Source: Deltaproteobacteria bacterium
Lineage (GTDB): Bacteria > Desulfobacterota > Binatia > Binatales > Binataceae
NCBI GenBank assembly: GCA_027317185.1
Contig: DAHVFB010000007.1
Span: 1,064 to 65,063 of the forward strand
DNA: 64,000 nt
Reading direction: 5' to 3'
The notes under the pieces: model-generated
Told to the model about the DNA's origin: nothing
Seen by the model: only the letters and a program-made list of their open reading frames with translations
Databases searched by the model: none
Program-made: the position numbers and the translations under genes
In this document: one piece after another, positions 1 to 64,000 of the stretch
Position numbering within the stretch: the stretch's first letter is position 1
How the letters are laid out: every line of letters begins with the position of its first letter

Positions 1-47
1 TTTGAGATCAACTTAGCAGAGCGGTCGGTCCACTGGCCAGCTTTCAA

Positions 48-413
48 TCATTCCAAAAGATCAGGAAAGCGGCGGAGACGAAAGGCGGCGGCGAAAGCGT
101 AAATCGCGTCCGGCATGGCAACCGACATCAGCAGCGGATCGGCGAACGCAACCCGCCAGACTTTGGTAGCGGCGGAGGCATACCAGGGGTAGCAAAAAAC
201 AACCCGTCGCTCATCTGGCAAAATTAAGGCGCTCAGGGCCTTGGCCACTGGGCACTCGGCTTCGGCTCTGTGGGTTGCGCCGCGCGGAAGCGCCGCGAGC
301 ACGGGCTCGCCAACTTCGCGTCTTACGGCATTGACCAGTTGGAGTGCGTTCGCGACAAGTTCTGACGCGCATCTTACGCGCATGGCGGACTCCGATGCAG
401 GAGTCATCGGCAT
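48..413 (-). CDS. hypothetical protein downstream of eno (start uncertain; internal Met of the 48..704 ORF chosen to avoid overlap with eno)
   Basis: Same-strand ORF continuing after the eno stop. The C-terminal part is not Arg-rich. No recognisable motif. Confidence 0.2.
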   Translation of the reverse strand: MPMTPASESAMRVRCASELVANALQLVNAVRREVGEPVLAALPRGATHRAEAECPVAKALSALILPDERRVVFCYPWYASAATKVWRVAFADPLLMSVAMPDAIYAFAAAFRLRRFPDLLE

Positions 414-502
414 GCCGCGGGGGCGACAGCGTAACAGCGGACTCCACCGCGTCCCGCGCGATGGTCGCGCGCGGGCGAAATTGCCAGTACCAGCGCAGCA
501 GC

Positions 503-1831
<1,329 letters not shown>

Positions 1832-1956
1832 CTATCAGTCGCGTGTTGATTGCCGGGTTCTATCGATGTCTGATGGTATGCGCAACCGGTGACGGATTAA
1901 ACCGAAAAGGCGCGCCCCTTCCGGTCGCAGATATTAAGAGCCCGAGGCTAGTCATT

Positions 1957-3717
1957 TCAGGTCTGCCCGCTGGCATATTTGGTGAATCGCTCCACCCTGC
2001 TTATCCCTTGCGAAAGACGCCCCCGATGGGCTCGCTGATGGCCGAGCAGGATGTTCAGGATTGCAAGCCTGCCATCTATGCGTCGCATACGATCCAGGAA
2101 AACAGACACCGTAACCGTCGACGCTGCTTCAATCACGTCGAAGCGATCAAGCCATCCGCTTACGCGCTCCTCGATTTGCGCAATCTCCGTCAGAAGGTTT
2201 TCCCGCGTGGCGCCAGAGTAGAGGCGAGACGCTCGATCGCGTTCCAACCCGGACAACACCTTGTCGCCAATCCAATCGGCGCGAAGAATCAAGAGCTCGA
2301 TAAGGGTTCGCGGCAATGGACGCGCCGCCGCGGAAGCGGCTGCCAGGTACTCGACTGCTTCGGAAACGTACAGGGGATTACCGTTAGCTCTGGAAACGAT
2401 CTCGCGCAAGGCGCCGGCCGGAAAGTTGAGGCCAGTGTAAGATGGCGACGCTTCGACAAGCTGCTTGATTTCGTTATTGGACAGCGGGGTGAGCCGAAAC
2501 CGGAACTCGACCATGGAGGAATTCATTTCCTCAGCCTGAACGAATGATGGCCGGTAAGAGAGAATTGTCAGGGACCGATCAAGACTCCCGATCATCTCCG
2601 ACATGCGGCTGCGCGATTGCCAGTCGATCCAGTGCACGTCGTCGATGACCATCAGTGTCTGGCCACCCAGTTTTCGGAGCCGGTCCAGAATTTCCGTCAC
2701 CGAGGGCATTGATGAACCGCCATCAAGGGCGCCGCTACCGAGGGGTTCAATTAGCCGGAGCCAGGATCGGCCCGCATAGTCGCCATAGGGCACGCCGCTG
2801 CAACCGAGTCGCGTCCAGCCGTCGAGAACACCCGATCGATCGCCTCCGCCCAGCCATTCACGGATGAGACGGGACTTGCCCTGCCCTGCCTCACCGATAA
2901 GACGACAGACCACGGCTGTATTGGCGGCCAGACGGAGCGCCACGTCCAACTGCTCCGCAACCTCATCTCTCCCGACCATTGGCGTCCTGTCCAGACCTAC
3001 ATGAGCGGTTCCGGAACGCTCGTCCTTCCGGCCCAGCAGCTCGAATACCGTGAATCCGCCCTCCATCCTGGAGAGGTTGAGATTCAGACCATTGAAATCG
3101 AATTGATCCACTATTCGCAGATATGCCGACTGGCCGAAGAACACCCGTCCCGGCTGAGCGAGCGACGCCAGGCGAAAAGCTTGCGCCGTGGAATTCGACT
3201 CAGCACTCAACACCACGCCCAGCGCTGTGTTGAGTGCTGAAGATTTGTCCAGCGCGGTCCCCAGCAATCCAAGCTTCCTTATAGCCAAAGCTGCCCGGGC
3301 CGCCTGTTCGGGACCGCCGCCAGCATCGGTCCAACACGCGATGGCGCCGCGCCGGCGAATGATCCGAACAATTCCACCGAATGCGGCAAATCGCGCGAGT
3401 ATTTCCTTGAAGCTGTTGCGCGCGTGGGCGGTAACGCTGGCGGTTTTCGAGCCGGATCTCAACTCGACCGCTATGATTGCGGCGCCGATCGCTTCCTGAA
3501 CATCCTCCGGCTCTCCTTCCGCCGGAACGACTCGGCAGATGCGCTCGTTGTGCTCGCAGCCATGCAACCAGGTAGCGCAGTCGTTGCAGTAATCCCAATC
3601 GGCCGGCCAATGACTGTGACACCGTGGACATTCGCGAAGGGTAACCTCGCTCGAAGAAACGACGAGGTGAGGCCATCCCGGTGTTGAGTGTTTAGGTGAG
3701 TGTTTAAAGGAAGCCAA
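1957..3717 (-). CDS. signal-transduction ATPase: N-terminal double zinc ribbon (CPRC..CNDC), adenylate/guanylate cyclase-like domain, P-loop NTPase (GEAGQGKSRL .. MVIDDVHWID), STAND-like
   Basis: Cys pairs at the N-terminus. A cyclase-homology-like segment. Walker A GxxGxGKS and Walker B hhhhDD. No C-terminal HTH seen. Confidence 0.5.
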   Translation of the reverse strand: MASFKHSPKHSTPGWPHLVVSSSEVTLRECPRCHSHWPADWDYCNDCATWLHGCEHNERICRVVPAEGEPEDVQEAIGAAIIAVELRSGSKTASVTAHARNSFKEILARFAAFGGIVRIIRRRGAIACWTDAGGGPEQAARAALAIRKLGLLGTALDKSSALNTALGVVLSAESNSTAQAFRLASLAQPGRVFFGQSAYLRIVDQFDFNGLNLNLSRMEGGFTVFELLGRKDERSGTAHVGLDRTPMVGRDEVAEQLDVALRLAANTAVVCRLIGEAGQGKSRLIREWLGGGDRSGVLDGWTRLGCSGVPYGDYAGRSWLRLIEPLGSGALDGGSSMPSVTEILDRLRKLGGQTLMVIDDVHWIDWQSRSRMSEMIGSLDRSLTILSYRPSFVQAEEMNSSMVEFRFRLTPLSNNEIKQLVEASPSYTGLNFPAGALREIVSRANGNPLYVSEAVEYLAAASAAARPLPRTLIELLILRADWIGDKVLSGLERDRASRLYSGATRENLLTEIAQIEERVSGWLDRFDVIEAASTVTVSVFLDRMRRIDGRLAILNILLGHQRAHRGRLSQGISRVERFTKYASGQT

Positions 3718-3789
3718 CGTGAAAATCCTGTGATGCCAGCCATCGCAGGAGTCATTGGCCGCTACGAAAACGGCAGGTTGTCAGAAGGC

Positions 3790-3951
3790 GGACTCCACCA
3801 CCCCAGCTACATAAGATACGCAATACAACTTCCCTAGATCAAGACGAATTGAAAAGGTCGATATTGGTTCGGCGGGCCAGCGCCGAACCACGCTGCTGTT
3901 GCTTCCTAGTAAGATTATGCTATTGTCCGCACGCTGGTGGTGGAGTTCACC
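3790..3951. repeat. 12-bp inverted repeat (GGACTCCACCACC / GGTGGTGGAGTtC) enclosing a 10-bp perfect hairpin (TGGTTCGGCG-ggccag-CGCCGAACCA), in a lower-GC divergent intergenic region
   Basis: Read directly from the sequence. Function unknown (small RNA, MITE remnant or operator). Confidence 0.3.
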
Positions 3952-4050
3952 GTAACCGCTCTTCCTGACGGAATAGCCAATAACTCCTAAGGCAATGAAT
4001 TTGTCTTGGGAGTTTTTTTTGCTGCGTTTTGTCTGCGGAGAGGATGAAAA

Positions 4051-4779
4051 ATGGACTCCAATCGACTCGCGCCGCTTTCGTTTGCTGCAAGCTCTTCAGC
4101 TCCTTACCACAACCTTAGAAAATGGACTGCGGATTGGACCCTGACCGGCCATGATCGTAGACCGCCCCATTCGCCTGGCGTATACCCCTTATGGCGCCTG
4201 ATTGCGGGTAGAAGCGGCCGTGGAAGGCCGGGCGGTCTCTTGGTAGCATGGACACTCTGGGAGCGATGCGCCAATCGGATATGGCCTTCCAGATCGATTC
4301 CAGGTGCGCCTTTTGGCCTGCTGCGATTCCGTCCGATGCGATACTGCGGTAATCCGCTGCTATTGCCCGACGGCGCCCTTATAGTTCCTGGCGATCTGGT
4401 AGGCGAGCTTCACTGCAACAATACTGCCCTCGCCACCCTCATTGAGTTCCGTGAGATAAGCCGGCTGCGTGCGTGCCGCGCCGATCTTAACAGCCTCGGG
4501 CGCTGGCTCGGGCAAAGCGGCGAGCTTCCCACGCTCAAGGCATTCTACGGCGTAACTCTCCTCTGGTGGGCCGCTGCGAGACTGGGATTCAACGTCCGAG
4601 AGCGGCAAGCACCATTACGTAATTGGTTCGACTGGATCTTTATGGGCGGGCTTCTGTTGATTTACGCAGCCGATGGAGCTACCCGAGCAAAACTCGGAAC
4701 CACTCTGAGCCGTACACCTCGCGAAGTTTGGATTTCACGTAAAGAACTCTCGCGTGGATACGCGGACAGTGTACGGTAA
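4051..4779 (+). CDS. hypothetical protein
   Basis: ORF with a strong RBS (GGAGAGGATgaaaaATG). No recognisable domain. Confidence 0.4.
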   Translation: MDSNRLAPLSFAASSSAPYHNLRKWTADWTLTGHDRRPPHSPGVYPLWRLIAGRSGRGRPGGLLVAWTLWERCANRIWPSRSIPGAPFGLLRFRPMRYCGNPLLLPDGALIVPGDLVGELHCNNTALATLIEFREISRLRACRADLNSLGRWLGQSGELPTLKAFYGVTLLWWAAARLGFNVRERQAPLRNWFDWIFMGGLLLIYAADGATRAKLGTTLSRTPREVWISRKELSRGYADSVR

Positions 4780-4868
4780 TTGCATTCGCTCCAAGTGGAA
4801 GAGGGATTACTCCGCGATCGAATGCTCCTTTACTCGAACTTTGAGATGATCGGCGAGGAGGAACAATC

Positions 4869-6044
<1,176 letters not shown>

Positions 6045-6194
6045 TCGCTGGACGTGGAGGATGGCGCTTGGGTGCGAGTCTCGCGTTGGATGGAGACCGA
6101 TGAGTCGTGAACGATGAGACAAATTCTGTGTCTCTGGGAAGTATCGTTGCATAGGTCGAACGGACTGCCGAAAATCGTGCGCATGGAACTGATT

Positions 6195-6252
6195 ACGGTG
6201 ATGAGGTTCCACCGAAACCGCTCCAGGCTTGTGTGATCTGGTGAACCCTACT
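6195..6252 (+). ncRNA. fluoride riboswitch (crcB motif), copy 1
   Basis: GGUGAUGAGGUUCCACCGAAACCGCUCC..P3(CCAG/CUGG)..UGAACCCUAC matches the crcB-motif core (GGnGAUGnnGUUCnCC .. AACCGC .. CCUAC). The loop GAGGUU can form the pseudoknot with AACCCU. It sits directly upstream of DUF190-CBS and crcB. Confidence 0.75.
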
Positions 6253-6283
6253 GCTGTTGATCATGCGTAGGGAGCTTTTTTTG
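6246..6283 (+). terminator. intrinsic terminator / expression platform of riboswitch 1
   Basis: CCCTAC-15 nt-GTAGGG stem followed by TTTTTTT. The 5' arm overlaps the CCUAC pseudoknot strand of the aptamer. Confidence 0.65.
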
Positions 6284-6409
6284 GGAGGTCTCTGCCGAAA
6301 GGTAAAGGGTCCTTTTGTGATCGTGAACATCGCCCATCTGATACGCTTTCGGAAGCGCGGTCCGCAGGGGCGCGCCAGCGCTTTCGCAATGCCAGGAGGG
6401 CAGTGATCA

Positions 6410-7690
6410 ATGTTCACCGGAAGGGCTAAACAGATCACGATCTTTATCGGCGAAACGGATCAATACCATCACCAGGCGCTGTATATGGCGATTATCGAGA
6501 TGCTCCGGCGCGAGGGCTGCAGCGGCGCGACTGCGACTCGCGGCGTGGCGGGCTTTGGGGCCTCATCGTTGATTCACACCGCGATGATTCTTCGACTGTC
6601 CTTCGATCAGCCACTCGTGATCACAGTCGTGGACCGCCCCGAGCGGATCGATCGCGTCCTCGCTCCTCTGCGGGAAATGGCTCCGAACGCCCTGATCACG
6701 GTTCAGGAAGTGGAAGTCGTCCAATCGGGTGCTCCCTTCAAAGAGGGACTGCCCGATTTGAAAGTTTCCGAAGTGATGCGTCGTGAAGTCGCCACGGTGC
6801 ATCCCGACAGCGCAATTACCCAAGTTGTCGAATTGTTGCTGGATAAGGACTTCACGGCGGTGCCGGTGATCGACGATGAGGGCAGGGTTGTCGGGATGGT
6901 GAGCGACAACGACCTGCTGACGCGCGGCGGGATGAACGTCACGATCAGTCTGAAAAAGGCGACCGATTTGGATTATGTGCGCGAGCTTCACGAGTCTCTT
7001 GAGAACGCGAACCGCAAAGTGTCGGAAGTGATGACGCGCGAGGTGGTGACGACTACTCCCGACGCCATTCTCGGACGAGCGGCCAGACTGATGGTCGAAA
7101 AACATCTCAAGCGGCTACCGGTCGTGAACAGCGATGGAAGGCTGGTGGGCATCCTGGGCCGCCTGGATGTTTTGAACACGATTGCGGCGGTCCATCTGCC
7201 GGAGTGGCATCCCGAGGCGCATGCCAACGGCGCACAGTCTACGGTGGCCGGCGTGATGACCCGCGAAGTTCCCACCGTCCACGAAACTGCGACAGTTGAA
7301 GAAATTTTCGATCTGCTCGTTTCATCGTCGCACAAGCGGGTAGTCGTGGTGGACGACAAAAGGCATGTTGTTGGAATTGTCGCCGACTCTGATTTGATTT
7401 CGAAGGTGAGCCGTGAGAGCTGGCCGGGGATAATGGAAATCCTCATCTCCAAGGTTCCAATCGGCCGAGTCAGCGCAGAAGCGCGCAAGCACATCCAGAA
7501 GTTGCGTGCCCGCTCCGCAAAGGAACTGATGACGCGCAACGTCGTCACGGTTCGCGAGAAGATGCCCGTGGCGAGCGCCTTGGCGTTGTCTGCGGAAAAG
7601 CGGGTTAAGCGGCTGCCGGTGGTGGACGCTGAAGGCGAGCTGGTAGGAATCGTCGGACGCACGGAAATGATGCGCGCACTGCTGGCCTAA
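6410..7690 (+). CDS. DUF190 (PII-like, COG1993) domain fused to four CBS domains
   Basis: N-terminal ITIFIGETDQYHHQALYMAIIEMLRREGCSGATATRGVAGFG is DUF190-like. It is followed by two CBS pairs (repeated h..VhT..P..VVDD.G.hVGIVS..DL). Confidence 0.85.
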   Translation: MFTGRAKQITIFIGETDQYHHQALYMAIIEMLRREGCSGATATRGVAGFGASSLIHTAMILRLSFDQPLVITVVDRPERIDRVLAPLREMAPNALITVQEVEVVQSGAPFKEGLPDLKVSEVMRREVATVHPDSAITQVVELLLDKDFTAVPVIDDEGRVVGMVSDNDLLTRGGMNVTISLKKATDLDYVRELHESLENANRKVSEVMTREVVTTTPDAILGRAARLMVEKHLKRLPVVNSDGRLVGILGRLDVLNTIAAVHLPEWHPEAHANGAQSTVAGVMTREVPTVHETATVEEIFDLLVSSSHKRVVVVDDKRHVVGIVADSDLISKVSRESWPGIMEILISKVPIGRVSAEARKHIQKLRARSAKELMTRNVVTVREKMPVASALALSAEKRVKRLPVVDAEGELVGIVGRTEMMRALLA

Positions 7691-7715
7691 ACCGCGACAT
7701 GGAGGAACTTGGAGA

Positions 7716-8090
7716 GTGCTGGGAGTTTTGTTTGTCGCGATTGGCGGGGCCATCGGGTCGGCGACTCGTTATCTGGTGGGCGGATGGTTTGCATCCCGGT
7801 TTGGCCCGTCGTTTCCGTACGGAACCTTCGTGATCAATGTGACAGGGAGCTTCATTATTGGACTTTTCCTCGCATTTGCTCAGGAGCGGGTTTCGCTCAG
7901 CCCTTATTGGCGACTGTTCTTTGCGGTGGGCGTTGTCGGAGGCTATACTACCTTTTCGACCTTCGAGTATGAGTCGGTTCGATTGCTTCAGGATGGGGAG
8001 ATGCTGCTGGGGTCAGTTTATCTGGTAGGGAGCGTTGCGATGGGCGCTATCGGCGCCGTGGCCGGAATCACGCTTGGCAGTTGGATTTGA
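7716..8090 (+). CDS. crcB: fluoride ion channel CrcB/Fluc
   Basis: 124 aa, 4-TM. Motifs GGAIGSATRY and GGYTTFSTF are typical of CrcB. Confidence 0.9.
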   Translation: MLGVLFVAIGGAIGSATRYLVGGWFASRFGPSFPYGTFVINVTGSFIIGLFLAFAQERVSLSPYWRLFFAVGVVGGYTTFSTFEYESVRLLQDGEMLLGSVYLVGSVAMGAIGAVAGITLGSWI

Positions 8091-8110
8091 TTTCGCCGCC
8101 CAGATTCCAA

Positions 8111-8139
8111 TTGACAGTCGGACAGCGCCTGCTACACTT
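8111..8139 (+). promoter_or_regulatory. candidate sigma70 promoter (TTGACA-16-TACACT) upstream of riboswitch 2
   Basis: Hexamers read from the sequence. Weak -10. Confidence 0.25.
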
Positions 8140-8153
8140 CTATGGACAGCGTT

Positions 8154-8210
8154 GGTGATGGGGTTCACCGCCACAACCGCCCTTTCCTGAGCAGGGCTGA
8201 TAACCCCTAC
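8154..8210 (+). ncRNA. fluoride riboswitch (crcB motif), copy 2
   Basis: GGUGAUGGGGUUCACCGCCACAACCGCCC-uuuccugagc-AGGGCUGAUAACCCCUAC is a near-consensus crcB motif. P1 is GGUG/CACC, P3 is GCCCU/AGGGC, and the pseudoknot is GGGGUU/AACCCC. Confidence 0.85.
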
Positions 8211-8241
8211 CGAGGTGTACGCCGGTAGGGGTTGATTTGTT
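8204..8241 (+). terminator. intrinsic terminator / expression platform of riboswitch 2
   Basis: Perfect 9-bp stem CCCCTACCG / CGGTAGGGG with a 10-nt loop, followed by TTGATTTGTT. The 5' arm overlaps the pseudoknot strand. Confidence 0.7.
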
Positions 8242-8340
8242 CAGGTTCCCTACTTGGTCATTCGAAATCTCTCCCGATCAGCACTTTCCACGCGCTGAAG
8301 GGGAGAGATATAACGCCGCATGGAGTGAGCGTAGCGGAGG

Positions 8341-9291
8341 ATGGCGCGTTCGGTCGGGTTCAACCTGCTTCAAGTGCTGTTCGTTGTCGCGCTGGCTCCG
8401 CTGGCGTCGGGCGTGTTGTCGCGCCTGAAGGAGATCGTTCAATCGCGGCGCGGTCCCAGCATTTTTCAGCCCTATCGCGACCTTCGAAAGCTGTTCAACA
8501 AAGACGAAGTCGTTTCGGAACACGCTTCGTGGATCTTCCGGTTTACGCCGTATGTCGTGTTTGTCGCGCCGATCTTCGTGACCACGTTGATTCCGGTGCT
8601 TACGAACTATCCGCTCTTTTTCGCCTTCATGGGCGATATGCTGGGCGGTGGGTTTGTGCTCGCGCTGGGTGGGTTTTTCGCGACGCTCGCCGCCGTGGAT
8701 ACCGCTAATCCTTACGGTGCGATGGGCGCGAGCCGGACACGGATGGTCGGCTTCCTTGCAGAACCGGTCTTCATGATCGTTTTCTTTACGGTTTCGTTCG
8801 TGGCTGGTTCTACAATCCCCTACATCGTGCAGCAGCATTGGGTGACGCCGCTCACAAACTTTTTCGCGCCATCGCACGTGCTGCTGGTGATTGCGTTTAT
8901 CATGCTCATCCTCGCCGAGGCGGGCCGCATTCCGGTGGACAATCCGGCGGGCCATTTCGAACTCGCCATGATCGACGAATCGAAAAGCCTCGAGTATTCG
9001 GGTCCCGGCATGGCGCTGATGAAATGGGGCGGTCAGATGAAGCTGCTCGTGCTGATATGTATTCTGCTCAACGTGTTGGTTACACCGTGGGGACTTGCCG
9101 GCGGCCGGAGCACCGCCGAAGTCCTGCTGGCGGCGCCGCTGGTGCTGTTCAAGGTGGGGATTTTTCTACTCGTGCTGGTGGTGATTGAATCCTCGTTCGC
9201 TAAATTGCGGCTCTTTCGGGTCAGTGAGTTTCTGGGCGCTGCTTTCGTAACCTCGGTCGTCGCAATGATCACCGGGCTATTGAGCTTTTAG
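8341..9291 (+). CDS. membrane subunit of complex-I/hydrogenase-4 type (NuoH/HycD/HyfC-like)
   Basis: 316-aa polytopic protein with NuoH/HycD-family topology and conserved charged loops. Confidence 0.8.
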   Translation: MARSVGFNLLQVLFVVALAPLASGVLSRLKEIVQSRRGPSIFQPYRDLRKLFNKDEVVSEHASWIFRFTPYVVFVAPIFVTTLIPVLTNYPLFFAFMGDMLGGGFVLALGGFFATLAAVDTANPYGAMGASRTRMVGFLAEPVFMIVFFTVSFVAGSTIPYIVQQHWVTPLTNFFAPSHVLLVIAFIMLILAEAGRIPVDNPAGHFELAMIDESKSLEYSGPGMALMKWGGQMKLLVLICILLNVLVTPWGLAGGRSTAEVLLAAPLVLFKVGIFLLVLVVIESSFAKLRLFRVSEFLGAAFVTSVVAMITGLLSF

Positions 9292-9303
9292 CCGGAGAAT
9301 CAA

Positions 9304-9984
9304 GTGGCGAACTCAAACGCACTGTTGACCTCGCTGAACGGGTTGGCCGCGGGTCTGTTCCTTATGAGTTCATTCGGGCTGGCGGCAACCCGCCAGATGC
9401 AGGGGTGCCTGCGATTCTACATTACCCAGTCGATATGCCTGGTTGTGTCCGCACTATTACTCGGACTTGGTTTGCATGCTCCGGACTTGCTGGCGGTGGC
9501 CGTGCTCGACGCGGTCGTAAAGCCTATCGTGATCCCTGTGTTGCTTCGACGCACGGTACCCGAGGCGGTTTTTCGAAGACGCGAGATCGCTCAGGTGCTG
9601 AATATTCCCAGTTCGCTTCTGATCGCGCTTGCGCTGACTCTGTTGGCGTATTTCCTGAGCGGATATCTCCCGCCCGCCACGGGGAGCCTGGCAAGCATCA
9701 ATCTCCCGGTTGGCCTTGCCGGGCTATTCATCGGCGTTTACACGCTCACGGTCCGGCGGGAGGCGGTGCCTCAACTGATTGGAATCTTTGGCATCGAGAA
9801 CGGCGCTCTTCTTTGCGGCTTCGCGATTGCGTCTGGCCTGCCGCTGGTCATCGAGATGGCCTTCCCGTTCGACATGCTGATCATCGCGCTGGTGATCGGA
9901 ATTCTGACGCGGATGACGCACGAACGCGTTGGAACGACTGAAGTCGGCGGCTTCACCAGTCTTCGGGAAGGTATCGGCAAGTGA
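9304..9984 (+). CDS. small membrane subunit (HyfE / NuoK-like)
   Basis: 226 aa, about 7 TM. Position and hydropathy match HyfE-type subunits. Confidence 0.6.
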   Translation: MANSNALLTSLNGLAAGLFLMSSFGLAATRQMQGCLRFYITQSICLVVSALLLGLGLHAPDLLAVAVLDAVVKPIVIPVLLRRTVPEAVFRRREIAQVLNIPSSLLIALALTLLAYFLSGYLPPATGSLASINLPVGLAGLFIGVYTLTVRREAVPQLIGIFGIENGALLCGFAIASGLPLVIEMAFPFDMLIIALVIGILTRMTHERVGTTEVGGFTSLREGIGK

Positions 9985-11429
9985 TCCTCTTATTTATACT
10001 CGGCCTTCTGCTAATGGCCGCGTTGATTTCAGCGCTCCCGCTCGGTCGCCGTGTTGCGCCCGCTGTAACCGTTGCTACGTGTGTCGCCGTACTGGTGCTA
10101 ACGGTCGCGGCGGCGCTGCGAGTCGTGGCGGGAGAATCGGTGGTTACAATACGGAACTGGATCGCGATTGACGGACTGAGTGCGTTGATATTGCTGCTGG
10201 TGGCGACGGTGGGGAGCACAGCGGCTCTTTTTTCCTGGGGCTACATTGCTCGGGAGAAGAGTTCCCGTCATCTGCGCCGCTATTACGCGAATTACAACCT
10301 GTTTGTCTTCGCGATGCTCTCGGTGCCGATGCTGGACGAACCGAACCTGGTGTGGACCGGAGTGGAACTGACCACGATACTTTCTGTTTATTTGGTCGCA
10401 TTTGAAAATACCGGCGAAGCCCTGGAGGCGGCGTGGAAGTATTCAGTGCTCACGATCATGGGGGGAGCGATCGCTCTGCTTGGATTCCTCGCACTATACG
10501 CTGCGACGCGGGGCCGGTATGCGGAAGGGGCTTATACCTGGCGCACACTAATCGTGCTGGCGCCCGGCGTTTCGCCGCGCGTGCTCGAGACCGCGTTCGT
10601 TCTGATTCTCGTTGGGTTCGGGGCCAAGGCGGGGTTGGTTCCGTTGCATACGTGGCTGCCCGACGCGCATAGCCAGGCGCCGAGCCCGATATGCGCCCTG
10701 CTTTCCGGTATCAAGACAACCGTCATCCTGTACGTGATATTGCGCCTCATCCCAGTATTGAACTCGTCTGGAAAGATAGATGTCGACGAGTGGGCGATGG
10801 TCGTAGGATTGTTCTCGGTGGGTATCGCCGCGTTTCTGATTATTCAGGTGACTGACTATAAACGCCTGTTCGCATTCTCCACGGTCGAGCATATGGGAAT
10901 CATCCTGACCGCGGCGGGGATTGGCGGCGCCGCGGGTCATTACGGCGCCGTATATCAAATTCTCAATCACACGCTGACCAAGTCGTTTTGTTTTTTTGCG
11001 GCCGGGGCAACATTGCTCGCGGTGGACACGCGACAAATCGCGGACGTCCGGGGGCTGATACGAACCTCACCGCCGGCGGGCGTGGCCCTCCTGTTTGGGG
11101 GAATCGCGATCGCCGGCGCTCCGCCGCTCGCGGTCTTTCTGAGCGAATTTTCGATCCTGCGCTCAGGAATCGCGAAGCAACACTACGTTGCAACCGCTTT
11201 GCTCGCTGGATTCGTTATAGTCGCTTTTTTCGGCATTCTCTATCACCTTAACCGGATGGTCTTCGGGCAGCCAGACCCGGCAATCGAAAGCGCCGCTCCG
11301 ATAAGACTGCCGGTGAGTTGCGTACTGACCCTCATTCTGGCCGCGGCACCCATCATCATACTCGGGGTCTATATGCCAGAGCCGCTCCACAAGCTCCTTC
11401 TAATGGCTGCGGACGGTCTGACGAGGTGA
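9981..11429 (+). CDS. Mrp/NuoN-type antiporter-like subunit (HyfF/NuoN-like)
   Basis: WLPDAHSQAPSPICALLSGIKTT and other proton-pumping antiporter-family motifs. 482 aa. Confidence 0.85.
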   Translation: MILLFILGLLLMAALISALPLGRRVAPAVTVATCVAVLVLTVAAALRVVAGESVVTIRNWIAIDGLSALILLLVATVGSTAALFSWGYIAREKSSRHLRRYYANYNLFVFAMLSVPMLDEPNLVWTGVELTTILSVYLVAFENTGEALEAAWKYSVLTIMGGAIALLGFLALYAATRGRYAEGAYTWRTLIVLAPGVSPRVLETAFVLILVGFGAKAGLVPLHTWLPDAHSQAPSPICALLSGIKTTVILYVILRLIPVLNSSGKIDVDEWAMVVGLFSVGIAAFLIIQVTDYKRLFAFSTVEHMGIILTAAGIGGAAGHYGAVYQILNHTLTKSFCFFAAGATLLAVDTRQIADVRGLIRTSPPAGVALLFGGIAIAGAPPLAVFLSEFSILRSGIAKQHYVATALLAGFVIVAFFGILYHLNRMVFGQPDPAIESAAPIRLPVSCVLTLILAAAPIIILGVYMPEPLHKLLLMAADGLTR

Positions 11430-11432
11430 GCG

Positions 11433-13022
11433 ATGCCAGCCGAACGGAAGCAAGTGCTCGATGAGGTTGCGGCTCGTTGGAACGGCAGAGTTCAATTGAG
11501 CCCGGAAGACGGTTCGGAATCGGCTTATCGGCTGGAGTGTGAACCTGCGGAGCTATCGGAGGTTTGCAATTGGTTGTTCTCCGATCTGCATTACAGTTTC
11601 GGCGGTCTGGTAGTCGAGCAACTAACGCGGTGGGAACTGCGGTACGTATTCTATGGCGGGCCGGGAGCGGGCTGGTTGCATGTGCTGACTCATCTAGCTC
11701 CGTCGGATTATCGGGTGCCCAGCGTCAGCAGGCTCGTGCATGCGGCTGACTGGCACGAACGCGAGGTCGAGGACCTGTTCGGGCTGGTCTTCGAGGGGCA
11801 TCCGCGCCTCGGCGATTTCGTACTTCACGACGACGCCTGGCATGAGGGCGTCGCTCCGATGCGTAAGAGCTTCGATGGGCGCCAACCGGTGACGCATCGT
11901 GCGCCCGACCAGAACTGGAAGCCGCGCCAGATCGTCGAGGAGGCGGGAGCGTTCTTGATGCCGATCGGACCCATCTATGCCACCGCAACCGGGCCGGTGC
12001 ACTTTCAGCTTGAAACCGTGGGCGAAGATGTAATCCGCGTGCAGCCGCGCCTCTTCTATGCATACCGCGGGCTGGAAAAGATCGCCGAGGGGCGCCGGGC
12101 TGAGGACGTTCTACTGATAGCGGAGCGTATCAGCGCAACATCAGCATTCGCTCATTCACTCGCGGTCTGTCAGGCCGTGGAGCGTATCTGCCACATGGAG
12201 GTGCCTCCGAGAGCGCGCGCGCTAAGAATATTCGTTGCGGAGTTCGAACGCCTTCGGCATCACGTCGCGGCGATCGAGGGAATCTGTGAATCGACCGGCC
12301 TTGCGGTTGCAGCCGCCCAGGCCTCGATTCTCGAAGAGGACCTGCTGCGACTTTCCTGTGTGCTGACGGGGCATCGTTATCTCTTCGGCCTCGGAACCTT
12401 CGGTGGCTTGACGATCAACCTTGACGATTCGGCCTGCAACCGAGCCGCAGCACAGGTGCGAGAAGTGGCCGAAAAGCTCTCGCGCCTTGAGCGGATGTTG
12501 AGCATATCCAGCAGTTTTCTAGACCGACTGGAGGAGGTCGGCCACGTTTCCGCAGGCGAGGCCGGCGACTTCGGGCTGGTCGGACCGATCGCCCGCGCCT
12601 CAGGTGTCTCGCGGGATATGAGGAAGGCCCAGCCATATTCCGGCTATGACCAGATCGAGTTTGAGGTTCCCCACGAATCGGAAGGAGACGGATACGCACG
12701 GTTGCGTATGTTCTTTCGAGAGGCGGCGCAATCAGTGCGGATCATCTCGACGGTTGGCCAAGCGGTTCCTGGGGGGCAGGTTCGCGCGCCGGAAGTCAGC
12801 TTCAGGCCGGGTGCCGCGCTGGGCTGGGTCGAAGCACCGCGCGGGGCCGCGTTGCATTGGATTCGCCTCGGCGAGGACGGCGTGGTGGATCGCTACCGAA
12901 TCATCACGCCGTCATTCGCGAACTGGCATGGCTTCAGGCTCGCGGCCGAAAACTTTGCGTTTCAGGATTTTCCGATAATCCTCGCGACGTTCGCGCTCTC
13001 AGTTCACGAGAACGATCGCTAG
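11433..13022 (+). CDS. fused NuoC-NuoD-like 'large subunit' (HycE/EchE-like) lacking NiFe-binding cysteines
   Basis: N-terminal NuoC-like 150 aa plus a NuoD/[NiFe]-large-subunit fold. The L1 motif position reads RISATSAFAH and the L2 position TPSFANWH, so both Cys pairs are replaced. Confidence 0.85.
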   Translation: MPAERKQVLDEVAARWNGRVQLSPEDGSESAYRLECEPAELSEVCNWLFSDLHYSFGGLVVEQLTRWELRYVFYGGPGAGWLHVLTHLAPSDYRVPSVSRLVHAADWHEREVEDLFGLVFEGHPRLGDFVLHDDAWHEGVAPMRKSFDGRQPVTHRAPDQNWKPRQIVEEAGAFLMPIGPIYATATGPVHFQLETVGEDVIRVQPRLFYAYRGLEKIAEGRRAEDVLLIAERISATSAFAHSLAVCQAVERICHMEVPPRARALRIFVAEFERLRHHVAAIEGICESTGLAVAAAQASILEEDLLRLSCVLTGHRYLFGLGTFGGLTINLDDSACNRAAAQVREVAEKLSRLERMLSISSSFLDRLEEVGHVSAGEAGDFGLVGPIARASGVSRDMRKAQPYSGYDQIEFEVPHESEGDGYARLRMFFREAAQSVRIISTVGQAVPGGQVRAPEVSFRPGAALGWVEAPRGAALHWIRLGEDGVVDRYRIITPSFANWHGFRLAAENFAFQDFPIILATFALSVHENDR

Positions 13023-13040
13023 TAGGTACGGCTAACCATC

Positions 13041-13811
13041 ATGAGCCAATGGGTAATCAAGGGTCTCAGAACCGGCGTTAAGAGCACCCGCTACCCGCGC
13101 GCCGAGGAAACTGCGGCTGGAATTTCGCCGGGCCTGCCGACTGCCGCGACACTCCCCTTGGAAGTGGCCCAGTCACTCGTGGCGCGTTGTCCGGCCGACG
13201 CTCTTGAACTGGCTCCGGCCGGCGTGGACGTGAACCTGCGCCGATGTATTCACTGCTTCCGCTGCGTGCGTGGCACGAACAGTCCGCTCGGATGGGAACA
13301 CAGCTACGAATGGGCCACCGCAGTTTCGGGTGGCAATGATCAAAAGCGGCAGTTCGGTCCGGCGTTCGATCGATCGGTTCACATCCTCGTGGTCGATACA
13401 GGCGACTGCGGGGCGTGCCTGAACGAGGTCCGACAGCTCAACAATCCCTACTACAACATGCATCGCCTCGGCTTCTTTCTCACTCCAACGCCACGTCATG
13501 CCGATGTGTTGCTGGTAGTCGGAGCGCTGACCGACCACATGCGAGTGCCGCTGCGCAAGGCCTACGACGCGATGCCCAGCCCGAAACGGGTCGTAGCCGT
13601 TGGGGCCTGCGCGCTATCGGGAGGAATCTTTGGCCGCAGCTTTATGTGCGCAGGCGGAGTGGCCGAGCTGCTCCCGGTCGATGTCGAGGTGCCGGGCGAT
13701 CCGCCACCGCCACTCGCGATTCTGCACGGACTGTTGGTTGCGGTTGGCCGGAAACCCCCGGCCCGTTTGCATCGCGCAGTGAGCGACTCGGTGGGGAACG
13801 CGTCGGGATGA
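13041..13811 (+). CDS. NuoB/HycG-like small subunit with N-terminal ferredoxin-like CxxCxxC segment
   Basis: C-terminal HILVVDTGDCGAC .. GACALSGG .. VPGDPPPP follows the NuoB pattern, with the 4th Cys replaced by Asp. The N-terminus has CIHCFRC. Confidence 0.8.
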   Translation: MSQWVIKGLRTGVKSTRYPRAEETAAGISPGLPTAATLPLEVAQSLVARCPADALELAPAGVDVNLRRCIHCFRCVRGTNSPLGWEHSYEWATAVSGGNDQKRQFGPAFDRSVHILVVDTGDCGACLNEVRQLNNPYYNMHRLGFFLTPTPRHADVLLVVGALTDHMRVPLRKAYDAMPSPKRVVAVGACALSGGIFGRSFMCAGGVAELLPVDVEVPGDPPPPLAILHGLLVAVGRKPPARLHRAVSDSVGNASG

Positions 13812-15958
13812 CCTCCATGGGCCTGCTACTGGTCATTATCGTGGCGCTGTGCGGCGCCGGCGTGGTTTTGCCGCTGGCCATTGAAGAACGGCGAACGCCA
13901 GCGATCGTGGGCTGGTTCGGAGCGTGCGCGGCGGGCGTCTTGCTCTGCTTCAGCGGAGCCTCACTGTTTGCGGGCGCGCCGTTTCACGCGACGCTGTGGA
14001 CCATTCCATCGCTGGCGACGCTCACGCTGTCACTCGACCGGCTCTCTGCGCTGTTTCTTTTTATTTCAGGCCTGGTCCTGCTTCCCGGTTCGATTTTCGC
14101 GGCTGGCAATCTCCATAGGTACATGGGCCGTTACAGTCTTAGGGCCTTTAGCGTTCTATATTTCGCGCTCTATGCGACGCTGGTGCTGATTCCCCTGTCG
14201 GCCGACGCGGTCTCCTTTCTGATGTTGTGGGAATCGATGTCGATCCTGATCTACCTGCTGGTGAACTACGAAGACGAAATGGAAGAACACCTGCGGGCGG
14301 GATACTTGATGCTGGCGGTTGGCGAGGCCGGCACACTCCTCATCGCGCTGGCGTTCATAGTACTCGCCAATAATGGCTCGCTTGAATTCGTCGCGATGGA
14401 GGCTGGGGGAGGTGCGCTGGGCGAATACGCGCGATGGGCTGTCTTCCTGCTCGCGTTCTTCGGCTTCGGAGTCAAGGCCGGTCTCATCCCGGTTAATTTC
14501 TGGCTCCCGCAGGCGTACGCCGCGGCGCCGGATGCTTTCGTCCCGGTGCTGGCTGGAGCAACCTTGAACCTCGGTCTTTACGGAATCGTCAGAGTGAACG
14601 GTGACCTGCTGCCGGTTGCGGCGATCGGCCCCGGCCTCGTCGCGCTCATCGTCGGCAGCGTTACCGCGCTGCTCGGCATTCTCTACGCGACGACGCAGAG
14701 CGATCTCAAGACCATGCTCGCGCACAGTTCGATCGAGAATGCCGGCATTATCACAGCGGCGCTCGGCGCGGGGTTTATCTTCGTGGCCTTGGCGCATCCG
14801 TCGCTTGCGGCGATCGCGTTTGCGGCGGCCTTCTACCACATGGTGAACCATTCGATTTACAAGGCCCTGTTGTTCTTCGCGACCGGCGCGGTTGATTCGA
14901 ATACCGGAACCCGAAACATCGACCGGCTGGGAGGCTTGATAAAGGCGATGCCTCTCACCGCGTTGTTCTTTCTGGTTGGCGCACTGTCGATCGCGGCGCT
15001 GCCGCCGTTCAACGGATTCGTTAGTGAATGGCTCACGTTGCAGGCGATGCTGCAAAGCGCGGGACTTGCTTCGACTGGCGTGAAAATCGTCTTTGCGCTT
15101 TGCGGCGCGATCCTCGCCCTGACGGCGGCGCTTGCGGTGACCTGCTTCGTTAAGGCGTTCGCGATGAGTTTCCTCGGGATGCCACGGTCTGATTCGGCGG
15201 CGCAGGCCCGGTCGGCGCGAGCCTCGGCGACTATTCCGATGGCATTCCTCGCCGTGCTCTGCTTCATCCTGGGAGTGACTCCGACCTACGTCATTCCGGT
15301 GCTCGACGGAGCTATCGCGCCGATCGCGGAGCAGGCGCGCGCCGCCGACGCCCTGGTGCCACCCTTCTTTGCTGGCAACGTCCATCACGGCGAGCTGCCC
15401 GCATCCTTCGTCGCGGATTTTCACGCGCTTGGCGCGCAAGTCGGGCAGAGCGTAATGCCGGGACGTGGACTCATTGTGATGCATCGCGGCGGCGCGGCCA
15501 ATCCGGTGGTGTTCGCGATGTCCACCACGTACATGGCCGTGGTCCTGGCGCTGATGCTGCTCGCTACCTACGTCGTGTTTCGATTGATTGTCGCGCGAAG
15601 CCGCGCCGTCGAACGGCGCGCGGTCTGGGATGGTGGAATCCGACGCTTGCTGCCGGAGATGACCTACACCGGTACCGGATTCTCGAACCCGGTGCGCGTC
15701 ATCTTCGAAGCGGTATTCAGGCCCACAACCGTGGAAGACACCCGGGAGACGGTCGGCAAGCATTTCCGGGCCGCGATTCGGCGCACGCACGGCGAAAACC
15801 ATGTGCTGGACCGCTTGGTGCTCAATCCGATCGCGGACGCCGCGCTATGGGTATCAAACGGTTTTGCCCGGATGCATCATGGCTTCCTCAATGCCTACGT
15901 TCTCTACGGGCTCATCGCGCTGATTGTGGCGCTTCTGATCGCGAGGTTCTCCTCATGA
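13808..15958 (+). CDS. Mrp/NuoL-type antiporter-like subunit (HyfB/NuoL-like)
   Basis: About 717 aa polytopic protein with FWLPQAYAAAPDAFVPV and HSSIENAGII motifs. Start taken at MTSMGLL (the ATGA overlap with the upstream gene), not the long Arg-rich N-extension in the ORF track. Confidence 0.85.
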   Translation: MTSMGLLLVIIVALCGAGVVLPLAIEERRTPAIVGWFGACAAGVLLCFSGASLFAGAPFHATLWTIPSLATLTLSLDRLSALFLFISGLVLLPGSIFAAGNLHRYMGRYSLRAFSVLYFALYATLVLIPLSADAVSFLMLWESMSILIYLLVNYEDEMEEHLRAGYLMLAVGEAGTLLIALAFIVLANNGSLEFVAMEAGGGALGEYARWAVFLLAFFGFGVKAGLIPVNFWLPQAYAAAPDAFVPVLAGATLNLGLYGIVRVNGDLLPVAAIGPGLVALIVGSVTALLGILYATTQSDLKTMLAHSSIENAGIITAALGAGFIFVALAHPSLAAIAFAAAFYHMVNHSIYKALLFFATGAVDSNTGTRNIDRLGGLIKAMPLTALFFLVGALSIAALPPFNGFVSEWLTLQAMLQSAGLASTGVKIVFALCGAILALTAALAVTCFVKAFAMSFLGMPRSDSAAQARSARASATIPMAFLAVLCFILGVTPTYVIPVLDGAIAPIAEQARAADALVPPFFAGNVHHGELPASFVADFHALGAQVGQSVMPGRGLIVMHRGGAANPVVFAMSTTYMAVVLALMLLATYVVFRLIVARSRAVERRAVWDGGIRRLLPEMTYTGTGFSNPVRVIFEAVFRPTTVEDTRETVGKHFRAAIRRTHGENHVLDRLVLNPIADAALWVSNGFARMHHGFLNAYVLYGLIALIVALLIARFSS

Positions 15959-15971
15959 AGCTTGACCGGCG

Positions 15972-16961
15972 GTGCGGCTAGACTTAGCTTATGGGTACAG
16001 GTGGTGGAGTCCACCAGGAACCGCCATCCGGCCAATGACTCCTGCAGCGGGTAGAGACCCGCGGCGGGAGGACTCCTTCCGACTCTCGGGTCTCGAGACC
16101 GCTCCGACGATTGTTGATCGGAGACCGGAAGTGCTCGAGCGCCTGACAAAGAATTTCCGAGAACTCCTCAAGCAGTTCGGTGGCGCCTCGTGCTCCCTGT
16201 GCGCCGTATTGAAACGGCGGGAGGAAGAGGAAATCGAGCGAGTGCGCGCTAGCAGTGCCTCGGCCAGAGTCTTGTGCGGCCCGCATCTCGAGATGGTGCT
16301 GTTCGCGGTTGCCAGCCCGATGACAAGGGCGGGAGTGACTCGCAGTGCGATCGAATCGGTCCTCGCCGACCGATCCGATTGCGACGCGTGCTCAAGGCTC
16401 AGCCAAATCGAGCTTAGGCTTGCACGCGCGATCCGCCGTTTGGACGGCGGGATGCGCTTCAGGAAGGCGCTCGAATCGGCGCCGCTTTTCTGCCGCAAGC
16501 ATGCGGATATCGTCGCGCAACAGGATGTCGCGGTTAACTTTGCACAGGTTCAGAGGGCGAAGCTCCTCCACTTACGCGATGCGCTCGCTCAGGCCGAGTT
16601 GCGTAACGGCGCAGAGATGGAATCGCTGATATTGACGGCGCTCACCTATCTGGCCGCTCCTCTTCAGCAAGAACCGCCGCCGGTGGAAGTCCACGATTCC
16701 TCCGATTGCACGGAGAACGAGGCGGCGGAATTCGAGCGATGGGAGGAAGCACGCCAGTTCAAGCATCTGGCCGACCTCGAGAGCGAAGCGGCAGGCCTGC
16801 GCTATCGCAACGCCGTGCTTTCTGAAGAGAACCGCAGACTCAAGCTCGCCCATGTCGCTGGCGAAGCGATCCGGCGCGACCTTGAGCACGATCGAGCACA
16901 GCTCCTCGCCGCGGCGAAGGAACAGGATGCAAAACCGCTGAAGTTTTCGAGCCGACATTAA
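15972..16961 (+). CDS. hypothetical protein with two CxxC-(26-31 aa)-CxxH modules and a C-terminal coiled coil
   Basis: CSLC..CGPH and CDAC..CRKH. First gene of the overlapping-stop operon. Start codon uncertain. Confidence 0.5.
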   Translation: MRLDLAYGYRWWSPPGTAIRPMTPAAGRDPRREDSFRLSGLETAPTIVDRRPEVLERLTKNFRELLKQFGGASCSLCAVLKRREEEEIERVRASSASARVLCGPHLEMVLFAVASPMTRAGVTRSAIESVLADRSDCDACSRLSQIELRLARAIRRLDGGMRFRKALESAPLFCRKHADIVAQQDVAVNFAQVQRAKLLHLRDALAQAELRNGAEMESLILTALTYLAAPLQQEPPPVEVHDSSDCTENEAAEFERWEEARQFKHLADLESEAAGLRYRNAVLSEENRRLKLAHVAGEAIRRDLEHDRAQLLAAAKEQDAKPLKFSSRH

Positions 16962-16979
16962 AAAGAGCCAATCACTCAT

Positions 16980-17675
16980 ATGCGAATCTGCATCATTTCA
17001 GACCTGCACGCGAACCTCGAAGCTCTTTCCGCCCTGCCACGCGACTATGATGAGTTGTGGGTATTGGGTGACCTGGTGAACTATGGTCCTGATCCGGCCG
17101 AAACGATCGACTTTGTGCGATCTCACGCGTCAACTGTCATCCGCGGAAACCACGACAACGCGGTGGGATTTGGAACGAATTGTGGGTGCTCGCCTCGATT
17201 CCGCACTATGGCCGAAGCGACGCGCCAATACACGACGTCGGTCCTGAGTGCTAGAGACAAACAGTTTCTTAGGGAGCTACCGACATGCGCCTGCCGCCAG
17301 GTCGACGGGCGGATATTCTTTCTCTGCCACGCGACTCCATCGGATCTGCTCTATGAGTACCGCGCGCCCGACTCGCCGCTGTGGGCGCGGGAAGAGGAGT
17401 CCAGTTCGGGAGCGAATGTCATCCTGGCGGGACACACACATCTGCCGTTCGCGCGCGTCTTTGGCGAACGTATCGTCGCTAATCCAGGAAGCCTTGGACA
17501 ATCGAAAGCAGGAGACCCGCGCGCCCGCTACGCCGTCTGGCAGGATGACCATATTGAGCTAAAGGCCTACGAATATCCCGTCGACAAGACGGTCGAGAAA
17601 ATCTTGGCGCTTCCGTTACCCGAGGAAGTAAAGCACGACCTCGTCTGCGTGCTTCGTACGGGGACAGCGCCGTGA
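16980..17675 (+). CDS. metallophosphoesterase (calcineurin-like, YfcE/MJ0936-type)
   Basis: DLH .. GDLVNYGP .. GNHD .. GHTH motifs. Confidence 0.85.
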   Translation: MRICIISDLHANLEALSALPRDYDELWVLGDLVNYGPDPAETIDFVRSHASTVIRGNHDNAVGFGTNCGCSPRFRTMAEATRQYTTSVLSARDKQFLRELPTCACRQVDGRIFFLCHATPSDLLYEYRAPDSPLWAREEESSSGANVILAGHTHLPFARVFGERIVANPGSLGQSKAGDPRARYAVWQDDHIELKAYEYPVDKTVEKILALPLPEEVKHDLVCVLRTGTAP

Positions 17676-18667
17676 GTACCAATAGTCATCGAAACACCGC
17701 TCCGGAGCCGGCTGCGATCACGGCTGACGCCGTAAAACTAGGCGATCTGAGACATCACCTCCGATCGCTGCACGATGGAGACGGCGCGGTGATTGAGGCA
17801 ATCGGCATCGGCGCTCCAGCGATTCCGGTCCTGCGGGAACTCCTGTTTGAGCGAGATCCCAGCGGGATTTTCGAGCCGCGGATGCGTGCCGCTCAGGCGC
17901 TGGCCGCGCTCAGAGCCACGAGCGAATTGCAGGAGTTTGTCCGCGAATGGAAATCGGCTTCGGACCCAGTCGAGCGGTTTGGAGACGAAGCGGTGCTGGG
18001 AGCCGTCGCCAGATTTTTGGGCGCCACGATGGAAGAAGACGTCTATGACATCCTGATGGCGATCGGCCGAAAGTATCCGGTGCCGGGCGTTATCGAAGCC
18101 TTAGGGCGATATGGCCGTTCGGAATCGGTTTCAATGATGCTCAGAGCCCTTGCCGATGACATCAGCCGGACCGCGGCGGAACAGGCATTAAGGATCCTCG
18201 GCGAGGCGGGAGTTCCCGCGCTCATCGAGGCCGCCATGCGGCCGGTCGCGAATTTTTGGGGCAGAGAAATTCCATCCAGTGTGCTTAGGCGGCGCAGCGC
18301 GTTAATGCTGCTGCTAGAATTTGGTGTTACGCGCGATACTTGGGACCGCATCCGCAGGTTGGTATCAGACTCAGACGACGAAATTTCGGTCCGTGCATGC
18401 GCAATTGGATTGACGGCGGGCATTCGTGCAGACCAGCGCGACTGCGCGTGGCGGATGTTGGAGTTACTGCGCGGGGTCGCGTGGCCGCTTCATCAGGAAA
18501 TCGAAAACTGCCTGATAGACAATTTCGCAATCGCTCGGGAGTTCGTCGATCAGGCTATCAAAGGACCGACGGACGACATCGCGGATGACTTCGCGCGCGC
18601 CCGATTCAAGCGATCACTCCGTCGGATCGCGGCAAGGGCGTTAACCAGACAGGAGCCCGGGAGTTGA
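17672..18667 (+). CDS. HEAT-repeat (PBS-lyase-like) protein
   Basis: Repeated approx. 30-aa helical repeats with (A/V)(A/R)xALG motifs. Overlaps its neighbours by 4 nt. Confidence 0.65.
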   Translation: MSTNSHRNTAPEPAAITADAVKLGDLRHHLRSLHDGDGAVIEAIGIGAPAIPVLRELLFERDPSGIFEPRMRAAQALAALRATSELQEFVREWKSASDPVERFGDEAVLGAVARFLGATMEEDVYDILMAIGRKYPVPGVIEALGRYGRSESVSMMLRALADDISRTAAEQALRILGEAGVPALIEAAMRPVANFWGREIPSSVLRRRSALMLLLEFGVTRDTWDRIRRLVSDSDDEISVRACAIGLTAGIRADQRDCAWRMLELLRGVAWPLHQEIENCLIDNFAIAREFVDQAIKGPTDDIADDFARARFKRSLRRIAARALTRQEPGS

Positions 18668-21165
18668 CCTCGATGCCGGAAGCAGCGCCGCAGCTCTCCA
18701 ATATCGCGGGTGACGCACTCCGCCACTATGACCATCTCAAACTCGAGATTGCGGCGATCGGGCAAGCGGCGATGCTTCAGTGCGCGAAGGATAAGGACGA
18801 GGAAGGCGAACGCGCTTTCCAGCGGTTGCTGGCGCGATTGGCGGAGGACCGCTTCAACCTTGCTGTGGTGGGTCCTTTCAGCCGGGGTAAGAGCAGCCTG
18901 ATGAACGCAATTCTCGGCTTCGATGGTTTGCCGACCGGCCTTCTTCCGCACACTTCCGTTATCACGACGGTCAGTTATGGACCACACGAACGAGTTCTGG
19001 TTCGCTGCGAGGGGTGGTCGCTTCCCCAGGAGATTCGACTGGATGGGCTCGCGGAGTACGTTACTGAACGCGGAAATCCGGGAAATCGGCGGCGGGTGAT
19101 GCAGGCGGAGATCGAACTGCCCGCTGAGATTCTCCGCCACGGCCTCCATTTCATCGATACGCCCGGTGTTGGTTCCGCGATCGTTGCAAACACCGAGACA
19201 ACGGACCGATTCCTCCCGGAGCTTGATGCGGCGATATTCGTCTCCAGTTTCGATTTTCCGCTCAGCGAGATCGATATCGAGTTTTTCCGAAAGGTTCGCG
19301 GGGCCGTCGGCGTCGTGTTCTTGGTGCTGAACAAACTTGATCTGGTCTCGGAGTCAGAGGCAGAAGAAGTAGTGAGATTCGTCCGCGAACGGCTCGACCG
19401 TGAACTGGGTATTGGGCGCTACGCGCTTTTCGCGGTTTCAGCCAAGCGCGGGTTAGAGGCGAGACTGCATGGAGACTCGAACGCTCTGTCCCAGTCGGGG
19501 TTGACCGAATTGGAAGCGGCGCTGGCGGCGTTCATGGCCGGCGATAAGACGCGCCAGTTGGCCGTGCGCGTGATGGACCGCCTCGTAACCCTGCTGCAAC
19601 GCGAGGTCACGCATGGCGGGTTCTCACTTGATCCAAAGCGGTCGCCTGGGCAGGTCTCCCAAGCCCTCGCCGGGTTCGATGAAAAGACGGCCGTCCTCAA
19701 AGCGCGGCGCGCGGAGCTCGTGAACCGCCTTGAAACGCTTGGCAATGATGCGTTGCGTGCCGTTGAGCGTCGTCTCGACTCCGCGTTCACGAACCTCAAG
19801 CAAAGCGCAGCTCATAAATTCACGCCGGACTTTCTCGCCGGTCGAATATTCTCCAGGCCGAATGCCTTCGATGCGTTCGCGCGCAATGTGCCGGCGTTTT
19901 GTGAGCGCGCTCTCACGCGCGAGTTACGAGTTTACGAGGCAGCCCTGAATGAGCATTTGGACCGGAGCGCCGGTCCGGTACGCTCGGAAATCCTTGCGCT
20001 ACCCGACGAACTCTTCGATATCGCGACGAATGGTAACGGAGGCGCTCGCGAGTTATCAGAGCTCTCCGCACAAGAGCGCGAAGCCGCACCACCATCGGTG
20101 GAAATCGCAGGGATCGCACGCGTCGAGTGGAGACCGCGGCTGCCGTGGTGGATATACCTGGCGCCACTGCGCTGGTCTTCGGCGGCGATGAAAAGAACAT
20201 TTGCCGTTGCGCTCGGCGAGTTGCTCGCGCAGTACCGATCCCGCATCGATGCGTCGATCCGCATCGACATGAACGAATATGCGGAGAAACTGGGCCGCGA
20301 GATTGAAAAAACAATCGACGGTCGAGCGGCTCGCGTCAGGAAATTACTCGCGTCGGGAGGTTTCGCACAGAATCGCAAGGTGTTCGAAGCGCTGCTGGAT
20401 CGGGCCAGAGATCTGCGTGGACAATTTGAAGATAAGGGAGACTGCCGATCGCGGTCTGAGGAGGGCGACCTCGGTGGCTCCGACGCAGTCGCTGCAAGTT
20501 CCGTGGCTTCCGTCGGCAGTGCGCATGGGTGTCCCGTCTGTCGTGCAGTCATCCGGACAGTTTTCGATTACCTGAGCAAGCTGCAATATGAATTGAGCAT
20601 CGACGCCGACGCTCAACACGAACACGCCGAAAGCGGCGGCTTCTGTTCAGTACACACGTGGATTTACTCCAGTATGACCTCGCCGGTAGCAATCTCGCGG
20701 GCCTATCCGCCACTGCTTGACTCGCTTGCCACGCGGCTGAAACGTGCCGCGCGTGATGCGGTCTCGGTCGAAGAACTGAACCGGAAAATCCGCGATCTAT
20801 CGCCTTCGCCGGAGAGCTGTAGAGTCTGCGCGGTCGCGCATCACGCGACCGATCAAGCGGTCACGGATATCGTCCGGATTCTCGACCCAGACGGACGCAG
20901 CGAGGCGCCGACCTTATGCTTGCCTCACTTGGCGATTGCACTTCAGCTCGGATCAGATTTGAAGAGCGCCCATCTGCTATCCACACAATGTGCGCGCGCT
21001 CTGCTCCGGGATGCCGATGACATGCGCCATCACGCTCTGAAGCACGACGCGATCCGGCGAGGCCTGATGACGACGGACGAGCGTGATGCGCATCAGGCCG
21101 GCCTCAGAAGATTGGCCGGCAACATGCTGCTGACATTGCCACCCCGTGGTGATGATCGGCTTTGA
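18664..21165 (+). CDS. bacterial dynamin-like GTPase with C-terminal double Cys3His module
   Basis: G1 GPFSRGKSSLMNAILG, G3 FIDTPGVGS, G4 LNKLD. C-terminal CPVC..CSVH and CRVC..CLPH. Confidence 0.8.
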   Translation: MTSMPEAAPQLSNIAGDALRHYDHLKLEIAAIGQAAMLQCAKDKDEEGERAFQRLLARLAEDRFNLAVVGPFSRGKSSLMNAILGFDGLPTGLLPHTSVITTVSYGPHERVLVRCEGWSLPQEIRLDGLAEYVTERGNPGNRRRVMQAEIELPAEILRHGLHFIDTPGVGSAIVANTETTDRFLPELDAAIFVSSFDFPLSEIDIEFFRKVRGAVGVVFLVLNKLDLVSESEAEEVVRFVRERLDRELGIGRYALFAVSAKRGLEARLHGDSNALSQSGLTELEAALAAFMAGDKTRQLAVRVMDRLVTLLQREVTHGGFSLDPKRSPGQVSQALAGFDEKTAVLKARRAELVNRLETLGNDALRAVERRLDSAFTNLKQSAAHKFTPDFLAGRIFSRPNAFDAFARNVPAFCERALTRELRVYEAALNEHLDRSAGPVRSEILALPDELFDIATNGNGGARELSELSAQEREAAPPSVEIAGIARVEWRPRLPWWIYLAPLRWSSAAMKRTFAVALGELLAQYRSRIDASIRIDMNEYAEKLGREIEKTIDGRAARVRKLLASGGFAQNRKVFEALLDRARDLRGQFEDKGDCRSRSEEGDLGGSDAVAASSVASVGSAHGCPVCRAVIRTVFDYLSKLQYELSIDADAQHEHAESGGFCSVHTWIYSSMTSPVAISRAYPPLLDSLATRLKRAARDAVSVEELNRKIRDLSPSPESCRVCAVAHHATDQAVTDIVRILDPDGRSEAPTLCLPHLAIALQLGSDLKSAHLLSTQCARALLRDADDMRHHALKHDAIRRGLMTTDERDAHQAGLRRLAGNMLLTLPPRGDDRL

Positions 21166-21215
21166 CCCGCTGCCGGTGAGGACAACCCACAAGGGATGAG
21201 CGAGGAAATTGAAGA

Positions 21216-22424
21216 ATGGATGGAAGACCGGCGCCGGCTGTTCGGAAAATCGAAACCGCCGACTCGCGTGCGACGTGGTTTAACCGCAACGTCGCGGGTA
21301 TGTGCCTGGCGAGTCTGCTCTCCGATCTGGGACATGAGATGGCAACCTCGATCCTGCCGCTGTTCCTGACCGCGATTGGAGCATCGCCTTCGGCGCTGGG
21401 GATTATTGAGGGCGCGTCGGATGGAGCCGCGACGTTCGCCAAACTGATTGGCGGCAGGATCGCAGACCGCAAGGGCTTGCGCCAAAAGGTTGCAAGTCTC
21501 GGATACCTGGTCACCGGTCTCGCGACAGGATCATTCGCGGCGGCGATGACTTGGTTTGAACTACTGATCGCGCGGACTGTGGGATGGTTTGGCAGGGGGA
21601 CACGCGGGCCGTCGCGCGACAATCTTCTGGTTGATTCGGTACCCCACGCGAAGGTCGGCGCGGCGCTGGGGCTTCACCGAACCGCCGACACTCTGGGAGC
21701 GATCTTGGGGCCGCTGACCGCGATGTTCCTTCTCCATCGAATCGGATTCCGCAACATCTTCCTGCTGAGTCTCGTGCCTGGCGTGTTCGCCGCCGCGGCG
21801 TTCTACTTCCTTGTGCGCGAACCCGATGGCGCAAACTTGGCACAAGCGCCGGAGTTTCGAGGCTGGCACGCGGCGCTGCCCTCCTCCTTCCGGACGTTTC
21901 TCGCGACGATTCTACTGTTTGGAATCGGAGACTTCGCGCACAGCATGCTGGTGCTTCGGGCTGCACAACTGCTCGGATCGACACCCAAGGCAATGAGCAT
22001 CGCGATCGGTTTATACGTCATTCACAACACGGCGCATGCGGCTTTGTCTTATCCGATAGGAGTTACAGGCGACCGCATCGAGCGTCGGCGCCTGCTCGCG
22101 GTTGCTTATGTGATCGCGGCGGTCGCCGCGGCTGGCTTCGCCATCGGACCACACAGCGTAGGTGCGCTGGTGGTGCTCTTCATTCTCGAAGGCGCCGTAA
22201 TGGCTGCTCAGGAAACGCTCGATTCGGCCGTGGCGACAGATCTTCTGCCAGCCGACTCGCGCGGCGCGGGATTCGGCGTAATGAATGCCACAAGCGGCGT
22301 CGGCGACTTCGTGTCGAGCATTGTCGTCGGATTTCTTTGGACTGGCATATCCGGCCATGCCGCATTTGCGTATAGCGCAACCTTGAGCTTGCTGGCCGCG
22401 GCATTGATGACCTGGGGGATCTGA
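21216..22424 (+). CDS. MFS transporter
   Basis: 12-TM profile with D-R-x-G-R-R/K-like loop motifs (GGRIADRKG). Confidence 0.85.
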   Translation: MDGRPAPAVRKIETADSRATWFNRNVAGMCLASLLSDLGHEMATSILPLFLTAIGASPSALGIIEGASDGAATFAKLIGGRIADRKGLRQKVASLGYLVTGLATGSFAAAMTWFELLIARTVGWFGRGTRGPSRDNLLVDSVPHAKVGAALGLHRTADTLGAILGPLTAMFLLHRIGFRNIFLLSLVPGVFAAAAFYFLVREPDGANLAQAPEFRGWHAALPSSFRTFLATILLFGIGDFAHSMLVLRAAQLLGSTPKAMSIAIGLYVIHNTAHAALSYPIGVTGDRIERRRLLAVAYVIAAVAAAGFAIGPHSVGALVVLFILEGAVMAAQETLDSAVATDLLPADSRGAGFGVMNATSGVGDFVSSIVVGFLWTGISGHAAFAYSATLSLLAAALMTWGI

Positions 22425-22442
22425 GAGAGAGGCCTGGAACTG

Positions 22443-22937
22443 GTGATAAGGAGAATGAATTCCTTTTGCTGGAACTGCTTCCAAATGATCGATAGCGACG
22501 ACACGCTGTGCCCCTATTGCGCGCGGCAGCAACACCCGGTACCGGGCGATCTTCGCGAGAAGCTGATTCGAGCGCTTAAGCATCCAATAGGAGAGACACG
22601 AAGACGGGCGTCATTCGTACTTGGAGAGAAGCGAATGAGCGAAGCCGCGACCAACCTTATCGACCTCGTCGAGCACGATCCCGACCTCTATGTGGCCGCT
22701 GAAGCAGTTACGGCGTTGGAAAAAATCGGGACTCCGGACGCGCTGTATGGAATTGAGCGTGCGGCTTCGCACGAATCATTCGTCGTCCGGGAACGTGCCG
22801 TCGAAGCGCTCGTGGCGGCCGGCGGTGAGTGGGCGGATGCAGCGAGCGAAATAGCAGAAAACGACCCCAGTCCGTCGGTCAGAGAAGCCGCGCAAAGCAA
22901 CCCTGCGAAAAAGGACCCCTTGGCTCGCCATCTGTGA
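22443..22937 (+). CDS. zinc-ribbon plus HEAT-repeat protein
   Basis: N-terminal CWNC..CPYC. HEAT-like repeats (E.RRRA.FVLG, AAEAVTALEKIG, VRERAVEAL). Confidence 0.6.
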   Translation: MIRRMNSFCWNCFQMIDSDDTLCPYCARQQHPVPGDLREKLIRALKHPIGETRRRASFVLGEKRMSEAATNLIDLVEHDPDLYVAAEAVTALEKIGTPDALYGIERAASHESFVVRERAVEALVAAGGEWADAASEIAENDPSPSVREAAQSNPAKKDPLARHL

Positions 22938-22968
22938 ACTATTCGCACACACTACGGCTGTCTATCGT

Positions 22969-23353
22969 GATGCGCGCAGTTGAGGACGCGGTAATCGAGA
23001 TAGAGCGCGCGCTCGATCCAGCGGCGCAAGCTCCCCGGCGCGTGATGACCGAGTATCAGAACGACCTCCCCGACTCGGCAAGATGTGCGATGCGGGCGAA
23101 GCTCGGGGAGATTCGTGCAGAAATCCAAGATGCGAAGGATTGCTATGATTTGTACGCCGACACTGTTTCTAATCGTCGGCGTCTCTCGACCAAGTTGTCG
23201 ATTCTCGCGATTGATTTGACCGACTGCAGACCAGCGTATATGCGCGGCTACGGGGAGGTGCCGGATGAAGAGCGTCAGCCGCTTGACGAGCGAATGTCAC
23301 GACTGGAGGCGATGGTTAATGCTCTAAACAGAATGCTTACATCGCACGAATGA
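22969..23353 (+). CDS. hypothetical helical protein
   Basis: ORF with balanced composition. No motif. Confidence 0.3.
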
Positions 23354-23718
23354 TCGGAATCGCTCACGCCCCCGGAATTGAGGCTCATCGCGTTGGCGCC
23401 CTGGACCCCGCTACGATCGACAGGATTATCGATGCATGAGACATGCACGACGTGACGGTCTTTGATTCGCCAACGCGCAACGAACGTGGACGAACCCTGC
23501 TCAAACCTTCGAGGAGCAGATTCGCGGCTCGAAAGCCGGCCCGCATATGGGCACAATGGCTGCGGCAGTCTGCCAAAGCCCTTGGGCAGAACTTGGGCAG
23601 ATTTGGCCGAAAAATGGGGCGAAAGTGAACAAAAGGCGGCAAAGCGCAGAAGCTGGAAGAGCGCGAAATCATTGGGTTTCTTTTGGTGGTTTTGGTTTTG
23701 CTTTGTCCGTGTCTTCAG

Positions 23719-23744
23719 TCCGGGTTCGATTCCCGGCCGGGGCA
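23719..23744 (+). other. tRNA 3'-end fragment (T-arm CCGGG-TTCGATT-CCCGG plus 3' acceptor strand CCGGGGC and discriminator A) without the 5' half
   Basis: Canonical T-loop GGTTCGATTCC with a 5-bp stem. No complementary 5' acceptor, D arm or anticodon arm upstream. Confidence 0.4.
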
Positions 23745-24013
23745 CTCATAGCGCAGAAAATTCTTGAATTACTCGGCCGGTTTCATCGGCCGACGTTCTT
23801 GGAGAAAAATTCTTGGCAACGCTGGGCTTGAGGCTTGCCGCTGAACAATTCCAGCTGTCTACCAATCCGGCGGGATTAATACACCATCGAAGAAAGCTAC
23901 GATATGTCAGCGCCGGAGATCTTCCGGACCAAATGTAGCTGCGTTATAAATCAATCATAGCTGGAAGAAACGGCCGGACCTATTAAGATTCTTTATGTAA
24001 TGGGAGGACTGGT

Positions 24014-24409
24014 TTGAAGCGGACATTGTTAGTCGTTCTGTTGGCGTGTCTGTGCGTCCTATCAGGATGTTTCCAATGGACTGAAGATTCGCAGGGCAAT
24101 CTGCAGTCAGCCGGTCTGCCGGGACTTCCGATTTGGCAATCAAAAGCACCTCCCGCGCCAATGAATCCGACCGATCTTGGCTTTACACCCGAAGAGGCCT
24201 CGAAGCTCGGTGGCGAGGTACTGGTGATGCCGACCGCAAACTCGAAAGGCTTACGCTACAGGTACTACCAGATTGGTCAGAATCATTGTGAAGATGATCT
24301 CAAGAAGATGCTGGCCGATCGCGCCCAGCAGAATATGACTGATCCGGCGCCCTACTGCACGGATAATCCTACGCGACCGACAATGACGGGAAATGCACTC
24401 GTGTTCTGA
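24014..24409 (+). CDS. lipoprotein (signal peptide plus LSGC lipobox), hypothetical
   Basis: MKRTLLVVLLACLCVLSGC. GC clearly lower than in the flanks. Confidence 0.6.
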   Translation: MKRTLLVVLLACLCVLSGCFQWTEDSQGNLQSAGLPGLPIWQSKAPPAPMNPTDLGFTPEEASKLGGEVLVMPTANSKGLRYRYYQIGQNHCEDDLKKMLADRAQQNMTDPAPYCTDNPTRPTMTGNALVF

Positions 24410-24490
24410 ATGCGGATTGCGTTAGGAGTCACGTCCAGAACTGACCTTCGCGATCTACCGCCTCAGACTGGCGCACCAGGTCACTAGGAA

Positions 24491-24868
24491 ATGTTCAAGC
24501 GCGCGCAACCGGCACGTCTCCTGGCGGTCAATCAGCCGCCGATGGGACCACGGCTCATGATTCTGGGGCGGAGTGACGTGGTGGTCGGCAACGGTAGCGC
24601 AAGCGCATTGCAAATCGCGGACTCGAGCCTGGCGCATAGTCACGCGGTCATCAGCCGCCGGCGCGGACGTTATGTAGTTTCCAACACTAAATCGGCCGGC
24701 GGCACGTTCGTCAACGACAAGCGGGTGCGCCGCAGCCGAACACTTAAGCATCGTGACTCGATTCGGTTCCGCCATTCGCAGCGGCGACTCTCTTGGTGCC
24801 GCCACGCATGGCGAGGACCCAGCCAAACCCGGATACACCAGCGGCGGTTCGTCGGTCGCCGAGAATAG
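24491..24868 (+). CDS. FHA-domain protein (probably frame-disrupted, see 24753..25136)
   Basis: FHA core GRS.D..V....VS..HA.I......Y.V.D..S.NGTFVN. The tail after about 24770 is Arg-rich and looks wrong-frame. Confidence 0.55.
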   Translation: MFKRAQPARLLAVNQPPMGPRLMILGRSDVVVGNGSASALQIADSSLAHSHAVISRRRGRYVVSNTKSAGGTFVNDKRVRRSRTLKHRDSIRFRHSQRRLSWCRHAWRGPSQTRIHQRRFVGRRE

Positions 24869-25136
24869 CCAGTTCGCCTGGGGATGCGGATCGCTGGACC
24901 TGGAGGCGCAAATAAATCAATGGATCGCCGGTCCCTTTCACGAGCATTGCGCGTTCGATTCGCATAGCTATCTCAACCCGGACCGCGATGCACAGGAATA
25001 TGGTCGCTGGACGCTGCGCAGCTCAGGTGCAGTGGTGCTTATACCACGCGAGCCGCTGATTCGAGGTGCGCAGTATTCGGTCTCGATTACCGTGCAAGGA
25101 CATACCTACGCATGGACATTCAGGATTGCCGGTTGA
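24753..25136 (+). CDS. ORF in the +1 frame that plausibly encodes the true C-terminal domain of the FHA protein
   Basis: Balanced composition. Overlaps the FHA ORF by about 115 nt in another frame. Confidence 0.35.
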   Translation: MTRFGSAIRSGDSLGAATHGEDPAKPGYTSGGSSVAENSQFAWGCGSLDLEAQINQWIAGPFHEHCAFDSHSYLNPDRDAQEYGRWTLRSSGAVVLIPREPLIRGAQYSVSITVQGHTYAWTFRIAG

Positions 25137-25161
25137 TCGGGCAGGCCCAACGCGCGAACTG

Positions 25162-25386
25162 CTAGCGTCTTTGGTAAAGTCCGCCGCCGATGAGGATAAC
25201 GCCTAAGATTAGTACGCCAGCGCCCAATGCTGGAGGAACCATGTGCGTCGATTTCTCGGTGCTCTGGACTTTAACGGCGCCGAGATTTACCACGTCCCTG
25301 GTATGCGAGGTTGAAAACTCCGGAATCACGAGTCCTAAAATCCCTAACAGCGCGAACAGCGCACCCAGCCATACGATTGATTTCAT
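25162..25386 (-). CDS. small 2-TM membrane protein
   Basis: MKSIVWLGALFALLGILGLV .. GAGVLILGVILIGGGLY. Last gene of the minus-strand cluster. Confidence 0.45.
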   Translation of the reverse strand: MKSIVWLGALFALLGILGLVIPEFSTSHTRDVVNLGAVKVQSTEKSTHMVPPALGAGVLILGVILIGGGLYQRR

Positions 25387-25579
25387 GAGTTTTACCTCTC
25401 GTTCCGGCCTCGGCCGCAAAAGTAATAGCAATTGATTCTACCATCAAGACCGCGAGCGCGATCCAACGACGAAGCGCGAAAAAAAATGGCAACCTCCCGC
25501 TCTTGGGCGGGCTCCGGCGGCGGATCATGCGGGCCGACACTTTGTCGGGTTTTATGCCGACCCGATCGTCTCGAGCGGC

Positions 25580-26272
25580 CTACGGTGAGGCGGTCTTGCG
25601 GATGTCCGAGGCCACGACCTCCGGAGCGATCGACATCCCGTGGTACTGACGCACCATCTGGCCGTTGCTGCCAATCAGGTAGAGCGCGAAGACGTGGGTC
25701 AGTTCGTCCTGCTCGTCTTCGTGCGGAACATTGTAGACGGCGAGCACCCGGTCGACCTGGTCGGGCGGGCCGGTCAGAAACAGCCAGCCGTTGGCGTCGA
25801 CACCCTCTTTCTTCGCATAGGCGAGCAGTTGCGGCGGCCGATCTTCGGCCGGGTCGGTGGTGATCGAGACCATCGTCACCCGCGCAGCGGCATCGCTGCC
25901 GAGATTGTCCGCGACCTGCCGCATCTTGGCGGTCAGCATCTCGCAGACGCCGCGGCACGAGGTGTGGATAAAGCTGACCAGGACGATCTTGCCCTTGAGT
26001 GACGCGAGCGATACCGGATGGCCGTTCTGATCGATCAGCTTCGCCGCCGGCAGCCAATCCCTGGGTTCGCTTGCCCCAGGCGCAGACGGCGTGACCGCCT
26101 CCGCACCGGCCCGCGCCGGCGGCCCGCCGATCGCGATTGCGATTAGCGCTCCCGCGCATACTCGGGCGATCAGTCCCCGCCAGTGACGGCGCCTCGCGAC
26201 GCTGCGTGGTGCTGCGCCCTGGAATGCGATCGGCTGGGTCAATGCTGCGCGTGGCATGACTAATCCTCTCAC
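25580..26272 (-). CDS. SCO1/SenC family copper chaperone (thioredoxin fold, CxxxC)
   Basis: SFIHTSCRGVCEMLT plus a downstream His. N-terminal membrane anchor. Confidence 0.85.
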   Translation of the reverse strand: MRGLVMPRAALTQPIAFQGAAPRSVARRRHWRGLIARVCAGALIAIAIGGPPARAGAEAVTPSAPGASEPRDWLPAAKLIDQNGHPVSLASLKGKIVLVSFIHTSCRGVCEMLTAKMRQVADNLGSDAAARVTMVSITTDPAEDRPPQLLAYAKKEGVDANGWLFLTGPPDQVDRVLAVYNVPHEDEQDELTHVFALYLIGSNGQMVRQYHGMSIAPEVVASDIRKTASP

Positions 26273-26348
26273 AATTCCGGGGTTCCGACTAACGACGCCC
26301 GTTTCCGCCGATTACCATCGGCGCGATGCTCTGTGCGGGCCACGCCTG

Positions 26349-27917
26349 TTAAAGATTTTTCTTTGCGCATTCGCCGGCAATATAGTCGGCCTGCCGAATC
26401 GCCAGCGTCACGATCGTCAGCGTCGGATTTTCCCCCGCGCTGGTGGTGAATTGGCTGCCATCGGAAATGAACAGGTTCTTCAGATCGTGGGTCTGTCCCC
26501 ACTTGTTGCAGACGCCATCGCGCGGACTTTCGCTCATCCGGCAGGTGCCGAGATTGTGCGTCGACGGATAGGGCGGCGTCTCGATCGTGCGGATCGCGCC
26601 GACCGCGTCGTAGACCGCAGCGCCGCGCTTATAGCCATACGCGCGCATCGCCAGGTCGTTGGGATGATCGTCGTAATGCACGTTCGGAATCGGCAAGCCG
26701 AACTGATCTTTTTCCGTCGGATTGAGCGTGACCGCGTTGCTCTCCTGCGGCATATCCTCGCCGACGATCCACATCCCGGCCATGTTGTTATGCTGATCGA
26801 GCATCCCGGCGTAATCGCGGCCCCACGCGCCGGGATTCAGGAACGCGGCGGTGAACGGCAGCCCCAGCGAGATCGTCTCCATCTCGAAACCGCCGGCGAA
26901 GCCCCGGCTCGTGTCGAGCCCCGATTCGTCCTGAATAATTCCCGCCATCACGGTGCCGCGATACATATGCACGGGCTTTTTGAAAATCGCGAAGACCGAT
27001 CCGGTGGTATGCCGCATGTAGTTCTTGCCAACCTGGCCCGACGAATTGGCCAGCCCCGACGAGTAGGTCGAGGTTGCCGAGTTGAGCAGCAGCCGCGGAC
27101 TTTCGATCGAGTTGCACGCGACGCATACGATTCGCGCCTTCTGCACGTTGTGCTGGCCGTTCGCGTCGGCGTAGAGCACGCCCGTCGCCTTGCCGTTTTT
27201 GTCGGCGAGAATCTGCAGCGCCTGCGATTGCGGCCGCAAGTCGAGCTTGCCGGTCGCTTCGGCCTTGGGAATCTCAGTGTAGAGCGTTGACCATTTCGCG
27301 CCCGACTTGCATCCCTGGAAGCAAAACCCCAACTGCCAGCACGACGATCGATCGTCGCGCGGCCGGCTGTTGATCGCCATCCGCCCGGTATGCACGGTCT
27401 TGTAACCGACCCGCGTCGCCCCGTTGTACATCACCTTGAAGTTATTATTGCCGGGCAGACCGGGAATATCGTTGGTCCGCGTCACCCCCATCTTGTCTTC
27501 GGCCTTGGCATAGTACGGCGCGAGATCCGCAAGCCCGATCGGCCAGTCGAGCAGGTTGGCGCCGGTGATATTCGAGTAGTTAGTCTTCGCCTTGAACTCA
27601 TGCTCTTGCAGGCGCAACGAGGCGCCCGCCCAATGCACCGTGGTGCCGCCGACCGTTTTGCAAATCCACGCCGGCAGGTTCGGAAAATCCTTTGCCACGC
27701 GCCAACTGCCCGAGGTCGTGCGCTTGTCGAGCCACGCCAACTGGTTGAACGCGAACCATTCGTCGTTGTGAAAAGTGGCCGAGGATTGGCGCTGGCCGGC
27801 TTCGAGCAATACTACTTTCAAGCCCTTTTGCGTAAGCTCGTTGGCGAGCGTACCGCCGCCGGCGCCAGAACCGATAATCACCACTACTGAGTCATCGCCT
27901 GAATCAAAGCGCGCCAC
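26349..27917 (-). CDS. GMC-family FAD-dependent oxidoreductase (large subunit of a membrane-associated dehydrogenase)
   Basis: N-terminal VVIIGSGAGGGTLANEL. C-terminal GMC signature (GENPTLTIVTLA). Confidence 0.9.
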   Translation of the reverse strand: MARFDSGDDSVVVIIGSGAGGGTLANELTQKGLKVVLLEAGQRQSSATFHNDEWFAFNQLAWLDKRTTSGSWRVAKDFPNLPAWICKTVGGTTVHWAGASLRLQEHEFKAKTNYSNITGANLLDWPIGLADLAPYYAKAEDKMGVTRTNDIPGLPGNNNFKVMYNGATRVGYKTVHTGRMAINSRPRDDRSSCWQLGFCFQGCKSGAKWSTLYTEIPKAEATGKLDLRPQSQALQILADKNGKATGVLYADANGQHNVQKARIVCVACNSIESPRLLLNSATSTYSSGLANSSGQVGKNYMRHTTGSVFAIFKKPVHMYRGTVMAGIIQDESGLDTSRGFAGGFEMETISLGLPFTAAFLNPGAWGRDYAGMLDQHNNMAGMWIVGEDMPQESNAVTLNPTEKDQFGLPIPNVHYDDHPNDLAMRAYGYKRGAAVYDAVGAIRTIETPPYPSTHNLGTCRMSESPRDGVCNKWGQTHDLKNLFISDGSQFTTSAGENPTLTIVTLAIRQADYIAGECAKKNL

Positions 27918-27933
27918 TACACAGACCTCCGCG

Positions 27934-28473
27934 TCACGAAGCTTTGGGACTGGCCGAGGCCGGCGGATCCGGCAGCCATTTCAGATCGTTGAAGCCATGA
28001 TGGAGGTAGCCGCCAAACGGATATGACGCTCCTGGATAGCCAAAGCGTTTCCACACGGCGGGATTATTGTAGAGCGATACCAGCTCGATACCGCGGACCT
28101 TCTGAAAGAACGGCGTCGTCTCGATCCGCTTTAGCCCGGCCACCTGCTCGGCGCTCGAGCGCGCGGCGAATTTCTTGGCGCCGCCGGCGTCAAGCTGCGC
28201 GATCCCGTCATGCATCATTTGCGCACTGGCCGGCGTGGCCTGGGCCTCCTGATCGAGATCGTGCACCACCTTGATGTAGTAGCTATCGGCAAGGCGATCG
28301 TGCGGAAAAATCTCCCGCACCATCTTGAGCAGCGTCTCGCCCTCATGCTCGCTGAAGGCCTTCAGTTCGGCAGTCCACGAAGCCGCGAAACTGACCGCCG
28401 CGGCCCCCGATGTGGCAATCGCCACGCCAGCTACCGCGATTGCCCCCTTCTGCAAGAATTCGCGTCGCTTCAT
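27934..28473 (-). CDS. Tat-signal small subunit (gluconate 2-dehydrogenase subunit-3 family)
   Basis: MKRREFLQKGAIAVAGVA twin-arginine signal. Size and position match subunit 3 of three-component GMC dehydrogenases. Confidence 0.7.
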   Translation of the reverse strand: MKRREFLQKGAIAVAGVAIATSGAAAVSFAASWTAELKAFSEHEGETLLKMVREIFPHDRLADSYYIKVVHDLDQEAQATPASAQMMHDGIAQLDAGGAKKFAARSSAEQVAGLKRIETTPFFQKVRGIELVSLYNNPAVWKRFGYPGASYPFGGYLHHGFNDLKWLPDPPASASPKAS

Positions 28474-28611
28474 CTCCGCTGCGTCCTTCCCTGCGCCACA
28501 TCCTTGCCCTGCGCAGGCGCTTCATCGGCCCCGCGGGCCAATGCCCTCATCGTTACGAAATGCCAGTTCGCCGCGAACTGCCTATCGCCGCAAAATGCCG
28601 GCCACCATGCA

Positions 28612-29064
28612 TTACTTACCCAGCTTGCGCACGCGCTCGACCAGCGCGGCGACTACCGCCGGTTCATTTTCGAGGTCCGGATTCGAGGCCATCTCGGCAC
28701 TCAAGCCCACCGCCTTGCCACCCTGGACGATCGCCTGAGCGATGCGCGCGTCGGTCACCGAACGCTGCCATTTGCGGCTGTGGAAATTGACTGGCCGCGG
28801 GTTCAGATTGGCCGCCGCCGGACCGTTGCCGCGACCCTGGTCGCCATGGCACGTGGCGCATCGCGAGGTAAAGATCTCCGCCGCCTGCGCGCGCGCATCC
28901 GCGGTGACCGCGGCCGGCGGCGCGCTATCATGATTATCCGTCGAGGCCGCCTGCGCGAGCATTTGATAGGAATTCGCCGCCCGACTGACTAACGGCGCAG
29001 CGCCCGCCGCGGTCATCGCCATGACTGCGGCGACGAAGCCATAACCGAACCTACGCGCTTTCAT
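28612..29064 (-). CDS. c-type cytochrome (class I, CATCH haem site)
   Basis: Signal peptide plus CATCHGDQGRG. Confidence 0.85.
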   Translation of the reverse strand: MKARRFGYGFVAAVMAMTAAGAAPLVSRAANSYQMLAQAASTDNHDSAPPAAVTADARAQAAEIFTSRCATCHGDQGRGNGPAAANLNPRPVNFHSRKWQRSVTDARIAQAIVQGGKAVGLSAEMASNPDLENEPAVVAALVERVRKLGK

Positions 29065-29093
29065 CCGCTACGCGCGCCCTGCCGTCCGCCCGA

Positions 29094-30134
29094 TCAAGGT
29101 ATCAGTACCGCGCGCCCTTTGATCTGGCCGTTCTTAAGATCCTGCAGGGCGGTATTAGCTTCGCTGAGACGGTATTCTCTGGTCGTCAGATTGACTAATC
29201 CGCGATCCGCCAGCGCCATCAGTTCGACCAGGTCTGAGTAGGTACCGACCAGGTTGCCGACGATCGTCTTCTCAGTGACGATCATCTCCATCGTCGCGAT
29301 CTCAACTTTGCCGCCGTAGCCGACGATATAGTAGTAACCGGCGTTGCAGGTCATCTTGAGCCCGTTGGCCACCGCGGCCCCTTCGCCGACAAAATCGATC
29401 ACCGCCTGCGCGCCCGCGCCGCCGGTCAGTGCGAGCACCGCATCGACCTCGTTGCCGTCGGCGCGGACCGTATGCGTCGCGCCGCACTCACGCGCGAGCT
29501 TCAGCGCGGCTTCCGATCGGTCAACCACGATCACATCGGCGGCACACAGCGCCTTGAGCACCTGTATACCTATATGTCCGAGTCCGCCCGCGCCGATCGC
29601 GACCGCACAGTCGCCCGGCAGCAGATGCGCCGCGGCCTTCTTCACCGCATGGTACGCCGTTAGGCCGGCGTCGGCGTAAGGCGCGACGTCCTTGGGTGCG
29701 AGTGTGCGCGGCAGCTTGATCAGTGCGCGCTCGGCGGTCTTGAGCAACTCGGCGTATCCGCCGTTCGAATCGATTCCCGGAAATGCGCCGCCCGCATGCA
29801 TATCGTTGCCGCGCCGCGCCGCCAGCGTCTCGCCATGGCTCAACAGCGGATGACAGATCACCGGGTCGCCGACCTTCACGCCCGTGACGCCCGCGCCGAC
29901 GGCCTCGATCCAGCCGGCGTTTTCGTGGCCCATGATGTACGGCAGTTGGACCGGCACGCGATCGCGCCACAGCCCCTCGATCACGTGGAGGTCGGTGCGG
30001 CATACGCCGGCGCCGCCGACCCGCACGATCACGTCGAACAGGCTCTCGATCTTCGGTTCGGGCACGTCCTTGTAGACCACGAACTCGGGCCGTTCGAGCT
30101 TCAGATCGTACTGGTTTAGAACTGCTGCCTTCAT
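29094..30134 (-). CDS. zinc-dependent alcohol dehydrogenase (MDR family)
   Basis: GVCRTDLH, GHENAGWIEAVG, GAGGLGHIGIQ. Confidence 0.9.
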   Translation of the reverse strand: MKAAVLNQYDLKLERPEFVVYKDVPEPKIESLFDVIVRVGGAGVCRTDLHVIEGLWRDRVPVQLPYIMGHENAGWIEAVGAGVTGVKVGDPVICHPLLSHGETLAARRGNDMHAGGAFPGIDSNGGYAELLKTAERALIKLPRTLAPKDVAPYADAGLTAYHAVKKAAAHLLPGDCAVAIGAGGLGHIGIQVLKALCAADVIVVDRSEAALKLARECGATHTVRADGNEVDAVLALTGGAGAQAVIDFVGEGAAVANGLKMTCNAGYYYIVGYGGKVEIATMEMIVTEKTIVGNLVGTYSDLVELMALADRGLVNLTTREYRLSEANTALQDLKNGQIKGRAVLIP

Positions 30135-30339
30135 TTAATTATAACCGCGGCTTCGCAGACTCGCCCGCACCCCATGCCCGCTTCGCCCGATGCGAACTTC
30201 ACTCGCCTACGCGCCATGACCAACCGCGGCTTTGACTGGGATGCGGACGAGTCCGCGAAGTCGCGCTTTAGGTCTCGCCACACCCCATGCCTGACCGCGG
30301 TGCACCTGCGTTTCGCTCAATAGCCACTCCGCGCTCGCT

Positions 30340-31632
30340 CTACGGCAGGTACTGCGGCTGAAATTCGGTCGGGATCAGCACCGATTTGACGGTCACCAGA
30401 TCGTATTTTCTCCGCTCGCCCTGAAAATGCACGAGCCCCGCGATTAGCTGCTGCGGATCGTGCAACGGAATCAGCCGCTCGTCGTTGAATACGTCGCCGC
30501 TCATCGTGAGCTTCACCGCGCGGGTCTCGCCCGGCGCGATCGGTGTATTGGGCTCGACGTCGAGTTTGCCGGTATAGTCGGCCGGTCCCGCCTGCGCGAT
30601 CGCCGCCGCGTCGCCATTGACGAACGTCGTCATCGCCATCGAGTATTCGGTCAGCGTCAGCGGCATATCGCTGATATTCTTGATCTGGGTATTAAGGATC
30701 AGCGTGCTGGTCTTCTCGTCATAGGTTGCGCCGGTGCCGCGCACCGTCGCCAGATTCACGCCAGGCGCAGCCGAGACCGGCTCAAAGCGATCGGTCTGCT
30801 GCGGCAGCCGCACTGGAAATTTTGCCGCCATGTAGACCCAGCCACCGACCATCATCGCGACGGTGATACCCGCCAGCACGCTCATCCAGAAATGATCGCG
30901 CGGTGTGATCAATCCAATATCCGGCGCGTCGTCGTTGATCGGCAGTTGAATCGTCACCGCCAGGCGGGTCACCGTGCGCTTGGGCACCGTCCAGTAGAGC
31001 ATCCAGATGACGCCGATGATGAATCCGGCGAGCGACCACCACCAGACGAACGCACCGCCGTAATGCTCGAGGTTAACTTTCTGCCCATCGAGCAGCGACA
31101 CGTCGAAGCGAAATGGCGTCGCACTGGGCTCGACCGTGACCCATTCGCCCGGGCCGATCAGCGTGCCGGTGCCCTGGATCGCAATCCCGGGATGGACGTG
31201 CCAGCGGCCCGGATTACGTCCGCGCATCACCATATTGAAATTGTAGACGCCGCCCTTTTCCACGAAGATCGATCCCATGTCGGGTTCGCCATTGACCGTG
31301 CGATCGGCCAGCACAAATACCGGGCCGGGCACCACCGGCGTGATATACGCCGTGGCCGGCGGATCGAGCGTGTAGGGCCAGGTCTCGAGGATCTTGAGGC
31401 TCCCGGTGATCGTGACCGGATCGCCAACCTTGATCACGGTCGGCGAGATATGGACATTGAAGAACGCGACCGTCAGGTCCTTGAGAAACGGCTCGTCGGC
31501 CGCTTCGCCATGGGCCCAGGCGCCGCGTGCGCCGCACAGGATAATCAGAACGGCCGCCGTCAGACCGGCCGCAAATCGCAATCGCATCTGCGCACTCCTC
31601 ACCGGGCGGCGGCCCATAACGGGCCGCGCCAC
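30340..31632 (-). CDS. pmoB: copper membrane monooxygenase subunit B (PmoB/AmoB/HmoB family)
   Basis: Signal peptide then HGE.. (the N-terminal His ligand), RNPGRWHVH (HxH), GTGTLIGPGEWVTVEP, DGQKVNLEHY, two TM helices, and a C-terminal cupredoxin-like domain ending LIPTEF. Collinear with Methylococcus PmoB. Confidence 0.9.
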   Translation of the reverse strand: MARPVMGRRPVRSAQMRLRFAAGLTAAVLIILCGARGAWAHGEAADEPFLKDLTVAFFNVHISPTVIKVGDPVTITGSLKILETWPYTLDPPATAYITPVVPGPVFVLADRTVNGEPDMGSIFVEKGGVYNFNMVMRGRNPGRWHVHPGIAIQGTGTLIGPGEWVTVEPSATPFRFDVSLLDGQKVNLEHYGGAFVWWWSLAGFIIGVIWMLYWTVPKRTVTRLAVTIQLPINDDAPDIGLITPRDHFWMSVLAGITVAMMVGGWVYMAAKFPVRLPQQTDRFEPVSAAPGVNLATVRGTGATYDEKTSTLILNTQIKNISDMPLTLTEYSMAMTTFVNGDAAAIAQAGPADYTGKLDVEPNTPIAPGETRAVKLTMSGDVFNDERLIPLHDPQQLIAGLVHFQGERRKYDLVTVKSVLIPTEFQPQYLP

Positions 31633-31651
31633 TGCGCAATCGGGCGGATTC

Positions 31652-31918
31652 TTATCTACTAATCGCCCGTCGTTTCAGGTTTTGTGACTTCGAGACCGGC
31701 GGCTCGCGCCGCGTCGGCCACAGAATCATGATCCAGTAACAGATGATTCCGAGCCCCACCGACAGGCCTACCGGCGGTCCCAGCTCCCCCGGACCCGCCA
31801 TCCCGCCGTGAGCGCTCGCCGACGGAGCGAATAGGCCGATCCACGAGATCGCGAGCGCCATTCGCCGCGCCCATCGGTAATTATGCGTTCTTCGTGTCAT
31901 CGCCTGCCAGATACTCAA
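31652..31918 (-). CDS. small predicted membrane protein encoded between pmoA and pmoB (about 60-88 aa, 2 hydrophobic helices)
   Basis: Same-strand ORF filling the unusually long pmoA-pmoB spacer (MALAISWIGLFAPSASA .. VGLSVGLGIICYWIMILW). The ends are Arg-rich, so coding status is uncertain. Confidence 0.35.
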   Translation of the reverse strand: MSIWQAMTRRTHNYRWARRMALAISWIGLFAPSASAHGGMAGPGELGPPVGLSVGLGIICYWIMILWPTRREPPVSKSQNLKRRAISR

Positions 31919-31939
31919 TTGACGCCAGTTACTGAATAC

Positions 31940-32737
31940 TCAGATCGTCTTGATAAAACGCCCGATCGGCCACACCGCGAGATAGCGGCCGATGAATTGT
32001 CCGATCCAATAGCCTATCACCGCCATGGTCCCGCCAAATACCAGTGAGACGTACTGAGTCTCACCCAAAAAGCTCCGCAATGCGCCACGCTCGATATGCC
32101 GCATGTACTCGGGCGTCTGCGAACGGATATAGCCGATGCCCTGCACGTCCGACACCGTCATCACGTGATGCATGAACACGGCGGGCTGCAGAAACGGAGC
32201 GAGCGGTATGTAATTGAACGCCCAGACCATAAAGGCCCACGTCGCCCCTCCGATCAGCGATGTGAGCACAAAACTTCGCGTCTTCATCAATAGCCAGTCC
32301 AGGATGATCGCAGCCGGCACGGTCGAAATCGGCCAGACGAAATTCAGCGGATAGGTCTCGGCCACGTGCCATTGAAAATAGCGCCCGATCCACGAGGCCA
32401 GGAACAGGCACACGCAGGTATAGGTCGCGCCGGTCGGAAAGCGCCACGCCACCCATTGAATCCATTGCAGCGCCGACGGAATGATAATCGTTGCGAAGGC
32501 CGTGATCACCGGCCACCACTGCGCGTCTTTCCAATCGGTCCAGAAATCCCAGTCGCCGGCGAACAGCAGCTTGGTGATATCCGCCGCCCCCGCCACGATA
32601 AATATCGCCGTGACCCAGAAGACCACGTCCCAGGTCCGATCGATATACTTGTATTTCGCGTTCAGCAGGTCGCGCAGTTCGAGCCGCCGCTGGCGTTCAG
32701 CCGCGGACATCGTTAGCGCAGAAGGTGTCGACGCCAT
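31940..32737 (-). CDS. pmoA: copper membrane monooxygenase subunit A (PmoA/AmoA/HmoA family)
   Basis: GDWDFWTDWKDAQWWPVI, TPEYMRHIERGALRSF. Likely start at MSAAERQ (about 32710). Confidence 0.9.
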   Translation of the reverse strand: MASTPSALTMSAAERQRRLELRDLLNAKYKYIDRTWDVVFWVTAIFIVAGAADITKLLFAGDWDFWTDWKDAQWWPVITAFATIIIPSALQWIQWVAWRFPTGATYTCVCLFLASWIGRYFQWHVAETYPLNFVWPISTVPAAIILDWLLMKTRSFVLTSLIGGATWAFMVWAFNYIPLAPFLQPAVFMHHVMTVSDVQGIGYIRSQTPEYMRHIERGALRSFLGETQYVSLVFGGTMAVIGYWIGQFIGRYLAVWPIGRFIKTI

Positions 32738-32793
32738 CTATTCTCCCCCAAGCTCCCCAAGCTATTGCGCGCCGGTCCCTCCCGGCGCATTAC

Positions 32794-33600
32794 TCAACCA
32801 GCGGCCGCACTATGGATTGGCGCTTCCTCGCTGGCCTGCGCCGACTTCTCGATCTGATAGAGCCGCAGGATACTCTCGCCCCAGACCGCGAACATGCCGC
32901 TCGCCAGCCATCCGTAGGCCACAAACGGCCAATGGAACGGCACCGAGAAAAATTCTTCCGATAGCCACAGGCTGTGGCCCCATTCGTTGAACGCGACCTG
33001 CATGAACTCGAGCACCGCCGCCGAGATCAGCAGGAAAAACGACCACGGAAAGCCCTTGTCGGGACTGTACAGCGCGGGTATCCGGTAGCGTCCGTAGATA
33101 TACGCGCCCAGCGCGAGCACCACCGAGAGCGGAAAGAAAAAGTAGAACATCGGGATATGCGTCGGCGTCAGCGCCGTATCGCGCACCATCGTCTGATGCC
33201 ACGCGCCGTCCCAGTTCGGCCAGAAACTCGCCTCGATGTAGAGCGACAGGCTGGTCGCGCCGATAATCCCCCACAGCACCGCGATCCGCCGCACCTCTTC
33301 GCGCGGCGCCGCCTGCGGATTTTCGAGCGCACGGCCGGTCCGGATCAGCCATCCGTACCACAGCCCGCAGAAGATCCCGTTGGTCAACAGTTCCGCCCAG
33401 AACAGCGCCCGGTAATGCGTCGTGAAGGCATGCGTCGCCGAATTCAGGCCAATCGTGAAGGCGTATTTGTAGTCGAAGAGCCAGAGAAACAGGTTCGCCG
33501 CCAGCAGCGCCGCACAGCCGACAAACAGCGTCTTCCAGCCTCCGAGCCAATCCGTCGGGCCGCGGCCGCCCGCTTCATCCAGTCCCCGTGTCGAGTCCAT
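32794..33600 (-). CDS. pmoC: copper membrane monooxygenase subunit C (PmoC/AmoC/HmoC family)
   Basis: GAWHQTMVRDTALTPTHI .. NEWGHSLWLSEEFFSVPFHWPFVAYGWLA. Collinear with PmoC, including the conserved Asp/His metal-site region. Confidence 0.9.
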   Translation of the reverse strand: MDSTRGLDEAGGRGPTDWLGGWKTLFVGCAALLAANLFLWLFDYKYAFTIGLNSATHAFTTHYRALFWAELLTNGIFCGLWYGWLIRTGRALENPQAAPREEVRRIAVLWGIIGATSLSLYIEASFWPNWDGAWHQTMVRDTALTPTHIPMFYFFFPLSVVLALGAYIYGRYRIPALYSPDKGFPWSFFLLISAAVLEFMQVAFNEWGHSLWLSEEFFSVPFHWPFVAYGWLASGMFAVWGESILRLYQIEKSAQASEEAPIHSAAAG

Positions 33601-33624
33601 CCAGATCTTCCCCTGTGACCAGAG

Positions 33625-33672
33625 ATTGACTTATCAATCAAGGGCTTACACCGCATTGACGCGCGGCGTCAA
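33625..33672. promoter_or_regulatory. two palindromes upstream of pmoC (GATTGA-ctta-TCAATC and TTGACGC-gcg-GCGTCAA)
   Basis: Read from the sequence, in the 120-bp pmoC leader region. Candidate operator sites. Confidence 0.3.
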
Positions 33673-33723
33673 CCATTGCGATTGCCCTCGTCCGGCGCGA
33701 TCGTCCCAATCGGCGCTGCGCGT

Positions 33724-34227
33724 TCAGGCCGGCGGACGCGGGCGGCTCGCGATCTCTTTCGATTCCGCCACCTTGAGCTTGCGCGCGGCCGCCGCCCGCC
33801 GCCGCGCGTAGACCGCCGGGTCGGCCAATGGCGAATGGTCATGCCCATGCGGATGCGGTTGATTCTTGGCCGCGGGCACGCCGAGTTGCGCTGAGCGCTC
33901 GGCGCGCGCCGCCACCGTATCGTCGTATTCCGCACCGCGGCCATGCTTATAGGCCGCAAAACGCGACGCCGACTTGTCGTCCATCCAGCACAGCCGCGCG
34001 CCCGGCGGCACCTTGAGGCTGGTCACTTCCGGCCGCGACGGATCGCTCCGTCCCACAGCCGGTGGCGGACTTCCACCGCCCATCATGAAGCTCACCGCCG
34101 AGATTATCCGCCGCGCCGGCCGCGCGCATCGCGGACATGGCCGCGCGCGCATCCGCGCCGCACTAAGCGGCACCAGCACCTCGAAAGTTACTCCGCAGGG
34201 CTCACAGCGGCATTCATACAACGGCAT
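33724..34227 (-). CDS. FmdB-family zinc-ribbon putative regulatory protein with Pro/Ala-rich C-terminal extension
   Basis: MPLYECRCEPCGVTFEV .. RPCPRCA. Confidence 0.55.
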   Translation of the reverse strand: MPLYECRCEPCGVTFEVLVPLSAARMRARPCPRCARPARRIISAVSFMMGGGSPPPAVGRSDPSRPEVTSLKVPPGARLCWMDDKSASRFAAYKHGRGAEYDDTVAARAERSAQLGVPAAKNQPHPHGHDHSPLADPAVYARRRAAAARKLKVAESKEIASRPRPPA

Positions 34228-34310
34228 CGCAATCTCTTTACGCGCTCGCGGCGCGGCGCAGGCCATTCGATCGACGCGCGCCGCGCCGCCCCATCGAATC
34301 GATTCGAACC

Positions 34311-35087
34311 CTATTCAACCAGATGCGGATGTTCCTTCCAGTCGTCGGGGTCGTGCGTGATCCAGACCGTTGCGCCATGCATATCGCGAATCGCCTTCAC
34401 CCGCCGGATCGATTTCACCGACTGAATCGGGTCGGTGTCGATCCCCATCGTCGCCTCCTGAGTAATCGCGGCGCGCAGATGCACGGTGTCGCCGGTCAGC
34501 AGGAACTTGCGATTGGACAGGTTGACCAGTAGCGAGCATTCGCCGGGCGTATGGCCGGGGGTGTAGAGAAATTTGAGCGCGCCGTCGCCGAACAGGTCGA
34601 GGTCCTGGTCAAACTCAAGCCAGTTGTACGCGCGGGTCGGCAGAAAATCGTTCAGGATAAACGCCCAGCGCCGATCCGGGTCCGGCCAGTAGGCGTATTG
34701 CAGTTCGTTGGCGCCGACGATAAACGTGGCCTTCGGGAAATACGTCAGGCCGCCCGAATGATCCAGATGCGAATGTGACAGGATGACGTATTTCACGTCG
34801 GACGCCTTATAGCCGACGCCCGCGATCTGCTTGTCGAGCGTGTCCGACTTGCTCCATTTGATCGGCAGCGCCTGCGCCACTTCGCCCCAGTAGCCCGCCG
34901 CGTCGTCGATAATCTTGGGGTTACATCCGCTGTCGAACAGCACCAGCCCCTTGGGATGTTCGATCAGGAACGAGGGGCACGGCAACTGCAACAGGCTCGC
35001 GTCGCCGCCATGCATCAGGAGCGACGCCGGCGCGGTCAGTTCCGCGCCCGGCAGGGCCCACATCTTCTTCGCTTTGCCGTCAGCCAT
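34311..35087 (-). CDS. MBL-fold metallo-hydrolase (N-acyl-homoserine-lactonase-like)
   Basis: HSHLDHSGG (HxHxDH) and downstream His/Asp ligands. Confidence 0.8.
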   Translation of the reverse strand: MADGKAKKMWALPGAELTAPASLLMHGGDASLLQLPCPSFLIEHPKGLVLFDSGCNPKIIDDAAGYWGEVAQALPIKWSKSDTLDKQIAGVGYKASDVKYVILSHSHLDHSGGLTYFPKATFIVGANELQYAYWPDPDRRWAFILNDFLPTRAYNWLEFDQDLDLFGDGALKFLYTPGHTPGECSLLVNLSNRKFLLTGDTVHLRAAITQEATMGIDTDPIQSVKSIRRVKAIRDMHGATVWITHDPDDWKEHPHLVE

Positions 35088-35193
35088 TGGTCCACTCCAA
35101 TCGATATTTCGTTAAGTACAATTGCCGCAATTGCCACGCACGGCGCATCGTCCGCCAGATTGCCGCCAAGCTAGATCGGGCCGTCCGACACTG

Positions 35194-36753
35194 TCAAGCA
35201 AAGGCCGCCGCGACGATCCCGCGCGCCTCGAGATACGCCGCGATCGTCGCCGCCCGCGCCTGCGCATCGGCCAGCGCCACGTAACCGTCCGGCCGCACCA
35301 GGTAGAGCGCGTTTTGCCGCAGTCCGGCCCGGCCCATCGCCGCGCGCCATCGAAATTGATGCAACGGCAGCTTGCGCTCGTCGCACACCGCGCGGATCTC
35401 GGGCGCCGCCTCACCATAGACATGGACTTGCCACGCGATCGCCGCCAGCGGCGTGAAGTTATCGCCCGCGACGCCCTCGCGCTCCGCCTCCACCCACGGC
35501 AAGCGGTCGCCGCCGTATACGGCTCCCGCATTCCCCTCACTCAGGAGGCTGGTGCGATAGCTCACGGCGGTCTGCGAGATCGTGCGAAACATGAAGCGGC
35601 GCACCGCCGCTACCCTGAATAGCCACGGAATCACCCGCGGCACGATCTGAAGCCGCACGCGCCGCGCGATCGCGCCACGGTTGGTAACCGCGCTGAACGC
35701 CCGATCGGTGGTCGCGACCAGCCGCCGCGCAAAGGCGCTTCGCTCCGGCTCGTAGCTGTCCAGGATCGCCGCGCCCGCCCGTCCCTGGATCACCGCCGCG
35801 AGTTTCCACGACAGGTTCACCGCGTCGCCGATCCCGGTGTTCATCCCCTGTCCGCCCACCGGACTATGGATATGCGCGGCGTCACCCAGGATGAATGCGC
35901 GCCCCTTGCGGAAATAATCCGCCACCCGATGATGCACGCGGTAGGTCGAAAACCAGTTCACCCGCTCGACCTCGATCTTCATCTCCGCGATCACGCGATT
36001 GCTCACGTCCGCCCATCCGAGCCCCTCGCGCCGATCCTCGGCCGATTCCTGCAGCGTGCCGATCAGCCGCGCATGCCCGTCGGCCTTGAGCGGAAAAGCC
36101 GCGAGAAAATCGCTCGCGTCGAGCCCGACATGCAGCTCGCCGTTGATCGCGGGTCCACGCGCCGCCACGTCGGCGACGTAGTAAAGATGTGCATACGAGC
36201 CGCCCGGAAAGCCGATCCTGAGTCCCTCGCGGACCGTCGAATGGGCCCCGTCGCATCCCGCGAGGTACGCCGCCGTGCAAGTCTCGAGCGCGCCATGAGG
36301 CCCCTTGAGCCGCGCCACCACGCCGGCCGCCATCTCCTCGAATTCCATCAGCTCCGTGCACCGCTCGACCGTGACGCCGGCCGCGCCGAGGCGCTCGACC
36401 AACAGCCGCTCGTGCTCGTCCTGGGGAAAGATAATCGGATACGAAAACGGGCTCATGCCCGCGCCCAGTTCGCCGATAATCGCCCGCGCCGTATGCGCGC
36501 CGGCGACCCAGAAGTTGACCGCCGCGACCTTCCGTCCGCGCGCGACCACCTCGTCGGCAATTCCGATCTGATTGTAAAACTCGAGCGTGCGCGCCTGCAC
36601 CACGAGCGCCCGCGAGGTCGTCCCCGGCTCGGCCGTCTTATCGACGATCCTCACGCGCACGCCAATCCGCGTGAGCCACATCGCCATCACCAGCCCGGTC
36701 GGCCCCGCGCCGACGATCAATACGTCCACGGCGTCCGTCCCGCTCATCGTCAA
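35194..36753 (-). CDS. FAD-dependent aromatic-ring (phenol-type) hydroxylase / monooxygenase
   Basis: VLIVGAGPTGL, DG.HS.VR and GDAAH motifs. 519 aa with a C-terminal thioredoxin-like tail typical of the PheA/TfdB class. Confidence 0.85.
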   Translation of the reverse strand: MTMSGTDAVDVLIVGAGPTGLVMAMWLTRIGVRVRIVDKTAEPGTTSRALVVQARTLEFYNQIGIADEVVARGRKVAAVNFWVAGAHTARAIIGELGAGMSPFSYPIIFPQDEHERLLVERLGAAGVTVERCTELMEFEEMAAGVVARLKGPHGALETCTAAYLAGCDGAHSTVREGLRIGFPGGSYAHLYYVADVAARGPAINGELHVGLDASDFLAAFPLKADGHARLIGTLQESAEDRREGLGWADVSNRVIAEMKIEVERVNWFSTYRVHHRVADYFRKGRAFILGDAAHIHSPVGGQGMNTGIGDAVNLSWKLAAVIQGRAGAAILDSYEPERSAFARRLVATTDRAFSAVTNRGAIARRVRLQIVPRVIPWLFRVAAVRRFMFRTISQTAVSYRTSLLSEGNAGAVYGGDRLPWVEAEREGVAGDNFTPLAAIAWQVHVYGEAAPEIRAVCDERKLPLHQFRWRAAMGRAGLRQNALYLVRPDGYVALADAQARAATIAAYLEARGIVAAAFA

Positions 36754-36818
36754 TCCATTCCTTGGGCGAGACTATGCGCGGGCCGCGGCACATCGCGATC
36801 GCCCGCGGCGCGCGCCGC

Positions 36819-37703
36819 TCACCCGGTATGCGCCAGGACGAACTGGCCCATCTTGTCGATCGCCTGCTGTCCCTCCGGCAGGATCTTCGCGAACACGTGC
36901 CATACGTGCATCATGTCCTGCCACACTTCCAGCTCGACCTTGACCCCGGCGGCCTTGGCCCGTTCCGCGACCCGCGTGGAATCGTCGAGCAGGATCTCCG
37001 CCTCGCCCACCTGGATCAGCATCGGCGGCATCCCGCGATAGTCGCCATGCAGCGGCGAGGCCAGCGGATTGCGCGGGTCCTGGTCACCGACGTAAACCTT
37101 GGCCATCGGCTTGAGGCTCGCCTGATCGACCATCGGATCGCGCGCCGCCTTGGTCGTCACCGAATCACCCGTCGCCTCCATGTCGGTCCACGGCGAGATC
37201 GTCGCCGTCGCGGCCGGCAGCGCGACGCCCTGATCGCGCAGCGCCAGGATCGTCGCGAGGGTCAATCCTCCGCCCGCCGAATCGCCAGAGATCACGATCT
37301 TGCCCGGCTTGTAGCCCTGCGCGAGCAGCCACTTGTAGACCGCTGTGGCGTCGTCGACCGCCGCCGGAAACGGATCCTCGGGCGCCAGCCGGTAATCAAT
37401 CGCGAGCGCCTTGGCCTGCGCCGCGCGTGCGATCCGCGCGACCATCGCGCGATGCGTATTGACCGAACCCATCACGTAGCCGCCGCCATGCAGATACAGG
37501 ATCACCCGATCGTCGGCGGCGCCCGGCGGCACGATCCATTCGCCCTTGACGCCCGCTGCCGCGACCGGCGTGCAGGTCACGTCCTTGGCCACGCGCTCGG
37601 CGAACTTCTCCATTCCGCCGCGCATCTGGCCGAAGCTGGCGTTGGGGTTGCGTGGTTGCGCCTTGAGGATTTCCAGAACCTTGCCAAGTTGTTCACTCGC
37701 CAT
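36819..37703 (-). CDS. alpha/beta-hydrolase esterase/lipase (HSL family)
   Basis: HGGGY oxyanion motif. GDSAGG nucleophile elbow. Confidence 0.85.
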   Translation of the reverse strand: MASEQLGKVLEILKAQPRNPNASFGQMRGGMEKFAERVAKDVTCTPVAAAGVKGEWIVPPGAADDRVILYLHGGGYVMGSVNTHRAMVARIARAAQAKALAIDYRLAPEDPFPAAVDDATAVYKWLLAQGYKPGKIVISGDSAGGGLTLATILALRDQGVALPAATATISPWTDMEATGDSVTTKAARDPMVDQASLKPMAKVYVGDQDPRNPLASPLHGDYRGMPPMLIQVGEAEILLDDSTRVAERAKAAGVKVELEVWQDMMHVWHVFAKILPEGQQAIDKMGQFVLAHTG

Positions 37704-37839
37704 TCGCGCGCTCCTCCGAAACTGTTTCGCGGATGCTAAGGGTTCAGCCGCTGCGCCCCGTCAGGTCGCGCGCGGCCACGAGTTACTTGCGCTAGCACAG
37801 TCCCGCCCGCCCCGTACAGGATAGCCCCCGCCGCGCTTC

Positions 37840-38811
37840 ATGCTATTCACGATCGCGACCGCTCGCCGCGGTCACGGAGTTCGTCTATTGAATCACCCCG
37901 CTCGTCTGACGCTCGCCGCGCTCGCCTTCGCCGCCCTCTTCTGCCGCGCAACTCCGGCCTGGGCGTGGGGTAATCAGGGCCACGAGATTGTCGCGATCAT
38001 CGCCGCCGATAACCTTACCCCTGCGGCCCAATCCCACGTCGCCCAAATCCTCGGCACGAGCGACACCCCCGAAGCGATCGCGCGCGCGATGGCCGAGGCG
38101 TCGACCCGACCCGATACCGAATTTCGCGACGAAGATCGCGCGACGGCGCCCTGGCACTTCATCGATATCTGCCTGCGGGACGGGCCCGCCGACATCGCCG
38201 CGCGATGCCGCGGCGGAGCCTGCGTCACCGCCAAAATCGACGATTACGTAGAGCGCCTGCGCGACGGGCGCTACGACAACTGGGGTCGGTCGGGCGATCT
38301 GGCCTTCGTCATCCATCTGGTCGGCGACGTTCATCAGCCGCTGCACGCCACCAACGACGCCGACGAAGGCGGCAATTGCATCGCCGTGGATCGCCCCGCC
38401 CGCGCGCGTAATCTGCACGCCCTGTGGGACAATACCCTCGTCTACCGGCTTGAGGGCGATCTTGAGGCGCGCGGCGCCGCGGCCACCGCCCACGACCTCG
38501 AACGAACTTACGCCGCCGAGCGGGCCACCGACGTATGGCGCGCGAACAGCGCCGACGACATCGCCTGGGAATCGCATCAGATTGCCCGCACGGAGATCTA
38601 TGGCGCGCTGCACCTGCCGATCAAGCCGTGCCCCTCGGCGGTCCACGGATGCTCGAATGCCCCGGGGGTGACGCTCGACCTCGACGATTCCTACCTCGAT
38701 CACGCCAGCGTCATCGCGGGCCATCAGCTTGCGAAAGCGGGCTTTCGCCTGGCCAGCCTCTTAAACGGTATTTGGAGCGGTCCGGCCCGCGCCACCGATC
38801 TCACGCGATGA
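37840..38811 (+). CDS. S1/P1 family nuclease (secreted)
   Basis: WGNQGHEIVA, WHFID, HLVGDVHQPLH, HALWD. Confidence 0.8.
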   Translation: MLFTIATARRGHGVRLLNHPARLTLAALAFAALFCRATPAWAWGNQGHEIVAIIAADNLTPAAQSHVAQILGTSDTPEAIARAMAEASTRPDTEFRDEDRATAPWHFIDICLRDGPADIAARCRGGACVTAKIDDYVERLRDGRYDNWGRSGDLAFVIHLVGDVHQPLHATNDADEGGNCIAVDRPARARNLHALWDNTLVYRLEGDLEARGAAATAHDLERTYAAERATDVWRANSADDIAWESHQIARTEIYGALHLPIKPCPSAVHGCSNAPGVTLDLDDSYLDHASVIAGHQLAKAGFRLASLLNGIWSGPARATDLTR

Positions 38812-38972
38812 CGCGCGGCAGGAATCAGTAGAATGCGTCGGTTGACGAGCGGGGGGAAGAGGCCAATCCAGGAGACCGCCGCGAGGGCGAGCATCAATCC
38901 ATCCGCACAGCCGAGCGCCGGGCCGCGTTCAGCTCCGCCAGGCCTCGGACGTTAACCGGTCGCAGCCGCCGA

Positions 38973-40187
38973 TCAGTTGCTGCGGACCATCTTCCTGACG
39001 AACTTGCCACCGCACGCCTCGATCCCTTCCGCGATGGTCGAGCCCCTGGTCGCCGTCAGATGCGGCGCACCACCCCAGCAGTTGCCCTGCGAGAGGATAT
39101 GGCCGTCGAGCGTGAGACTGTTCAACGCGATCGAGTTGTCGGTCAGTGTGATGATCGATCTCGGGCCGCCGACCAATTGGAAGGTCGGGCTGTTGCCCAG
39201 CATGAAGAAGGTCGAGGCCGTGATGAACAGCGACCCGGTGCTCTGGTAGTCGATAATCGGCGCGTTGGCCGGCGAGAACTTGTAGTCGACATTGGTCAGG
39301 CTGACGTTGACGCCGTCGGTCCCCGTGCGCAGCAGGGTCGCCTGGTCGCCTTCCGCCGACACGTTCACGATTTCGATCGAATGCTGGTAAAAGCCCCAGG
39401 TGCCGTTCGACACGTTCTCGAAATCAAAAGCGACGTCGGTCAGGTCGTCGAAGTGCGTGCCCGACATCTTGATCGAACCGCCTTGCATGTAGACTCCGAT
39501 CGGGCCGTAGCCGACGATCCCGCCCTGGATCGTCAGGCCGAGCGGATTGACGCCGCTGATCGAGTAGCCGGCGTGGGTGAAATTGTTGATATCGACATTC
39601 TCGATGAAGCCCAGGTCGTTGTTCCAGTCCGCATTGGCCGGATTATAGTACTTGATGCCGTCGACGATGCTGGCGGCGCTCAGCGATCCGACTTCGACAT
39701 CCTTGATCGTCAGGTGGGTCGCTTCGCCGCCGGCCGCCGAGTCCGACTCGATTCCGGCCGAAGGTGGCGCGCCGCTCAGCCCAAAGACCGAGAGGTTCTC
39801 GATCGTGCAGTGCATCGCGTCGGTGAACAGCACCACCGGCTTGCCGGCCATCCCGGAGGTCGGCTGCAGGTCGGTGGCAAATACGCCGTCGCCCAGAATC
39901 CGCAGGCCCATTACCTTGGTGATCGTGAGACTCGCGCTGATCCCGTAATTCCCGGCGGGAAGGTAGATCGTGTCGCCATTGCCGCCAGCGCTGTTGATCG
40001 CCGCCTGAATCGCCGCCGTGGCGTCGCTGCCGTCGCCCTTGGCACCGAAGTCCGCGACGTTGATAAAGGCCGCCGCGGTTCCCGCATAGCCGGCCAGCAG
40101 GAGTATCGCTCCGGCCGCGGCAGGCGCCCATCGGTTGAGCCTGAAGTTCGGAGCGCTGGCGATGCGGTTAATGTTGCGTTTGAGCAT
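38973..40187 (-). CDS. secreted right-handed beta-helix protein (pectate-lyase superfamily / PF12708-like)
   Basis: Signal peptide. FGAKGDGSDATAAIQAAINSAGGNGDTIYLPAGNY. Confidence 0.7.
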   Translation of the reverse strand: MLKRNINRIASAPNFRLNRWAPAAAGAILLLAGYAGTAAAFINVADFGAKGDGSDATAAIQAAINSAGGNGDTIYLPAGNYGISASLTITKVMGLRILGDGVFATDLQPTSGMAGKPVVLFTDAMHCTIENLSVFGLSGAPPSAGIESDSAAGGEATHLTIKDVEVGSLSAASIVDGIKYYNPANADWNNDLGFIENVDINNFTHAGYSISGVNPLGLTIQGGIVGYGPIGVYMQGGSIKMSGTHFDDLTDVAFDFENVSNGTWGFYQHSIEIVNVSAEGDQATLLRTGTDGVNVSLTNVDYKFSPANAPIIDYQSTGSLFITASTFFMLGNSPTFQLVGGPRSIITLTDNSIALNSLTLDGHILSQGNCWGGAPHLTATRGSTIAEGIEACGGKFVRKMVRSN

Positions 40188-40612
40188 GCCATGAGTAAGT
40201 GCAACTGCGGGGCCAGCAATCGCCGGCTACCGTATCCCACTATCAACTGACTAATCAGACGATAGCGAATCGCCAGGTCCAATCTGGAACAGCCCGCGAG
40301 GCCGCTGCGGGTTGAATTGGCGCAATCGTTACGAACGAATTCCCACTTCCGGGACGCGCGGCGCATTTCCATCTTCATCCGAACACTACAGCGCGTATAT
40401 GACGTGTCAGACTAATCAAAGCCCCGTCAGGACGAAGCATTTCACTTCTCGACCTTCAATCGCTCACCGCGCCAACTGATTCCGATTCCCAATTTGCCAC
40501 GAACCATCGGCCGTGCGTGTGCTATTGGTTAATATGATCGATCAGTTGACCGGGCGCGCGCCCTGAACTAACTATCGATCAAAGCGCACGCTATGAATAA
40601 CTACCAGATCCG

Positions 40613-42199
40613 GTGAACGAATCAGCGACAGTGCTCCGTGATCACGCGGCCCTTGCGGCCGACGACGCCGCCCGCCCAATCGACGCGGCGCGCATGCGTT
40701 CGTGGTACGAGATCGTCACGCGTCCACCCGCCGGATCGTTCACTCTCGCCCGGCGCGTGGCCTTCATTCTCGCTTTCGCATTGCTGATCGCCGCGCTCAA
40801 TCTCTTCGGCTCGTCCAATCCGACCGTGCGCGAGCGACTGCTCGCGTCGGCAATTATCGCGCTCTCCGCCGTGCCCGCGTGGCTCTGGATGGACGGGCGG
40901 GATCCGGGGCTGCCGCTGATGCCGTTCTTCGGACTGATCTTCACGACCTACTATGCCGCGCCGCTCTTCATAGTCCGGGATTACGGCACGATGTGGGTCG
41001 CCGCGCCGATCTCGCATCTCTATGTCGCGCGCGCGCTCGAACTGATTCTGCTCGGGCTGGCCTGCGTGATGGCGGGCTATTACGGACCGCAGCGCCTGCT
41101 CCTGCAAGAGGTGCTGCCGCGAGTCACGATGCGTTGGCGGCGCGTCGGCAACATCAAGTTCGACGGCATATTGTTCAGTATCGCCGGCTTGGCCGTCTAT
41201 CTGATCGACCGGACGGTCGAGATTCCCGCAAGCGTCGCCCAGCTTGCGACCTTCGCCTCCGATCTCTGCCTCATCGGCATGTGCATCCTGCTGGTGCTGC
41301 AACTGATCGGCCGGCTGGATCGCGCGACCGGACTGTTCCTGTGGCTCGTCCTGGTGCCGCTGCGCTTCTGGTTCGGACTCGGTTCGGGCCTGACCTCGCA
41401 AGGCCTGATCGTCGCCGTCACGCTGATCTTCACTTATGCCGCGATCCGCCGACGCATCCCATGGCTCATCCTGATGATCGGCGGCGCGGCGTTCTTCATC
41501 CTGCGGCCGGCCGAGGGCGCCTTTCGCCTGATGACCTGGAGCGGCGGCATCATGCAGCAGGCGTCGCAGCTCGATCAGACCCGGATGCTCGCCCAACTGG
41601 TCGGCCAAACCGCGACCGGACTCGTCGCGGGTGAGGACGGATCGACCGACGAGCTGGTCCAGATTTCGCTGCGCCGCCTCGAGACCGATACGCTGACCTT
41701 CGCCGACGTGCTGCACGATACGCCCGGGATCGTGCCCTACTGGTACGGCGCGAGTTACTATCCGCTGCTGTACAAGCCGATTCCGCGCTTTATCTGGCCC
41801 GACAAGCCCGCGGAGATCACCGGCCAGACCTTCGGCCATCGCTACGGCCTGCTCGATCAGAATAATTCAAGTACTTCTTTCAATTTATCCCAGCTTATCG
41901 AGGGCTATAGCAACTTCGGCGTGCCCGGCCTGATCATCTCGATGTTCCTGTTCGGGATGCTCTATCGCGCGACCCAGATACTGTTCGTGCATCCGGGAAT
42001 GGGCCTTGGCGCAGTCGTCGGCGCGGTCTACACCTGCGTCAACCTACTGCAGATCGAATCGGCGACCTCACTGGTGCTCGGCGGCACGCTGTGGGGATTG
42101 ATCTACCTAGTGCTGCTCAATTTGCTGATCCAGTCGGCCGAACTCGCTTCCCCTCCGTCCGCGACCGCGATTGGCACGGCACGCGCCACATCGCCATAG
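40613..42199 (+). CDS. polytopic membrane protein, putative polysaccharide/O-antigen polymerase (Wzy-like)
   Basis: 10+ TM segments with a large periplasmic loop. No catalytic motif confirmed. Confidence 0.4.
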   Translation: MNESATVLRDHAALAADDAARPIDAARMRSWYEIVTRPPAGSFTLARRVAFILAFALLIAALNLFGSSNPTVRERLLASAIIALSAVPAWLWMDGRDPGLPLMPFFGLIFTTYYAAPLFIVRDYGTMWVAAPISHLYVARALELILLGLACVMAGYYGPQRLLLQEVLPRVTMRWRRVGNIKFDGILFSIAGLAVYLIDRTVEIPASVAQLATFASDLCLIGMCILLVLQLIGRLDRATGLFLWLVLVPLRFWFGLGSGLTSQGLIVAVTLIFTYAAIRRRIPWLILMIGGAAFFILRPAEGAFRLMTWSGGIMQQASQLDQTRMLAQLVGQTATGLVAGEDGSTDELVQISLRRLETDTLTFADVLHDTPGIVPYWYGASYYPLLYKPIPRFIWPDKPAEITGQTFGHRYGLLDQNNSSTSFNLSQLIEGYSNFGVPGLIISMFLFGMLYRATQILFVHPGMGLGAVVGAVYTCVNLLQIESATSLVLGGTLWGLIYLVLLNLLIQSAELASPPSATAIGTARATSP

Positions 42200-42217
42200 C
42201 GAGATCCGGACCAGGCG

Positions 42218-42972
42218 CTATTTCACCATTCGGCCGAAAATATCGGCGCGGATCCCCGCCAGCATATCGAAGCGATTGACCACGCGCTCGTAGCCGACGC
42301 CGGCCAAAAAAGCGATCGGATTGAAGACCAGGTAGCTTGGCTCGGCCTCGCACATCCGCAGTTCGACCGACGCGAAATCCGCCGCGCGCGCGATTTGGCC
42401 CAGCGCCGCGCGCGAGTTCATCCGATGGTACGTCGGGTAGGGTTCATGGTTCGCCGTGTCCAGTCCGCGCACCCGGTTGGCGAAGCGCGTGTGAAACCAA
42501 TGCGGCGTGGCGCGCGCGACGATCGATACATAGTGCATACGGTTGGGCGTGCGGAAAAAAAATGATCCGCCGGGCCGCAGCACGCGGCGCACCTCGCCGG
42601 CGAATTGCAGCGGATGCTCGATATGTTCGAGCACGAAATCGCTCAGCACCAGGTCGAACTCGCCGGCCCCGTAGGGCATCGGCGCGCCGGCCTTGAACAC
42701 GCGCGCGTCGTCGAGTTCGCGGTTTTCAAGCACGGCCGGGTCGACGTCGGCGCCGGCCACGCGCGCGACCGCGCCCTTGAAGATGCGCAGGGGCTGATTG
42801 GTCGCAGGCCCCGCGCCCAGGTTGAGCATCACGGTCGCCGGCGTGACGAACTCGCGCACCCATCCGTAGAACGCCGCCGTACCGTTGCGCGCGCCGCCGG
42901 GATAGTAGCGATCGATGAGTTTTTTCCTGCCGGGGTGCGCGATGGCCTCTCCGGTTCGCGGACGGCGCCGCG
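42218..42972 (-). CDS. class I SAM-dependent methyltransferase (start uncertain)
   Basis: VMLNLGAGP (motif I), DVDPAVLEN, FDLVLSDFVLEHI, VLRPGGSFFF. The track ORF extends into the MarR gene with an Arg-rich N-terminus that is probably not coding. Confidence 0.55.
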
Positions 42973-43566
42973 CTACTCGGCCTCGCCCGCCTTCATGCTG
43001 CGAAACAGCCGCAGCAGGACCGCGTGAAACTGCGGCTCCTGTTCGCCAATCGGCCCAAAGCATTGTTCGTAGGCGCGTTCGACGATCGGAATACATTGCA
43101 GGATGATCGCGCGTCCCTCGTCGGTCAGGGTGAGCAGTTTTCTGCGCGTATCGTGCGGATCGGGAGTGCGCGCGATCGCGCGGCGCTTCTCGAGCGCGCG
43201 CACCACCTTCGAGATCAGCATCGGGTCCATCGCGCAGAACTCCGCCAGCCGCACCTGCGACGGCGGCTGGCCGATACGCGTCAGCCACAGCGTCGATCCG
43301 AGCGCGATAAATTGCAGATGAGTAATGCCGTGCGGGACGAACTCGCTGTTCAGCCGGCGCATCCAGCCGTGCGCGGTCTGCCACAGCAGATAGCCGAGGC
43401 TGTCCTCGGGCTGCTTGAAGCGCGAGACCGAGTCCCAGTCGAACTGCTCAGCCGCACCGACTGCGGCGGAGCTCGCCGCGGGCGCCTTGACGGCCGCGGG
43501 CGCTAGCTCCCGACCGTCGTCGCGCGCCTCGCTATCCTTCAATTTTTCCACCCCGGAGAGATCCAA
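42973..43566 (-). CDS. MarR-family transcriptional regulator
   Basis: Winged-HTH pattern (LTHLQFIALGSTLWLTRIGQPPSQVRLAEFCAMDPMLISKVVRALEKRRAIAR). Confidence 0.85.
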   Translation of the reverse strand: MDLSGVEKLKDSEARDDGRELAPAAVKAPAASSAAVGAAEQFDWDSVSRFKQPEDSLGYLLWQTAHGWMRRLNSEFVPHGITHLQFIALGSTLWLTRIGQPPSQVRLAEFCAMDPMLISKVVRALEKRRAIARTPDPHDTRRKLLTLTDEGRAIILQCIPIVERAYEQCFGPIGEQEPQFHAVLLRLFRSMKAGEAE

Positions 43567-43775
43567 CCAGATTTGGCGAATGGATCATAGTTGGATCGGC
43601 AGTTGAAACAAACGTCGCGCGAGCTTGTTCGGCGGCGCTATGATAAATTAGACGGGCACGATTCGCGCTCGAAATTCGACTGGGATTGTAGCGTACTTTC
43701 GACTGGTTACCGCAGGAGCGTCAGCCGCGTGAATAGACCGTGAACGCGCGAAGCACGCGAGGGACAAGGAGCAAG

Positions 43776-45758
43776 ATGGAATCGAACGGTGAACATGCGG
43801 TGGCGCTCTCCGCGCCGGTATGGTTTCCCAGCGCGGATTACGTGACCGGCAGCCAGCTTGCCCGGCTCGCCGCCGCGATGGGTATCGCCGCCGACCCCGC
43901 CCATCCCGAAGCCGCGTACGCCGAGCTTTACCGCCGCAGTATCACCGACAGCGATACTTTCTGGCGCAAGACGCTCGACCTGCTCGGCATCGAATGGTTC
44001 GCGCCGTTCACCGCGGTCGTCGACACCTCGGCCGGCGTGCAATGGCCGCGATGGTTCCCGGGCGGCCGCCTCAACCTGACGCACAACGCGCTCCATCGCC
44101 ATGCGCGGGGCGCGGACGCTGCCGAGCCAGCAATTATTTGGGAGGGCGAAGACGGCGCGACTGCCACGCTGAGCTACGCGGAGCTGGCGCGCGAGGTCGG
44201 CCGCGCGGCCAATGCCTTGCGCAAGCTCGGCGTCGGTATCGGCGATCGGGTGGGACTGTTTCTGCCGATGATCCCCGAGACCGCAATCGCGACCCTGGCG
44301 ATCGCGCAGATCGGCGCAATCTTCATCCCGATCTTCTCGGGTTACGGCGCCGAGGCCGCCGCCGTCCGCCTGAGCGACGCCGGCGCGAAGGTTCTGATCA
44401 CCGCCGACGGCTTCTGGCGCCGCGGGCACCCGGTCGCGCTGGCCGACTTCGCCCGCCACGCCGCCGAACTCGCCGGATGCGTCCGGCATATCGTCGCGGT
44501 GCGCCGCATGGATCGGTCGGCGCCCGTCGCCGGCGCGCTCCATTGGGACGAAATCGTCGCCGCCGAAGCCACCGACGCCCCGGTCGAGTCGATGGCCAGT
44601 ATGGACCCGTTCATGATCATCTACACCTCGGGCACCACCGGCCGGGCCAAGGGCACCGTGCATTACCACGCCGGCTTCCCGCTCAAGGGTGCGCAAGACA
44701 TGGCGCATCTGTTCGACGTGCGCGCGGGCGAGCGCGTCTTCTGGTTCAGCGACATGGGCTGGATGATGGGTCCGTGGCTGATTATCGGCGCGCTGACGCT
44801 CGGCGCGACCGCCTTCCTCTATGAAGGTGCGCCCGACTTTCCCGCCCCCGATCGGCTGTGGAGCATGATCGCGCGCCATCGCATTACTCATCTCGGCATC
44901 TCGCCGACGCTGGTGCGCGCGCTGATTCCGTCGGGCGCCGCGCATGCCGATCGGCACGATCTGTCGTCGCTGCGCATCCTCGGATCGACCGGCGAGGTCT
45001 GGAATCCCGAGGCCTGGACCTGGCTGTTCGATCAGGTTGGGCATCGCCGCCGCCCGATCATCAATTATTCGGGCGGCACCGAAATCGCGGGCGGCCTGCT
45101 CGGATGCGTTACGATGCGCCCGATCAGCCCGTGCGGCTTCAACACCGCCGTGCCGGGAATCCACGTCGCCGCACTGGACGACGAAGGGCGCGAAGTGGTC
45201 AACGTGGTCGGCGAACTGGCCGCGCTCAACGTCTGGCCGGGGATGACCAACGGCTTCTGGAACGACCCCGATCGCTATCTCGAAACCTACTGGAGCCGCT
45301 TCACCGACACCTGGGTGCATGGCGATTGGGCGCTGACCGACGCCGCCGGCAACTGGATGCTGCTCGGGCGCTCCGACGATACGCTCAAGATTGCTGGCAA
45401 ACGGCTGGGCCCGGCCGAAGTCGAGTCGGCGGCGACCGCGATTACCGCGCTTAAGGAGGCGGCGGCGATCGGCGTGCCCCATCCGACCAAGGGCGAAGTG
45501 CCGGTGGTCTTCGCCGTGCTCAAGCCAGGAGCGCAGGCCACGGCGCAACTCGCCGGGCGCGTCGCCGACAAGGTCGCCGAGGTGCTGGGCAAGCCGCTGC
45601 GGCCGCAGGCGGTCTACTTCGTGCCCGATCTGCCGCGCACGCGCAACGGCAAGATCATGCGCCGGGTACTGCGCGCGATTCATCTGGGCAAGCCGCCGGG
45701 CGACCTCGCCGCGCTCGAGAATCCGGCCGCGCTCGAGCATATCCCGCGCTTGCCCTAG
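43776..45758 (+). CDS. AMP-forming acyl-CoA synthetase (acetyl/propionyl/acetoacetyl-CoA synthetase family)
   Basis: YTSGTTGRAKG, GWMMGPW, YSGGTEI, GRSDDTLKIAGKRLGPAEVE. RBS AAGGAG before ATG 43776. Confidence 0.85.
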   Translation: MESNGEHAVALSAPVWFPSADYVTGSQLARLAAAMGIAADPAHPEAAYAELYRRSITDSDTFWRKTLDLLGIEWFAPFTAVVDTSAGVQWPRWFPGGRLNLTHNALHRHARGADAAEPAIIWEGEDGATATLSYAELAREVGRAANALRKLGVGIGDRVGLFLPMIPETAIATLAIAQIGAIFIPIFSGYGAEAAAVRLSDAGAKVLITADGFWRRGHPVALADFARHAAELAGCVRHIVAVRRMDRSAPVAGALHWDEIVAAEATDAPVESMASMDPFMIIYTSGTTGRAKGTVHYHAGFPLKGAQDMAHLFDVRAGERVFWFSDMGWMMGPWLIIGALTLGATAFLYEGAPDFPAPDRLWSMIARHRITHLGISPTLVRALIPSGAAHADRHDLSSLRILGSTGEVWNPEAWTWLFDQVGHRRRPIINYSGGTEIAGGLLGCVTMRPISPCGFNTAVPGIHVAALDDEGREVVNVVGELAALNVWPGMTNGFWNDPDRYLETYWSRFTDTWVHGDWALTDAAGNWMLLGRSDDTLKIAGKRLGPAEVESAATAITALKEAAAIGVPHPTKGEVPVVFAVLKPGAQATAQLAGRVADKVAEVLGKPLRPQAVYFVPDLPRTRNGKIMRRVLRAIHLGKPPGDLAALENPAALEHIPRLP

Positions 45759-45870
45759 GGAACCTCTGCACAAGTTAGGTTGTCATTCTGAGCGCAGCGA
45801 AGAATCCCGGATCCGGGACCCATGCGCTTCGCTCAGGGTGACACCAGAGCCTGGTGCAGAGGTTCCCTAG
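45754..45870. repeat. palindromic MITE/REP-like repeat, copy 1
   Basis: AACCTCTGCACAAG..GTCATTCTGAGCGCAGCGAAGAATCCCGGATCCGGG..CGCTTCGCTCAGGGTGAC..GTGCAGAGGTT. The element is itself an extended imperfect hairpin. Confidence 0.7.
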
Positions 45871-45922
45871 CGGGCGCCGCGTCGATAACATCGACGCGGC
45901 ATCTGCGATAGAATCGCTCGCG

Positions 45923-46705
45923 ATGACTTCGTATCGACGCCGCCCGCATCCGGAAAACGATCGCCCTGCCCGCCCACGCCATGTTGCCGCAAGGCCCAGC
46001 CGCCTGGCTCGCTATGCGATCGCGCTAGCCACGGCCGCGTGGCTGGTTGCCGCGACGCCGCACGGGGTGGCCTATGCCGATCCGCCAAGCGCCATCGCGG
46101 GCGCGCCCGGCGAGGCGATTAACGATCCGATGCGCCTCGTGCAGGGCGGGGTCGGCGAAGTGATCGCGGTGTTCAACGATAAACAGATGGCGCTGCGCGA
46201 TCGGCGCGAAAAGCTGCGCACGCTGGCCGGGAAGTATTTCGATTTCGAGTCGATGGCGCGCTCAGTGATGGGCTACCATTGGCGCGAGTTGACGGCCGCC
46301 CAACGCGCGCAATTCGTGCCGCTGTTCGCCAGCTTTATCCAGGATGCCTACCTGAGCAAACTGCAGGACTACACAGTGCAAAAGGTCCAGCAGGAATTGC
46401 TTACGGTCAAGGTGCAATTCACCCATGAAACCTTCGAGGACGCCGACTACGCGCAGGTCTTCAGCAATATCAACGTGACCGAGCAGAAGGACGCTATCCC
46501 GGTCAATTACCTGATGCACCTGAGCCATGGCGAATGGAAAATCTACGACGTGACGGTCGACGCGATCAGCGTGATCGCGAACTACCGCAACCAGTTCAAC
46601 CGCGTAATGAACACCGGCGGCTTCGACAAGCTGGTCGCCGATCTGAATCTCAAGCTGGCCGGCCTCCAGAACGATCTCGAAAACCCGCCGGCCCGGCACG
46701 AATAG
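45923..46705 (+). CDS. MlaC/Ttg2D-family periplasmic lipid-binding protein
   Basis: Signal peptide. Toluene-tolerance Ttg2D-like core (FDFESMARSVMGYHWRELTAAQRAQFVPLFASFI). Confidence 0.7.
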   Translation: MTSYRRRPHPENDRPARPRHVAARPSRLARYAIALATAAWLVAATPHGVAYADPPSAIAGAPGEAINDPMRLVQGGVGEVIAVFNDKQMALRDRREKLRTLAGKYFDFESMARSVMGYHWRELTAAQRAQFVPLFASFIQDAYLSKLQDYTVQKVQQELLTVKVQFTHETFEDADYAQVFSNINVTEQKDAIPVNYLMHLSHGEWKIYDVTVDAISVIANYRNQFNRVMNTGGFDKLVADLNLKLAGLQNDLENPPARHE

Positions 46706-46745
46706 CCATCGCCGACGATGCGCCGCGGCGATCGCGGCCGTCGGT

Positions 46746-47108
46746 CTACGCGCCGATTAGTTTGCGCAGGATGTCGAGTCGGAGCGCCAGCTTCTCGCCA
46801 AGCCACAGCGCATGGATCGCGTGATCGGCATAGGCGTCGCCGGATTCGGGATGAATCAGGATCGTCAGCCCGTCGCGATTGAGCATCAACCACGGCACGA
46901 TCATCGCGAATTCCGTCGCCGCGAACGCCACCTGGTACATGGCTTGCGGATGCGGGCCGACCGGCTGATCGCGCCAGCGCCCCATCGCCACCGCAAAGCG
47001 CCCTTCGATCAGCTCGCGCAGGCGCGCCGCATGCGGACGCGATTCGTCGTCGTAGTAGATATGGGCGTGGTAGCCCGTGATCAGAGCGGTATCAGCCGGC
47101 TCGGCCAT
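46746..47108 (-). CDS. DOPA 4,5-dioxygenase-family (YgiD-like) protein
   Basis: YHAHIYYDDE .. PH .. YQVAF .. ILIHPESGD .. HALWLG. Confidence 0.6.
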   Translation of the reverse strand: MAEPADTALITGYHAHIYYDDESRPHAARLRELIEGRFAVAMGRWRDQPVGPHPQAMYQVAFAATEFAMIVPWLMLNRDGLTILIHPESGDAYADHAIHALWLGEKLALRLDILRKLIGA

Positions 47109-47250
47109 CGCTAGTCACCCGCAGCGTGTGGATATTGTTCACCATAAGCGTATTGACTCTATTTGTGGATATGCGAATCTCTCCGCGGATGTTCGCGGTC
47201 GCGGCTTGCGATCGCGGGCGCATGTTTGCTCCGCGCATTCGCCGTCAAGG

Positions 47251-47361
47251 CAACCTCTGCACAAGGCTCTGCTGTCACCCTGAGCGAAGCGAATGGGTCT
47301 CGGATCCGGGATTCTTCGCTGCGCTCAGAATGACAACCTGACTTGTGCAGAGGTTCCCTAG
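47251..47361. repeat. palindromic MITE/REP-like repeat, copy 2 (internal core inverted relative to copy 1)
   Basis: Same terminal arms as copy 1. The core is the reverse complement of copy 1's core. Confidence 0.7.
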
Positions 47362-48875
47362 CGGGCGCGACGCCAGTCGAAGTTGCGCTCGAAGGCGTCG
47401 CCAATCCGCAGCAGCGCAAGCTCGTCGAAATGCCGTCCGGTAAGCATCAGGCCCACCGGCAGACCACCCGCCAGCGCGCACGGCACGCTCAGTGACGGAT
47501 GGCCGGTCATGTCGAATGGGGCGGTATTGCCGAGCATGTTCCATCCATGAGCGACGATTTCGCCGGGGCGCAGGTTGGGCTGGTAGCGATGCGCGCGCAT
47601 CGGCGTGGTCGGCATCGCAATCGCGTCGCATCCGCCGAGCACGGAATCGTAGGCGGCGCGCAGCGTCCCGCGCAGATTTTGCGCCTTGGCATAAAGCCGG
47701 CCGTGGTAGCGGCGATTCAGGTAGCTGCCGACCAGCGCGACCAGCTTGACGGTCGGTGGCAGGTCGTCGCCCTGCGCCTGGCAGAAGCGCCCGAAGGCCG
47801 AGGCGAAGCCGGCGTCGTATTCGCCCTGGTAGTGATAGCCGATGCCGTTGCCATAGATTAGCGCCGCCGCACCCTCCGCCATCAGGGCCCACGCGATACC
47901 GTCGGCCTGGCGATGCATCGGAATCGAGACCTCCTCGACCTGCGCACCCATTTTGCCGAGCGCCGCGATCGCGCCCTGCACGGCGCTGTCAACCTCGGGC
48001 TCCGAGACCGGCCAGCCAAAACCCTCGCGGACCACGCCGATGCACATGCCCTTCAAGTCCTTGCCGAGCGCCGCGGTGTAGCGTTCAACCTTGATCTCGC
48101 CCTGGCGCGGATCGCCGGGATGCTTACCCGCGATCACTTCGAGCAGCAGCGCGACGTCGGCCACCGTCCGGCCCATCGGTCCGGCATGGTCGAAGGTCGG
48201 ATCGATCCCGACGCATCCGGTGTACGGCACCAGGCTGTGGGTGGGTTTGAGACCGACCACGCCGCACCACGACGAGGGGATGCGGATCGAGCCGCCCTGG
48301 TCGCCGCCGACGGTGAGGTCGAAGTCGTCATAGGCGAGCGCCGCAGCCGAACCGCCTGACGATCCGCCGGCTAAGTGGTCGCGATTGAGCGGGTTGCGCG
48401 TCGGTCCGAAGGCGCTCGTATCGCCCGCGCCGGAGAAGGCGAAGTTATCCAAGTTGAGCTTGGCGACGATCTCGCCGCCGGCGTCCAGGATGCGGGTTAC
48501 CAGGGTCGCGTCGTGCTCCGGCACGTAACCTTCCATCACCAGCGAGCCGCAGGTCATCGGGATTCCCGCTACGCTGATATTGTCCTTGATGCCGATACGC
48601 TTGCCGGCCAGCGCTCCGCCGCGCGCGCCCTTGACCGAGCAGCGCCGGATGATCGCGTTGAGCGGATCGTCCTTGGGATGCGGACGCGAACCGGGATCGC
48701 GATCGGTATATTTCAGCGGACGCGACGGCACGGGCATCTGATCGAGTCCGTCGAGCACGGCGAACATCGCCGGTGTCAGCGCCTGAAAATCGGTCAGCTC
48801 ATCAGCACTCAGGTGAAAGTGATTGGCCGCCGCCAACTCATTCAGTTCTGCCGCCGTCGGAATTCGCAGTGCCAT
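47358..48875 (-). CDS. amidase-signature (AS) family amidase
   Basis: GKRIGIKDNI, the GGSSGGSAAALA Gly/Ser-rich AS motif, and the Ser-cisSer-Lys triad context. Confidence 0.9.
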   Translation of the reverse strand: MALRIPTAAELNELAAANHFHLSADELTDFQALTPAMFAVLDGLDQMPVPSRPLKYTDRDPGSRPHPKDDPLNAIIRRCSVKGARGGALAGKRIGIKDNISVAGIPMTCGSLVMEGYVPEHDATLVTRILDAGGEIVAKLNLDNFAFSGAGDTSAFGPTRNPLNRDHLAGGSSGGSAAALAYDDFDLTVGGDQGGSIRIPSSWCGVVGLKPTHSLVPYTGCVGIDPTFDHAGPMGRTVADVALLLEVIAGKHPGDPRQGEIKVERYTAALGKDLKGMCIGVVREGFGWPVSEPEVDSAVQGAIAALGKMGAQVEEVSIPMHRQADGIAWALMAEGAAALIYGNGIGYHYQGEYDAGFASAFGRFCQAQGDDLPPTVKLVALVGSYLNRRYHGRLYAKAQNLRGTLRAAYDSVLGGCDAIAMPTTPMRAHRYQPNLRPGEIVAHGWNMLGNTAPFDMTGHPSLSVPCALAGGLPVGLMLTGRHFDELALLRIGDAFERNFDWRRAR

Positions 48876-49485
48876 GGATGGATCCTCCGTGAGCGTCGCG
48901 CGCAATTAGGGAACGCCGCGCCCGCCGCATTCTAAATCGACCGCCTGGAGGGTCGTCGTGTCAAGTGGTGACCGCGCGCGCATCGGTCGCATCGCCGCGC
49001 AGGCCGGGGTTAGGATCGTCTCGCACCGGAGCGCCGATCGTCTCTGAATGACACGCTGAGTAAGGCCGCGCCAAAGACGAAATCGCGACTGAAATGCCAG
49101 CTATTGAATAATTAAAGTCGATTGAATGTATTAGAGAAAAACATATCCTACATTGTCTGCAACAGCGTGTTGCTCCGCTGCATCAATGTTGCAGCAACTC
49201 CAATAACCATTGTAAATCACCAGCGCGAAATCCCGCACAGGAAGGATCGATACAGGGCCGTTGAGGTCTCTCAAGACAGGCAATTCATGTGGCGTATCAA
49301 CATGTTACGTGATGTCCACGTGAGTTATTGCGATGCGCTAAGCCGGGCCGCGACTGGGTGGCCCGGAGGCGCTAGTAGGTGCGGGCAGCGGGGATGGTGC
49401 GGCCGACTGTAACTTCCGGCATCGAGCTTGCTTGCAGGTTTCTCGGAAGCCACAGAAATGCGGCGCCGCAAGACCAAGGTGCAGC

Positions 49486-52197
49486 ATGGCATCTGAGCCA
49501 ATGATTCGGAATATCGAAGCGGAAGAGAGCGAACGACGCCACAGTGGCTTCTTCGCCTCTGGAATCACCCGCTACAGCGACGCGATCGAGGACGCGAACG
49601 AGGATCAGATACTGCGCTTCAGCCGCTTCGGGATGGCGGCGATTCTGGTGTTCGAACTGACTCATCTGTGTCTCGGCCTCTATTTTGCCCCCAATCTCAC
49701 GCATCTCGTGGCGCCTATTTTAGGTGCCGACCTCGGCGTGACCGCCTTGATGCTCGGGCTGACATGGAGCGAAGTCTATCGGCACCGCTGGCGCACGATG
49801 GCGTTCGGTCTATGTACGGGGTTGGTGCTCAGCGCGACCGCAATCAGCATTATCTCGCACGACGGAATCGCGATTTTCATTTCGCTTTTGCTGCTGATGT
49901 TCGGCTCTTCGGCGGTGGTGCCGTGGGGACCGCGCTGCCAAATGGTGTTCTCGGGACTGTGTCTCAGCGCGATGGGCGCCAACGCGGCGGTAGTGCACTT
50001 CGCCGATGGCTACGCGCCTTTCCGCTGGCTGGCAATATTGACCGCGGTGGGTTTCTCGCAGTTTACCGCGGTGATGGGCGAGAACTATCGCCGCAGGCTG
50101 GCGGCGCGCCTCAGCGCGATGCGCGAGAGCGAGCAGCAGATCTGGCAGATCTTCGAAGCCAACCCCGACCCGGTCTCGATCGCGCGCTTTCCCGACGGAC
50201 AATTCCTCAACGTCAACAGCCAGTTTCTTAAAATCGGCTTTACCCGTGACGAAGTCCTGCACTCGACCGATCGCGCGCTGGGCATGTGGGCGAACCCCGG
50301 CGAGTGCGAGGAATACTACCGCCAGATCAAGCAATACGGCTACGTGCGCAATCTCGAAGCGACTTTCGTCAATCGCAAGGGACAGGCCCGTTCGTGCCTG
50401 GTCTCGGGCGCGCTGATGCAGTTCAGCCACGGCCCCTGCGTGCTCGCGGTGACGCGCGACATCAACCGTATCAAGGAAGCCGAACGGGTGCTGGTGACGG
50501 CACGCGAGACGGCCGAACAGGCCTCACGGGCGAAGTCGGATTTCCTCTCGAGCATGTCGCATGAGATTCGCACGCCAATGAACGCGATCCTGGGGATGGC
50601 CGAATTGCTCAACGATTCCGAGCTCAGCAACGAGCAGCACAAGTACCTGAGCATCATGATGAACAACGGCAACGCGCTGCTCGACCTGATCAACGATATC
50701 CTCGACTTCGCCAAGGTCGAGAGCGGCAGGCTGAACCTCGAGACGGCCAATTTCGACGTCGCCGATCTGGCCGAGCGGGTGGCCGAAACGCTTTCGATCC
50801 GCGCCCACCAGCAGGGCCTCGAACTGGCCGTGCGGGTGGCGCCCGAAGTCCCGACCGCGATCATCGGGGATCCGCTGCGGCTGCGGCAGGTGCTGATCAA
50901 CCTGATCGGCAACGCGCTTAAATTCACTGAGCATGGCGAGATCGTGCTGACGATCGATCGCGCGGCCGGCGATGCGGCGCCCGGCGCGCTCGAGTTCAGC
51001 GTCTCCGACACCGGCATCGGGATCTCGCCCGAGGAGCGGGAAAAAATCTTTGCGAGTTACGCGCAGGCCGACAGCTCGACCGCGCGCAAATATGGCGGCA
51101 CAGGGCTCGGACTCGCGATCGTCAAGCAGTTGGTCGAGTTGATGGGCGGACGGATCTGGGTCGACAGCGAAGTCGGCCGGGGCAGCACCTTCCATTTCAC
51201 CGCGACGTTTGGGGTGCAGGCGGGTGCGAGCGAACGCAGTATCGACCGGGTAGCTGATCTGGCCGGGGCGCGCGTGCTGGTGGTCGATGACACCGCCGTC
51301 AATCGGCAGGCGCTCGGCGAAATTCTCACCCAACAGGGCGCGGAAGTAACCGCGACCGACCATGGCGAAGACGCCCTCGAGCGCCTGCGCCAGATGAACA
51401 GCAGGGGCACGCCCTTCGATCTCGTACTGCTCGATTGCCGGATGGCGGCAACCGACGGCGTCGAGCTGGCGCGGCGGGTCAGCGAACAGGCGCACGGCGC
51501 CGGGATGGTCATACCGATGCTCACTTCGGACGATCTCAACATAAAACTCCCGCTGCTGCGCAAGATGGGATTCATGCATCACGTGATCAAGCCGGTGCGG
51601 CGCGCGGAACTCCTCGCGCTGATCCGCACGATGATCGGGCAGCGCGCCGCAACTGCCCAGCCCGCGATGGCAGCAGCGATCGCGACGACCGTGGCGTCCG
51701 CTCCGGAGACGACGCCGGAGGCGGACGCCGGCACGCCCGCGCCGCTGACGCTGGATCGGCCGCTCAAAATTCTGATCGCCGACGACTCGCCGGACAATCG
51801 TCTGCTGATCGAAGCCTTCCTCAAGAAGAGTGCCTGTCAGCTCGACCATGCGGAGAACGGCGAGATCGCGGTCGAGAAATTCGTCGCCGGCCGCTACGAC
51901 GTGGTCCTGATGGATATCCAGATGCCGGTGATGGACGGCTATACCGCCGCGCGGCTGATTCGCGAATGGGAAAAGAAGAATAATTGCGGCCACACGCCAA
52001 TCATCGCACTGACCGCATCGGTGCTCGACGAGGCGGTGCATAAGAGTTTCGACGCCGGCTGCGACACGCACGTGAGCAAGCCGGTGCGGCGGCCGACGCT
52101 GATCGCGGCGATTCACAGCCTGACCAGCCACGAGGCAAAGCGCACCAAGCTCGACGGTGCGCAGCGCTTCGACGAGAGCTACGCCGACCCGCGATAG
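49486..52197 (+). CDS. hybrid sensor histidine kinase: N-terminal multi-TM sensor, PAS, HisKA, HATPase_c, two REC domains
   Basis: [14 protein letters not shown]-box. N/G-box motifs. Two D-containing receiver domains ([28 protein letters not shown]). Confidence 0.9.
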
Positions 52198-52565
52198 CTC
52201 TGCCTTGGCCCCCGTCGGCGGCCAGGCCGCGCGCGGGCGCCTCGCGAGGCCACACGATTTCTTCAGCGGGCACTTAAGCGCGCGACGAATGTCGAAGGTT
52301 CGCGGCGGCAAAGTGAATCGGTCCGGGTCACATGTCCGGATATCGTTTGCCTCAATGGCTATAACCGCACGAAACGGTCTCGCGATGCGTCATTGTGCGA
52401 CGCGGATCGTGTTCGCAGTCGGCCATATTCTTGCCGCACGCCAAATTCTTCAATTCCCTGCTTAGTATTTCGGGCGACCTCAGCGATGGCGCGAGCCTTG
52501 CGTCAGTGATCGCGGGAGTGAGTCGGATCAATTTTGTCGTTTGATCTGACTAGGACACGCATTAC

Positions 52566-55244
52566 ATGGATATTGATCATTCTCTCGAGGCAGAACTCCG
52601 CGGCACTAGCGATAGCGAATATACCGATCACGTTCTGGTGAAGGGCGAGAACGGCATCCAGCGCTCGGCCTTTCGCATGCAACCGCCGACCGCTGCTCGC
52701 GCGCCGGAGGCCGCCGGCAAGTTAGCCGCGGCATCCGCGCAACTCACGCCACCGCGCGATGACGTCAGTCACCTAGCGGCGGATCGCACCGAGGATCGAG
52801 CGCTATCGCGCCCCCTCCGCCGGGACGGCGTCGATCGGCTGAGCGCGCGGGCGCTGCAGGGCGAGCGCATCGTCGTGCTGGTGAATGAGGCGGCGGCACT
52901 GGCGGCGCGGGGACTCGGCGCCGACCTTGCCGCGGTGACCGAAGTGGTCGAAGAGACGAATCAACTACGCTGTATCGCGAACTGGGGCTTGAACAGCGAA
53001 TGGGACGTGGGCTTAACGGTCGAAGCTGACGGCAAGTCGCAGACCGAATTCGCGCTGTCCGTCGATCAACCGGTGGTCTGCAATGACCTGTCGGCGGAGA
53101 CCCGTTTCACGCCGCATCCGCGGTTGCTGGCGTACGGAATATGCAGCGGTATCGCGGCGCCGCTCAGGCTGCGCGGCCGGCCGCTCGGGGTAATCAGCGC
53201 CTACAGCCTCAAGCCGCACAGCTACTCGCGCGCCGATGCGAGCTTCATGCAGGCGATCGCCGATATTATTGCCGGGGCGATGGAGCGTGAACGGTCCGGC
53301 CGCGCGCTCGCGCGCAAAGATGACTACCTGCGCGCGGTGCTGGAAAACTCGACCGACGCAATCGTGATGCTCGATTACGCCGGGACCGTGCGCTTCATCA
53401 ACGGTGCCAGCATGACGCTGGTCGGCTTGACGCCTGACCAGATGGCCGGACGGCCGGGCGCCGACTTCGTCCATCCGGACGATCTCGCGAACCGCGACCG
53501 CATGATGAACGAAGCCATCGCGCATCCCGGAAAGGTCGTCAGCGGCAAGCTGCGGCTGCGGAGCAACTCTGGCGAAGGGCTTGAATGCGAAATCGTGATG
53601 CGCGCGCTGCCCGACTGCGGAAATGACCCGGGAATCCTGGTGAACGTGCGCGATATCTCGGAGCGCATGCGCGCGGCCCGCATGCAGGCACTGCTCGCCT
53701 CGATCGTCGCCAGCACCGACGATTCGATCGTGAGTATGGAGCCGGACTGCACGCTGACGAGCTGGAACGCGGGGGCGGAACGCATGTACGGCTACCGTGC
53801 CGATGAAGTGATCGGCCGGCGGCCCGACTTCATGTGGATGCCGGAGGATGCCAGTTTGATCGAGGCCTGCGTACAGAAATTAGCCGCGGGCAGCGGCACC
53901 GAACGATATGAGATCCAGCGCCACCGGCGCGACGGCAGGGTAATCAATGTAGCCGTGACGCTCTCACCGATTCGCGATGAGCGGGGTGTACTGACCGGCG
54001 TCGCGGGCATCGGCCGCGACGTGACCGAGAGCAAGCGGGCGGCGGCGGAACTCGAGCGGGCGCGCGACGCGGCGCTCGAAGCGTCGCGGCTCAAGTCGGC
54101 CTTTCTGGCCAACATGAGCCATGAGGTGCGCACGCCGATCAACGTGATCCTGGGCTACAACGATCTCATCGCGGACCATCTGGCGAGCCTCGGCGACGAC
54201 AGCCAGGCCGAACATGTCGACGCCGTCGGCCGCGCCTCCCGGCGTCTGATGCGCACCATCAACACCATCCTTGACTATTCCAAAATGGAATCGGGGACCT
54301 TTGAATTCAGACCGCGGACGGTGCGGCTGGGACCGCTGATCAATCGGCAGGTCGAGGAGGTGCGGGCGCGGGCGCGGGAAAAGAATCTCAGTCTGACGGT
54401 TGAAATCGAAGCCGAGGATGCGGCGACGCACGGCGACGAGTACAGCGTCGGCCAGGCGATTGCGCATCTGCTCGACAACGCGATCAAGTTCACCACGGGC
54501 GGCGGCGTGCGCGTGCGGCTGTATCGCGGCGACCGCGGTCTGCCGTGTATCGCGGTGAGCGACACCGGCATCGGGATCGACGAGCGCTTTCAGGCCCATC
54601 TGTTCGAGCCCTTCAGGCAGGAAGAGGCTGGCATGACCCGCAGCTTCGAGGGCGCGGGACTGGGCCTGGCGCTGACCCGCAGCTACCTGGAACTCAACCA
54701 GGCGCGGATCAGCTTCGAGAGCCATAAGGGTAGCGGGACCACCTTCACGATCGGCTTCGCGTCGAGCGCCAGCGCGGCGGGTCCAGCGCCGCTTGCGCCG
54801 GCGGCCGATGCGGCCCGCATCGCGACCCGGGCCGGCGCGGAGCGTCCGGTGATCATGGTGGTCGAGGACGATCCCGACAACCTGCTCTACATGGACCTGC
54901 TGCTCAAGAATCAGTTCGACGTGCTGCTCGCCTCAAATGGAAGCGAGGTGCATCGGATCGTCGCGACGCGGCGCGAACCGATCGACCTGGTCCTGATGGA
55001 TCTGTCGCTGCGCGGCGCGGACGATGGCCTGAGACTCACCCGGATGCTGCGCGGCACGCGGCGCTTCAACCGCACGCCGGTGGTCGCGGTCACCGGCCAT
55101 GCCTCGCCGGAGGATCGCGAACTCGCGCGGGCCGCCGGATGCGACGGGTTCGTGACCAAACCGATCGAGCGCGCGCTGCTCTTCGAGACCATCGAACGGC
55201 TGTTGAGCCGATCGCGGCGGGCCGGCGCTTTTGCCGTGCGATGA
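52566..55244 (+). CDS. hybrid sensor histidine kinase: GAF, multiple PAS, HisKA, HATPase_c, REC
   Basis: SHEVRTPINVILG H-box. PAS repeats. C-terminal receiver (DLVLMDLSLRGADDG). Confidence 0.9.
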   Translation: MDIDHSLEAELRGTSDSEYTDHVLVKGENGIQRSAFRMQPPTAARAPEAAGKLAAASAQLTPPRDDVSHLAADRTEDRALSRPLRRDGVDRLSARALQGERIVVLVNEAAALAARGLGADLAAVTEVVEETNQLRCIANWGLNSEWDVGLTVEADGKSQTEFALSVDQPVVCNDLSAETRFTPHPRLLAYGICSGIAAPLRLRGRPLGVISAYSLKPHSYSRADASFMQAIADIIAGAMERERSGRALARKDDYLRAVLENSTDAIVMLDYAGTVRFINGASMTLVGLTPDQMAGRPGADFVHPDDLANRDRMMNEAIAHPGKVVSGKLRLRSNSGEGLECEIVMRALPDCGNDPGILVNVRDISERMRAARMQALLASIVASTDDSIVSMEPDCTLTSWNAGAERMYGYRADEVIGRRPDFMWMPEDASLIEACVQKLAAGSGTERYEIQRHRRDGRVINVAVTLSPIRDERGVLTGVAGIGRDVTESKRAAAELERARDAALEASRLKSAFLANMSHEVRTPINVILGYNDLIADHLASLGDDSQAEHVDAVGRASRRLMRTINTILDYSKMESGTFEFRPRTVRLGPLINRQVEEVRARAREKNLSLTVEIEAEDAATHGDEYSVGQAIAHLLDNAIKFTTGGGVRVRLYRGDRGLPCIAVSDTGIGIDERFQAHLFEPFRQEEAGMTRSFEGAGLGLALTRSYLELNQARISFESHKGSGTTFTIGFASSASAAGPAPLAPAADAARIATRAGAERPVIMVVEDDPDNLLYMDLLLKNQFDVLLASNGSEVHRIVATRREPIDLVLMDLSLRGADDGLRLTRMLRGTRRFNRTPVVAVTGHASPEDRELARAAGCDGFVTKPIERALLFETIERLLSRSRRAGAFAVR

Positions 55245-55274
55245 TTTCGGCTATCACACAAGGCGGAGACCGCC

Positions 55275-55907
55275 ATGGACGCCGCTGCCGAATCCGTCAA
55301 ATTCTACTACGACTTCAAGAGTCCTTTCAGCTACCTGGCGCTGGCGCCGACGCTCGCTCTCGAGCGGTCGCATCGGATCGCCCTGCGCTTCCTCCCGCGC
55401 GACTTTGAACCGCGCGCGGCCTATGGCGGCGAGGTCGCGGATCGCCAGCCGATCCATTGGTTCAAGGTGCGCTATCTCTACGCCGACGCGCGGCGCTTCG
55501 CTAACGATCGCGGCCTGATAATCCGCGGACCGCAAAAGCTCTTTGATTCGCGCCTGGCCCTGGTAAGCGGCCTCTACGCGGCGCGCGAGGGCCGCTTTGC
55601 ACCGTATGCAACGCGGGTCTTCGAGCACTTTTTCAAACGCGAACTCGATCTCGAGGACCCGGCGGCGCTATCGCGCGTGCTGCTCGAGAGCGGACTCGAC
55701 GCCGACGCCTTCGCCCGCTACGCCGAGTCCGCGGGTCCCGCCGACCTCGCGCACGCCTGCGACGAAGCGGCGGCCGACGGGGTCTTTGGCGTGCCAACGC
55801 TGATCGTCGCGGGCGAACCCTTCTGGGGCAATGATCGGGTGGCGTGGGTAATCAAGAAACTCGACGCGATGGGTCTCGGGCGCGACGGCGCGCCGGCCGC
55901 GCGTTGA
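55275..55907 (+). CDS. 2-hydroxychromene-2-carboxylate isomerase / DsbA-like thioredoxin-fold protein
   Basis: FYYDFKSPFSYLA N-terminus is characteristic of the HCCA-isomerase family. Confidence 0.7.
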   Translation: MDAAAESVKFYYDFKSPFSYLALAPTLALERSHRIALRFLPRDFEPRAAYGGEVADRQPIHWFKVRYLYADARRFANDRGLIIRGPQKLFDSRLALVSGLYAAREGRFAPYATRVFEHFFKRELDLEDPAALSRVLLESGLDADAFARYAESAGPADLAHACDEAAADGVFGVPTLIVAGEPFWGNDRVAWVIKKLDAMGLGRDGAPAAR

Positions 55908-55928
55908 TCAACCGAGGGGAGAATCGCG

Positions 55929-56336
55929 ATGCGTCAGGTGCCGGTGGGAACGAAGGGAACACATGAGTTCGTGGTCGCGCACGCCGACCTGGCGGGGACC
56001 CGCGAGCCCTCGCTGCCGCCGGTGCTGGCGACGGCGTTCATGAGTCTGGCGATGGAAATCGCGGCGATGGATGCGATCAAGGATTATCTCGAGCCGGGCG
56101 ACATGACGGTCGGCGCGATGGTCAACGTGAGCCATCTGGCGGCGACGCCCGAAGGCTGGAAGGTCCGCGCCGAGGCCGAAGTCACTGGCGGCGATACGCG
56201 GCGCGTTGAGTTCATCGTGCGCGCCTTCGACGAGCGCGAAGAGATCGGCACCGGCACGCATACGCGGGCGGTGGTCAAGCGCGCGAAATTCGACGAGCGG
56301 TTTGCCGCCAAGGTCACATCGAAGGCCAAGTCCTAG
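55929..56336 (+). CDS. hotdog-fold thioesterase of the FlK (fluoroacetyl-CoA thioesterase) family
   Basis: Collinear with FlK: GTHEFVV, VLATAFMSLAMEIA (Thr/Glu), YLEPGDMTVGAMVNVSHLAATPEG (His), EIGTGTHTRAVV. The FlK lid Phe position reads Leu. Confidence 0.65.
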   Translation: MRQVPVGTKGTHEFVVAHADLAGTREPSLPPVLATAFMSLAMEIAAMDAIKDYLEPGDMTVGAMVNVSHLAATPEGWKVRAEAEVTGGDTRRVEFIVRAFDEREEIGTGTHTRAVVKRAKFDERFAAKVTSKAKS

Positions 56337-56377
56337 GCGTAGACGGGCGAGGCGCTAATGCGGCGGGTGCGCCGCGC

Positions 56378-57283
56378 ATGCGGAGCGAGACCATGACTAC
56401 TGAAATATATTCGGACAGGGAAGTATACGTCGGGCGCGACTACGGCGGATTTGCCGCAGAGATCACCCCCGACGCGATCGAGAACTATATCGCGGCGACC
56501 GGCGACGACCATCCGTGGTACCGCACGCCCGCGCCGCTCGGATTTCCGATCGCGCCGGCCCTCGTGCTCCATTCGGCGGTCTTCCGCACTCAGGCATGGT
56601 ACCTGCCCAACGTCTTCGGCAATCTGCACGCGCGCCAGGAATGGGAAGGCTTCGCGCCGATTGCGGCCGGCGAGACGCTGCACACGCGATCGGTGATCAT
56701 CGATCGCTACGTCAAGCGCGATCGCGAGTACGTGGTCAACGAGGTGCTGATCGCCGGCGCCGACGGGCGTATCGTGCAGCGCAGCCGCACCCATCAGAGC
56801 TTCCTGATCGCGGCCCACGGCGCGCCCGCCGGCGGCGGCTTCGCGGTCGATCGCGATCGCGAGAAATCCGCCGCGCGGCGCTTCGCCGTGGGCGAGCGCG
56901 GCGGCGAGCCGATCGACGGTCCAATGCGCACGATCTCCCAGGCGATGTGCATGGCGTTCTCGGGGCCCGCGCGCAACTACCATACCGACGCCGAGGCCGC
57001 GCGCCAGTTCGGCTTCCCGGACATCGTGGTGCAGGGCATGTGGTCGGTATGCCTGGTCGGCGAGATGATGACGCGGCGCTTCGGCCTGGGCTTTATCGCG
57101 GGCGGCAAGTTCGATCTGCGGCTGGTCAACGTGCTGTGGGCCGAGGAATCGTCGGGCGCGCGCGGCAGGATTATCGCGCGGCGGCCGGAGGGCAATCGCA
57201 CGCGGGCGGAGGTCGAAGTATGGTGCGAAAAAGCCGCCGGCACCAAGACCATCGTCGGGACGGCGAGTGCAATCGAATTGTAG
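56378..57283 (+). CDS. MaoC-like double-hotdog dehydratase/hydratase
   Basis: N-terminal hotdog plus C-terminal MaoC-like domain (FGFPDIVVQGMW). Confidence 0.7.
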   Translation: MRSETMTTEIYSDREVYVGRDYGGFAAEITPDAIENYIAATGDDHPWYRTPAPLGFPIAPALVLHSAVFRTQAWYLPNVFGNLHARQEWEGFAPIAAGETLHTRSVIIDRYVKRDREYVVNEVLIAGADGRIVQRSRTHQSFLIAAHGAPAGGGFAVDRDREKSAARRFAVGERGGEPIDGPMRTISQAMCMAFSGPARNYHTDAEAARQFGFPDIVVQGMWSVCLVGEMMTRRFGLGFIAGGKFDLRLVNVLWAEESSGARGRIIARRPEGNRTRAEVEVWCEKAAGTKTIVGTASAIEL

Positions 57284-57343
57284 GTTTTTGATACTAAATG
57301 AGTCGCAGCGATCGGCGGCGCGCCGGCTATCCCGCGCGGCCGG

Positions 57344-58669
57344 TTACGCGGCGGCGGCCGTGGTGAGCGCTTCGATCTCGGCGACCGTCTTGGGCACCGC
57401 CGCGGTCATCACTTCGCAGCCGGCGGGCGTGACCAGCACGTCATCCTCGATCCGGATACCGATGCCGCGAAACTCCTCCGGCGCGGTCTCGTCGTTGGGC
57501 GCAATATACAGCCCCGGCTCGACCGTCAGGACCATGCCGGGCTCGAGCGTGCGCGACTCGCCGCCGACGCGATAAAGCCCGACGTCGTGCACGTCCATGC
57601 CCAGCCAATGGCTGGTGCGATGCATGTAAAATCTGCGCCACGCGCCACTTTTCAGCGCGTCTTCGGCCGGAACCTTGAGCAATCCGACGCGGCACATACC
57701 CTCCACCAGTATCCGCACGGCGGTCTCGTGCGGATCGTCGAACTTGATGCCGGGGCGGATCGATTCGATCGCCTGCAACTGCGCGTCGAGGACAATCTGG
57801 TAGAGGTCGCGCTGCAGCGGCGCGAAAGCCGCGCCGACCGGAAAGGTGCGGGTGACGTCGGAGGCGTAGAAGTCGTACTCGCAGCCGGCGTCGATCAACA
57901 GCAATTCACCGGCCTGCATCCGGCGATCGTTGTTGATGTAATGCAGGGTCGCCGCGTTGGGGCCCGACGCGATGATCGACGGATAGCTCGGCCCGGCCGC
58001 GCCGCGCGAGCGAAAGGTGTAGTCGACGAGCGCCTCGACCTCCCACTCCATCATGCCGCCGCGCGCCCGGGCCATCGCCTGCCGATGGGCCTCGGCCGAA
58101 ATCGCGATCGCCGCACGCATCGCCGCCAGCTCCTCCGGACGCTTGTGCAAGCGCGCCTCGTGGATCAGCTCGCGCGGATCGAGCAGCGTATGCGGCCCGG
58201 TGCCCAGCCGCGGACGCATCGACTGCGCGTAGCGCATCAGTTCGAGCACGCGCGCGTTCATCCGCTCGTTGACCGAGAGCGGATAGTAGACGCGGTCGAC
58301 CTTGTCGAGATGGCGGCGCAGCACGGCGTCGAGCTCCTCGATGGCGAAGGCCTGATTGGCGCCGTAGCCGGCGACCGCGCCCTCGAGTCCGGCGCGCCGG
58401 CCGGTCCAGGTCTCGCGCTCGCGATCGCGCGGACGCACCATCAGGATGAATTCGTGCGGCTCGCCGGGTGCCAGGATCGCCACCGCTTCAGGCTCGGCAA
58501 AGCCGGTCAGGTAGTGGAAATCATTGTCCTGGCGATAGACGAATTCGACGTCGCCGGAGCGCATCGCGACCGGCGCGCTCGGCATAATCGCGAGTGCTCC
58601 GGGCCCGATCGCGTCCATGAAGCGGCGGCGCCGCTCGGCGAAGACTTCGAGGTTCGAGATGACGCTCAC
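57344..58669 (-). CDS. pepP: Xaa-Pro aminopeptidase (M24B)
   Basis: AMP_N domain plus pita-bread metal ligands (D..D..H..E..E context HWLGMDVHD). Confidence 0.9.
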   Translation of the reverse strand: MSVISNLEVFAERRRRFMDAIGPGALAIMPSAPVAMRSGDVEFVYRQDNDFHYLTGFAEPEAVAILAPGEPHEFILMVRPRDRERETWTGRRAGLEGAVAGYGANQAFAIEELDAVLRRHLDKVDRVYYPLSVNERMNARVLELMRYAQSMRPRLGTGPHTLLDPRELIHEARLHKRPEELAAMRAAIAISAEAHRQAMARARGGMMEWEVEALVDYTFRSRGAAGPSYPSIIASGPNAATLHYINNDRRMQAGELLLIDAGCEYDFYASDVTRTFPVGAAFAPLQRDLYQIVLDAQLQAIESIRPGIKFDDPHETAVRILVEGMCRVGLLKVPAEDALKSGAWRRFYMHRTSHWLGMDVHDVGLYRVGGESRTLEPGMVLTVEPGLYIAPNDETAPEEFRGIGIRIEDDVLVTPAGCEVMTAAVPKTVAEIEALTTAAAA

Positions 58670-58728
58670 GCTTTACCGCATCCGTCGGCTGAAAATTCGC
58701 GCGCGCCAGAGCCGCGCCCGCAGCCCTA

Positions 58729-59571
58729 TTATGGGCATCCGGCGCCGCCCACCGCCACTTCGCCGGCATAGACTTTCGCGCTGCGCCTGGCCCGGCATTC
58801 GTCGGGGTTGATGCTCTCGGAAGTGAGCACGTACAGCGTGCGCCGGCCCGCGCCGCCCATCGCGCACGCGATCGGCATCGAGTCGAACTTGATTCGCTCG
58901 GCGACCGCGCCGCCGTCGCGCACGCGCAGCAGCTCGTGGGTGAATGGCGAGGCGACCCAGATGGCGCCCTCCGCATCCAGCGCGATGCCGTCGGGGACGG
59001 CCTCGCCGAGTTCGGCCCATACGCGCCGATTGGACAGCGAACCGTCGTCGGCGATCGCAAACGCGGTCAGCCGATGGCCCATCGACTCGCCGACCACGAG
59101 CGTCTTGCCGTCGGGCGTGATCACGGTGCCGTTGGGAAAATCGAGATCGCCGGCGACCACGCGCGCCGATCCGTCGGGATTCACCAGGACCAGCTCGGCG
59201 GGCTTTTTCGGCGCGTTGGTCAGCAGGTCGTAGCCGAAATTGCCGACGTACGCGCGCCCCCTGGGGTCGGTCACCATGTCGTTGCAGTGGAACGACGCGA
59301 GCTTGCTGATATCGGCGTGAGTCTTGAGGCCGTCGGGATCGAGGCGCAGCAGCTTGCGATCGGTCATCGAGACGATCAGCAGACGCCCGTCGGGCAGCCA
59401 TCCCAGCCCCGAGGGCCACGCGGCGACCTCCGCAACGACCGTCTTGCGCCCGGCACTATCGACGCTCAACACCTGATGGGCGTGCATGTCGGAGAGATAG
59501 AGCTTGCCGTCATGCCAGCGCGGCCCTTCGCCGAACGCCAGACCTTCAACAAAAACTTTGAATTGCGTCAT
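58729..59571 (-). CDS. SMP-30/gluconolactonase/LRE-family protein
   Basis: Six-bladed propeller repeats. EGPRWHDGKLYLSD. Confidence 0.85.
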   Translation of the reverse strand: MTQFKVFVEGLAFGEGPRWHDGKLYLSDMHAHQVLSVDSAGRKTVVAEVAAWPSGLGWLPDGRLLIVSMTDRKLLRLDPDGLKTHADISKLASFHCNDMVTDPRGRAYVGNFGYDLLTNAPKKPAELVLVNPDGSARVVAGDLDFPNGTVITPDGKTLVVGESMGHRLTAFAIADDGSLSNRRVWAELGEAVPDGIALDAEGAIWVASPFTHELLRVRDGGAVAERIKFDSMPIACAMGGAGRRTLYVLTSESINPDECRARRSAKVYAGEVAVGGAGCP

Positions 59572-59646
59572 GTTCCTGAACTCCGGCTATACTTAAAGCG
59601 ATACATCAGATTTAATCGAGCACGCGCGATGGCGCCGCCCGTAGCC

Positions 59647-60894
59647 CTAATCCAGCGCGCCCTGCGCGCGCAGCTTCGCGATCTCCTCGGCGCCGTAGCC
59701 GAGCACCTGGCCGAGCACCTCGTCGGTATGCTGCCCGATGCACGGTGCGGCGGCGCGCACCGCGGTCGCCGTGCGGCTCATCTTCCACGGTATCCCACAA
59801 TGCTGCAGCGTGCCGACCTCGGGATGCTCCTTGTAGACGAAGTATTCGCGCGCCTTGAGCTGCGGATCTTCCTCGGAGAGAAATTTGTTGTCGGCGACCA
59901 CCGCCGCGGCGACGCCTGCCGCCTGCAGAATTGCCGCCGCCTCGACCGCCGTGCGCCCGGCCGTCCATCCCGCGACGATCACATCGAGATCGCTCTCGTG
60001 GGCTTTGCGCGCGGCCAACGTCGCGTAGCACGGATCGCCGCCGAGCTCGGGACGGCCGATCGCGCCCGCCATGCGCTTGAACTCGGCGTCGTCGGCCGCC
60101 GCGATCGCGACGAACTGATCGACCGTCAGGCCCATCACCTGCCCGGGCCGATCGCGGCATCGGTAGATACCGTGCGGCGCCATCCAGGGATCCTCGTTGC
60201 CGATCCGTTCGGGCTCGCGCCCGTTCATGGTGTACTCGAGCAGGCCCTCGGCGAGCACGCCCATCGCGCATTCCCACTGGCTCATGTCGATGTACTGGCC
60301 CTGGCCGGTCTTGCCGCGATGATAGAGTGCGGCCAGGATCGCGAACGCACCGTGCACTCCGCCGTTGGGATCGGCGTAGCTGAAGCCCGCATGCATCGGC
60401 GGCCATCCACGATAGCCGGTCAGCGCCGAAAGTCCCGACAGCGGCACCTGCGCCGGGCCGTAGGCGATATAGTCGGCGTAGGGACCGGTGTCGCCGTAGC
60501 CAGTGAGCGAAATCATGATGACGTCGGATTTGATTTTGCGCACGTCGTCGTAGCCGAAGCCCATCCGATCCATCACGCCGTGGGCGAAATTATTGATGAC
60601 TACGTCGCTCCGCGCGATCAGCTTGCGCGCGACCTCATGCGCGGCCGGATCCTTGAAGTTCAGCGTGATCGAGCGCTTGCCCTGGCTGTATTGATTGAAA
60701 TAGCCCGAGCGGTTGAGGCCGCCGGGCTTCATGCCGGGCCACGGCGGCAGCATCCGCGTGACGCATGGGCGGGTCTTGGTCTCGATACGGATGACGTCGG
60801 CGCCGAGATGGGCGAGCTGGAGCGTGCAATACGGGCCCGCCCAGACCCACGTGAAGTCGGCGACCCGGATGCCGTCGAGCGGTGGCCTGGCCAT
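59647..60894 (-). CDS. family III CoA-transferase (CaiB/BaiF)
   Basis: GIRVADFTWVWAGPYCT N-terminus and the conserved Asp region. Confidence 0.9.
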   Translation of the reverse strand: MARPPLDGIRVADFTWVWAGPYCTLQLAHLGADVIRIETKTRPCVTRMLPPWPGMKPGGLNRSGYFNQYSQGKRSITLNFKDPAAHEVARKLIARSDVVINNFAHGVMDRMGFGYDDVRKIKSDVIMISLTGYGDTGPYADYIAYGPAQVPLSGLSALTGYRGWPPMHAGFSYADPNGGVHGAFAILAALYHRGKTGQGQYIDMSQWECAMGVLAEGLLEYTMNGREPERIGNEDPWMAPHGIYRCRDRPGQVMGLTVDQFVAIAAADDAEFKRMAGAIGRPELGGDPCYATLAARKAHESDLDVIVAGWTAGRTAVEAAAILQAAGVAAAVVADNKFLSEEDPQLKAREYFVYKEHPEVGTLQHCGIPWKMSRTATAVRAAAPCIGQHTDEVLGQVLGYGAEEIAKLRAQGALD

Positions 60895-62102
60895 CAGATG
60901 ACCCCCGCGCGCGTGAGCTCGGCGAGGCGCGCGGCGTCGAGCCCCAGGCGTCCGCCGAAGATCTCCGCGTTATGCTGGCCGAGGGTTGGCGCGGGCCGCC
61001 GGATGGCCCACGGCGTCGCGCCGAACTTGAGCGGCGCGCCCGGATACAGATGCGTGCCGGCGGCCGGCTGGGCAATTTCGACGAAGAAGCCGCGCGCTTT
61101 GAGATGCGGCGAATCGAGCAGGTCGCCCATGGTCGAGACCGGCGCGAAGGGAATCCGCCGGCTCTGCGCCTTTTGGTAGAGATCCATTACGGTTTGTTGG
61201 CTCACCCACTCTTCGAGAAATATCTTGAGCGCTTCCCAGTTCTCGCCGCGTTGCAGCCGATCGCGGAAAAGTTCCTCGCCCGCCCATGCGGGATTGCCCA
61301 TCAGGCCGACGAACGCCTTCCACTGATGCTCCTCGACGCAGCAGACGTAAATCCAGCCGTCCTTGCACTCCATCGCTTCGAGCGGCTGAATCGGTTTCTT
61401 GCCGAGCCGGTTCGCGATCACCTTCATGTACGGCCAGTACTCGAAGGTCAATTCGAGCTGCGAGGCGATCGCCTCCTGGCACGAGACGTCGACGTGCTGG
61501 CCCTCGCCGTCACGCACCTGCGCGAGAATCGCGCCCATCGTGGCGACCGCGCCATGCACGCCGCCCTGGAAGCCCGACTGATTGCCGAAGGTCTTGAGCG
61601 GCGGCAGTTCCGGATGATCGAGGCCGGCGCCGTTGAGCACGCACACCCCGCCCGCCGACCAGACGGTGAGCTCTTCCGCGCGCAGGTCGCGCCACGGTCC
61701 GGTCAATCCATAGGGCGTGATCGAAGTCATCACGAGGCGCGGATTGATCTGATGCAGGCGATCGAAATTCAGCCCGACGCGATCCATCTCGGGCGGCGCG
61801 ACGTTATGCACCAGCACGTCGGCGTCGGCCACCAGCCGCTCGAGCAGCGCGAAACCCTCGGGCCGCGCGATATCGAGCGTGACGCCGAGCTTGTTGGTAT
61901 TGAGGTAGAGGTAGAGCCCGCTCTTTTCGCGATGCGCCGCGCCGCCGGGAAACGGTCCCCGATCGCGCGCGCGATCACCCGCGCCGGGCCGCTCGATCTT
62001 GATCACCTCGGCGCCCATATCGGCCATCAGCTTGGCCGCGTACGGAGCCGACGCCAGCTCGCCGATTTCGACGATCTTGAGGTTCGCCAATGCTTGCGCC
62101 AT
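60894..62102 (-). CDS. family III CoA-transferase (CaiB/BaiF), second paralogue
   Basis: LKIVEIGELASAPYAAKLMADMGAEVIKIE. Start overlaps the downstream gene's stop. Confidence 0.9.
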   Translation of the reverse strand: MAQALANLKIVEIGELASAPYAAKLMADMGAEVIKIERPGAGDRARDRGPFPGGAAHREKSGLYLYLNTNKLGVTLDIARPEGFALLERLVADADVLVHNVAPPEMDRVGLNFDRLHQINPRLVMTSITPYGLTGPWRDLRAEELTVWSAGGVCVLNGAGLDHPELPPLKTFGNQSGFQGGVHGAVATMGAILAQVRDGEGQHVDVSCQEAIASQLELTFEYWPYMKVIANRLGKKPIQPLEAMECKDGWIYVCCVEEHQWKAFVGLMGNPAWAGEELFRDRLQRGENWEALKIFLEEWVSQQTVMDLYQKAQSRRIPFAPVSTMGDLLDSPHLKARGFFVEIAQPAAGTHLYPGAPLKFGATPWAIRRPAPTLGQHNAEIFGGRLGLDAARLAELTRAGVI

Positions 62103-62129
62103 CGATGCTCCGCCGCGTGGCCGCCGGGC

Positions 62130-62399
62130 CTACGGGACGACCTTGCGAAATGGTTTGACGTCGACCCGCTCAAAGACGCCCTGAGTCAGGTATGGGTCGC
62201 TATGGGCGAAGGCGAGCGCCGCGGCTTCGTCAGGAAAGTCGGCGATCATCAGGCTGCCGGTTCCATCGGTAAAGGGACCGCCGATGATCATCTGGCCGCG
62301 ATCGACCAGCGGTTGCAAGTTCTCGAGATGCGCGGGACGCACCGACGGGCGCAGCGCGGCGCCGTTGGGTCCGTCATGGCCGATAATTACGAAGAGCAT
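62130..62399 (-). CDS. YciI-family protein
   Basis: 89 aa. MLFVIIGHD .. H consistent with the YciI-like fold. Confidence 0.7.
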   Translation of the reverse strand: MLFVIIGHDGPNGAALRPSVRPAHLENLQPLVDRGQMIIGGPFTDGTGSLMIADFPDEAAALAFAHSDPYLTQGVFERVDVKPFRKVVP

Positions 62400-62480
62400 C
62401 GCGGCGACCGTCCCCTGAGCGGAATCGAGTTGAACCTAGCATGCACGCCGCGCGCCGCTCCAGCGGACCGCGTGGTCCGA

Positions 62481-63268
62481 TCACTTCGCGGAGATTGCGC
62501 CGTAGCCGGTCCAGTAGATCAGAAAATAGGTCGCGGCGAGGCCGATGAGCAGCGCGTAGGCGATCCGATCGCGCGGGCGGATCGGAAAATCGATATAGCT
62601 GGTCGGCATCGCGCTCATCCCGAAGCCGCGCGCCTCGAGCGCCATCGCCATGTTGTTGGCCTTGCGCAACGCGCCCATAAAGACCGGCACGACCACCGGC
62701 ACGTAGCGCTTGACGCGCTCGAGCGGGCCGCCGCGATTGAAATCGTAGCCGCGCAAACTTTGCGCCTGCACGACCGTCAGCGCCGAATCGATAAACAGGG
62801 GTGCCAGCCGAAACGCCAGCGTGATCGCGAAGCCGACGCGGTAGGGCACGCCGATCCGTGCGAGGCCGGCGGTGAACTCTTCGACCTTGGTGGTCGACAG
62901 AAACAGCACCGAGGTCGCCAGCAGTTCGGCCAGCTTGATCCCGCGGCCCAGGCCAAAGGTGAGCGAGGCGCGGCTCAGATGGATAATCGGCGTGTCGATC
63001 AGCGCCGGCCCCTTGCGATAGAAAACCATCCAGGCGAGGGTCGTAAAGAAAATCAAGAGGATGAACAGCCAGCGCAACCGGTAGAAATTCGGCCACGAGC
63101 CGGTGAGCTGCGCGAGCACGATCATCAGCAGGCCGAGCGGCAGTAATGCGAGCGGATGGTCGACCCAGTAGACCGACCAGAACATCACGAACAGCGCGAA
63201 CACCTTGACCGTCGGGTTGAGCCGATGCACCACGCTGCCGTGGTCGATGTAGAGATAGATCGGCATCA
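62481..63268 (-). CDS. ecfT: ECF transporter transmembrane component (EcfT/CbiQ family)
   Basis: About 262 aa, 5-TM. Conserved ARG..RGY region. Start at MPIYLYI (ATGA overlap with the upstream ATPase). Confidence 0.75.
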
Positions 63269-64000
63269 GGTGCGCCCCTCGATCCACGATGCGAGTTCGG
63301 CCGGTCCGAGCGCGACGACGCCGAAGCGCCGGCCGAGCGCAGTCGCCTCGGGCGCGCGGAACGACGAGCCGGCGAGCAGGTCGTCGCGCGCCAGAAAGGC
63401 CCGCACGGCACCGTCGAAGGTCACGCGCCCATGGCGCATCAGGACGACGCGCCGCGCATATTCCGCGACCAGCCACGGCGTATGCGTGATCATCACGATC
63501 GCGATGCCGGCGCGATTGAGATCGCCAACCAGCGCCATCATCCGCCGCTGCTCGCGATAGTCGAGGCCGGTGGTCGGCTCGTCGAGAATCAGCACGCGCG
63601 GCCGGAGCGCCAGCACGCTCGCGACCGCGAGTCGTTGCCGCTCGCCCTTGCTGAGCAGGAAGGGATCGCGCCCGCGCATCGCGCCCAGATTCACCGCCGC
63701 CAGCACCTCTTCGACCCGCCGCGCCGTCGCCGCCGCGTCGAGCCCGAGGTTGCGCGGTCCGAAGGCGATTTCATCCTCGACCGTGCCGGCAAAAATTTGA
63801 TGGTCGGGATTCTGGAAGACGTAGCCGACCTCGCGCGCGGACGCGCCCGGCGCGAGTTCCGCGCGATCGCGTCCGCCAATCAGCACGCGCCCGGCGATCG
63901 GCTGGAGCAGTCCCACCAGATGTTTCGCGAGGGTGGTCTTGCCGGAACCGTTCTGGCCGATAATCGCGAGGAATTCGCCCGGCGCGATCGTCAAATCCAC
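63266..64000 (-). CDS. ECF/ABC transporter ATP-binding protein (EcfA/CbiO-like), 5' end beyond the window
   Basis: Walker A GQNGSGKTT, signature LSKGERQRLAVA, Walker B ILILDEPT. Truncated at the window edge. Confidence 0.85.
   Translation of the reverse strand: MDLTIAPGEFLAIIGQNGSGKTTLAKHLVGLLQPIAGRVLIGGRDRAELAPGASAREVGYVFQNPDHQIFAGTVEDEIAFGPRNLGLDAAATARRVEEVLAAVNLGAMRGRDPFLLSKGERQRLAVASVLALRPRVLILDEPTTGLDYREQRRMMALVGDLNRAGIAIVMITHTPWLVAEYARRVVLMRHGRVTFDGAVRAFLARDDLLAGSSFRAPEATALGRRFGVVALGPAELASWIEGRT

Follow-up and report, generated by a model that had tools for sequence, protein, structure and literature searches.

Classical members of the DUF6062 family (Pfam PF19538), found e.g. in Chloroflexi and Firmicutes, are stand-alone proteins of ~210-260 aa that carry two CxxC...CxxH modules with gaps of ~33-34 aa; no mention of DUF6062 or PF19538 was found in the searchable literature. 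Cys and His residues at helix ends clamp helices together in all-helical domains such as the TAZ domains of CBP/p300 (HCCC sites) and the ZAS anti-sigma domains (HxxxCxxC), and domains of this kind function in redox switching or in binding between proteins. The Rad50 zinc hook presents a CxxC at the apex of a coiled coil, with the Zn shared by two chains.

Bacterial dynamins generally act in heterotypic assemblies and are usually encoded as side-by-side pairs, and zinc goes unmentioned for them in the same source (PMC6104087). Literature searches for zinc or cysteine domains in bacterial dynamins returned no report of a Cys/His metal-site domain. Unlike known bacterial dynamins, the dynamin-like GTPase encoded in the window (the whole 64-kb stretch of DNA that was analyzed) ends in a putative Cys/His metal-site domain, and a small coiled-coil protein encoded upstream carries a related one. 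Profile comparisons show that each protein holds one two-module DUF6062-like domain, built by internal duplication. Unlike classical DUF6062, these copies are fused, either to a dynamin GTPase or to a long coiled coil.

Gene organization of the locus

The features of the locus are listed in Table 1. The small ORF had been read from 15972; a GTG at 16131 with a GGAG 7 nt upstream (16120-16123), together with orthologue lengths of 275-276 aa and orthologue starts of V/M-LERL, favors GTG 16131, which is most likely the true start of the gene. Start and stop codons overlap between the metallophosphoesterase and HEAT-protein genes (GTGA) and again between the HEAT-protein and dynamin genes (TTGA). 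The small HEAT protein with the zinc ribbon is often the final gene of the cluster by synteny, and in one locus (L029) occurs as a HEAT-MFS fusion. In Binatia the cluster comes directly after an Ehr-type complex.

Table 1. Features of the locus in window coordinates.
Feature	Coordinates	Strand	Basis or detail
Small protein gene, 276 aa	16131..16961	+	DUF6062-like N-terminus, long C-terminal helix (coiled coil)
DUF6062-like two-module domain of small protein, ~aa 1-175	16131..16655	+	hhalign to DUF6062
Small-protein module 1, CSLC-24 aa-CGPH	16191..16286	+	C74SLC77...C102GPH105 in 329-aa frame from 15972
Small-protein module 2, CDAC-33 aa-CRKH	16380..16502	+	C137DAC140...C174RKH177 in 329-aa frame from 15972
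Predicted single helix of ~76 residues (coiled coil), core LESEAA(S/G)LRYRNAVLSEENRRLKLAH	16704..16931	+	AF2 helix 193-268
YfcE-like metallophosphoesterase, conserved neighbor	16980..17675	+	Pfam Metallophos_2 5.1e-21
HEAT-repeat protein directly upstream of GTPase, conserved neighbor	17672..18667	+	Pfam HEAT_2 4.7e-8
Dynamin-like GTPase, 833 aa, C-terminal DUF6062-like domain	18664..21165	+	Pfam Dynamin_N 6.7e-21
Middle region of GTPase, ~300 aa (presumed stalk)	19561..20463	+	includes aromatic stretch RPRLPWWIYLAPLRW, aa 490-504
DUF6062-like two-module tail, ~aa 620-820	20521..21123	+	hhalign; includes K-x-D...ERD helix
Tail module 1, CPVC-34 aa-CSVH	20530..20655	+	C623PVC626...C661SVH664
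Tail module 2, CRVC-29 aa-CLPH	20818..20928	+	C719RVC722...C752LPH755
MFS transporter, kept downstream in Binatia-type loci	21216..22424	+	Pfam MFS_1 1.1e-41 and synteny
Small HEAT protein, N-terminal zinc ribbon	22443..22937	+	Pfam HEAT_2 5.5e-22, weak Zn_ribbon matches, synteny

Conservation of the Cys/His modules

Four CxxC-(24 to 34 aa)-CxxH modules were found where the sequence-only reading had placed them, two in the small protein and two in the tail of the GTPase. That reading had given them the same spacing (26-32 aa), but since the gaps span 24-34 aa the spacing is merely roughly equal; likewise, the similar helices that it saw following the modules are present for small-protein module 1 and tail module 2 (C.PHL..AL) but not for the other pairs. 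A six-frame translation of the window gives 262 ORFs with a length of 100 aa or more, and the pattern was confined to two of them, those of the small protein and the dynamin. When the residues of each protein were shuffled 20,000 times, at least two modules arose by chance in 1e-4 of trials for the small protein and 5e-5 for the dynamin.

Conservation of the cysteines among orthologues, the lack of which was to count against the shared domain, proved strict in both protein families. All eight ligands were invariant wherever covered in 24 small-protein orthologues (identity down to 37%), the first Cys missing in one N-terminally truncated sequence, and all eight were invariant across 12 dynamin tails (identity down to 41%) and present in essentially all of ~75 further tail-type metagenome ORFs. 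Tail module 1 had a constant gap of 34 aa across all tail-type ORFs examined, and the gap of tail module 2 ranged from 26 to 32 aa among relatives. A repetitive 1221-aa protein (P0103) with 10 matched stretches was set aside, as its matches seemed to be an artefact of low complexity.

Relationship to DUF6062

Unlike classical DUF6062 proteins, both window domains scored under the PF19538 gathering cut-off of 27 bits (small protein, 13.2-13.9; dynamin tail, 17.6-22.4). The model nevertheless matched 22 of 24 small-protein orthologues (best 1.4e-6) and all 12 members of the dynamin-tail family, and some orthologues (P0017, P0044) carry a precomputed PF19538 match. Against a reference set of 11 bona fide DUF6062 proteins, each matching PF19538 (best 4e-83), hhalign aligned the tail family at 98.9% (E 1.8e-17, 198 columns) and the small-protein family at 99.0% (E 2.2e-18, 149 columns), both in register. 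Within DUF6062, module 1 aligned with module 2 at 97.7% (E 2e-12). These alignments and the internal-duplication score bear out a duplicated domain common to the GTPase tail and the small protein. What is homologous is the two-module domain of a known Pfam family rather than the free-standing module that had been counted four times.

Like classical DUF6062, both window domains have two modules with eight invariant ligands in an in-register alignment. When the tails were aligned with classical DUF6062, the eight ligands were the only invariant columns, and the K, D, and D of a C-terminal helix motif were nearly so. This motif, (F)I(R)K-x-D(Y)R...E(R)D..W.RA, is represented in the tail by HALKHDAIRRGLMTTDERDAHQAGL; it is shared with classical DUF6062 by the tail only and is absent from the small protein, which has the coiled coil in its place. 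The small protein also differs from the classical form in module 1, the gap of which is shortened to 24 aa.

Direct comparison of the two proteins gave weak similarity, with a BLASTP match at E 0.008 over 61 columns and a family-to-family hhalign score of 59% (E 9e-5) over a single module pair. Direct paralogy is thus not arguable, and the case for shared ancestry rests on the DUF6062 link, through which a common origin of the two domains is supported. The paralogy suggested earlier stands insofar as the modules are homologous, but the window copies are not recent paralogues: each lies far nearer to classical DUF6062 than to its window counterpart. The two belong to different DUF6062 subfamilies, distinguished by the K-x-D...ERD helix of the tail and the coiled coil of the small protein. 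The weak BLASTP match is what would speak for Cys and His residues that fell together by chance, with no shared origin, a reading that is refuted by the shuffle test, the invariant ligands, and the profile-profile homology. The small protein was also considered as the counterpart of the stand-alone DUF6062 encoded between dynamin genes in Acidobacteria, and this was rejected, as that type aligned at 98.4% with classical DUF6062 versus 89.5% with the small-protein family. The Acidobacterial fusion gave no DUF6062 match at E <= 0.01.

The dynamin-like GTPase

The GTPase scored 75.5 bits against Pfam Dynamin_N (cut-off 27) and contains G1 (GPFSRGKS, 70-77), G3 (DTPG, 165-168), and G4 (NKLD, 223-226), which identifies a dynamin-type GTPase domain. 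Dynamin_N with G1, G3, and G4 is common to Nostoc BDLP1, B. subtilis DynA, E. coli LeoA, C. jejuni DLP1/2, and M. tuberculosis IniA, and the long form shares with bacterial dynamins a ~300-aa helical region with a conserved aromatic/hydrophobic stretch. In the window protein, the aromatic stretch is a candidate membrane-binding paddle. The middle region is conserved among full-length orthologues and missing from one Binatia locus (L010) and all Acidobacterial short forms; natural forms entirely without a stalk are unlike known bacterial dynamins. Such long and short pairs within one lineage offer a comparison for what the stalk is needed for.

In contrast to the usual dynamin pair, the 64-kb window contains a single dynamin gene. 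The GTPase gave weak matches to LeoA, LeoBC, and DynA models. The Eleos (LeoA/LeoBC) anti-phage system, defined by LeoA and LeoBC matching PADLOC models over their full length, was rejected: matches were partial and at the level of the GTPase only (LeoA, 1.3e-15, aa 159-381; LeoBC, 8e-9), the window has no second dynamin, and a defence-model search returned no matches among the neighbors of the GTPase.

Predicted structure and putative metal sites

AF2 models of the small protein (mean pLDDT 86.6) and of the tail (mean pLDDT 84.2, pTM 0.76) are all-helical and have one common topology. In each module the CxxC knuckle starts one helix and the CxxH knuckle a following helix, both at the N-terminus: helices 23-41 and 51-59 in small-protein module 1, 86-105 and 123-133 in small-protein module 2, and, in tail-model numbering, 25-47 and 63-72 in tail module 1 and 121-140 and 154-163 in tail module 2. 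The coiled-coil helix of the small protein was modeled with pLDDT above 90 over most of its length, and its core is strongly conserved, with many invariant columns in the orthologue alignment; the core motif LESEAA(S/G)LRYRNAVLSEENRRLKLAH recurs in distant coiled-coil-type DUF6062 proteins (P0096, P0100, P0117, and P0122). Foldseek searches of the PDB with both models found no relative at E <= 1e-3.

The presumed proximity of the ligands within a module, as read from the topology of the models, would place in each half a site at which three Cys and one His most likely ligate one metal ion, most likely Zn(II), which would clamp the helices together in a structural role. The probable metal binding proposed from the sequence is indirectly supported by the invariance of the ligands and their predicted positions at helix N-termini. 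TAZ and ZAS domains are likewise all-helical with Cys/His ligands at helix ends, but their ligand order and spacing differ, and no sequence or PDB fold match to them emerged. As in the Rad50 zinc hook, a precedent for metal-mediated dimerization, a CxxC adjoins long helices or coiled-coil segments, but the HMM match to it was only marginal (E 0.057); because a single chain supplies all four ligands of a module, an intramolecular site is simpler to assume than sharing between chains.

Fusion of the GTPase to two conserved putative metal sites, with a metalloenzyme gene two upstream and a transporter gene downstream, could instead be taken to mean that the GTPase is a metal-delivery (metallochaperone-like) enzyme with a Cys3His metal transferable to the binuclear metallophosphoesterase or the membrane complex. 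This is very unlikely, given that the GTPase is clearly of the dynamin type (Dynamin_N 75-90 bits) and not of the G3E metallochaperone family, and that ligands at helix N-termini in confidently modeled regions suggest structural sites. To our knowledge, this reading has no precedent.

Distribution and genomic context

Dynamin GTPases that end in the tail-type domain occur in Binatia (~830 aa) and, without the stalk, in Acidobacteriota (~570 aa). A word-indexed protein search had returned 4 proteins, and the impression of a tiny family was discarded when a pattern-based metagenome scan yielded 356 tail-type stretches. Tail and GTPase shared one ORF in 26 of 29 metagenome loci with long flanks, and the metallophosphoesterase and the HEAT protein were each encoded upstream of the fusion in 21 of these 26. 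A split version (L029) has a tail-less dynamin adjoining a stand-alone DUF6062, and L045-type operons encode a dynamin, a stand-alone DUF6062, a DUF190 protein, and a dynamin in order. DUF6062 domains are found together with bacterial dynamins, fused C-terminally or encoded next to them, in two or more phyla. Since classical stand-alone DUF6062 genes of Chloroflexi and Firmicutes have no dynamin neighbor and no conserved context, the dynamin link is limited to some DUF6062 subfamilies. An MFS gene adjoining one classical DUF6062 was discounted as shared context, as it is not orthologous to the window MFS gene.

A coiled-coil-type DUF6062, a second DUF6062, and a dynamin-like GTPase co-occur in three gene arrangements (the window type, L029, and L028), an observation in favor of the possible heteromeric assembly that the sequence-only reading suggested. 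Two counts speak against an obligate pairing. Of 15 informative genome loci, 6 keep the small protein and lack the dynamin, and of 16 long-flank loci with the short form, 15 have the fusion and no small-type protein, as is the case for most Acidobacterial fusions.

The two proteins might instead be independent and have only distant ancestry in common, the small protein going with Ehr and the metallophosphoesterase while the dynamin and HEAT genes form a separate cassette that is inserted or lost. The joint absence of HEAT and dynamin genes from loci with the order Ehr, small protein, metallophosphoesterase, MFS (such as L004, L005, and L012), the dynamin-free genome loci, and the assignment of the copies to different subfamilies are in keeping with this. 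It is nevertheless judged unlikely, since coiled-coil-type DUF6062 genes of other lineages adjoin a dynamin and a second DUF6062 in other gene orders (L029, L028) and the metallophosphoesterase accompanies the dynamin fusion even without the small protein or Ehr.

Three-Cys, one-His ligation is used in some Fe-S and redox-switch proteins, and the Binatia cluster directly follows the Ehr-type complex; a few loci of Acidobacteria (L078, L080, and L090) likewise have Ehr genes no more than 6-10 kb away. The Cys3His sites could on these grounds be redox-active or bind Fe-S or iron, forming a sensor that couples redox state, e.g. from the Ehr-type complex, to GTPase activity or assembly, in place of a passive structural clamp. 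Against this, Ehr genes are absent from the surrounding 10 kb in most short-form loci, classical DUF6062 genes occupy unrelated contexts, and a CPxC knuckle at a helix N-terminus typically marks a mononuclear site; a redox sensor is considered unlikely.

The favored explanation, which we consider reasonably probable, is that each protein carries a divergent, all-helical, duplicated copy of DUF6062, each half of which most likely binds one metal, and that the domain serves the dynamin system as an adaptor or as a module for protein-protein assembly. The conserved core of that system would comprise the metallophosphoesterase, the HEAT protein, and the GTPase-DUF6062 fusion, and in the stalk-less short forms DUF6062 would supply the helical domain after the GTPase. 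The coiled-coil DUF6062 protein of the window would be an optional, lineage-specific accessory that may dock onto the GTPase tail or a shared partner, which may link the dynamin system to the adjacent Ehr-type membrane complex. More tentatively, these genes may represent an undescribed dynamin system of Binatota and Acidobacteriota to which the coiled-coil protein was added in Binatia. In such a system the metal-clamped domain, and not a second dynamin, would give assembly or partner recognition and could replace the stalk, the 570-600-aa forms would be minimal dynamins, and in Binatia the system would serve or organize the Ehr-type respiratory membrane complex.

DUF6062 can now be placed in a concrete setting, as a helical domain that is associated with dynamins and probably clamped by zinc, with subfamilies overlooked by the Pfam model now defined, and bacterial dynamins gain a new type of C-terminal domain. 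The conserved partner set of phosphoesterase and HEAT protein is directly testable. Existing annotations call the fusion proteins no more than 'dynamin family protein' or 'EngB'.

Cysteine/histidine modules and their conservation

Four CxxC...CxxH modules were present at the places named by the sequence-only reading, with the motifs exactly as it gave them: two in the small protein (CSLC-24-CGPH and CDAC-33-CRKH) and two within the last 215 residues of the dynamin-like GTPase (CPVC-34-CSVH and CRVC-29-CLPH). The intervening gap ranged from 24 to 34 aa rather than the 26-32 aa proposed, and the start of the small protein, placed at 15972, was revised to a GTG at 16131, which has GGAG 7 nt upstream and gives a 276-aa product (orthologues, 275-276 aa). 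Chance origin of the motifs was excluded in two ways. When residues were shuffled, at least two modules arose at frequencies of 1e-4 (small protein) and 5e-5 (dynamin), and among all 262 six-frame ORFs in the window that reach 100 aa, no module was found outside these two proteins.

Cysteines that vary among orthologues would have refuted the reading, but they proved to be conserved. All eight ligands (three cysteines and one histidine per module) were invariant wherever covered in 24 small-protein orthologues, with identity down to 37%, and in 12 dynamin tails, with identity down to 41%. Essentially all of approximately 75 further tail-type ORFs from metagenomes retained the eight ligands, with a constant module-1 gap of 34 aa and a module-2 gap of 26-32 aa.

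Homology to DUF6062

Both window proteins, 22 of the 24 small-protein orthologues and all 12 tails matched PF19538 (DUF6062) below threshold; the window domains differ from Pfam DUF6062 in this score and in not being stand-alone. A profile of the small-protein domain recovered only 88 proteins from 1.84 billion representatives, the distant members being classical DUF6062 proteins that carry two modules or, at lengths of 400-540 aa, four. A reference DUF6062 alignment was built from eleven two-module members, each matching PF19538 (best 4e-83). In profile-profile comparison this alignment matched the tails (98.9% probability, E 1.8e-17, 198 columns) and the small-protein domain (99.0%, E 2.2e-18, 149 columns), in both cases with module 1 on module 1 and module 2 on module 2. 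When the window tail and three related tails were aligned with classical DUF6062, the eight ligands were the only invariant columns, and the K-x-D...ERD C-terminal helix of the family was retained in the tail. Judged by profile-profile homology and motifs, the domain belongs to the DUF6062 superfamily. Module 1 also matched module 2 inside DUF6062 (97.7%, E 2e-12), which marks the domain as an ancient internal duplication.

Direct likeness between the window copies was limited to small-protein module 1 and tail module 2 (59-93% probability); the two are therefore best described as divergent copies, each from a different subfamily, of a single known two-module domain. The proposal of a duplicated domain common to the small protein and the GTPase tail thus survives as homology via DUF6062; four equivalent modules were rejected, the unit being the two-module domain, as was a recent local duplication, given the single matching pair. 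No mention of DUF6062 or PF19538 was found in the literature searched, nor was any bacterial dynamin described there as carrying a Cys/His metal domain. Both families are already known; the domain architecture and gene neighbourhood are new here.

Predicted structures

The AlphaFold2 models, with a mean pLDDT of 86.6 for the small protein and of 84.2 (pTM 0.76) for the tail, show an all-helical topology on the same plan. Each CxxC is placed where a long helix begins and each CxxH at the N-terminus of a later helix, a topology from which the ligands of a module are predicted to lie close together. Foldseek found no match to either model in the PDB at E <= 1e-3, and no PDB sequence relatives of the small protein or the tail were found.

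The small protein ends in a single helix of approximately 76 residues, whose sequence LESEAA(S/G)LRYRNAVLSEENRRLKLAH is among its best-conserved parts. This helix is conserved on all faces (E-S-E-x-A-x-L-R/H-Y-R...E-N-R/K-x-L) and was found again in the distant coiled-coil-type DUF6062 proteins P0096, P0100, P0117 and P0122, a pattern that points to a particular binding partner and not merely to a general coiled-coil role.

Gene neighbourhood in the window

The small protein and the GTPase belong to a single run of same-strand genes, in which start-to-stop overlaps join the metallophosphoesterase (MPE), HEAT and dynamin genes (GTGA, TTGA).

Positions of features in the window and in related genome and metagenome loci
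Feature	Locus	Position (strand)	Remark
HycE/NuoCD-like large subunit	window	11433-13022 (+)	upstream complex
NuoB-like subunit	window	13041-13811 (+)	upstream complex
Ehr/hydrogenase-4-like membrane complex	window	stops at 15958	same-strand run
Small protein	window	16131-16961 (+)	
C-terminal helix of small protein	window	16704-16931 (+)	
YfcE-like MPE	window	16980-17675	
HEAT-repeat protein	window	17672-18667	
Dynamin-like GTPase	window	18664-21165 (+)	833 aa
PDC-S70 match	window	20527-20769	dynamin aa 622-702
MFS transporter	window	21216-22424	
Small HEAT protein with zinc ribbon	window	22443-22937	
Stalk-less GTPase-DUF6062 fusion	L010	11826-13628	Binatia
Stalk-less GTPase-DUF6062 fusion	L054	8984-10693	Acidobacterial
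Stalk-less GTPase-DUF6062 fusion	L045	8945-10648	Acidobacterial
CMAS-like methyltransferase	L054	6656-7990 (+)	between MPE and HEAT gene
Second dynamin-like gene	L017	8215-8865 (-)	
Second dynamin-like gene	L019	1540-2169 (-)	
Second dynamin-like gene	L037	9-320 (-)	
Second cluster type	L045	14958-20000	
MFS-HEAT fusion	L029	9055-11442 (-)	795 aa
DUF190-CBS and CrcB genes	L001	299-1977	
DUF190-CBS and CrcB genes	L004	310-1991	
DUF190-CBS and CrcB genes	L029	1448-3093	

The upstream complex looks, from its sequence, like the Ehr type (hydrogenase-related, non-hydrogenase). Its HycE/NuoCD-like subunit contains zero CxxC motifs, has ERISATSAFAH at the position of the N-terminal Cys pair and ends in ...ATFALSVHENDR; a [NiFe] site needs that Cys pair, and the subunit is therefore unable to bind a NiFe centre. 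A CxxCxxC stretch lies in an N-terminal extension of approximately 110 aa on the NuoB-like subunit, which, as read by eye rather than by alignment, retains only three of the usual four cluster cysteines and shows GDPPPP at the expected Cys-Pro. The Ehr complex adjoins the cluster in Binatia and lies within 6-10 kb in a few Acidobacterial loci, which makes a redox or Fe-S sensor role of the Cys/His sites possible; however, it is missing from most loci.

Only one dynamin gene was found in the window. Bacterial dynamins usually work as heterotypic pairs with genes side by side (PMC6104087), and the lone gene therefore leaves room for a non-dynamin partner.

Distribution and forms of the dynamin fusion

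Relatives of the small protein were located in Binatia ('Candidatus Binataceae' and 'Deltaproteobacteria bacterium' MAGs), with the gene order Ehr, small protein, MPE, HEAT, dynamin (with tail), MFS, HEAT. The dynamin was present in 9 of 15 informative genome loci and absent from six, and the order was small protein, MPE, MFS in three loci without it (L004, L005, L012). The small protein and dynamin may accordingly act independently, but coiled-coil DUF6062 and dynamin co-occur again in L028 and L029.

A degenerate-pattern metagenome scan with the tail profile yielded 356 tail-type stretches, compared with four tail relatives from word-indexed protein search; family size taken from the latter alone can badly mislead for divergent domains. 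From 80 retained loci, the 29 whose upstream flank reached 7 kb or more were analyzed. Tail and dynamin GTPase shared one ORF in 26 of these (10 long forms, 16 short forms), with a HEAT gene and an MPE gene upstream in 21 of 26 each. In the short forms, of approximately 570 aa and from Acidobacteriota, the GTPase leads almost straight to the tail and the stalk of approximately 300 aa is missing; one is labelled 'dynamin family protein [Terracidiphilus sp.]' by NCBI, JGI labels these proteins 'EngB', and a Pfam scan of one gave no DUF6062 match. Stalk-less fusions (approximately 570-600 aa) occur in Binatia and throughout Acidobacterial loci, and the middle region is therefore a dispensable or insertable module.

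Stand-alone DUF6062 proteins beside dynamins

In L029 a 563-aa dynamin without a tail directly adjoins a 230-aa DUF6062 protein, accompanied by a HEAT protein, a histidine phosphatase, a coiled-coil-type DUF6062 protein (P0117) and a HEAT-MFS fusion. L028 holds a truncated DUF6062, an AAA ATPase, a coiled-coil-type DUF6062 protein (P0100), enolase and the start of a dynamin gene. L045-type operons form a second cluster type on the same contigs (also L043, L044, L065, L088, L102, L104, L109), in which two dynamin-like genes, the first of 698 aa, flank, in this order, a stand-alone DUF6062 of approximately 229 aa (gaps of 22 and 33) and a DUF190 protein. Classical DUF6062 loci in Chloroflexi and Firmicutes had neither a dynamin neighbour nor a conserved context.

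Proposed role

Both copies are homologous to DUF6062, their ligands are invariant, and the domain is fused or adjacent to dynamin GTPases in two phyla. Each module would hold one metal, most likely zinc, via three cysteines and one histidine, and the predicted sites would clamp consecutive helices together. The domain may serve as an assembly or adaptor module of a dynamin system with a conserved core of MPE, HEAT and GTPase::DUF6062, and in short forms it would supply the post-GTPase helical domain. The coiled-coil DUF6062 protein of the window would be a lineage-specific accessory, and its binding target may be the tail or a partner shared with it. This overall picture is considered fairly probable; direct contact between small protein and tail, the heteromeric assembly of the sequence-only reading, is judged less likely than not. 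By its GTPase domain the enzyme is clearly of dynamin type and is assigned to the dynamin superfamily, which makes a metallochaperone role unlikely.

Other genes and matches

The PADLOC candidate defence family PDC-S70 matched marginally over tail module 1 (E 0.0018) and may be another Cys-rich relative, or noise. An Eleos defence-system reading failed on a defence-model search of the window genes.

A second, more distant dynamin-like gene (36-42% GTPase-domain identity) lies a few kb upstream, in opposite orientation, in some Binatia-type loci; the window has none. The L054 cluster encodes a cyclopropane-fatty-acyl-phospholipid-synthase-like methyltransferase (Pfam CMAS, 2.6e-85), which may point to a connection with the modification of membrane lipids, and an equivalent MPE-HEAT gap of approximately 1.4 kb is seen in numerous further short-form loci (L040, L045 and L057 among them). 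MFS and HEAT, separate neighbouring genes in the window, form one protein in L029, which suggests that the two function together. Finally, a DUF190-CBS protein and a CrcB fluoride-channel gene adjoin the clusters in several arrangements, and DUF190 also lies within the Acidobacterial dynamin-DUF6062 operon.

Follow-up and report, generated by a model that had tools for sequence, protein, structure and literature searches.

The window analysed here, 64,000 nucleotides in length, originates from a Candidatus Binataceae MAG, and its PmoA is 99–100% identical to that of a Candidatus Binataceae MAG. The host is an uncultured soil bacterium belonging to Candidatus Binataceae. Ten minus-strand ORFs at 25162–33600, positions in agreement with the sequence-only reading that preceded this study, encode the copper membrane monooxygenase (CuMMO) subunits PmoC, PmoA and PmoB with an 88-aa OrfX, followed by a Zn-dependent alcohol dehydrogenase (ADH), a monoheme cytochrome c, a Tat small subunit, a GMC flavoprotein, Sco1 and a small membrane protein (Table 1). 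ORF positions and Pfam matches bear out the order pmoC–pmoA–orfX–pmoB proposed in that reading. For comparison, 80 species-level Binatia loci were assembled, in 65 of which linkage of the GMC gene could be judged.

Table 1. Features of the CuMMO locus (positions refer to the window)
Feature	Position	Strand	Details
Sigma-70-like promoter upstream of pmoC	33645..33672	-	Conserved in upstream alignment; putative function
pmoC-like, CuMMO subunit C	32794..33600	-	268 aa; PF04896, E 3e-44
pmoA-like, CuMMO subunit A	31940..32737	-	265 aa; PF02461, E 5e-58
orfX	31652..31918	-	88 aa from TTG start; small exported protein between pmoA and pmoB
pmoB-like, CuMMO subunit B	30340..31632	-	430 aa from GTG start; signal peptide; PF04744, E 2e-77
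Structured spacer pmoB–adh	30135..30339	-	205 nt; long hairpin; RNA fold -100.6 kcal/mol, z = -4.1
Zn-dependent medium-chain alcohol dehydrogenase	29094..30134	-	346 aa; cytoplasmic; PF08240 + PF00107
Monoheme class-I cytochrome c	28612..29064	-	150 aa; predicted signal peptide; PF00034, E 1.5e-6
Tat-signal small subunit (GmcB-like)	27934..28473	-	179 aa; MKRREFLQ...; directly precedes GMC gene
GMC flavoprotein dehydrogenase large subunit	26349..27917	-	522 aa; no signal peptide; PF00732 + PF05199
Sco1/SenC copper chaperone or thiol-disulfide protein	25580..26272	-	230 aa; PF02630, E 9e-25; CRGVC motif
Small two-TM membrane protein	25162..25431	-	74–89 aa; called on near-identical contig; module membership not established

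PmoB aligns with the PDB entry 3rgb_A (E 1e-57) with its ligands in register. The signal peptide is followed by His41 and then by His135-x-His137, forming the CuB site and aligning with His33, His137 and His139 of the M. capsulatus protein. Alignment of PmoC to its PDB counterpart shows that both of its metal sites likewise keep their ligands: D..H..H for CuC, within WDGAWHQ...TPTH, and N..H..H for CuD, within NEWGHS...PFHW. Preservation of all CuB, CuC and CuD ligands, together with the Pfam matches, confirms the presumed complete CuMMO with intact metal sites.

PmoA, PmoB and PmoC all score below the NCBIfam equivalog cut-offs for pMMO and AMO. PmoA is 74–90% identical to its counterparts in 79 other Binatia species and 62–71% identical to those of Caldinitratiruptor, Carbonactinospora, Lentzea and Dormibacterota; identity amounts to 41–44% for the characterised HmoA of NBB4 and to 37% for M. 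capsulatus PmoA. In the tree, the NBB4 HMO comes closest among characterised CuMMOs; this enzyme oxidises C2–C4 alkanes, supports growth on them, and is sister to the superclade holding the Binatia enzyme. By sequence, the CuMMO is assigned to this hydrocarbon-monooxygenase-like superclade and is neither a pMMO nor an AMO. The earlier expectation that it is not a classical methanotroph or nitrifier enzyme thus holds, given the sub-cut-off scores and the low identity to M. capsulatus PmoA, and the phylogenetic placement then suggested as a check points the same way, i.e. outside pMMO and AMO. The description of the system as poorly characterised stands in part: the clade ("putative pmoA Binatales") has never been characterised functionally, but it is already in the literature, where CuMMOs of Binatia, among them those in CAxB order, appeared in 2021 and again in 2026.

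OrfX, called at NCBI as an 82-aa hypothetical protein (IVW56_00815), has no match in Pfam, NCBIfam or PDB. Its signal peptide, which ends in SASA|HGG, leads into a brief periplasmic stretch (..ELGPP..), a single TM helix (..CYWIMILWP) and a tail of basic character. The motif AxA|H-G is invariant and puts a conserved His directly after the predicted signal-peptidase site, and residues A30, H31, P43, Y55, W61 and P62 are invariant across the family, for which 1.84 billion proteins yield 86 representatives at the 50% identity level. The family profile matches 79 of the 80 Binatia loci between pmoA and pmoB with a median E of 3e-24, and a homologue occupies the same position in the distant Caldinitratiruptor (hhalign probability 96%). 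Small ORFs with an "LAHGG" motif and a TM helix are also found after pmoB in NBB4, M. dioxanotrophicus, Rhodococcus, Lentzea and Carbonactinospora; these actinobacterial ORFs match OrfX over only 13 residues (hhalign probability 14%). Structures of pMMO and AMO now show supernumerary helices, and OrfX is likely to be a supernumerary CuMMO subunit, which would pack against the transmembrane core and present its N-terminal His-Gly to the periplasm.

In 43 of the 65 judgeable species pmoCAXB has a linked cassette of small subunit, GMC flavoprotein and Sco1, usually with cytochrome c; the same-strand GMC gene stands downstream in 22 and upstream in 21, and the other 22 species carry a CuMMO with no GMC cassette near pmoA. 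Chance adjacency is excluded, as OrfX recurs in 79 of 80 loci and 43 of 65 have a same-strand GMC gene close to pmoA, in two arrangements. This comparison of synteny supports the proposal that the downstream genes constitute a real module, conserved through rearrangement and, in relatives, joined to pmoB by gaps of 16–39 nt. The proposal does not extend with the same certainty to the small membrane protein, which has no family match in Pfam or NCBIfam and was not detected in other Binatia loci, recurring only in a near-identical contig.

The predicted promoter combines a -35 element, TTGACG (33667–33672), lying within the palindrome TTGACGC-N3-GCGTCAA, with a -10-like TGTAAG (33645–33650). In an alignment of the pmoC upstream regions of 19 Binataceae species TTGAC is invariant and is followed, about 17 nt downstream, by TATAAC, TAAAC or TGTAAG within unconserved flanks. 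Within the cluster, this conserved promoter is present upstream of pmoC only, and the cluster interior showed no terminator-like signal exceeding background. The 205-nt spacer between pmoB and adh is a lineage-specific insertion common to the window and locus L001, as relatives have only 16–39 nt at this junction. Its hairpin means that co-transcription in the window is not assured.

The ADH finds its best PDB matches in 1h2b and then in the R. ruber secondary ADH 2xaa, and it has lost the structural-Zn Cys loop. Present in only about 13 of the 80 loci, it is 54–59% identical to the CuMMO-adjacent ADHs of Caldinitratiruptor, Carbonactinospora, Lentzea and locus L091. Its orthologues stand in MimR/amidohydrolase/DUF59/ADH clusters around related CuMMOs, an accessory set belonging to acetone-induced Mim clusters, and it groups with the ADHs of such Mim-like (acetone/propane) clusters. 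It groups with secondary-alcohol dehydrogenases too and, judged from these relationships, is probably one itself. The cytochrome c, detected in 11 of 22 downstream-type and 15 of 21 upstream-type loci, carries one CATCH haem motif and is a candidate for taking up electrons from the GMC dehydrogenase. Being small, with a single haem and a predicted signal peptide, it differs from the membrane triheme subunit of classical three-component dehydrogenases, and the three-component membrane dehydrogenase suggested earlier needs correction in this respect. Of 43 GMC-type loci, 37 have a Sco gene linked to pmoCAXB, and Sco also immediately precedes pmoC in some loci that lack the GMC (L017, L018, L076 and L079).

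The GMC large subunit, 76–88% identical across Binataceae, matches the alpha subunits of FDH and FAD-GDH (E 1e-45, TM 0.8) and contains the Fe–S motif C193-x5-C199-x3-C203. Its cluster motif, SCWQLGFCFQGCK, shares 9 of 12 residues with that of the SolV acetol dehydrogenase AceDH, CDQCGFCFQGCT. All seven named active-site and FAD-linkage residues of AceDH are present at consistent offsets, with H95, F200, H303, M324, T447, H454 and N497 corresponding by position to His91, Phe194, His297, Met318, Thr451, His458 and Asn501. The gene pair also resembles AceDH in its Tat small subunit and in a large subunit devoid of its own signal peptide, and a cytochrome c gene lies adjacent. The small subunit (Tat motif KRREFLQ; PF12318 sub-threshold only, E 0.009; no PDB match) directly precedes the GMC gene in the window, at a distance of 16 nt, and in relatives with called genes (L081, L092, L093), and was detected in 40 of 43 GMC-carrying loci. 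Conversely, the Binataceae pair lacks the copper-binding residues of the AceDH cluster (Asp188, Cys190 and Met144 of the beta subunit), and the C-terminal region of the small subunit has no Met. The pair resembles Methylacidiphilum AceDH (GmcAB) at the level of motifs, and its putative AceDH membership was judged by the published 12-residue motif and residue numbers.

Characterised AceDH of Methylacidiphilum is strictly acetol-specific and passes electrons to a cytochrome c acceptor; its genes gmcAB are co-induced with pmoCAB3 on C3 substrates. Deletion of the GMC gene Msil_1641 leads to acetol accumulation and loss of growth on 2-propanol and acetone, and a GMC gene already serves the field as the marker for acetone-type CuMMOs. 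By analogy, the ADH would oxidise 2-propanol to acetone, which the CuMMO would hydroxylate with O2 to acetol; the CuMMO may also hydroxylate propane to 2-propanol. In this scheme, the periplasmic two-subunit flavoprotein dehydrogenase (GMC large and Tat small subunit) would be functionally coupled to the CuMMO and oxidise acetol to methylglyoxal in the periplasm, with electrons presumably flowing via the Fe–S cluster and cytochrome c to the respiratory chain, while the Sco1 protein would handle copper. The window itself holds no glyoxalase, lactate dehydrogenase, MimR, amidohydrolase or DUF59 gene. Elsewhere, VOC/glyoxalase genes directly follow pmoB (L036 and L037), a glyoxalase-type gene precedes the cluster (L091), and a small-subunit/GMC pair with 76% identity has a GloA-like gene immediately before it (L093). 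Taken together, the reading in which pmoCAXB and its partners form a Candidatus Binataceae operon for C3 conversion, from 2-propanol or acetone via acetol to methylglyoxal and possibly starting from propane, carries about even confidence. The hydrocarbon-to-alcohol-to-aldehyde/acid route envisaged originally is a poorer fit to a cluster with a secondary-type ADH, an AceDH-like GMC/Tat pair and no aldehyde dehydrogenase.

A related alternative is a C2–C4 alkane monooxygenase of the kind represented by NBB4 HMO (Mycolicibacterium) or Nocardioides BMO, in which terminal oxidation would yield a primary alcohol that ADH or GMC converts into the aldehyde and further products, much as in that original route. 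The alkane-grown NBB4 clade as nearest characterised relative, published trees in which Binatales pmoA-like genes fall among hydrocarbon or butane monooxygenases, and the fact that GMC enzymes can be alcohol dehydrogenases are consistent with this assignment. Still, the identity of only 41–44% to HmoA, the secondary-type affiliation of the ADH, and a cluster devoid of aldehyde dehydrogenase or acyl-CoA synthetase, where NBB4 and Rhodococcus clusters have an AMP-binding protein and mdo, render it unlikely. Another small oxygenated or unsaturated compound (butanone, higher methyl ketones, alkenes or other volatile organics) may be the substrate instead, the GMC enzyme then acting on the matching alpha-hydroxyketone or diol. 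CuMMO substrate ranges are broad, Methylacidiphilum PMO3 oxidises butanone too, and the close GMC homologue in L093 is found near acetoin-dehydrogenase-like E1/E2 genes; however, the AceDH-like active-site residues are conserved and the window has no context gene specific to C4 or alkene (epoxide) metabolism, which makes this option rather improbable. That pmoCAXB alone is the unit, with unrelated genes downstream, would agree with the structured spacer, with GMC pairs that occur in the absence of any CuMMO and with the 22 species lacking a nearby cassette, but same-strand linkage in two gene orders is not expected by chance and the junctions in relatives are short, so that we give this view very little weight. 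An unrecognised methanotroph with a genuine pMMO is the least credible reading, as methane/ammonia monooxygenase labels in source databases and earlier genomic studies suggesting methanotrophy for some Binatota are opposed by the pMMO scores and M. capsulatus identity above, by a cluster and 64-kb window with no methanol dehydrogenase, and by a 2026 survey in which Binatia MAGs with these genes were without methanotrophy modules and the genes clustered with hydrocarbon monooxygenases.

Three findings are additional to the literature that was searched, namely OrfX as a conserved, unnamed fourth small component and likely subunit, the linkage of the GMC cassette across species, and the match of the GMC enzyme to the AceDH motif and active-site residues despite missing copper ligands, along with the orthology of the ADH to those of Mim-like clusters. 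For this Candidatus Binataceae bacterium, the linkage of the CuMMO to an acetol-dehydrogenase-like enzyme across many species suggests that acetone and related C3 compounds are oxidised, rather than methane or ammonia.

Ten consecutive open reading frames, all on the minus strand, fill positions 25162-33600 of the window (see table). Pfam matches show that subunits C, A and B of a copper membrane monooxygenase (CuMMO) are encoded together, in the order C-A-(X)-B, with X (OrfX) a small protein encoded between pmoA and pmoB. Alignment with solved pMMO chains shows that the CuB ligands are kept in PmoB (His41, His135 and His137, corresponding to His33, His137 and His139 in M. capsulatus), and that PmoC has its CuC (Asp/His/His) as well as its CuD (Asn/His/His) ligands intact. 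Copper-dependent monooxygenase activity is predicted. The description of the cluster in the sequence-only reading is correct, since reading frames, Pfam families, metal ligands and the CATCH and CRGVC motifs all agree with it. The enzyme falls below the pMMO equivalog cut-offs (NCBIfam TIGR03078, TIGR03079 and TIGR03080: 146.7 vs 280.6, 198 vs 394.9 and 182.1 vs 318.15 bits) as well as those for bacterial AMO (NF041557, NF041640 and NF041641: 206.5 vs 290, 284.3 vs 336 and 165.5 vs 319 bits). No methanol-oxidation genes were found in the cluster or among the scanned flanking genes of the 64-kb window; the cluster holds no PmoD gene beside pmoB, and OrfX is without any family match.

Features of the window, in window coordinates, with the evidence for each
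Feature	Position	Strand	Evidence or remark
PmoC	32794-33600	-	PF04896, E 3e-44
PmoA	31940-32737	-	PF02461, E 5e-58
OrfX, 88 aa, between pmoA and pmoB	31652-31918	-	No family above threshold
PmoB	30340-31632	-	PF04744, E 2e-77
Zn-dependent medium-chain ADH	29094-30134	-	Pfam match
Class-I cytochrome c	28612-29064	-	Pfam match; one CATCH motif
179-aa ORF before the GMC gene		-	Tat motif KRREFLQ; sub-threshold sorbitol-dehydrogenase small-subunit match
GMC flavoprotein	26349-27917	-	Pfam match
SCO1/SenC	25580-26272	-	PF02630, E 9e-25; CRGVC motif
Small membrane protein, last of the ten ORFs		-	No family above threshold
pmoB-adh spacer	30135-30339	-	205 nt, hairpin
Palindromes upstream of pmoC	33624-33672	-	Two, short and perfect
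Three genes upstream of pmoC	33724-36753	-	FmdB-type, AttM-like, PF01494
MBL-fold gene	34311-35087	-	AttM-like lactonase
Fluoride riboswitch	8145-8216	+	47.3 bits, reaches Rfam gathering score
Fluoride riboswitch	15991-16051	+	42 bits, reaches Rfam gathering score
Fused 30-kDa/49-kDa/NiFe-hydrogenase-like subunit	11433-13022		Part of Ehr-type cluster
Bacterial dynamin-like GTPase, 833 aa	18664-21165	+	Downstream of Ehr-like cluster

A scan of one genome per species yielded 360 stretches with PmoA relatives, the best 80 of which come nearly all from MAGs of Candidatus Binatia/Binataceae or with the older label 'Deltaproteobacteria' (74-100% identical). The window PmoA is 99-100% identical to that of a Binataceae MAG and 74-90% identical to those of 79 Binatia species. 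A Candidatus Binataceae MAG encodes a 100% identical GMC protein on an NCBI contig of 246 kb, where OrfX is annotated as hypothetical protein IVW56_00815. In a neighbour-joining, distance-based tree, whose deep-node bootstrap values are unreliable owing to rooting, the window PmoA groups with Binatia, inside a superclade with Caldinitratiruptor, Dormibacterota MAGs, Lentzea and Carbonactinospora (62-71% identity). A long branch parts this superclade from the characterised HMO group of Mycolicibacterium NBB4 and Rhodococcus, and at 41-44% identity the window PmoA is not within the actinobacterial NBB4-type HMO/BMO clade; M. capsulatus PmoA is 37% identical.

With PmoA closest to Binatia MAGs and the CAxB gene order, the window belongs to the 'putative pmoA Binatales' clade. 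This CuMMO clade is already published. Murphy et al. (2021) describe Binatota CuMMOs, among them the gene order CAxB, in which x stands for a hypothetical protein, affiliated with actinobacterial butane monooxygenases and with conserved CuB histidines; a 2024 study and a 2026 preprint (Microflora Danica) place the Binatales genes among hydrocarbon monooxygenases, leaving the substrate open, and the preprint describes methanol-oxidation and C1-assimilation modules as incomplete or missing in Binatia MAGs with TUSC-type genes. The window agrees with these accounts in organism group, gene order, HMO/BMO placement and CuB histidines, whereas their searchable text reports neither a GMC/cytochrome c/Sco cassette nor a C3 or acetone reading. 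PmoA, PmoB and PmoC all lie well below the pMMO and AMO cut-offs; the clade as such is not new.

To judge the genes downstream of pmoB, the window proteins were compared by tblastn with 80 species loci. A cassette of Tat small subunit, GMC protein and Sco1, usually with cytochrome c, lies on the pmoCAXB strand in 43 of the 65 loci long enough to judge, in a downstream (22 loci, CAXB-[adh-cyt]-small-gmc-sco) or an upstream arrangement (21 loci, cyt-small-gmc-sco-CAXB). The linkage thus survives rearrangement and is therefore strong evidence of functional coupling. That the downstream genes form a real module, as had been proposed, is upheld by this comparison, and we are highly confident that CuMMO and cassette make up a functional unit. 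In these genomes the GMC protein keeps 76-88% identity and is more conserved than PmoB. In 22 species the CuMMO is without a cassette within 7-10 kb, and the small-subunit/GMC pair is also found, at 76-77% identity, without a nearby CuMMO; the ADH gene is present in only about 13 loci. A Sco gene is also found directly upstream of pmoC in four GMC-less loci (L017, L018, L076 and L079), so that its partner seems to be the monooxygenase and not the dehydrogenase.

The sole conserved promoter-like element, an invariant TTGAC with a -10-like hexamer (19 species), is located upstream of pmoC. Two palindromes in the same region, TTGACGC-N3-GCGTCAA, which overlaps the conserved -35, and GATTGA-N4-TCAATC, are possible operator sites. 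Inspection by eye for a sigma-54 promoter upstream of pmoC gave only a weak GG-N10-GC match, and a terminator and promoter scan gave no signal above background inside the cluster. While pmoB is followed by the next gene (adh or small subunit) after 16-39 nt in other relatives, the window and its closest relative, L001, share a long pmoB-adh spacer, which in the window forms a ~24-bp hairpin (-100.6 kcal/mol, z -4.1). It could represent an inserted element or a site of mRNA processing or stability.

Homologues of the GMC large subunit are found in two characterised enzymes, as the alpha subunits of Gluconobacter fructose dehydrogenase (FDH) and Burkholderia FAD-glucose dehydrogenase (FAD-GDH) (E 1e-45, ~25% identity), to which its model (pLDDT 71) is matched by Foldseek with a TM of ~0.8. 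It retains their C-x5-C-x3-C Fe-S motif, and export by a Tat small subunit is a further likeness. Conversely, the FDH and FAD-GDH complexes have a membrane triheme cytochrome subunit; here a membrane-bound multihaem cytochrome c is absent, and the adjacent cytochrome is a monoheme protein of 150 aa with one CxxCH and a signal peptide only. The three-component membrane dehydrogenase suggested earlier is thus confirmed as to the flavoprotein with its three-Cys Fe-S motif and the Tat small subunit, not as to the membrane multihaem cytochrome. Among the best 120 GMC matches listed, all are at least 76% identical, and the named sources are Binataceae, Binatus or Acidoferrales MAGs. The SCO1/SenC protein conforms to its family, which has a thioredoxin-like fold with CxxxC and a distal His: its CRGVC motif is found at residue 106, with a downstream His.

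The substrate pocket of the GMC protein appears to resemble that of the acetol dehydrogenase AceDH rather than those of the sugar enzymes FDH and FAD-GDH. According to a June 2026 preprint, AceDH is GmcAB, purified from Methylacidiphilum fumariolicum SolV (Km 2.3 uM) and inactive on methanol, on 1- or 2-propanol and on 1,2-propanediol. It has a Tat beta subunit, covalent FAD on His91, cytochrome c as electron acceptor, and a novel [Cu-4Fe-4S] cluster with the motif C187-D-Q-C190-G-F-C193-F-Q-G-C197 plus Met144 of the beta subunit. The window pair likewise combines an alpha subunit without signal peptide with a Tat-signal beta subunit, and its motif, C193-W-Q-L-G-F-C199-F-Q-G-C203, is identical to the published one at nine of 12 positions. 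By published numbering, not alignment, H95, F200, H303 and M324 pair with His91, Phe194, His297 and Met318 of AceDH, and T447, H454 and N497 with Thr451, His458 and Asn501, at consistent offsets. All seven are invariant in 36 homologues, save F200 (35/36) and T447. The copper ligands are absent, with W194 for Asp188, L196 for Cys190 and no C-terminal Met in the small subunit; because these three are missing, a plain Fe-S cluster is expected. The same preprint notes that distant AceDHs, e.g. that of Methylocella, are also without the [Cu-4Fe-4S] motif. Published motif and residue numbering suggest an AceDH-like enzyme that may oxidise acetol. As a side observation, one relative (L093, 14592-17187) encodes a 76%-identical GloA/small-subunit/GMC trio without CuMMO, ~4 kb from acetoin-dehydrogenase-like E1 and E2 genes, a context that hints at a broader action of the GMC family on alpha-hydroxyketones.

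The ADH is 54-59% identical to ADHs of related non-Binatia CuMMO clusters, and its best solved relatives are an archaeal ADH, followed by the secondary-alcohol dehydrogenases of Rhodococcus ruber. On sequence grounds, it is orthologous to the ADHs of acetone/propane clusters. The four-Cys loop for structural zinc has been lost in all CuMMO-linked Binataceae ADHs (window residues 97-116, LLSHGETLAARRGNDMHAGG); the orthologues of Caldinitratiruptor, Carbonactinospora, Lentzea and other relatives keep it as C-x2-C-x2-C-x7-C. The closest non-Binatia CuMMOs (Caldinitratiruptor, Carbonactinospora, Lentzea, a Dormibacterota MAG and others) are embedded in gene sets with MimR, IclR, amidohydrolase, DUF59 and Zn-ADH, and two divergent Binatia loci, L076 and L079, show a similar context. 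MimR, amidohydrolase, DUF59 and ADH are the accessory set of actinobacterial Mim clusters, whose acetone-induced di-iron monooxygenase hydroxylates acetone to acetol. Accessory genes of the same kind (an Adh1-type Zn-ADH of 342 aa, amidohydrolase, DUF59 and MimR) thus surround both systems, but the Mim oxygenase is soluble, and in the relatives the CuMMO takes the place of MimABCD. The window retains the ADH only: MimR, amidohydrolase, DUF59 and GloA are all absent from it. In the search, which covered the window and the GMC-type loci, the full Mim accessory set turned up only in L076 and L079, and L002, L003 and L005 carry only a short sigma-54 activator without sensor domain.

A parallel that speaks for a C3 role (2-propanol, acetone, acetol) is provided by Methylacidiphilum strains IT6 and SolV, where gmcAB lies within the pmoCAB3 (PMO3) cluster of the acetone monooxygenase, together with gloA, lactate dehydrogenase and pmoD. 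In Methylocella silvestris, deletion of the GMC gene Msil_1641 causes acetol to accumulate and abolishes growth on 2-propanol and acetone, and a 2025 paper on archaeal HMOs already classes a CuMMO as acetone-oxidising when a GMC oxidoreductase is present. The window shares with the PMO3 cluster a CuMMO beside a two-subunit GMC enzyme (Tat small subunit, signal-peptide-free large subunit, GFCFQGC motif and, by published numbering, probably the active-site residues), with cytochrome c as the electron acceptor in AceDH and the predicted one here. The two probably differ in CuMMO lineage, with no Methylacidiphilum among the 120 listed PmoA relatives, and differ in the [Cu-4Fe-4S] ligands, present in the AceDH of the PMO3 cluster only. 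Moreover, the window cluster is without pmoD, gloA, lactate dehydrogenase and PEP synthase, and has OrfX, its own cytochrome c, Sco1 and the Zn-ADH in addition. Neither glyoxalase nor lactate dehydrogenase is encoded in the 64-kb window. Relatives do have glyoxalase-type genes, which are further context for a C3 role: in L093 a gene for a GloA-like lactoylglutathione lyase lies immediately before the 76%-identical small-subunit/GMC pair, L036 and L037 have VOC/glyoxalase genes immediately after pmoB, and in L091 another one precedes the cluster.

In summary, the genes for an intact CuMMO and an extra conserved small protein are tightly packed, in a conserved association, with those for an AceDH-like periplasmic dehydrogenase, a cytochrome c with one haem, and Sco1. 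The most fitting description is that of a variant of the CuMMO-plus-AceDH system for C3 oxidation of Methylacidiphilum on a probably different CuMMO lineage, set apart by a putative small fourth subunit encoded in the operon, a cytochrome c and a Sco1 of its own, and an AceDH cluster site presumably free of copper. The CuMMO would hydroxylate acetone to acetol, and perhaps also propane to 2-propanol, the cytoplasmic ADH would interconvert 2-propanol and acetone, and the Tat-exported GMC enzyme would oxidise acetol to methylglyoxal in the periplasm. Electrons may pass from FAD via the Fe-S cluster to the cytochrome c encoded alongside and from there into the respiratory chain; their return to the monooxygenase is speculative. 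Sco1 could serve the CuMMO in copper insertion or thiol redox, and OrfX may be a supernumerary subunit. We give such C3/acetol chemistry, as read from the sequences, an even chance of being correct.

Terminal oxidation of C2-C4 alkanes, as by the NBB4 HMO, is rather unlikely. This HMO is the nearest characterised enzyme, placed in a sister superclade of the PmoA tree, with the order C-A-B and, adjoining hmoB, an ORF with an 'LAHGG' motif, one TM helix and a charged tail. However, PmoA identity is low (41-44%), the small ORF follows B and lacks a signal peptide, and the neighbours of hmoCAB are mdo, MoxR, an AMP-binding protein and SigC instead of GMC, cytochrome c and Sco; nor does the window cluster contain an aldehyde-oxidising enzyme. 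Another ketone or volatile as CuMMO substrate, a reading of low probability, would be in line with the activity of PMO3 on butanone and with the acetoin-dehydrogenase-like genes near the trio in L093. Methane or ammonia is an unlikely substrate in view of the missed equivalog cut-offs, the tree placement and the 2026 survey of Binatia MAGs, and chance adjacency of the downstream genes is contradicted by the comparative linkage data. Acetone and acetol chemistry is thus preferred, and the pathway from hydrocarbon via alcohol to aldehyde or acid put forward in the sequence-only reading is probably off target: an enzyme for aldehydes is lacking in the cluster, the GMC protein is AceDH-like and the ADH is of the C3-cluster type. 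The published interpretation, possible methanotrophy or alkane oxidation, is probably off target as well.

The OrfX family profile matches 79 of 80 Binatia loci in the pmoA-pmoB spacer (median E 3e-24), the single miss being a contig that ends directly after pmoA. A word-index search returned 3 proteins only; recovering the family (86 members at E up to 1e-3, of which 41 reach 1e-10) required that 1.84 billion representative proteins be searched exhaustively with the profile. All follow one plan: a basic n-region, a hydrophobic h-region and an AxA site, directly followed by an invariant His, usually as H-G-G, then an acidic residue, G/A-P-P, one TM helix ending in Y-W-x-V-x-L-W-P, and a basic tail. 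Columns A30, H31, P43, Y55, W61 and P62 are invariant. From the -3/-1 and positive-inside rules we infer that mature OrfX has its His N-terminus in the periplasm and its C-terminal end in the cytoplasm. The conserved His beside the predicted cleavage site resembles the N-terminus of PmoB (A-H-G). In the exhaustive profile search, a 248-aa metagenomic protein (P0283) was observed in which the C-terminal part of PmoA is followed by an OrfX match at 179-222; this is a gene call with a frameshift or else a naturally occurring fusion of PmoA and OrfX.

Outside Binatia, distant Caldinitratiruptor has a clear OrfX homologue between pmoA and pmoB (hhalign probability 96%, E 1.5e-9), and an 'Acidobacteria' MAG has an uncalled homologue at this site. 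A small ORF of different appearance comes after pmoB in Carbonactinospora, Lentzea, NBB4, M. dioxanotrophicus and Rhodococcus WAY2, with 'LAHGG-x4-[DE][EIL]', one TM helix and a charged tail, and without signal peptide. The OrfX HMM does not detect these actinobacterial ORFs, and the likeness is confined to the motif (13 aligned residues, hhalign probability 14%); homology to OrfX is suggestive at best. In four loci (L082, L084, L085 and L086) another conserved gene, without family match, comes after the 'LAHGG' ORF. It encodes a multi-TM protein of 193-229 aa in Carbonactinospora and Lentzea, and a protein of ~115 aa in NBB4 and M. dioxanotrophicus; these could be further unrecognised CuMMO accessory components.

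In recent structures of CuMMOs, supernumerary single helices are present, such as archaeal AmoX/Y/Z, a 23-aa protein in the pMMO of Methylocystis sp. Rockwell and a 46-aa ORF in N. europaea AMO. Like OrfX, these are small single-TM proteins; they are associated with the core trimer and often missed in annotation. Compared by description, OrfX differs from them in being operon-encoded, in its cleavable signal peptide and in the invariant His with which the mature protein is predicted to begin. Its features fit a candidate supernumerary CuMMO subunit. In the literature searched, as far as its text was accessible, no paper was found to name or discuss OrfX beyond 'x'. A more far-reaching joint reading is tentative and on balance doubtful: OrfX would be a copper-binding fourth subunit of the whole HMO-type superclade, processed from a signal peptide in Binatia and with the 'LAHGG' motif in Actinobacteria, and Binataceae would have coupled an acetone monooxygenase to an AceDH-type dehydrogenase and its cytochrome c independently of PMO3. 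The N-terminal His-Gly of OrfX would then extend to the copper site of PmoB in the periplasm or hand copper on to PmoC, and the monooxygenase might also get electrons back from the dehydrogenase and cytochrome c.

Several further features of the window were recorded. The same-strand genes upstream of pmoC encode an FmdB-type zinc-ribbon protein, an AttM-like N-acyl-homoserine lactonase and an FAD-dependent aromatic-ring hydroxylase (PF01494); the three are shared with L001 only, and no link to the CuMMO module was found. The MBL-fold gene among them was considered as a glyoxalase II completing a methylglyoxal route and rejected, as it is AttM-like. At ~25000, right at the end of the CuMMO module, overall GC climbs from ~0.58 to ~0.65 and GC3 steps from 0.62-0.73 (genes at 0.5-25 kb) to 0.77-0.87 (from 25.5 kb), which could reflect a mosaic or acquired region or an assembly join. 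The two fluoride riboswitches flank or lie inside a Mrp-antiporter/complex-I-like (Ehr-type) gene cluster (~8.3-16 kb) that includes the fused hydrogenase-like subunit. The dynamin-like GTPase, flanked by HEAT-repeat proteins and a metallophosphoesterase, is unrelated to the CuMMO finding.

Binatales pmoA-like genes are widespread in soil and sediment metagenomes; they have been taken to mark possible oxidisers of methane or alkanes, and there is no agreement on the substrate. Linkage to an AceDH-like dehydrogenase in about two-thirds of the judgeable species provides a testable substrate hypothesis, namely acetone and 2-propanol via acetol. What extra helices do in CuMMOs, and which copper site is the active one, are under debate in the literature. 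OrfX is a candidate supernumerary subunit of a CuMMO lineage with relatives amenable to expression in Mycobacterium, and leaving it out could matter in heterologous expression. With cytochrome c and Sco1 built in, the cluster offers a compact system for how CuMMOs obtain electrons and copper. If the substrate hypothesis is true, the abundant 'pmoA-like' genes of soil Binatales would mark a sink for acetone and 2-propanol, not methane, and these marker genes would be counted differently in methane-sink surveys.

What the first reader, a model, noticed from the sequence alone, without database searches (positions are those of the whole stretch)
31652..31918. Extra small membrane ORF inserted between pmoA and pmoB
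The pmoA-pmoB spacer here is about 300-350 bp, much longer than in canonical pmoCAB operons. It is exactly filled by a same-strand ORF predicting a 60-88 aa protein with two hydrophobic helices (MALAISWIGLFAPSASA .. VGLSVGLGIICYWIMILW), tightly packed between the pmoA stop and the pmoB start. It could be an unrecognised accessory subunit of this CuMMO, analogous in concept to AmoX or other small CuMMO-associated peptides.
Basis: inference. Interest (0 to 1): 0.6.

Follow-up and report, generated by a model that had tools for sequence, protein, structure and literature searches.

The report
Conserved small membrane gene inside xmoCAB
A small, previously uncharacterised gene for a one-helix membrane protein sits between subunits A and B of a copper monooxygenase operon in every related Binatia genome examined, and it is the best candidate for an extra, operon-encoded subunit of this enzyme type.

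Summary
The host is a Candidatus Binataceae MAG. The ORF fills a 352-nt A-B spacer.

It is a genuine gene. A homologue occupies the same position in all 79 related loci that contain the region. The core is under purifying selection (dN/dS 0.22). GC3 is highest in this frame. In 25 of 43 loci its stop overlaps the xmoB start by 8 nt.

- **Architecture:** a Sec signal peptide with an invariant A-x-A|H site, a periplasmic motif HGG(M/I)AGPDELGPP, one TM helix (invariant Y, W-P) and a basic cytoplasmic tail.
- **Databases:** no Pfam, NCBIfam, PDB or Rfam match.
- **Relatives:** actinobacterial hmoCAB operons carry, just after hmoB, a small TM protein with the same LAHGGxMTGxE motif (hhalign P about 1e-4), probably a distant homologue.
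- **Prior work:** Murphy et al. 2021 noted "CAxB" but did not analyse x.

Best reading: a supernumerary subunit or assembly factor, possibly binding copper through its N-terminal His. Physical association is untested.

The parts
32794..33600 (-). xmoC (CuMMO subunit C, 268 aa)
   Evidence: Pfam AmoC, E 3e-44.
31940..32737 (-). xmoA (CuMMO subunit A, 265 aa)
   Evidence: Pfam AMO, E 5e-58. It is 74-100% identical to 80 Binatia loci and 45% identical to actinobacterial HmoA.
31652..31900 (-). Small gene 'xmoX' (82 aa plus stop). The maximal ORF from TTG 31918 is 88 aa.
   Evidence: Identical to GenBank hypothetical protein P0001. Positional homologues occur in 79 of 79 loci. Core dN/dS is 0.22. 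GC3 is highest in this frame.
31811..31900 (-). Predicted Sec signal peptide (residues 1-30; n-region TRRTHNYRWARR, h-region MALAISWIGLFAP, c-region SASA)
   Evidence: Across 75 homologues, position -1 is Ala in 75 of 75. Position -3 is A, V, G or T in 75 of 75, and +1 is His in 75 of 75. The region has a positive net charge and evolves nearly neutrally (dN/dS 0.85). It is absent from the probable actinobacterial homologues. Cleavage itself is inferred, not shown.
31772..31810 (-). Conserved periplasmic motif at the predicted mature N-terminus: HGGMAGPGELGPP (residues 31-43)
   Evidence: A30, H31 and P43 are invariant; G32, M34, E39, G41 and P42 are at least 90% conserved. The segment is acidic with no K or R. 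AF2 models it as a loop.
31715..31771 (-). Single transmembrane helix (residues 44-62, VGLSVGLGIICYWIMILWP)
   Evidence: Hydropathy peak of 2.28. AF2 helix at residues 44-60. Y55, W61 and P62 are invariant; W56 and L60 are nearly invariant.
31655..31714 (-). Basic cytoplasmic tail (residues 63-82)
   Evidence: The family has a median of 3 K+R in the 15 residues after the W-P. Tail length is variable. Longer homologues carry a conserved RLRKIE / IRIKRKPRLRVIE motif.
31595..31600 (-). Shine-Dalgarno GAGGAG of xmoB
   Evidence: Read directly from the sequence. It lies 7 nt upstream of ATG 31587.
30340..31587 (-). xmoB (CuMMO subunit B, 415 aa; signal peptide, then mature HGEAADEPF...)
   Evidence: Pfam Monooxygenase_B, E 2e-77. 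The mature N-terminus HGEAADEPFLKDLT is conserved in 75 loci.
29094..30134 (-). Zn-dependent alcohol dehydrogenase, downstream on the same strand
   Evidence: Pfam ADH_N and ADH_zinc_N. The same neighbour occurs in L084 and L089.
28612..29064 (-). c-type cytochrome, same strand
   Evidence: Pfam Cytochrom_C.

Best explanation
The ORF is a real gene, here called xmoX, of the xmoC-xmoA-xmoX-xmoB operon of a Binataceae bacterium.

It encodes a Sec-exported precursor. Signal peptidase I most likely cuts it after Ala30. The mature protein is then about 52 aa. Its first residue is an invariant His, followed by a short acidic periplasmic peptide (HGGMAGPGELGPP), one transmembrane helix with an aromatic Y-W...W-P end, and a basic tail in the cytoplasm (N-out, C-in).

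It is made together with XmoB. I propose it docks by its helix onto the membrane part of the XmoCAB complex as a supernumerary fourth subunit or assembly factor. That would hold the His-bearing N-terminal peptide at the periplasmic face near the copper sites. There the N-terminal amine plus imidazole could bind or hand over copper.

Shown here: the gene is real, conserved, operon-specific and tightly packed between xmoA and xmoB. Inferred: signal-peptide cleavage, topology, physical association with the complex, and any copper role.
For: - **Position:** a homologue lies between xmoA and xmoB in 79 of 79 informative loci, where XmoA is 74-100% identical. The same holds for five more distant family members (L081, L084, L089, L090, L091).
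- **Selection:** dN/dS is 0.22 in the core, against about 0.8 in the signal peptide and tail.
- **Coding frame:** GC3 is 0.71 in frame and 0.57/0.60 out of frame.
- **Operon packing:** the median gap from the xmoA stop to the X start is 7 nt. The X stop overlaps the xmoB ATG by 8 nt in 25 of 43 loci. No terminator lies in the spacer.
- **Signal peptidase site:** -1 Ala, a small residue at -3 and +1 His in 75 of 75 sequences.
- **Gene continuity:** three diverged database proteins (P0077, P0123, P0135) read in frame from X into the XmoB signal peptide. This fits a cytoplasmic C-terminus and a link to XmoB.
- **Duplication:** some operons hold two tandem copies, CAxxB.
- **Family size:** only 99 clusters at 50% identity among 1.84 billion representatives.
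- **Actinobacterial parallel:** hmoCAB operons carry, directly after hmoB in 6 of 6 contexts, a small N-out TM protein with LAHGGQMTGDE. hhalign gives P = 8e-5 against the distant X subfamily and 1.2e-4 against the main family. The strict motif occurs 27 times in 2.16 M six-frame residues, always in these genes.
- **Precedent:** small supernumerary helices are seen in pMMO and bacterial AMO, and AmoX/Y/Z in archaeal AMO (PMC11725843, PMC13058606).
Against: - There is no experimental evidence of expression, cleavage or association with the complex.
- No complex model could be built with the tools. AF2 of the monomer gives only two helices and a loop at pLDDT 67.
- The probable actinobacterial homologues have no signal peptide, so their His is not N-terminal. 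This weakens a universal histidine-brace mechanism.
- Met at +4 is not invariant (I, N, G and others also occur). X has no second conserved metal ligand.
- One family member (P0188) lies far from any CuMMO gene.
- The full family HMM does not detect the actinobacterial proteins significantly (E 0.2-0.9 in a 305-ORF database). That link rests on profile-profile P values near 1e-4 and on a motif defined after seeing the data.
- XmoA, XmoB and XmoC here are full length and keep the CuB ligands, so nothing is obviously missing for X to replace.
Confidence: 0.6

Rival explanations
1. X is a membrane-tethered copper-handling or assembly factor. It acts transiently to load Cu into XmoB or XmoC, or to sense periplasmic copper, and is not a stable subunit.
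For: - The His at the predicted mature N-terminus is invariant, with Met usually at +4, in an acidic peptide.
- PmoD is a precedent: a Cu protein with a signal peptide and a C-terminal TM helix encoded next to pmo/amo operons (PMC13058606).
- An orphan paralogue lies away from any CuMMO.
Against: - Only one conserved potential ligand residue exists.
- The periplasmic part is about 13 residues, with no Cys and no folded domain.
- The tight stop/start overlap with xmoB suggests stoichiometric co-production.
- The TM helix is the best-conserved part together with the His.
- The actinobacterial relatives lack an N-terminal His.
Confidence: 0.2
2. X is a small membrane protein serving another function of the gene cluster. 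It might anchor or partner the downstream cytochrome c, alcohol dehydrogenase or GMC oxidoreductase, or organise membranes. It would be in the operon only for co-expression.
For: - The operon continues into a Zn-ADH, a cytochrome c and a GMC oxidoreductase.
- The function of small TM proteins cannot be read from sequence.
Against: - X keeps its place between xmoA and xmoB although downstream genes differ between loci.
- Actinobacterial operons with different downstream genes (an AMP-binding protein) still have the motif-bearing ORF next to hmoB.
- X reads in frame into XmoB in three sequences.
Confidence: 0.1
3. The spacer acts at the RNA or translation level. It would be a leader or uORF, or a structured RNA, that tunes xmoB translation. 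The peptide itself would have no function.
For: - The stop/start overlap with xmoB in many loci implies that translating X affects xmoB initiation.
Against: - Protein-level purifying selection in the core (dN/dS 0.22).
- Residues are invariant across sequences only 25-50% identical.
- A signal peptide plus TM architecture is retained in 99 clusters.
- RNA folding is no better than shuffles (z = -0.74; 22 of 100 shuffles fold as well).
- No Rfam hit.
- The window itself has a 64-nt gap and its own GAGGAG before xmoB.
Confidence: 0.03
4. The ORF is a chance open frame in GC-rich DNA.
For: The window is 62.5% G+C and full of spurious long ORFs on both strands.
Against: The ORF is conserved in position, intact, in the frame with highest GC3 and under purifying selection, and it has about 300 database homologues.
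Confidence: 0.01

Closest known systems
Archaeal AMO small subunits AmoX, AmoY, AmoZ (Hodgskiss et al. 2023, PMC10030591; reviewed in PMC13058606)
   Same: They are small membrane proteins encoded with or co-regulated with amoA/B/C. amoX lies next to amoA. They were long overlooked because of their size, and they add TM helices to a CuMMO.
   Different: - No sequence similarity was detectable (no Pfam, NCBIfam or PDB hit).
- They are archaeal, and in AlphaFold models they compensate for parts that the archaeal enzyme lacks. XmoA, B and C here are full length.
- X has a cleavable signal peptide and an N-terminal His motif.
Supernumerary helices in native-membrane structures: the 23-aa protein of Methylocystis sp. 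Rockwell pMMO (9CL5) and the 46-aa unannotated ORF of N. europaea AMO (9CL6) (Tucci & Rosenzweig, PMC11725843)
   Same: They are single-pass helices bound beside the C subunit of bacterial CuMMOs, with unknown function. [quoted passage not shown] That is the geometry proposed here for the X N-terminal peptide.
   Different: - A profile search of all PDB chains of 20 residues or more found nothing.
- The papers read here say only that those helices are encoded in the genome and do not place them within the operon.
- The AMO helix has the opposite orientation (N-in).
- X is larger, carries a conserved periplasmic motif and lies between the A and B genes.
PmoD/AmoD (Fisher et al. 2018; PDB 6CPD)
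   Same: It has a signal peptide, a periplasmic copper-related part and a C-terminal TM anchor. It is encoded next to CuMMO operons and is needed for copper-dependent growth.
   Different: PmoD has a folded cupredoxin domain of about 100 residues with Cys, His and Met CuA ligands. X has only about 13 periplasmic residues and no conserved periplasmic Cys. There is no sequence similarity.
Small ORF directly downstream of hmoB/bmoB in Actinobacteria (for example Mycch_5908 of M. chubuense NBB4, P0220; Rhodococcus, M. dioxanotrophicus, Nanopelagicales MAGs)
   Same: - It carries the motif LAHGG(Q)MTGDE, against (A)HGG(G)M(A/T)G(P)(D/E)E in X.
- It has one TM helix followed by a basic cluster, the same inferred N-out topology and adjacency to subunit B.
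- hhalign gives P = 8e-5 and 1.2e-4, and the motif is exclusive to these genes in 2.16 M residues.
   Different: - It has no signal peptide, so the His is at residue 7-9 of an uncleaved N-tail.
- It lies after B rather than between A and B.
- The TM helix lacks the Y-W...W-P signature.
- It is not detected by the X family HMM. Homology is probable but not proven.
N-terminal histidine-brace copper sites (PmoB CuB His33, CopC, YcnI, LPMOs)
   Same: The predicted mature protein starts with His directly after an A-x-A signal-peptidase site. XmoB in the same operon does the same (AWA|HGE).
   Different: Those sites need further His ligands from a folded domain, and X has none. Mature X shows no similarity to the mature XmoB N-terminus beyond H-G. 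Copper binding was not tested.

Membership tests
CuMMO operon (xmoCAB/pmoCAB/hmoCAB type) | Adjacent same-strand genes for subunits C, A and B | tested here: met
   Pfam AmoC, AMO and Monooxygenase_B, with E values of 3e-44, 5e-58 and 2e-77, in the order C-A-(X)-B on the minus strand.
CuMMO operon (xmoCAB/pmoCAB/hmoCAB type) | CuB ligands in subunit B (N-terminal His after the signal peptide, plus an HxH motif) | tested here: met
   The XmoB translation shows ...GAWA|HGEAADEPF and ...RWHVHPG. The mature N-terminus HGEAADEPF is conserved in 75 loci.
New family 'XmoX' (Binatia CAxB hypothetical protein) | Signal peptide ending A-x-A, then His, then G-P-P, then a TM helix with Y-W...W-P, then a basic tail; gene located between xmoA and xmoB | tested here: met
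   The window protein has A30, H31, P43, Y55, W61 and P62, all invariant in alignments A1 and A2. Its position is as in 79 of 79 loci.
AmoX / AmoY / AmoZ (archaeal AMO subunits) | Sequence homology to the archaeal proteins | tested here: not met
   There is no hit in Pfam, NCBIfam or the PDB sequence profile search. All 99 representative clusters found with the X profile share the same short signal-peptide/His/single-TM architecture, and the contexts I sampled were CuMMO operons of this type. No direct pairwise comparison with AmoX/Y/Z sequences was run.
AmoX / AmoY / AmoZ (archaeal AMO subunits) | Co-purification or co-migration with the AMO complex | not testable with these tools
   This needs BN-PAGE and proteomics, or cryo-EM.
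Supernumerary helices of pMMO/AMO (9CL5, 9CL6) | Sequence similarity to the modelled 23-aa or 46-aa proteins | tested here: not met
   hmmsearch of profile A2 against 177,635 distinct PDB sequences at E up to 10 gave 0 hits.
Supernumerary helices of pMMO/AMO (9CL5, 9CL6) | Single TM helix bound to the C subunit in native membranes | not testable with these tools
   One TM helix is predicted, but binding cannot be tested. Only single chains from the window or from homologous-protein hits may be submitted for structure prediction, so no complex prediction was attempted.
PmoD/AmoD | Periplasmic cupredoxin-like domain with Cys/His/Met CuA ligands | tested here: not met
   Only about 13 periplasmic residues lie between the cleavage site and the TM helix. 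There is no conserved periplasmic Cys and no Pfam domain.
PmoD/AmoD | N-terminal signal peptide and C-terminal TM anchor | tested here: met
   Shown by the (-3, -1) rule statistics and hydropathy. This feature alone does not define the family.
Histidine-brace copper proteins | His as the first residue of the mature protein | tested here: inconclusive
   The A-x-A|H site is present in 75 of 75 sequences, but cleavage is a prediction. The probable actinobacterial homologues have no signal peptide.
Histidine-brace copper proteins | Copper bound by the N-terminal amine, the imidazole and further ligands | not testable with these tools
   This needs spectroscopy of the peptide or the complex.

The most novel reading that the evidence does not exclude
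X and the actinobacterial post-hmoB peptide are one ancient family of operon-encoded fourth subunits of hydrocarbon-type copper membrane monooxygenases. Their membrane-tethered A-H-G-G-x-M peptide reaches a periplasmic copper site of XmoB or XmoC. There the His, as an N-terminal histidine brace in Binatia, supplies ligands or delivers copper. This would correspond to the unexplained density seen at the CuB site of pMMO in native membranes. It could also explain why some CuMMOs lose activity when purified or expressed without their small partners.
Probability: 0.2. Interest if true: 0.8.

Novelty: new variant of a known kind. Interest (0 to 1): 0.55.

Why it matters
Copper membrane monooxygenases (pMMO, AMO, hydrocarbon MOs) control methane, ammonia and short-alkane turnover. 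They are notoriously hard to keep active outside the cell.

Recent native-membrane structures show that small extra helices belong to these enzymes. Their genes were hard to find and their role is unknown. Here the candidate extra subunit is encoded inside the operon, is conserved across a whole phylum-level lineage, and carries a recognisable His motif.

A probable counterpart exists in cultivable, genetically tractable Actinobacteria: M. chubuense NBB4, Rhodococcus and M. dioxanotrophicus. That makes the question "what do supernumerary CuMMO helices do?" directly testable by deletion and co-expression.

It also gives annotators a marker, the CAxB order plus the motif, for the Binatia/TUSC-related enzymes whose substrate is debated.

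Tried and rejected
1. **Single-sequence search.** Searching with the 82-aa protein alone found only 3 relatives because of the word index. A profile of locus-derived sequences was needed.
2. **Family HMM against actinobacterial ORFs.** The actinobacterial small ORFs ranked 4th, 5th and 7th with E 0.2-0.9. The top hits were HmoB signal peptides. A single-sequence hhalign was also weak (E 0.095). Only profile-profile comparison gave P near 1e-4.
3. **X as a duplicated XmoB N-terminus.** hhalign of mature X against mature XmoB N-termini found nothing beyond H-G (P 0.03-0.13). Rejected.
4. **The L046 X-XmoB fusion.** It is a 1-nt deletion relative to L041 in a long-read assembly and is probably an error. 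Fusion evidence now rests only on P0077, P0123 and P0135, and the contig of P0135 could not be retrieved.
5. **Structured-RNA rival.** The fold z-score is -0.74, and the only sub-threshold Rfam hit in 30000-34000 lies outside the spacer (CRISPR-DR20, 30771-30805, E 0.93). Rejected.
6. **AF2 of the monomer.** It returns two helices and a loop and adds nothing beyond hydropathy. No fold search was run because a single helix gives meaningless matches.
7. **Literature.** Searches for hmoD/bmoD and 'between pmoA and pmoB' gave nothing relevant.

Full report
**What is there.** The finding lies in a copper membrane monooxygenase (CuMMO) operon on the minus strand. Pfam identifies AmoC at 33600-32794, AMO (subunit A) at 32737-31940 and Monooxygenase_B at 31587-30340. 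A Zn alcohol dehydrogenase, a c-type cytochrome and, further on, a GMC oxidoreductase follow on the same strand. The xmoA stop and the xmoB ATG (preceded by GAGGAG) are 352 nt apart. The gap is filled by a minus-strand ORF, 31918-31652 from the first TTG. The likely start is ATG 31900. This gives 82 aa, identical to a GenBank 'hypothetical protein' of a Candidatus Binataceae MAG.

**Is it a gene?** I fetched 80 genome loci encoding XmoA relatives (74-100% identity). All are Binatia MAGs or evident misbinnings. tblastn and ORF extraction show a homologue of the small protein between xmoA and xmoB in every locus that contains the region, 79 of 79. Three copies are broken by frameshifts, all in assemblies labelled MFD; in two of them (L008, L023) the XmoB hit is also only partial.

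The small protein evolves faster than the enzyme subunits: 30-60% identity against 74-90% for A. It is still constrained. Over 657 pairs, NG86 dN/dS is 0.22 for residues 28-64 and about 0.8 for the signal peptide and the tail. GC3 is 0.71 in frame against 0.57 and 0.60 in the other frames. Neighbouring genes have 0.76-0.81.

The gene is tightly packed in the operon. The median gap from the xmoA stop to the X start is 7 nt. In 25 of 43 loci the X stop overlaps the xmoB ATG by 8 nt. The spacer RNA folds no better than shuffles (z = -0.74). It has no Rfam match and no terminator. A chance ORF or a purely RNA-level element is excluded.

**Anatomy.** Alignments of 45 and 48 diverse members show invariant A30, H31, P43, Y55, W61 and P62. 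G32, M34, E39, G41, P42, W56 and L60 are nearly invariant.
- In 75 sequences the residue before the His is always Ala. Position -3 is A, V, G or T, and the upstream segment has a basic n-region and an uncharged stretch of about 18 residues. This is a canonical signal peptidase I site.
- The stretch after the His is acidic and free of K/R. It is followed by a hydrophobic helix of about 19 residues (KD peak 2.28) and a basic tail.
- AF2 gives helix 4-28, loop 29-43 and helix 44-60 at modest confidence.

The mature peptide would be about 52 aa, N-out and C-in, with His as its first residue. XmoB in the same operon starts the same way (AWA|HGE).

**Family and distribution.** The family has no Pfam, NCBIfam or PDB relative. 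A profile search of 1.84 billion representatives found only 99 clusters, all small proteins with the same plan. Of six distant members looked up, five sit between xmoA and xmoB, or directly upstream of xmoB on short contigs, with XmoA 72-77% identical to the window's. One (P0188) is an orphan with no CuMMO gene within 6 kb. Two loci carry two tandem copies. This explains the 'CAxxB' order that Murphy et al. 2021 listed together with 'CAxB' for Binatota without analysing x (PMC8262859).

Three diverged database proteins (P0077, P0123, P0135) run in frame from X into the XmoB signal peptide. This is topologically consistent with a cytoplasmic X C-terminus. The similar fusion in L046 is a 1-nt deletion and probably an assembly error.

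**A probable counterpart in Actinobacteria.** In plasmid-borne hmoCAB operons of M. chubuense NBB4, Rhodococcus sp. WAY2 and M. dioxanotrophicus, A and B are adjacent (4-26 nt). Directly after hmoB comes a small ORF that starts M...(I/Y)LAHGGQMTGDE(M/I)A. It continues with one TM helix and a basic cluster.

A profile search collected 31 such proteins. In all six contexts examined they follow Monooxygenase_B. Distant Binatia-type X variants read LAHGGGMTG(E/Q)(D/E)L. Profile-profile comparison gives P = 8e-5 over 39 columns and P = 1.2e-4 over the motif. The pattern AHGG.?[ML].[GS].?[DE]E occurs 27 times in 2.16 million six-frame residues of all held DNA, always in these genes.

The plain family HMM does not reach significance, and the motif was defined after seeing the data. 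I therefore rate homology as probable, not shown. These proteins have no signal peptide, so their His is not N-terminal.

**Mechanism.** The best-supported reading is a supernumerary subunit or assembly partner of XmoCAB. It would be co-produced with XmoB and anchored by one helix, with a short His-bearing acidic peptide at the periplasmic face. [quoted passage not shown] It also matches archaeal AmoX/Y/Z (PMC13058606).

A copper role for the His is attractive, as an N-terminal amine plus imidazole in Binatia. It is unproven. Only one ligand residue is conserved, Met at +4 is variable, and the actinobacterial relatives lack a free N-terminal His. X is not a PmoD, because it has no cupredoxin domain. 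It is not a detectable copy of the XmoB N-terminus either.

**Verdict.** The ORF is a real, conserved, operon-specific gene for a small exported membrane protein. The gene's existence was already noted in the literature as 'x' and in GenBank as hypothetical.

New here are the family definition, the signal peptide/His/TM architecture, the selection and gene-overlap evidence, the tandem duplicates and the in-frame continuity with xmoB. Also new is the probable link to a post-hmoB peptide in cultivable Actinobacteria, which offers a route to experiment.

Noticed in passing
L076 6844-7131 and 7148-7462; L079 6791-7078 and 7050-7364: Two tandem paralogous copies of the small gene lie between xmoA and xmoB. 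This is the 'CAxxB' order of Murphy et al. 2021. Both copies keep the A|H...PP...W-P signature.
   Followed up: partly
L085 6110-6325, L086 6105-6386, L087 6065-6361, L092 5001-5195, L094 3478-3732, L095 5001-5288: Actinobacterial hmoCAB operons carry a small TM protein with the invariant motif LAHGGQMTGDE directly after hmoB. A second small membrane ORF follows it (for example L085 6322-6666). Both are annotated only as hypothetical.
   Followed up: partly
L082 6001-6225 and L083 5975-6199: An orphan member of the X family (P0188, AHRGFGPAELGLPLG...CYWIVMLWP) lies between a peptidase M18 gene and an enoyl-CoA hydratase/3-hydroxyacyl-CoA dehydrogenase gene. No CuMMO gene lies within 6 kb.
   Followed up: no
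P0077, P0123, P0135 (database proteins); L046 6769-8391: The small protein reads in frame into XmoB. Three diverged sequences share the junction ...HLKKV..(K/R)M(R/C)LLVGI. The L046 case is explained by a 1-nt deletion relative to L041 and is probably an assembly error.
   Followed up: partly
L050, L057, L061, L054, L028 (record titles): Binatia-type xmoCAXB operons (XmoA 75-84% identical to the window) occur in MAGs labelled Enterobacteriaceae, Klebsiella pneumoniae, Verrucomicrobiae or Acidobacteriota. This is most likely misbinning or contamination. It echoes the misbinning argued for 'Ca. M. kingii' in bioRxiv 10.64898/2026.02.02.703227.
   Followed up: no
window 33724-34266 (-): A 180-aa protein with an N-terminal Zn-ribbon (Pfam Zn_ribbon_8) lies about 120 nt upstream of xmoC on the same strand. 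A metallo-beta-lactamase-fold protein lies at 34311-35087. A regulatory role was not examined.
   Followed up: no
window 27934-28473 (-) and 26349-27917 (-): A 179-aa ORF with no Pfam match lies directly upstream of a GMC-family oxidoreductase, downstream of the cytochrome c. L084 has the same pair (a 195-aa unknown plus GMC) after xmoB. It may be a small subunit of a membrane-bound alcohol or aldehyde dehydrogenase.
   Followed up: no
L092/L093 (Logan ERR12387319, ERR12387318): A CuMMO operon with the post-B motif peptide lies on contigs that carry P0246. One source names that protein as from a Candidatus Nanopelagicales MAG. The same protein was seen on 24 contigs.
   Followed up: no
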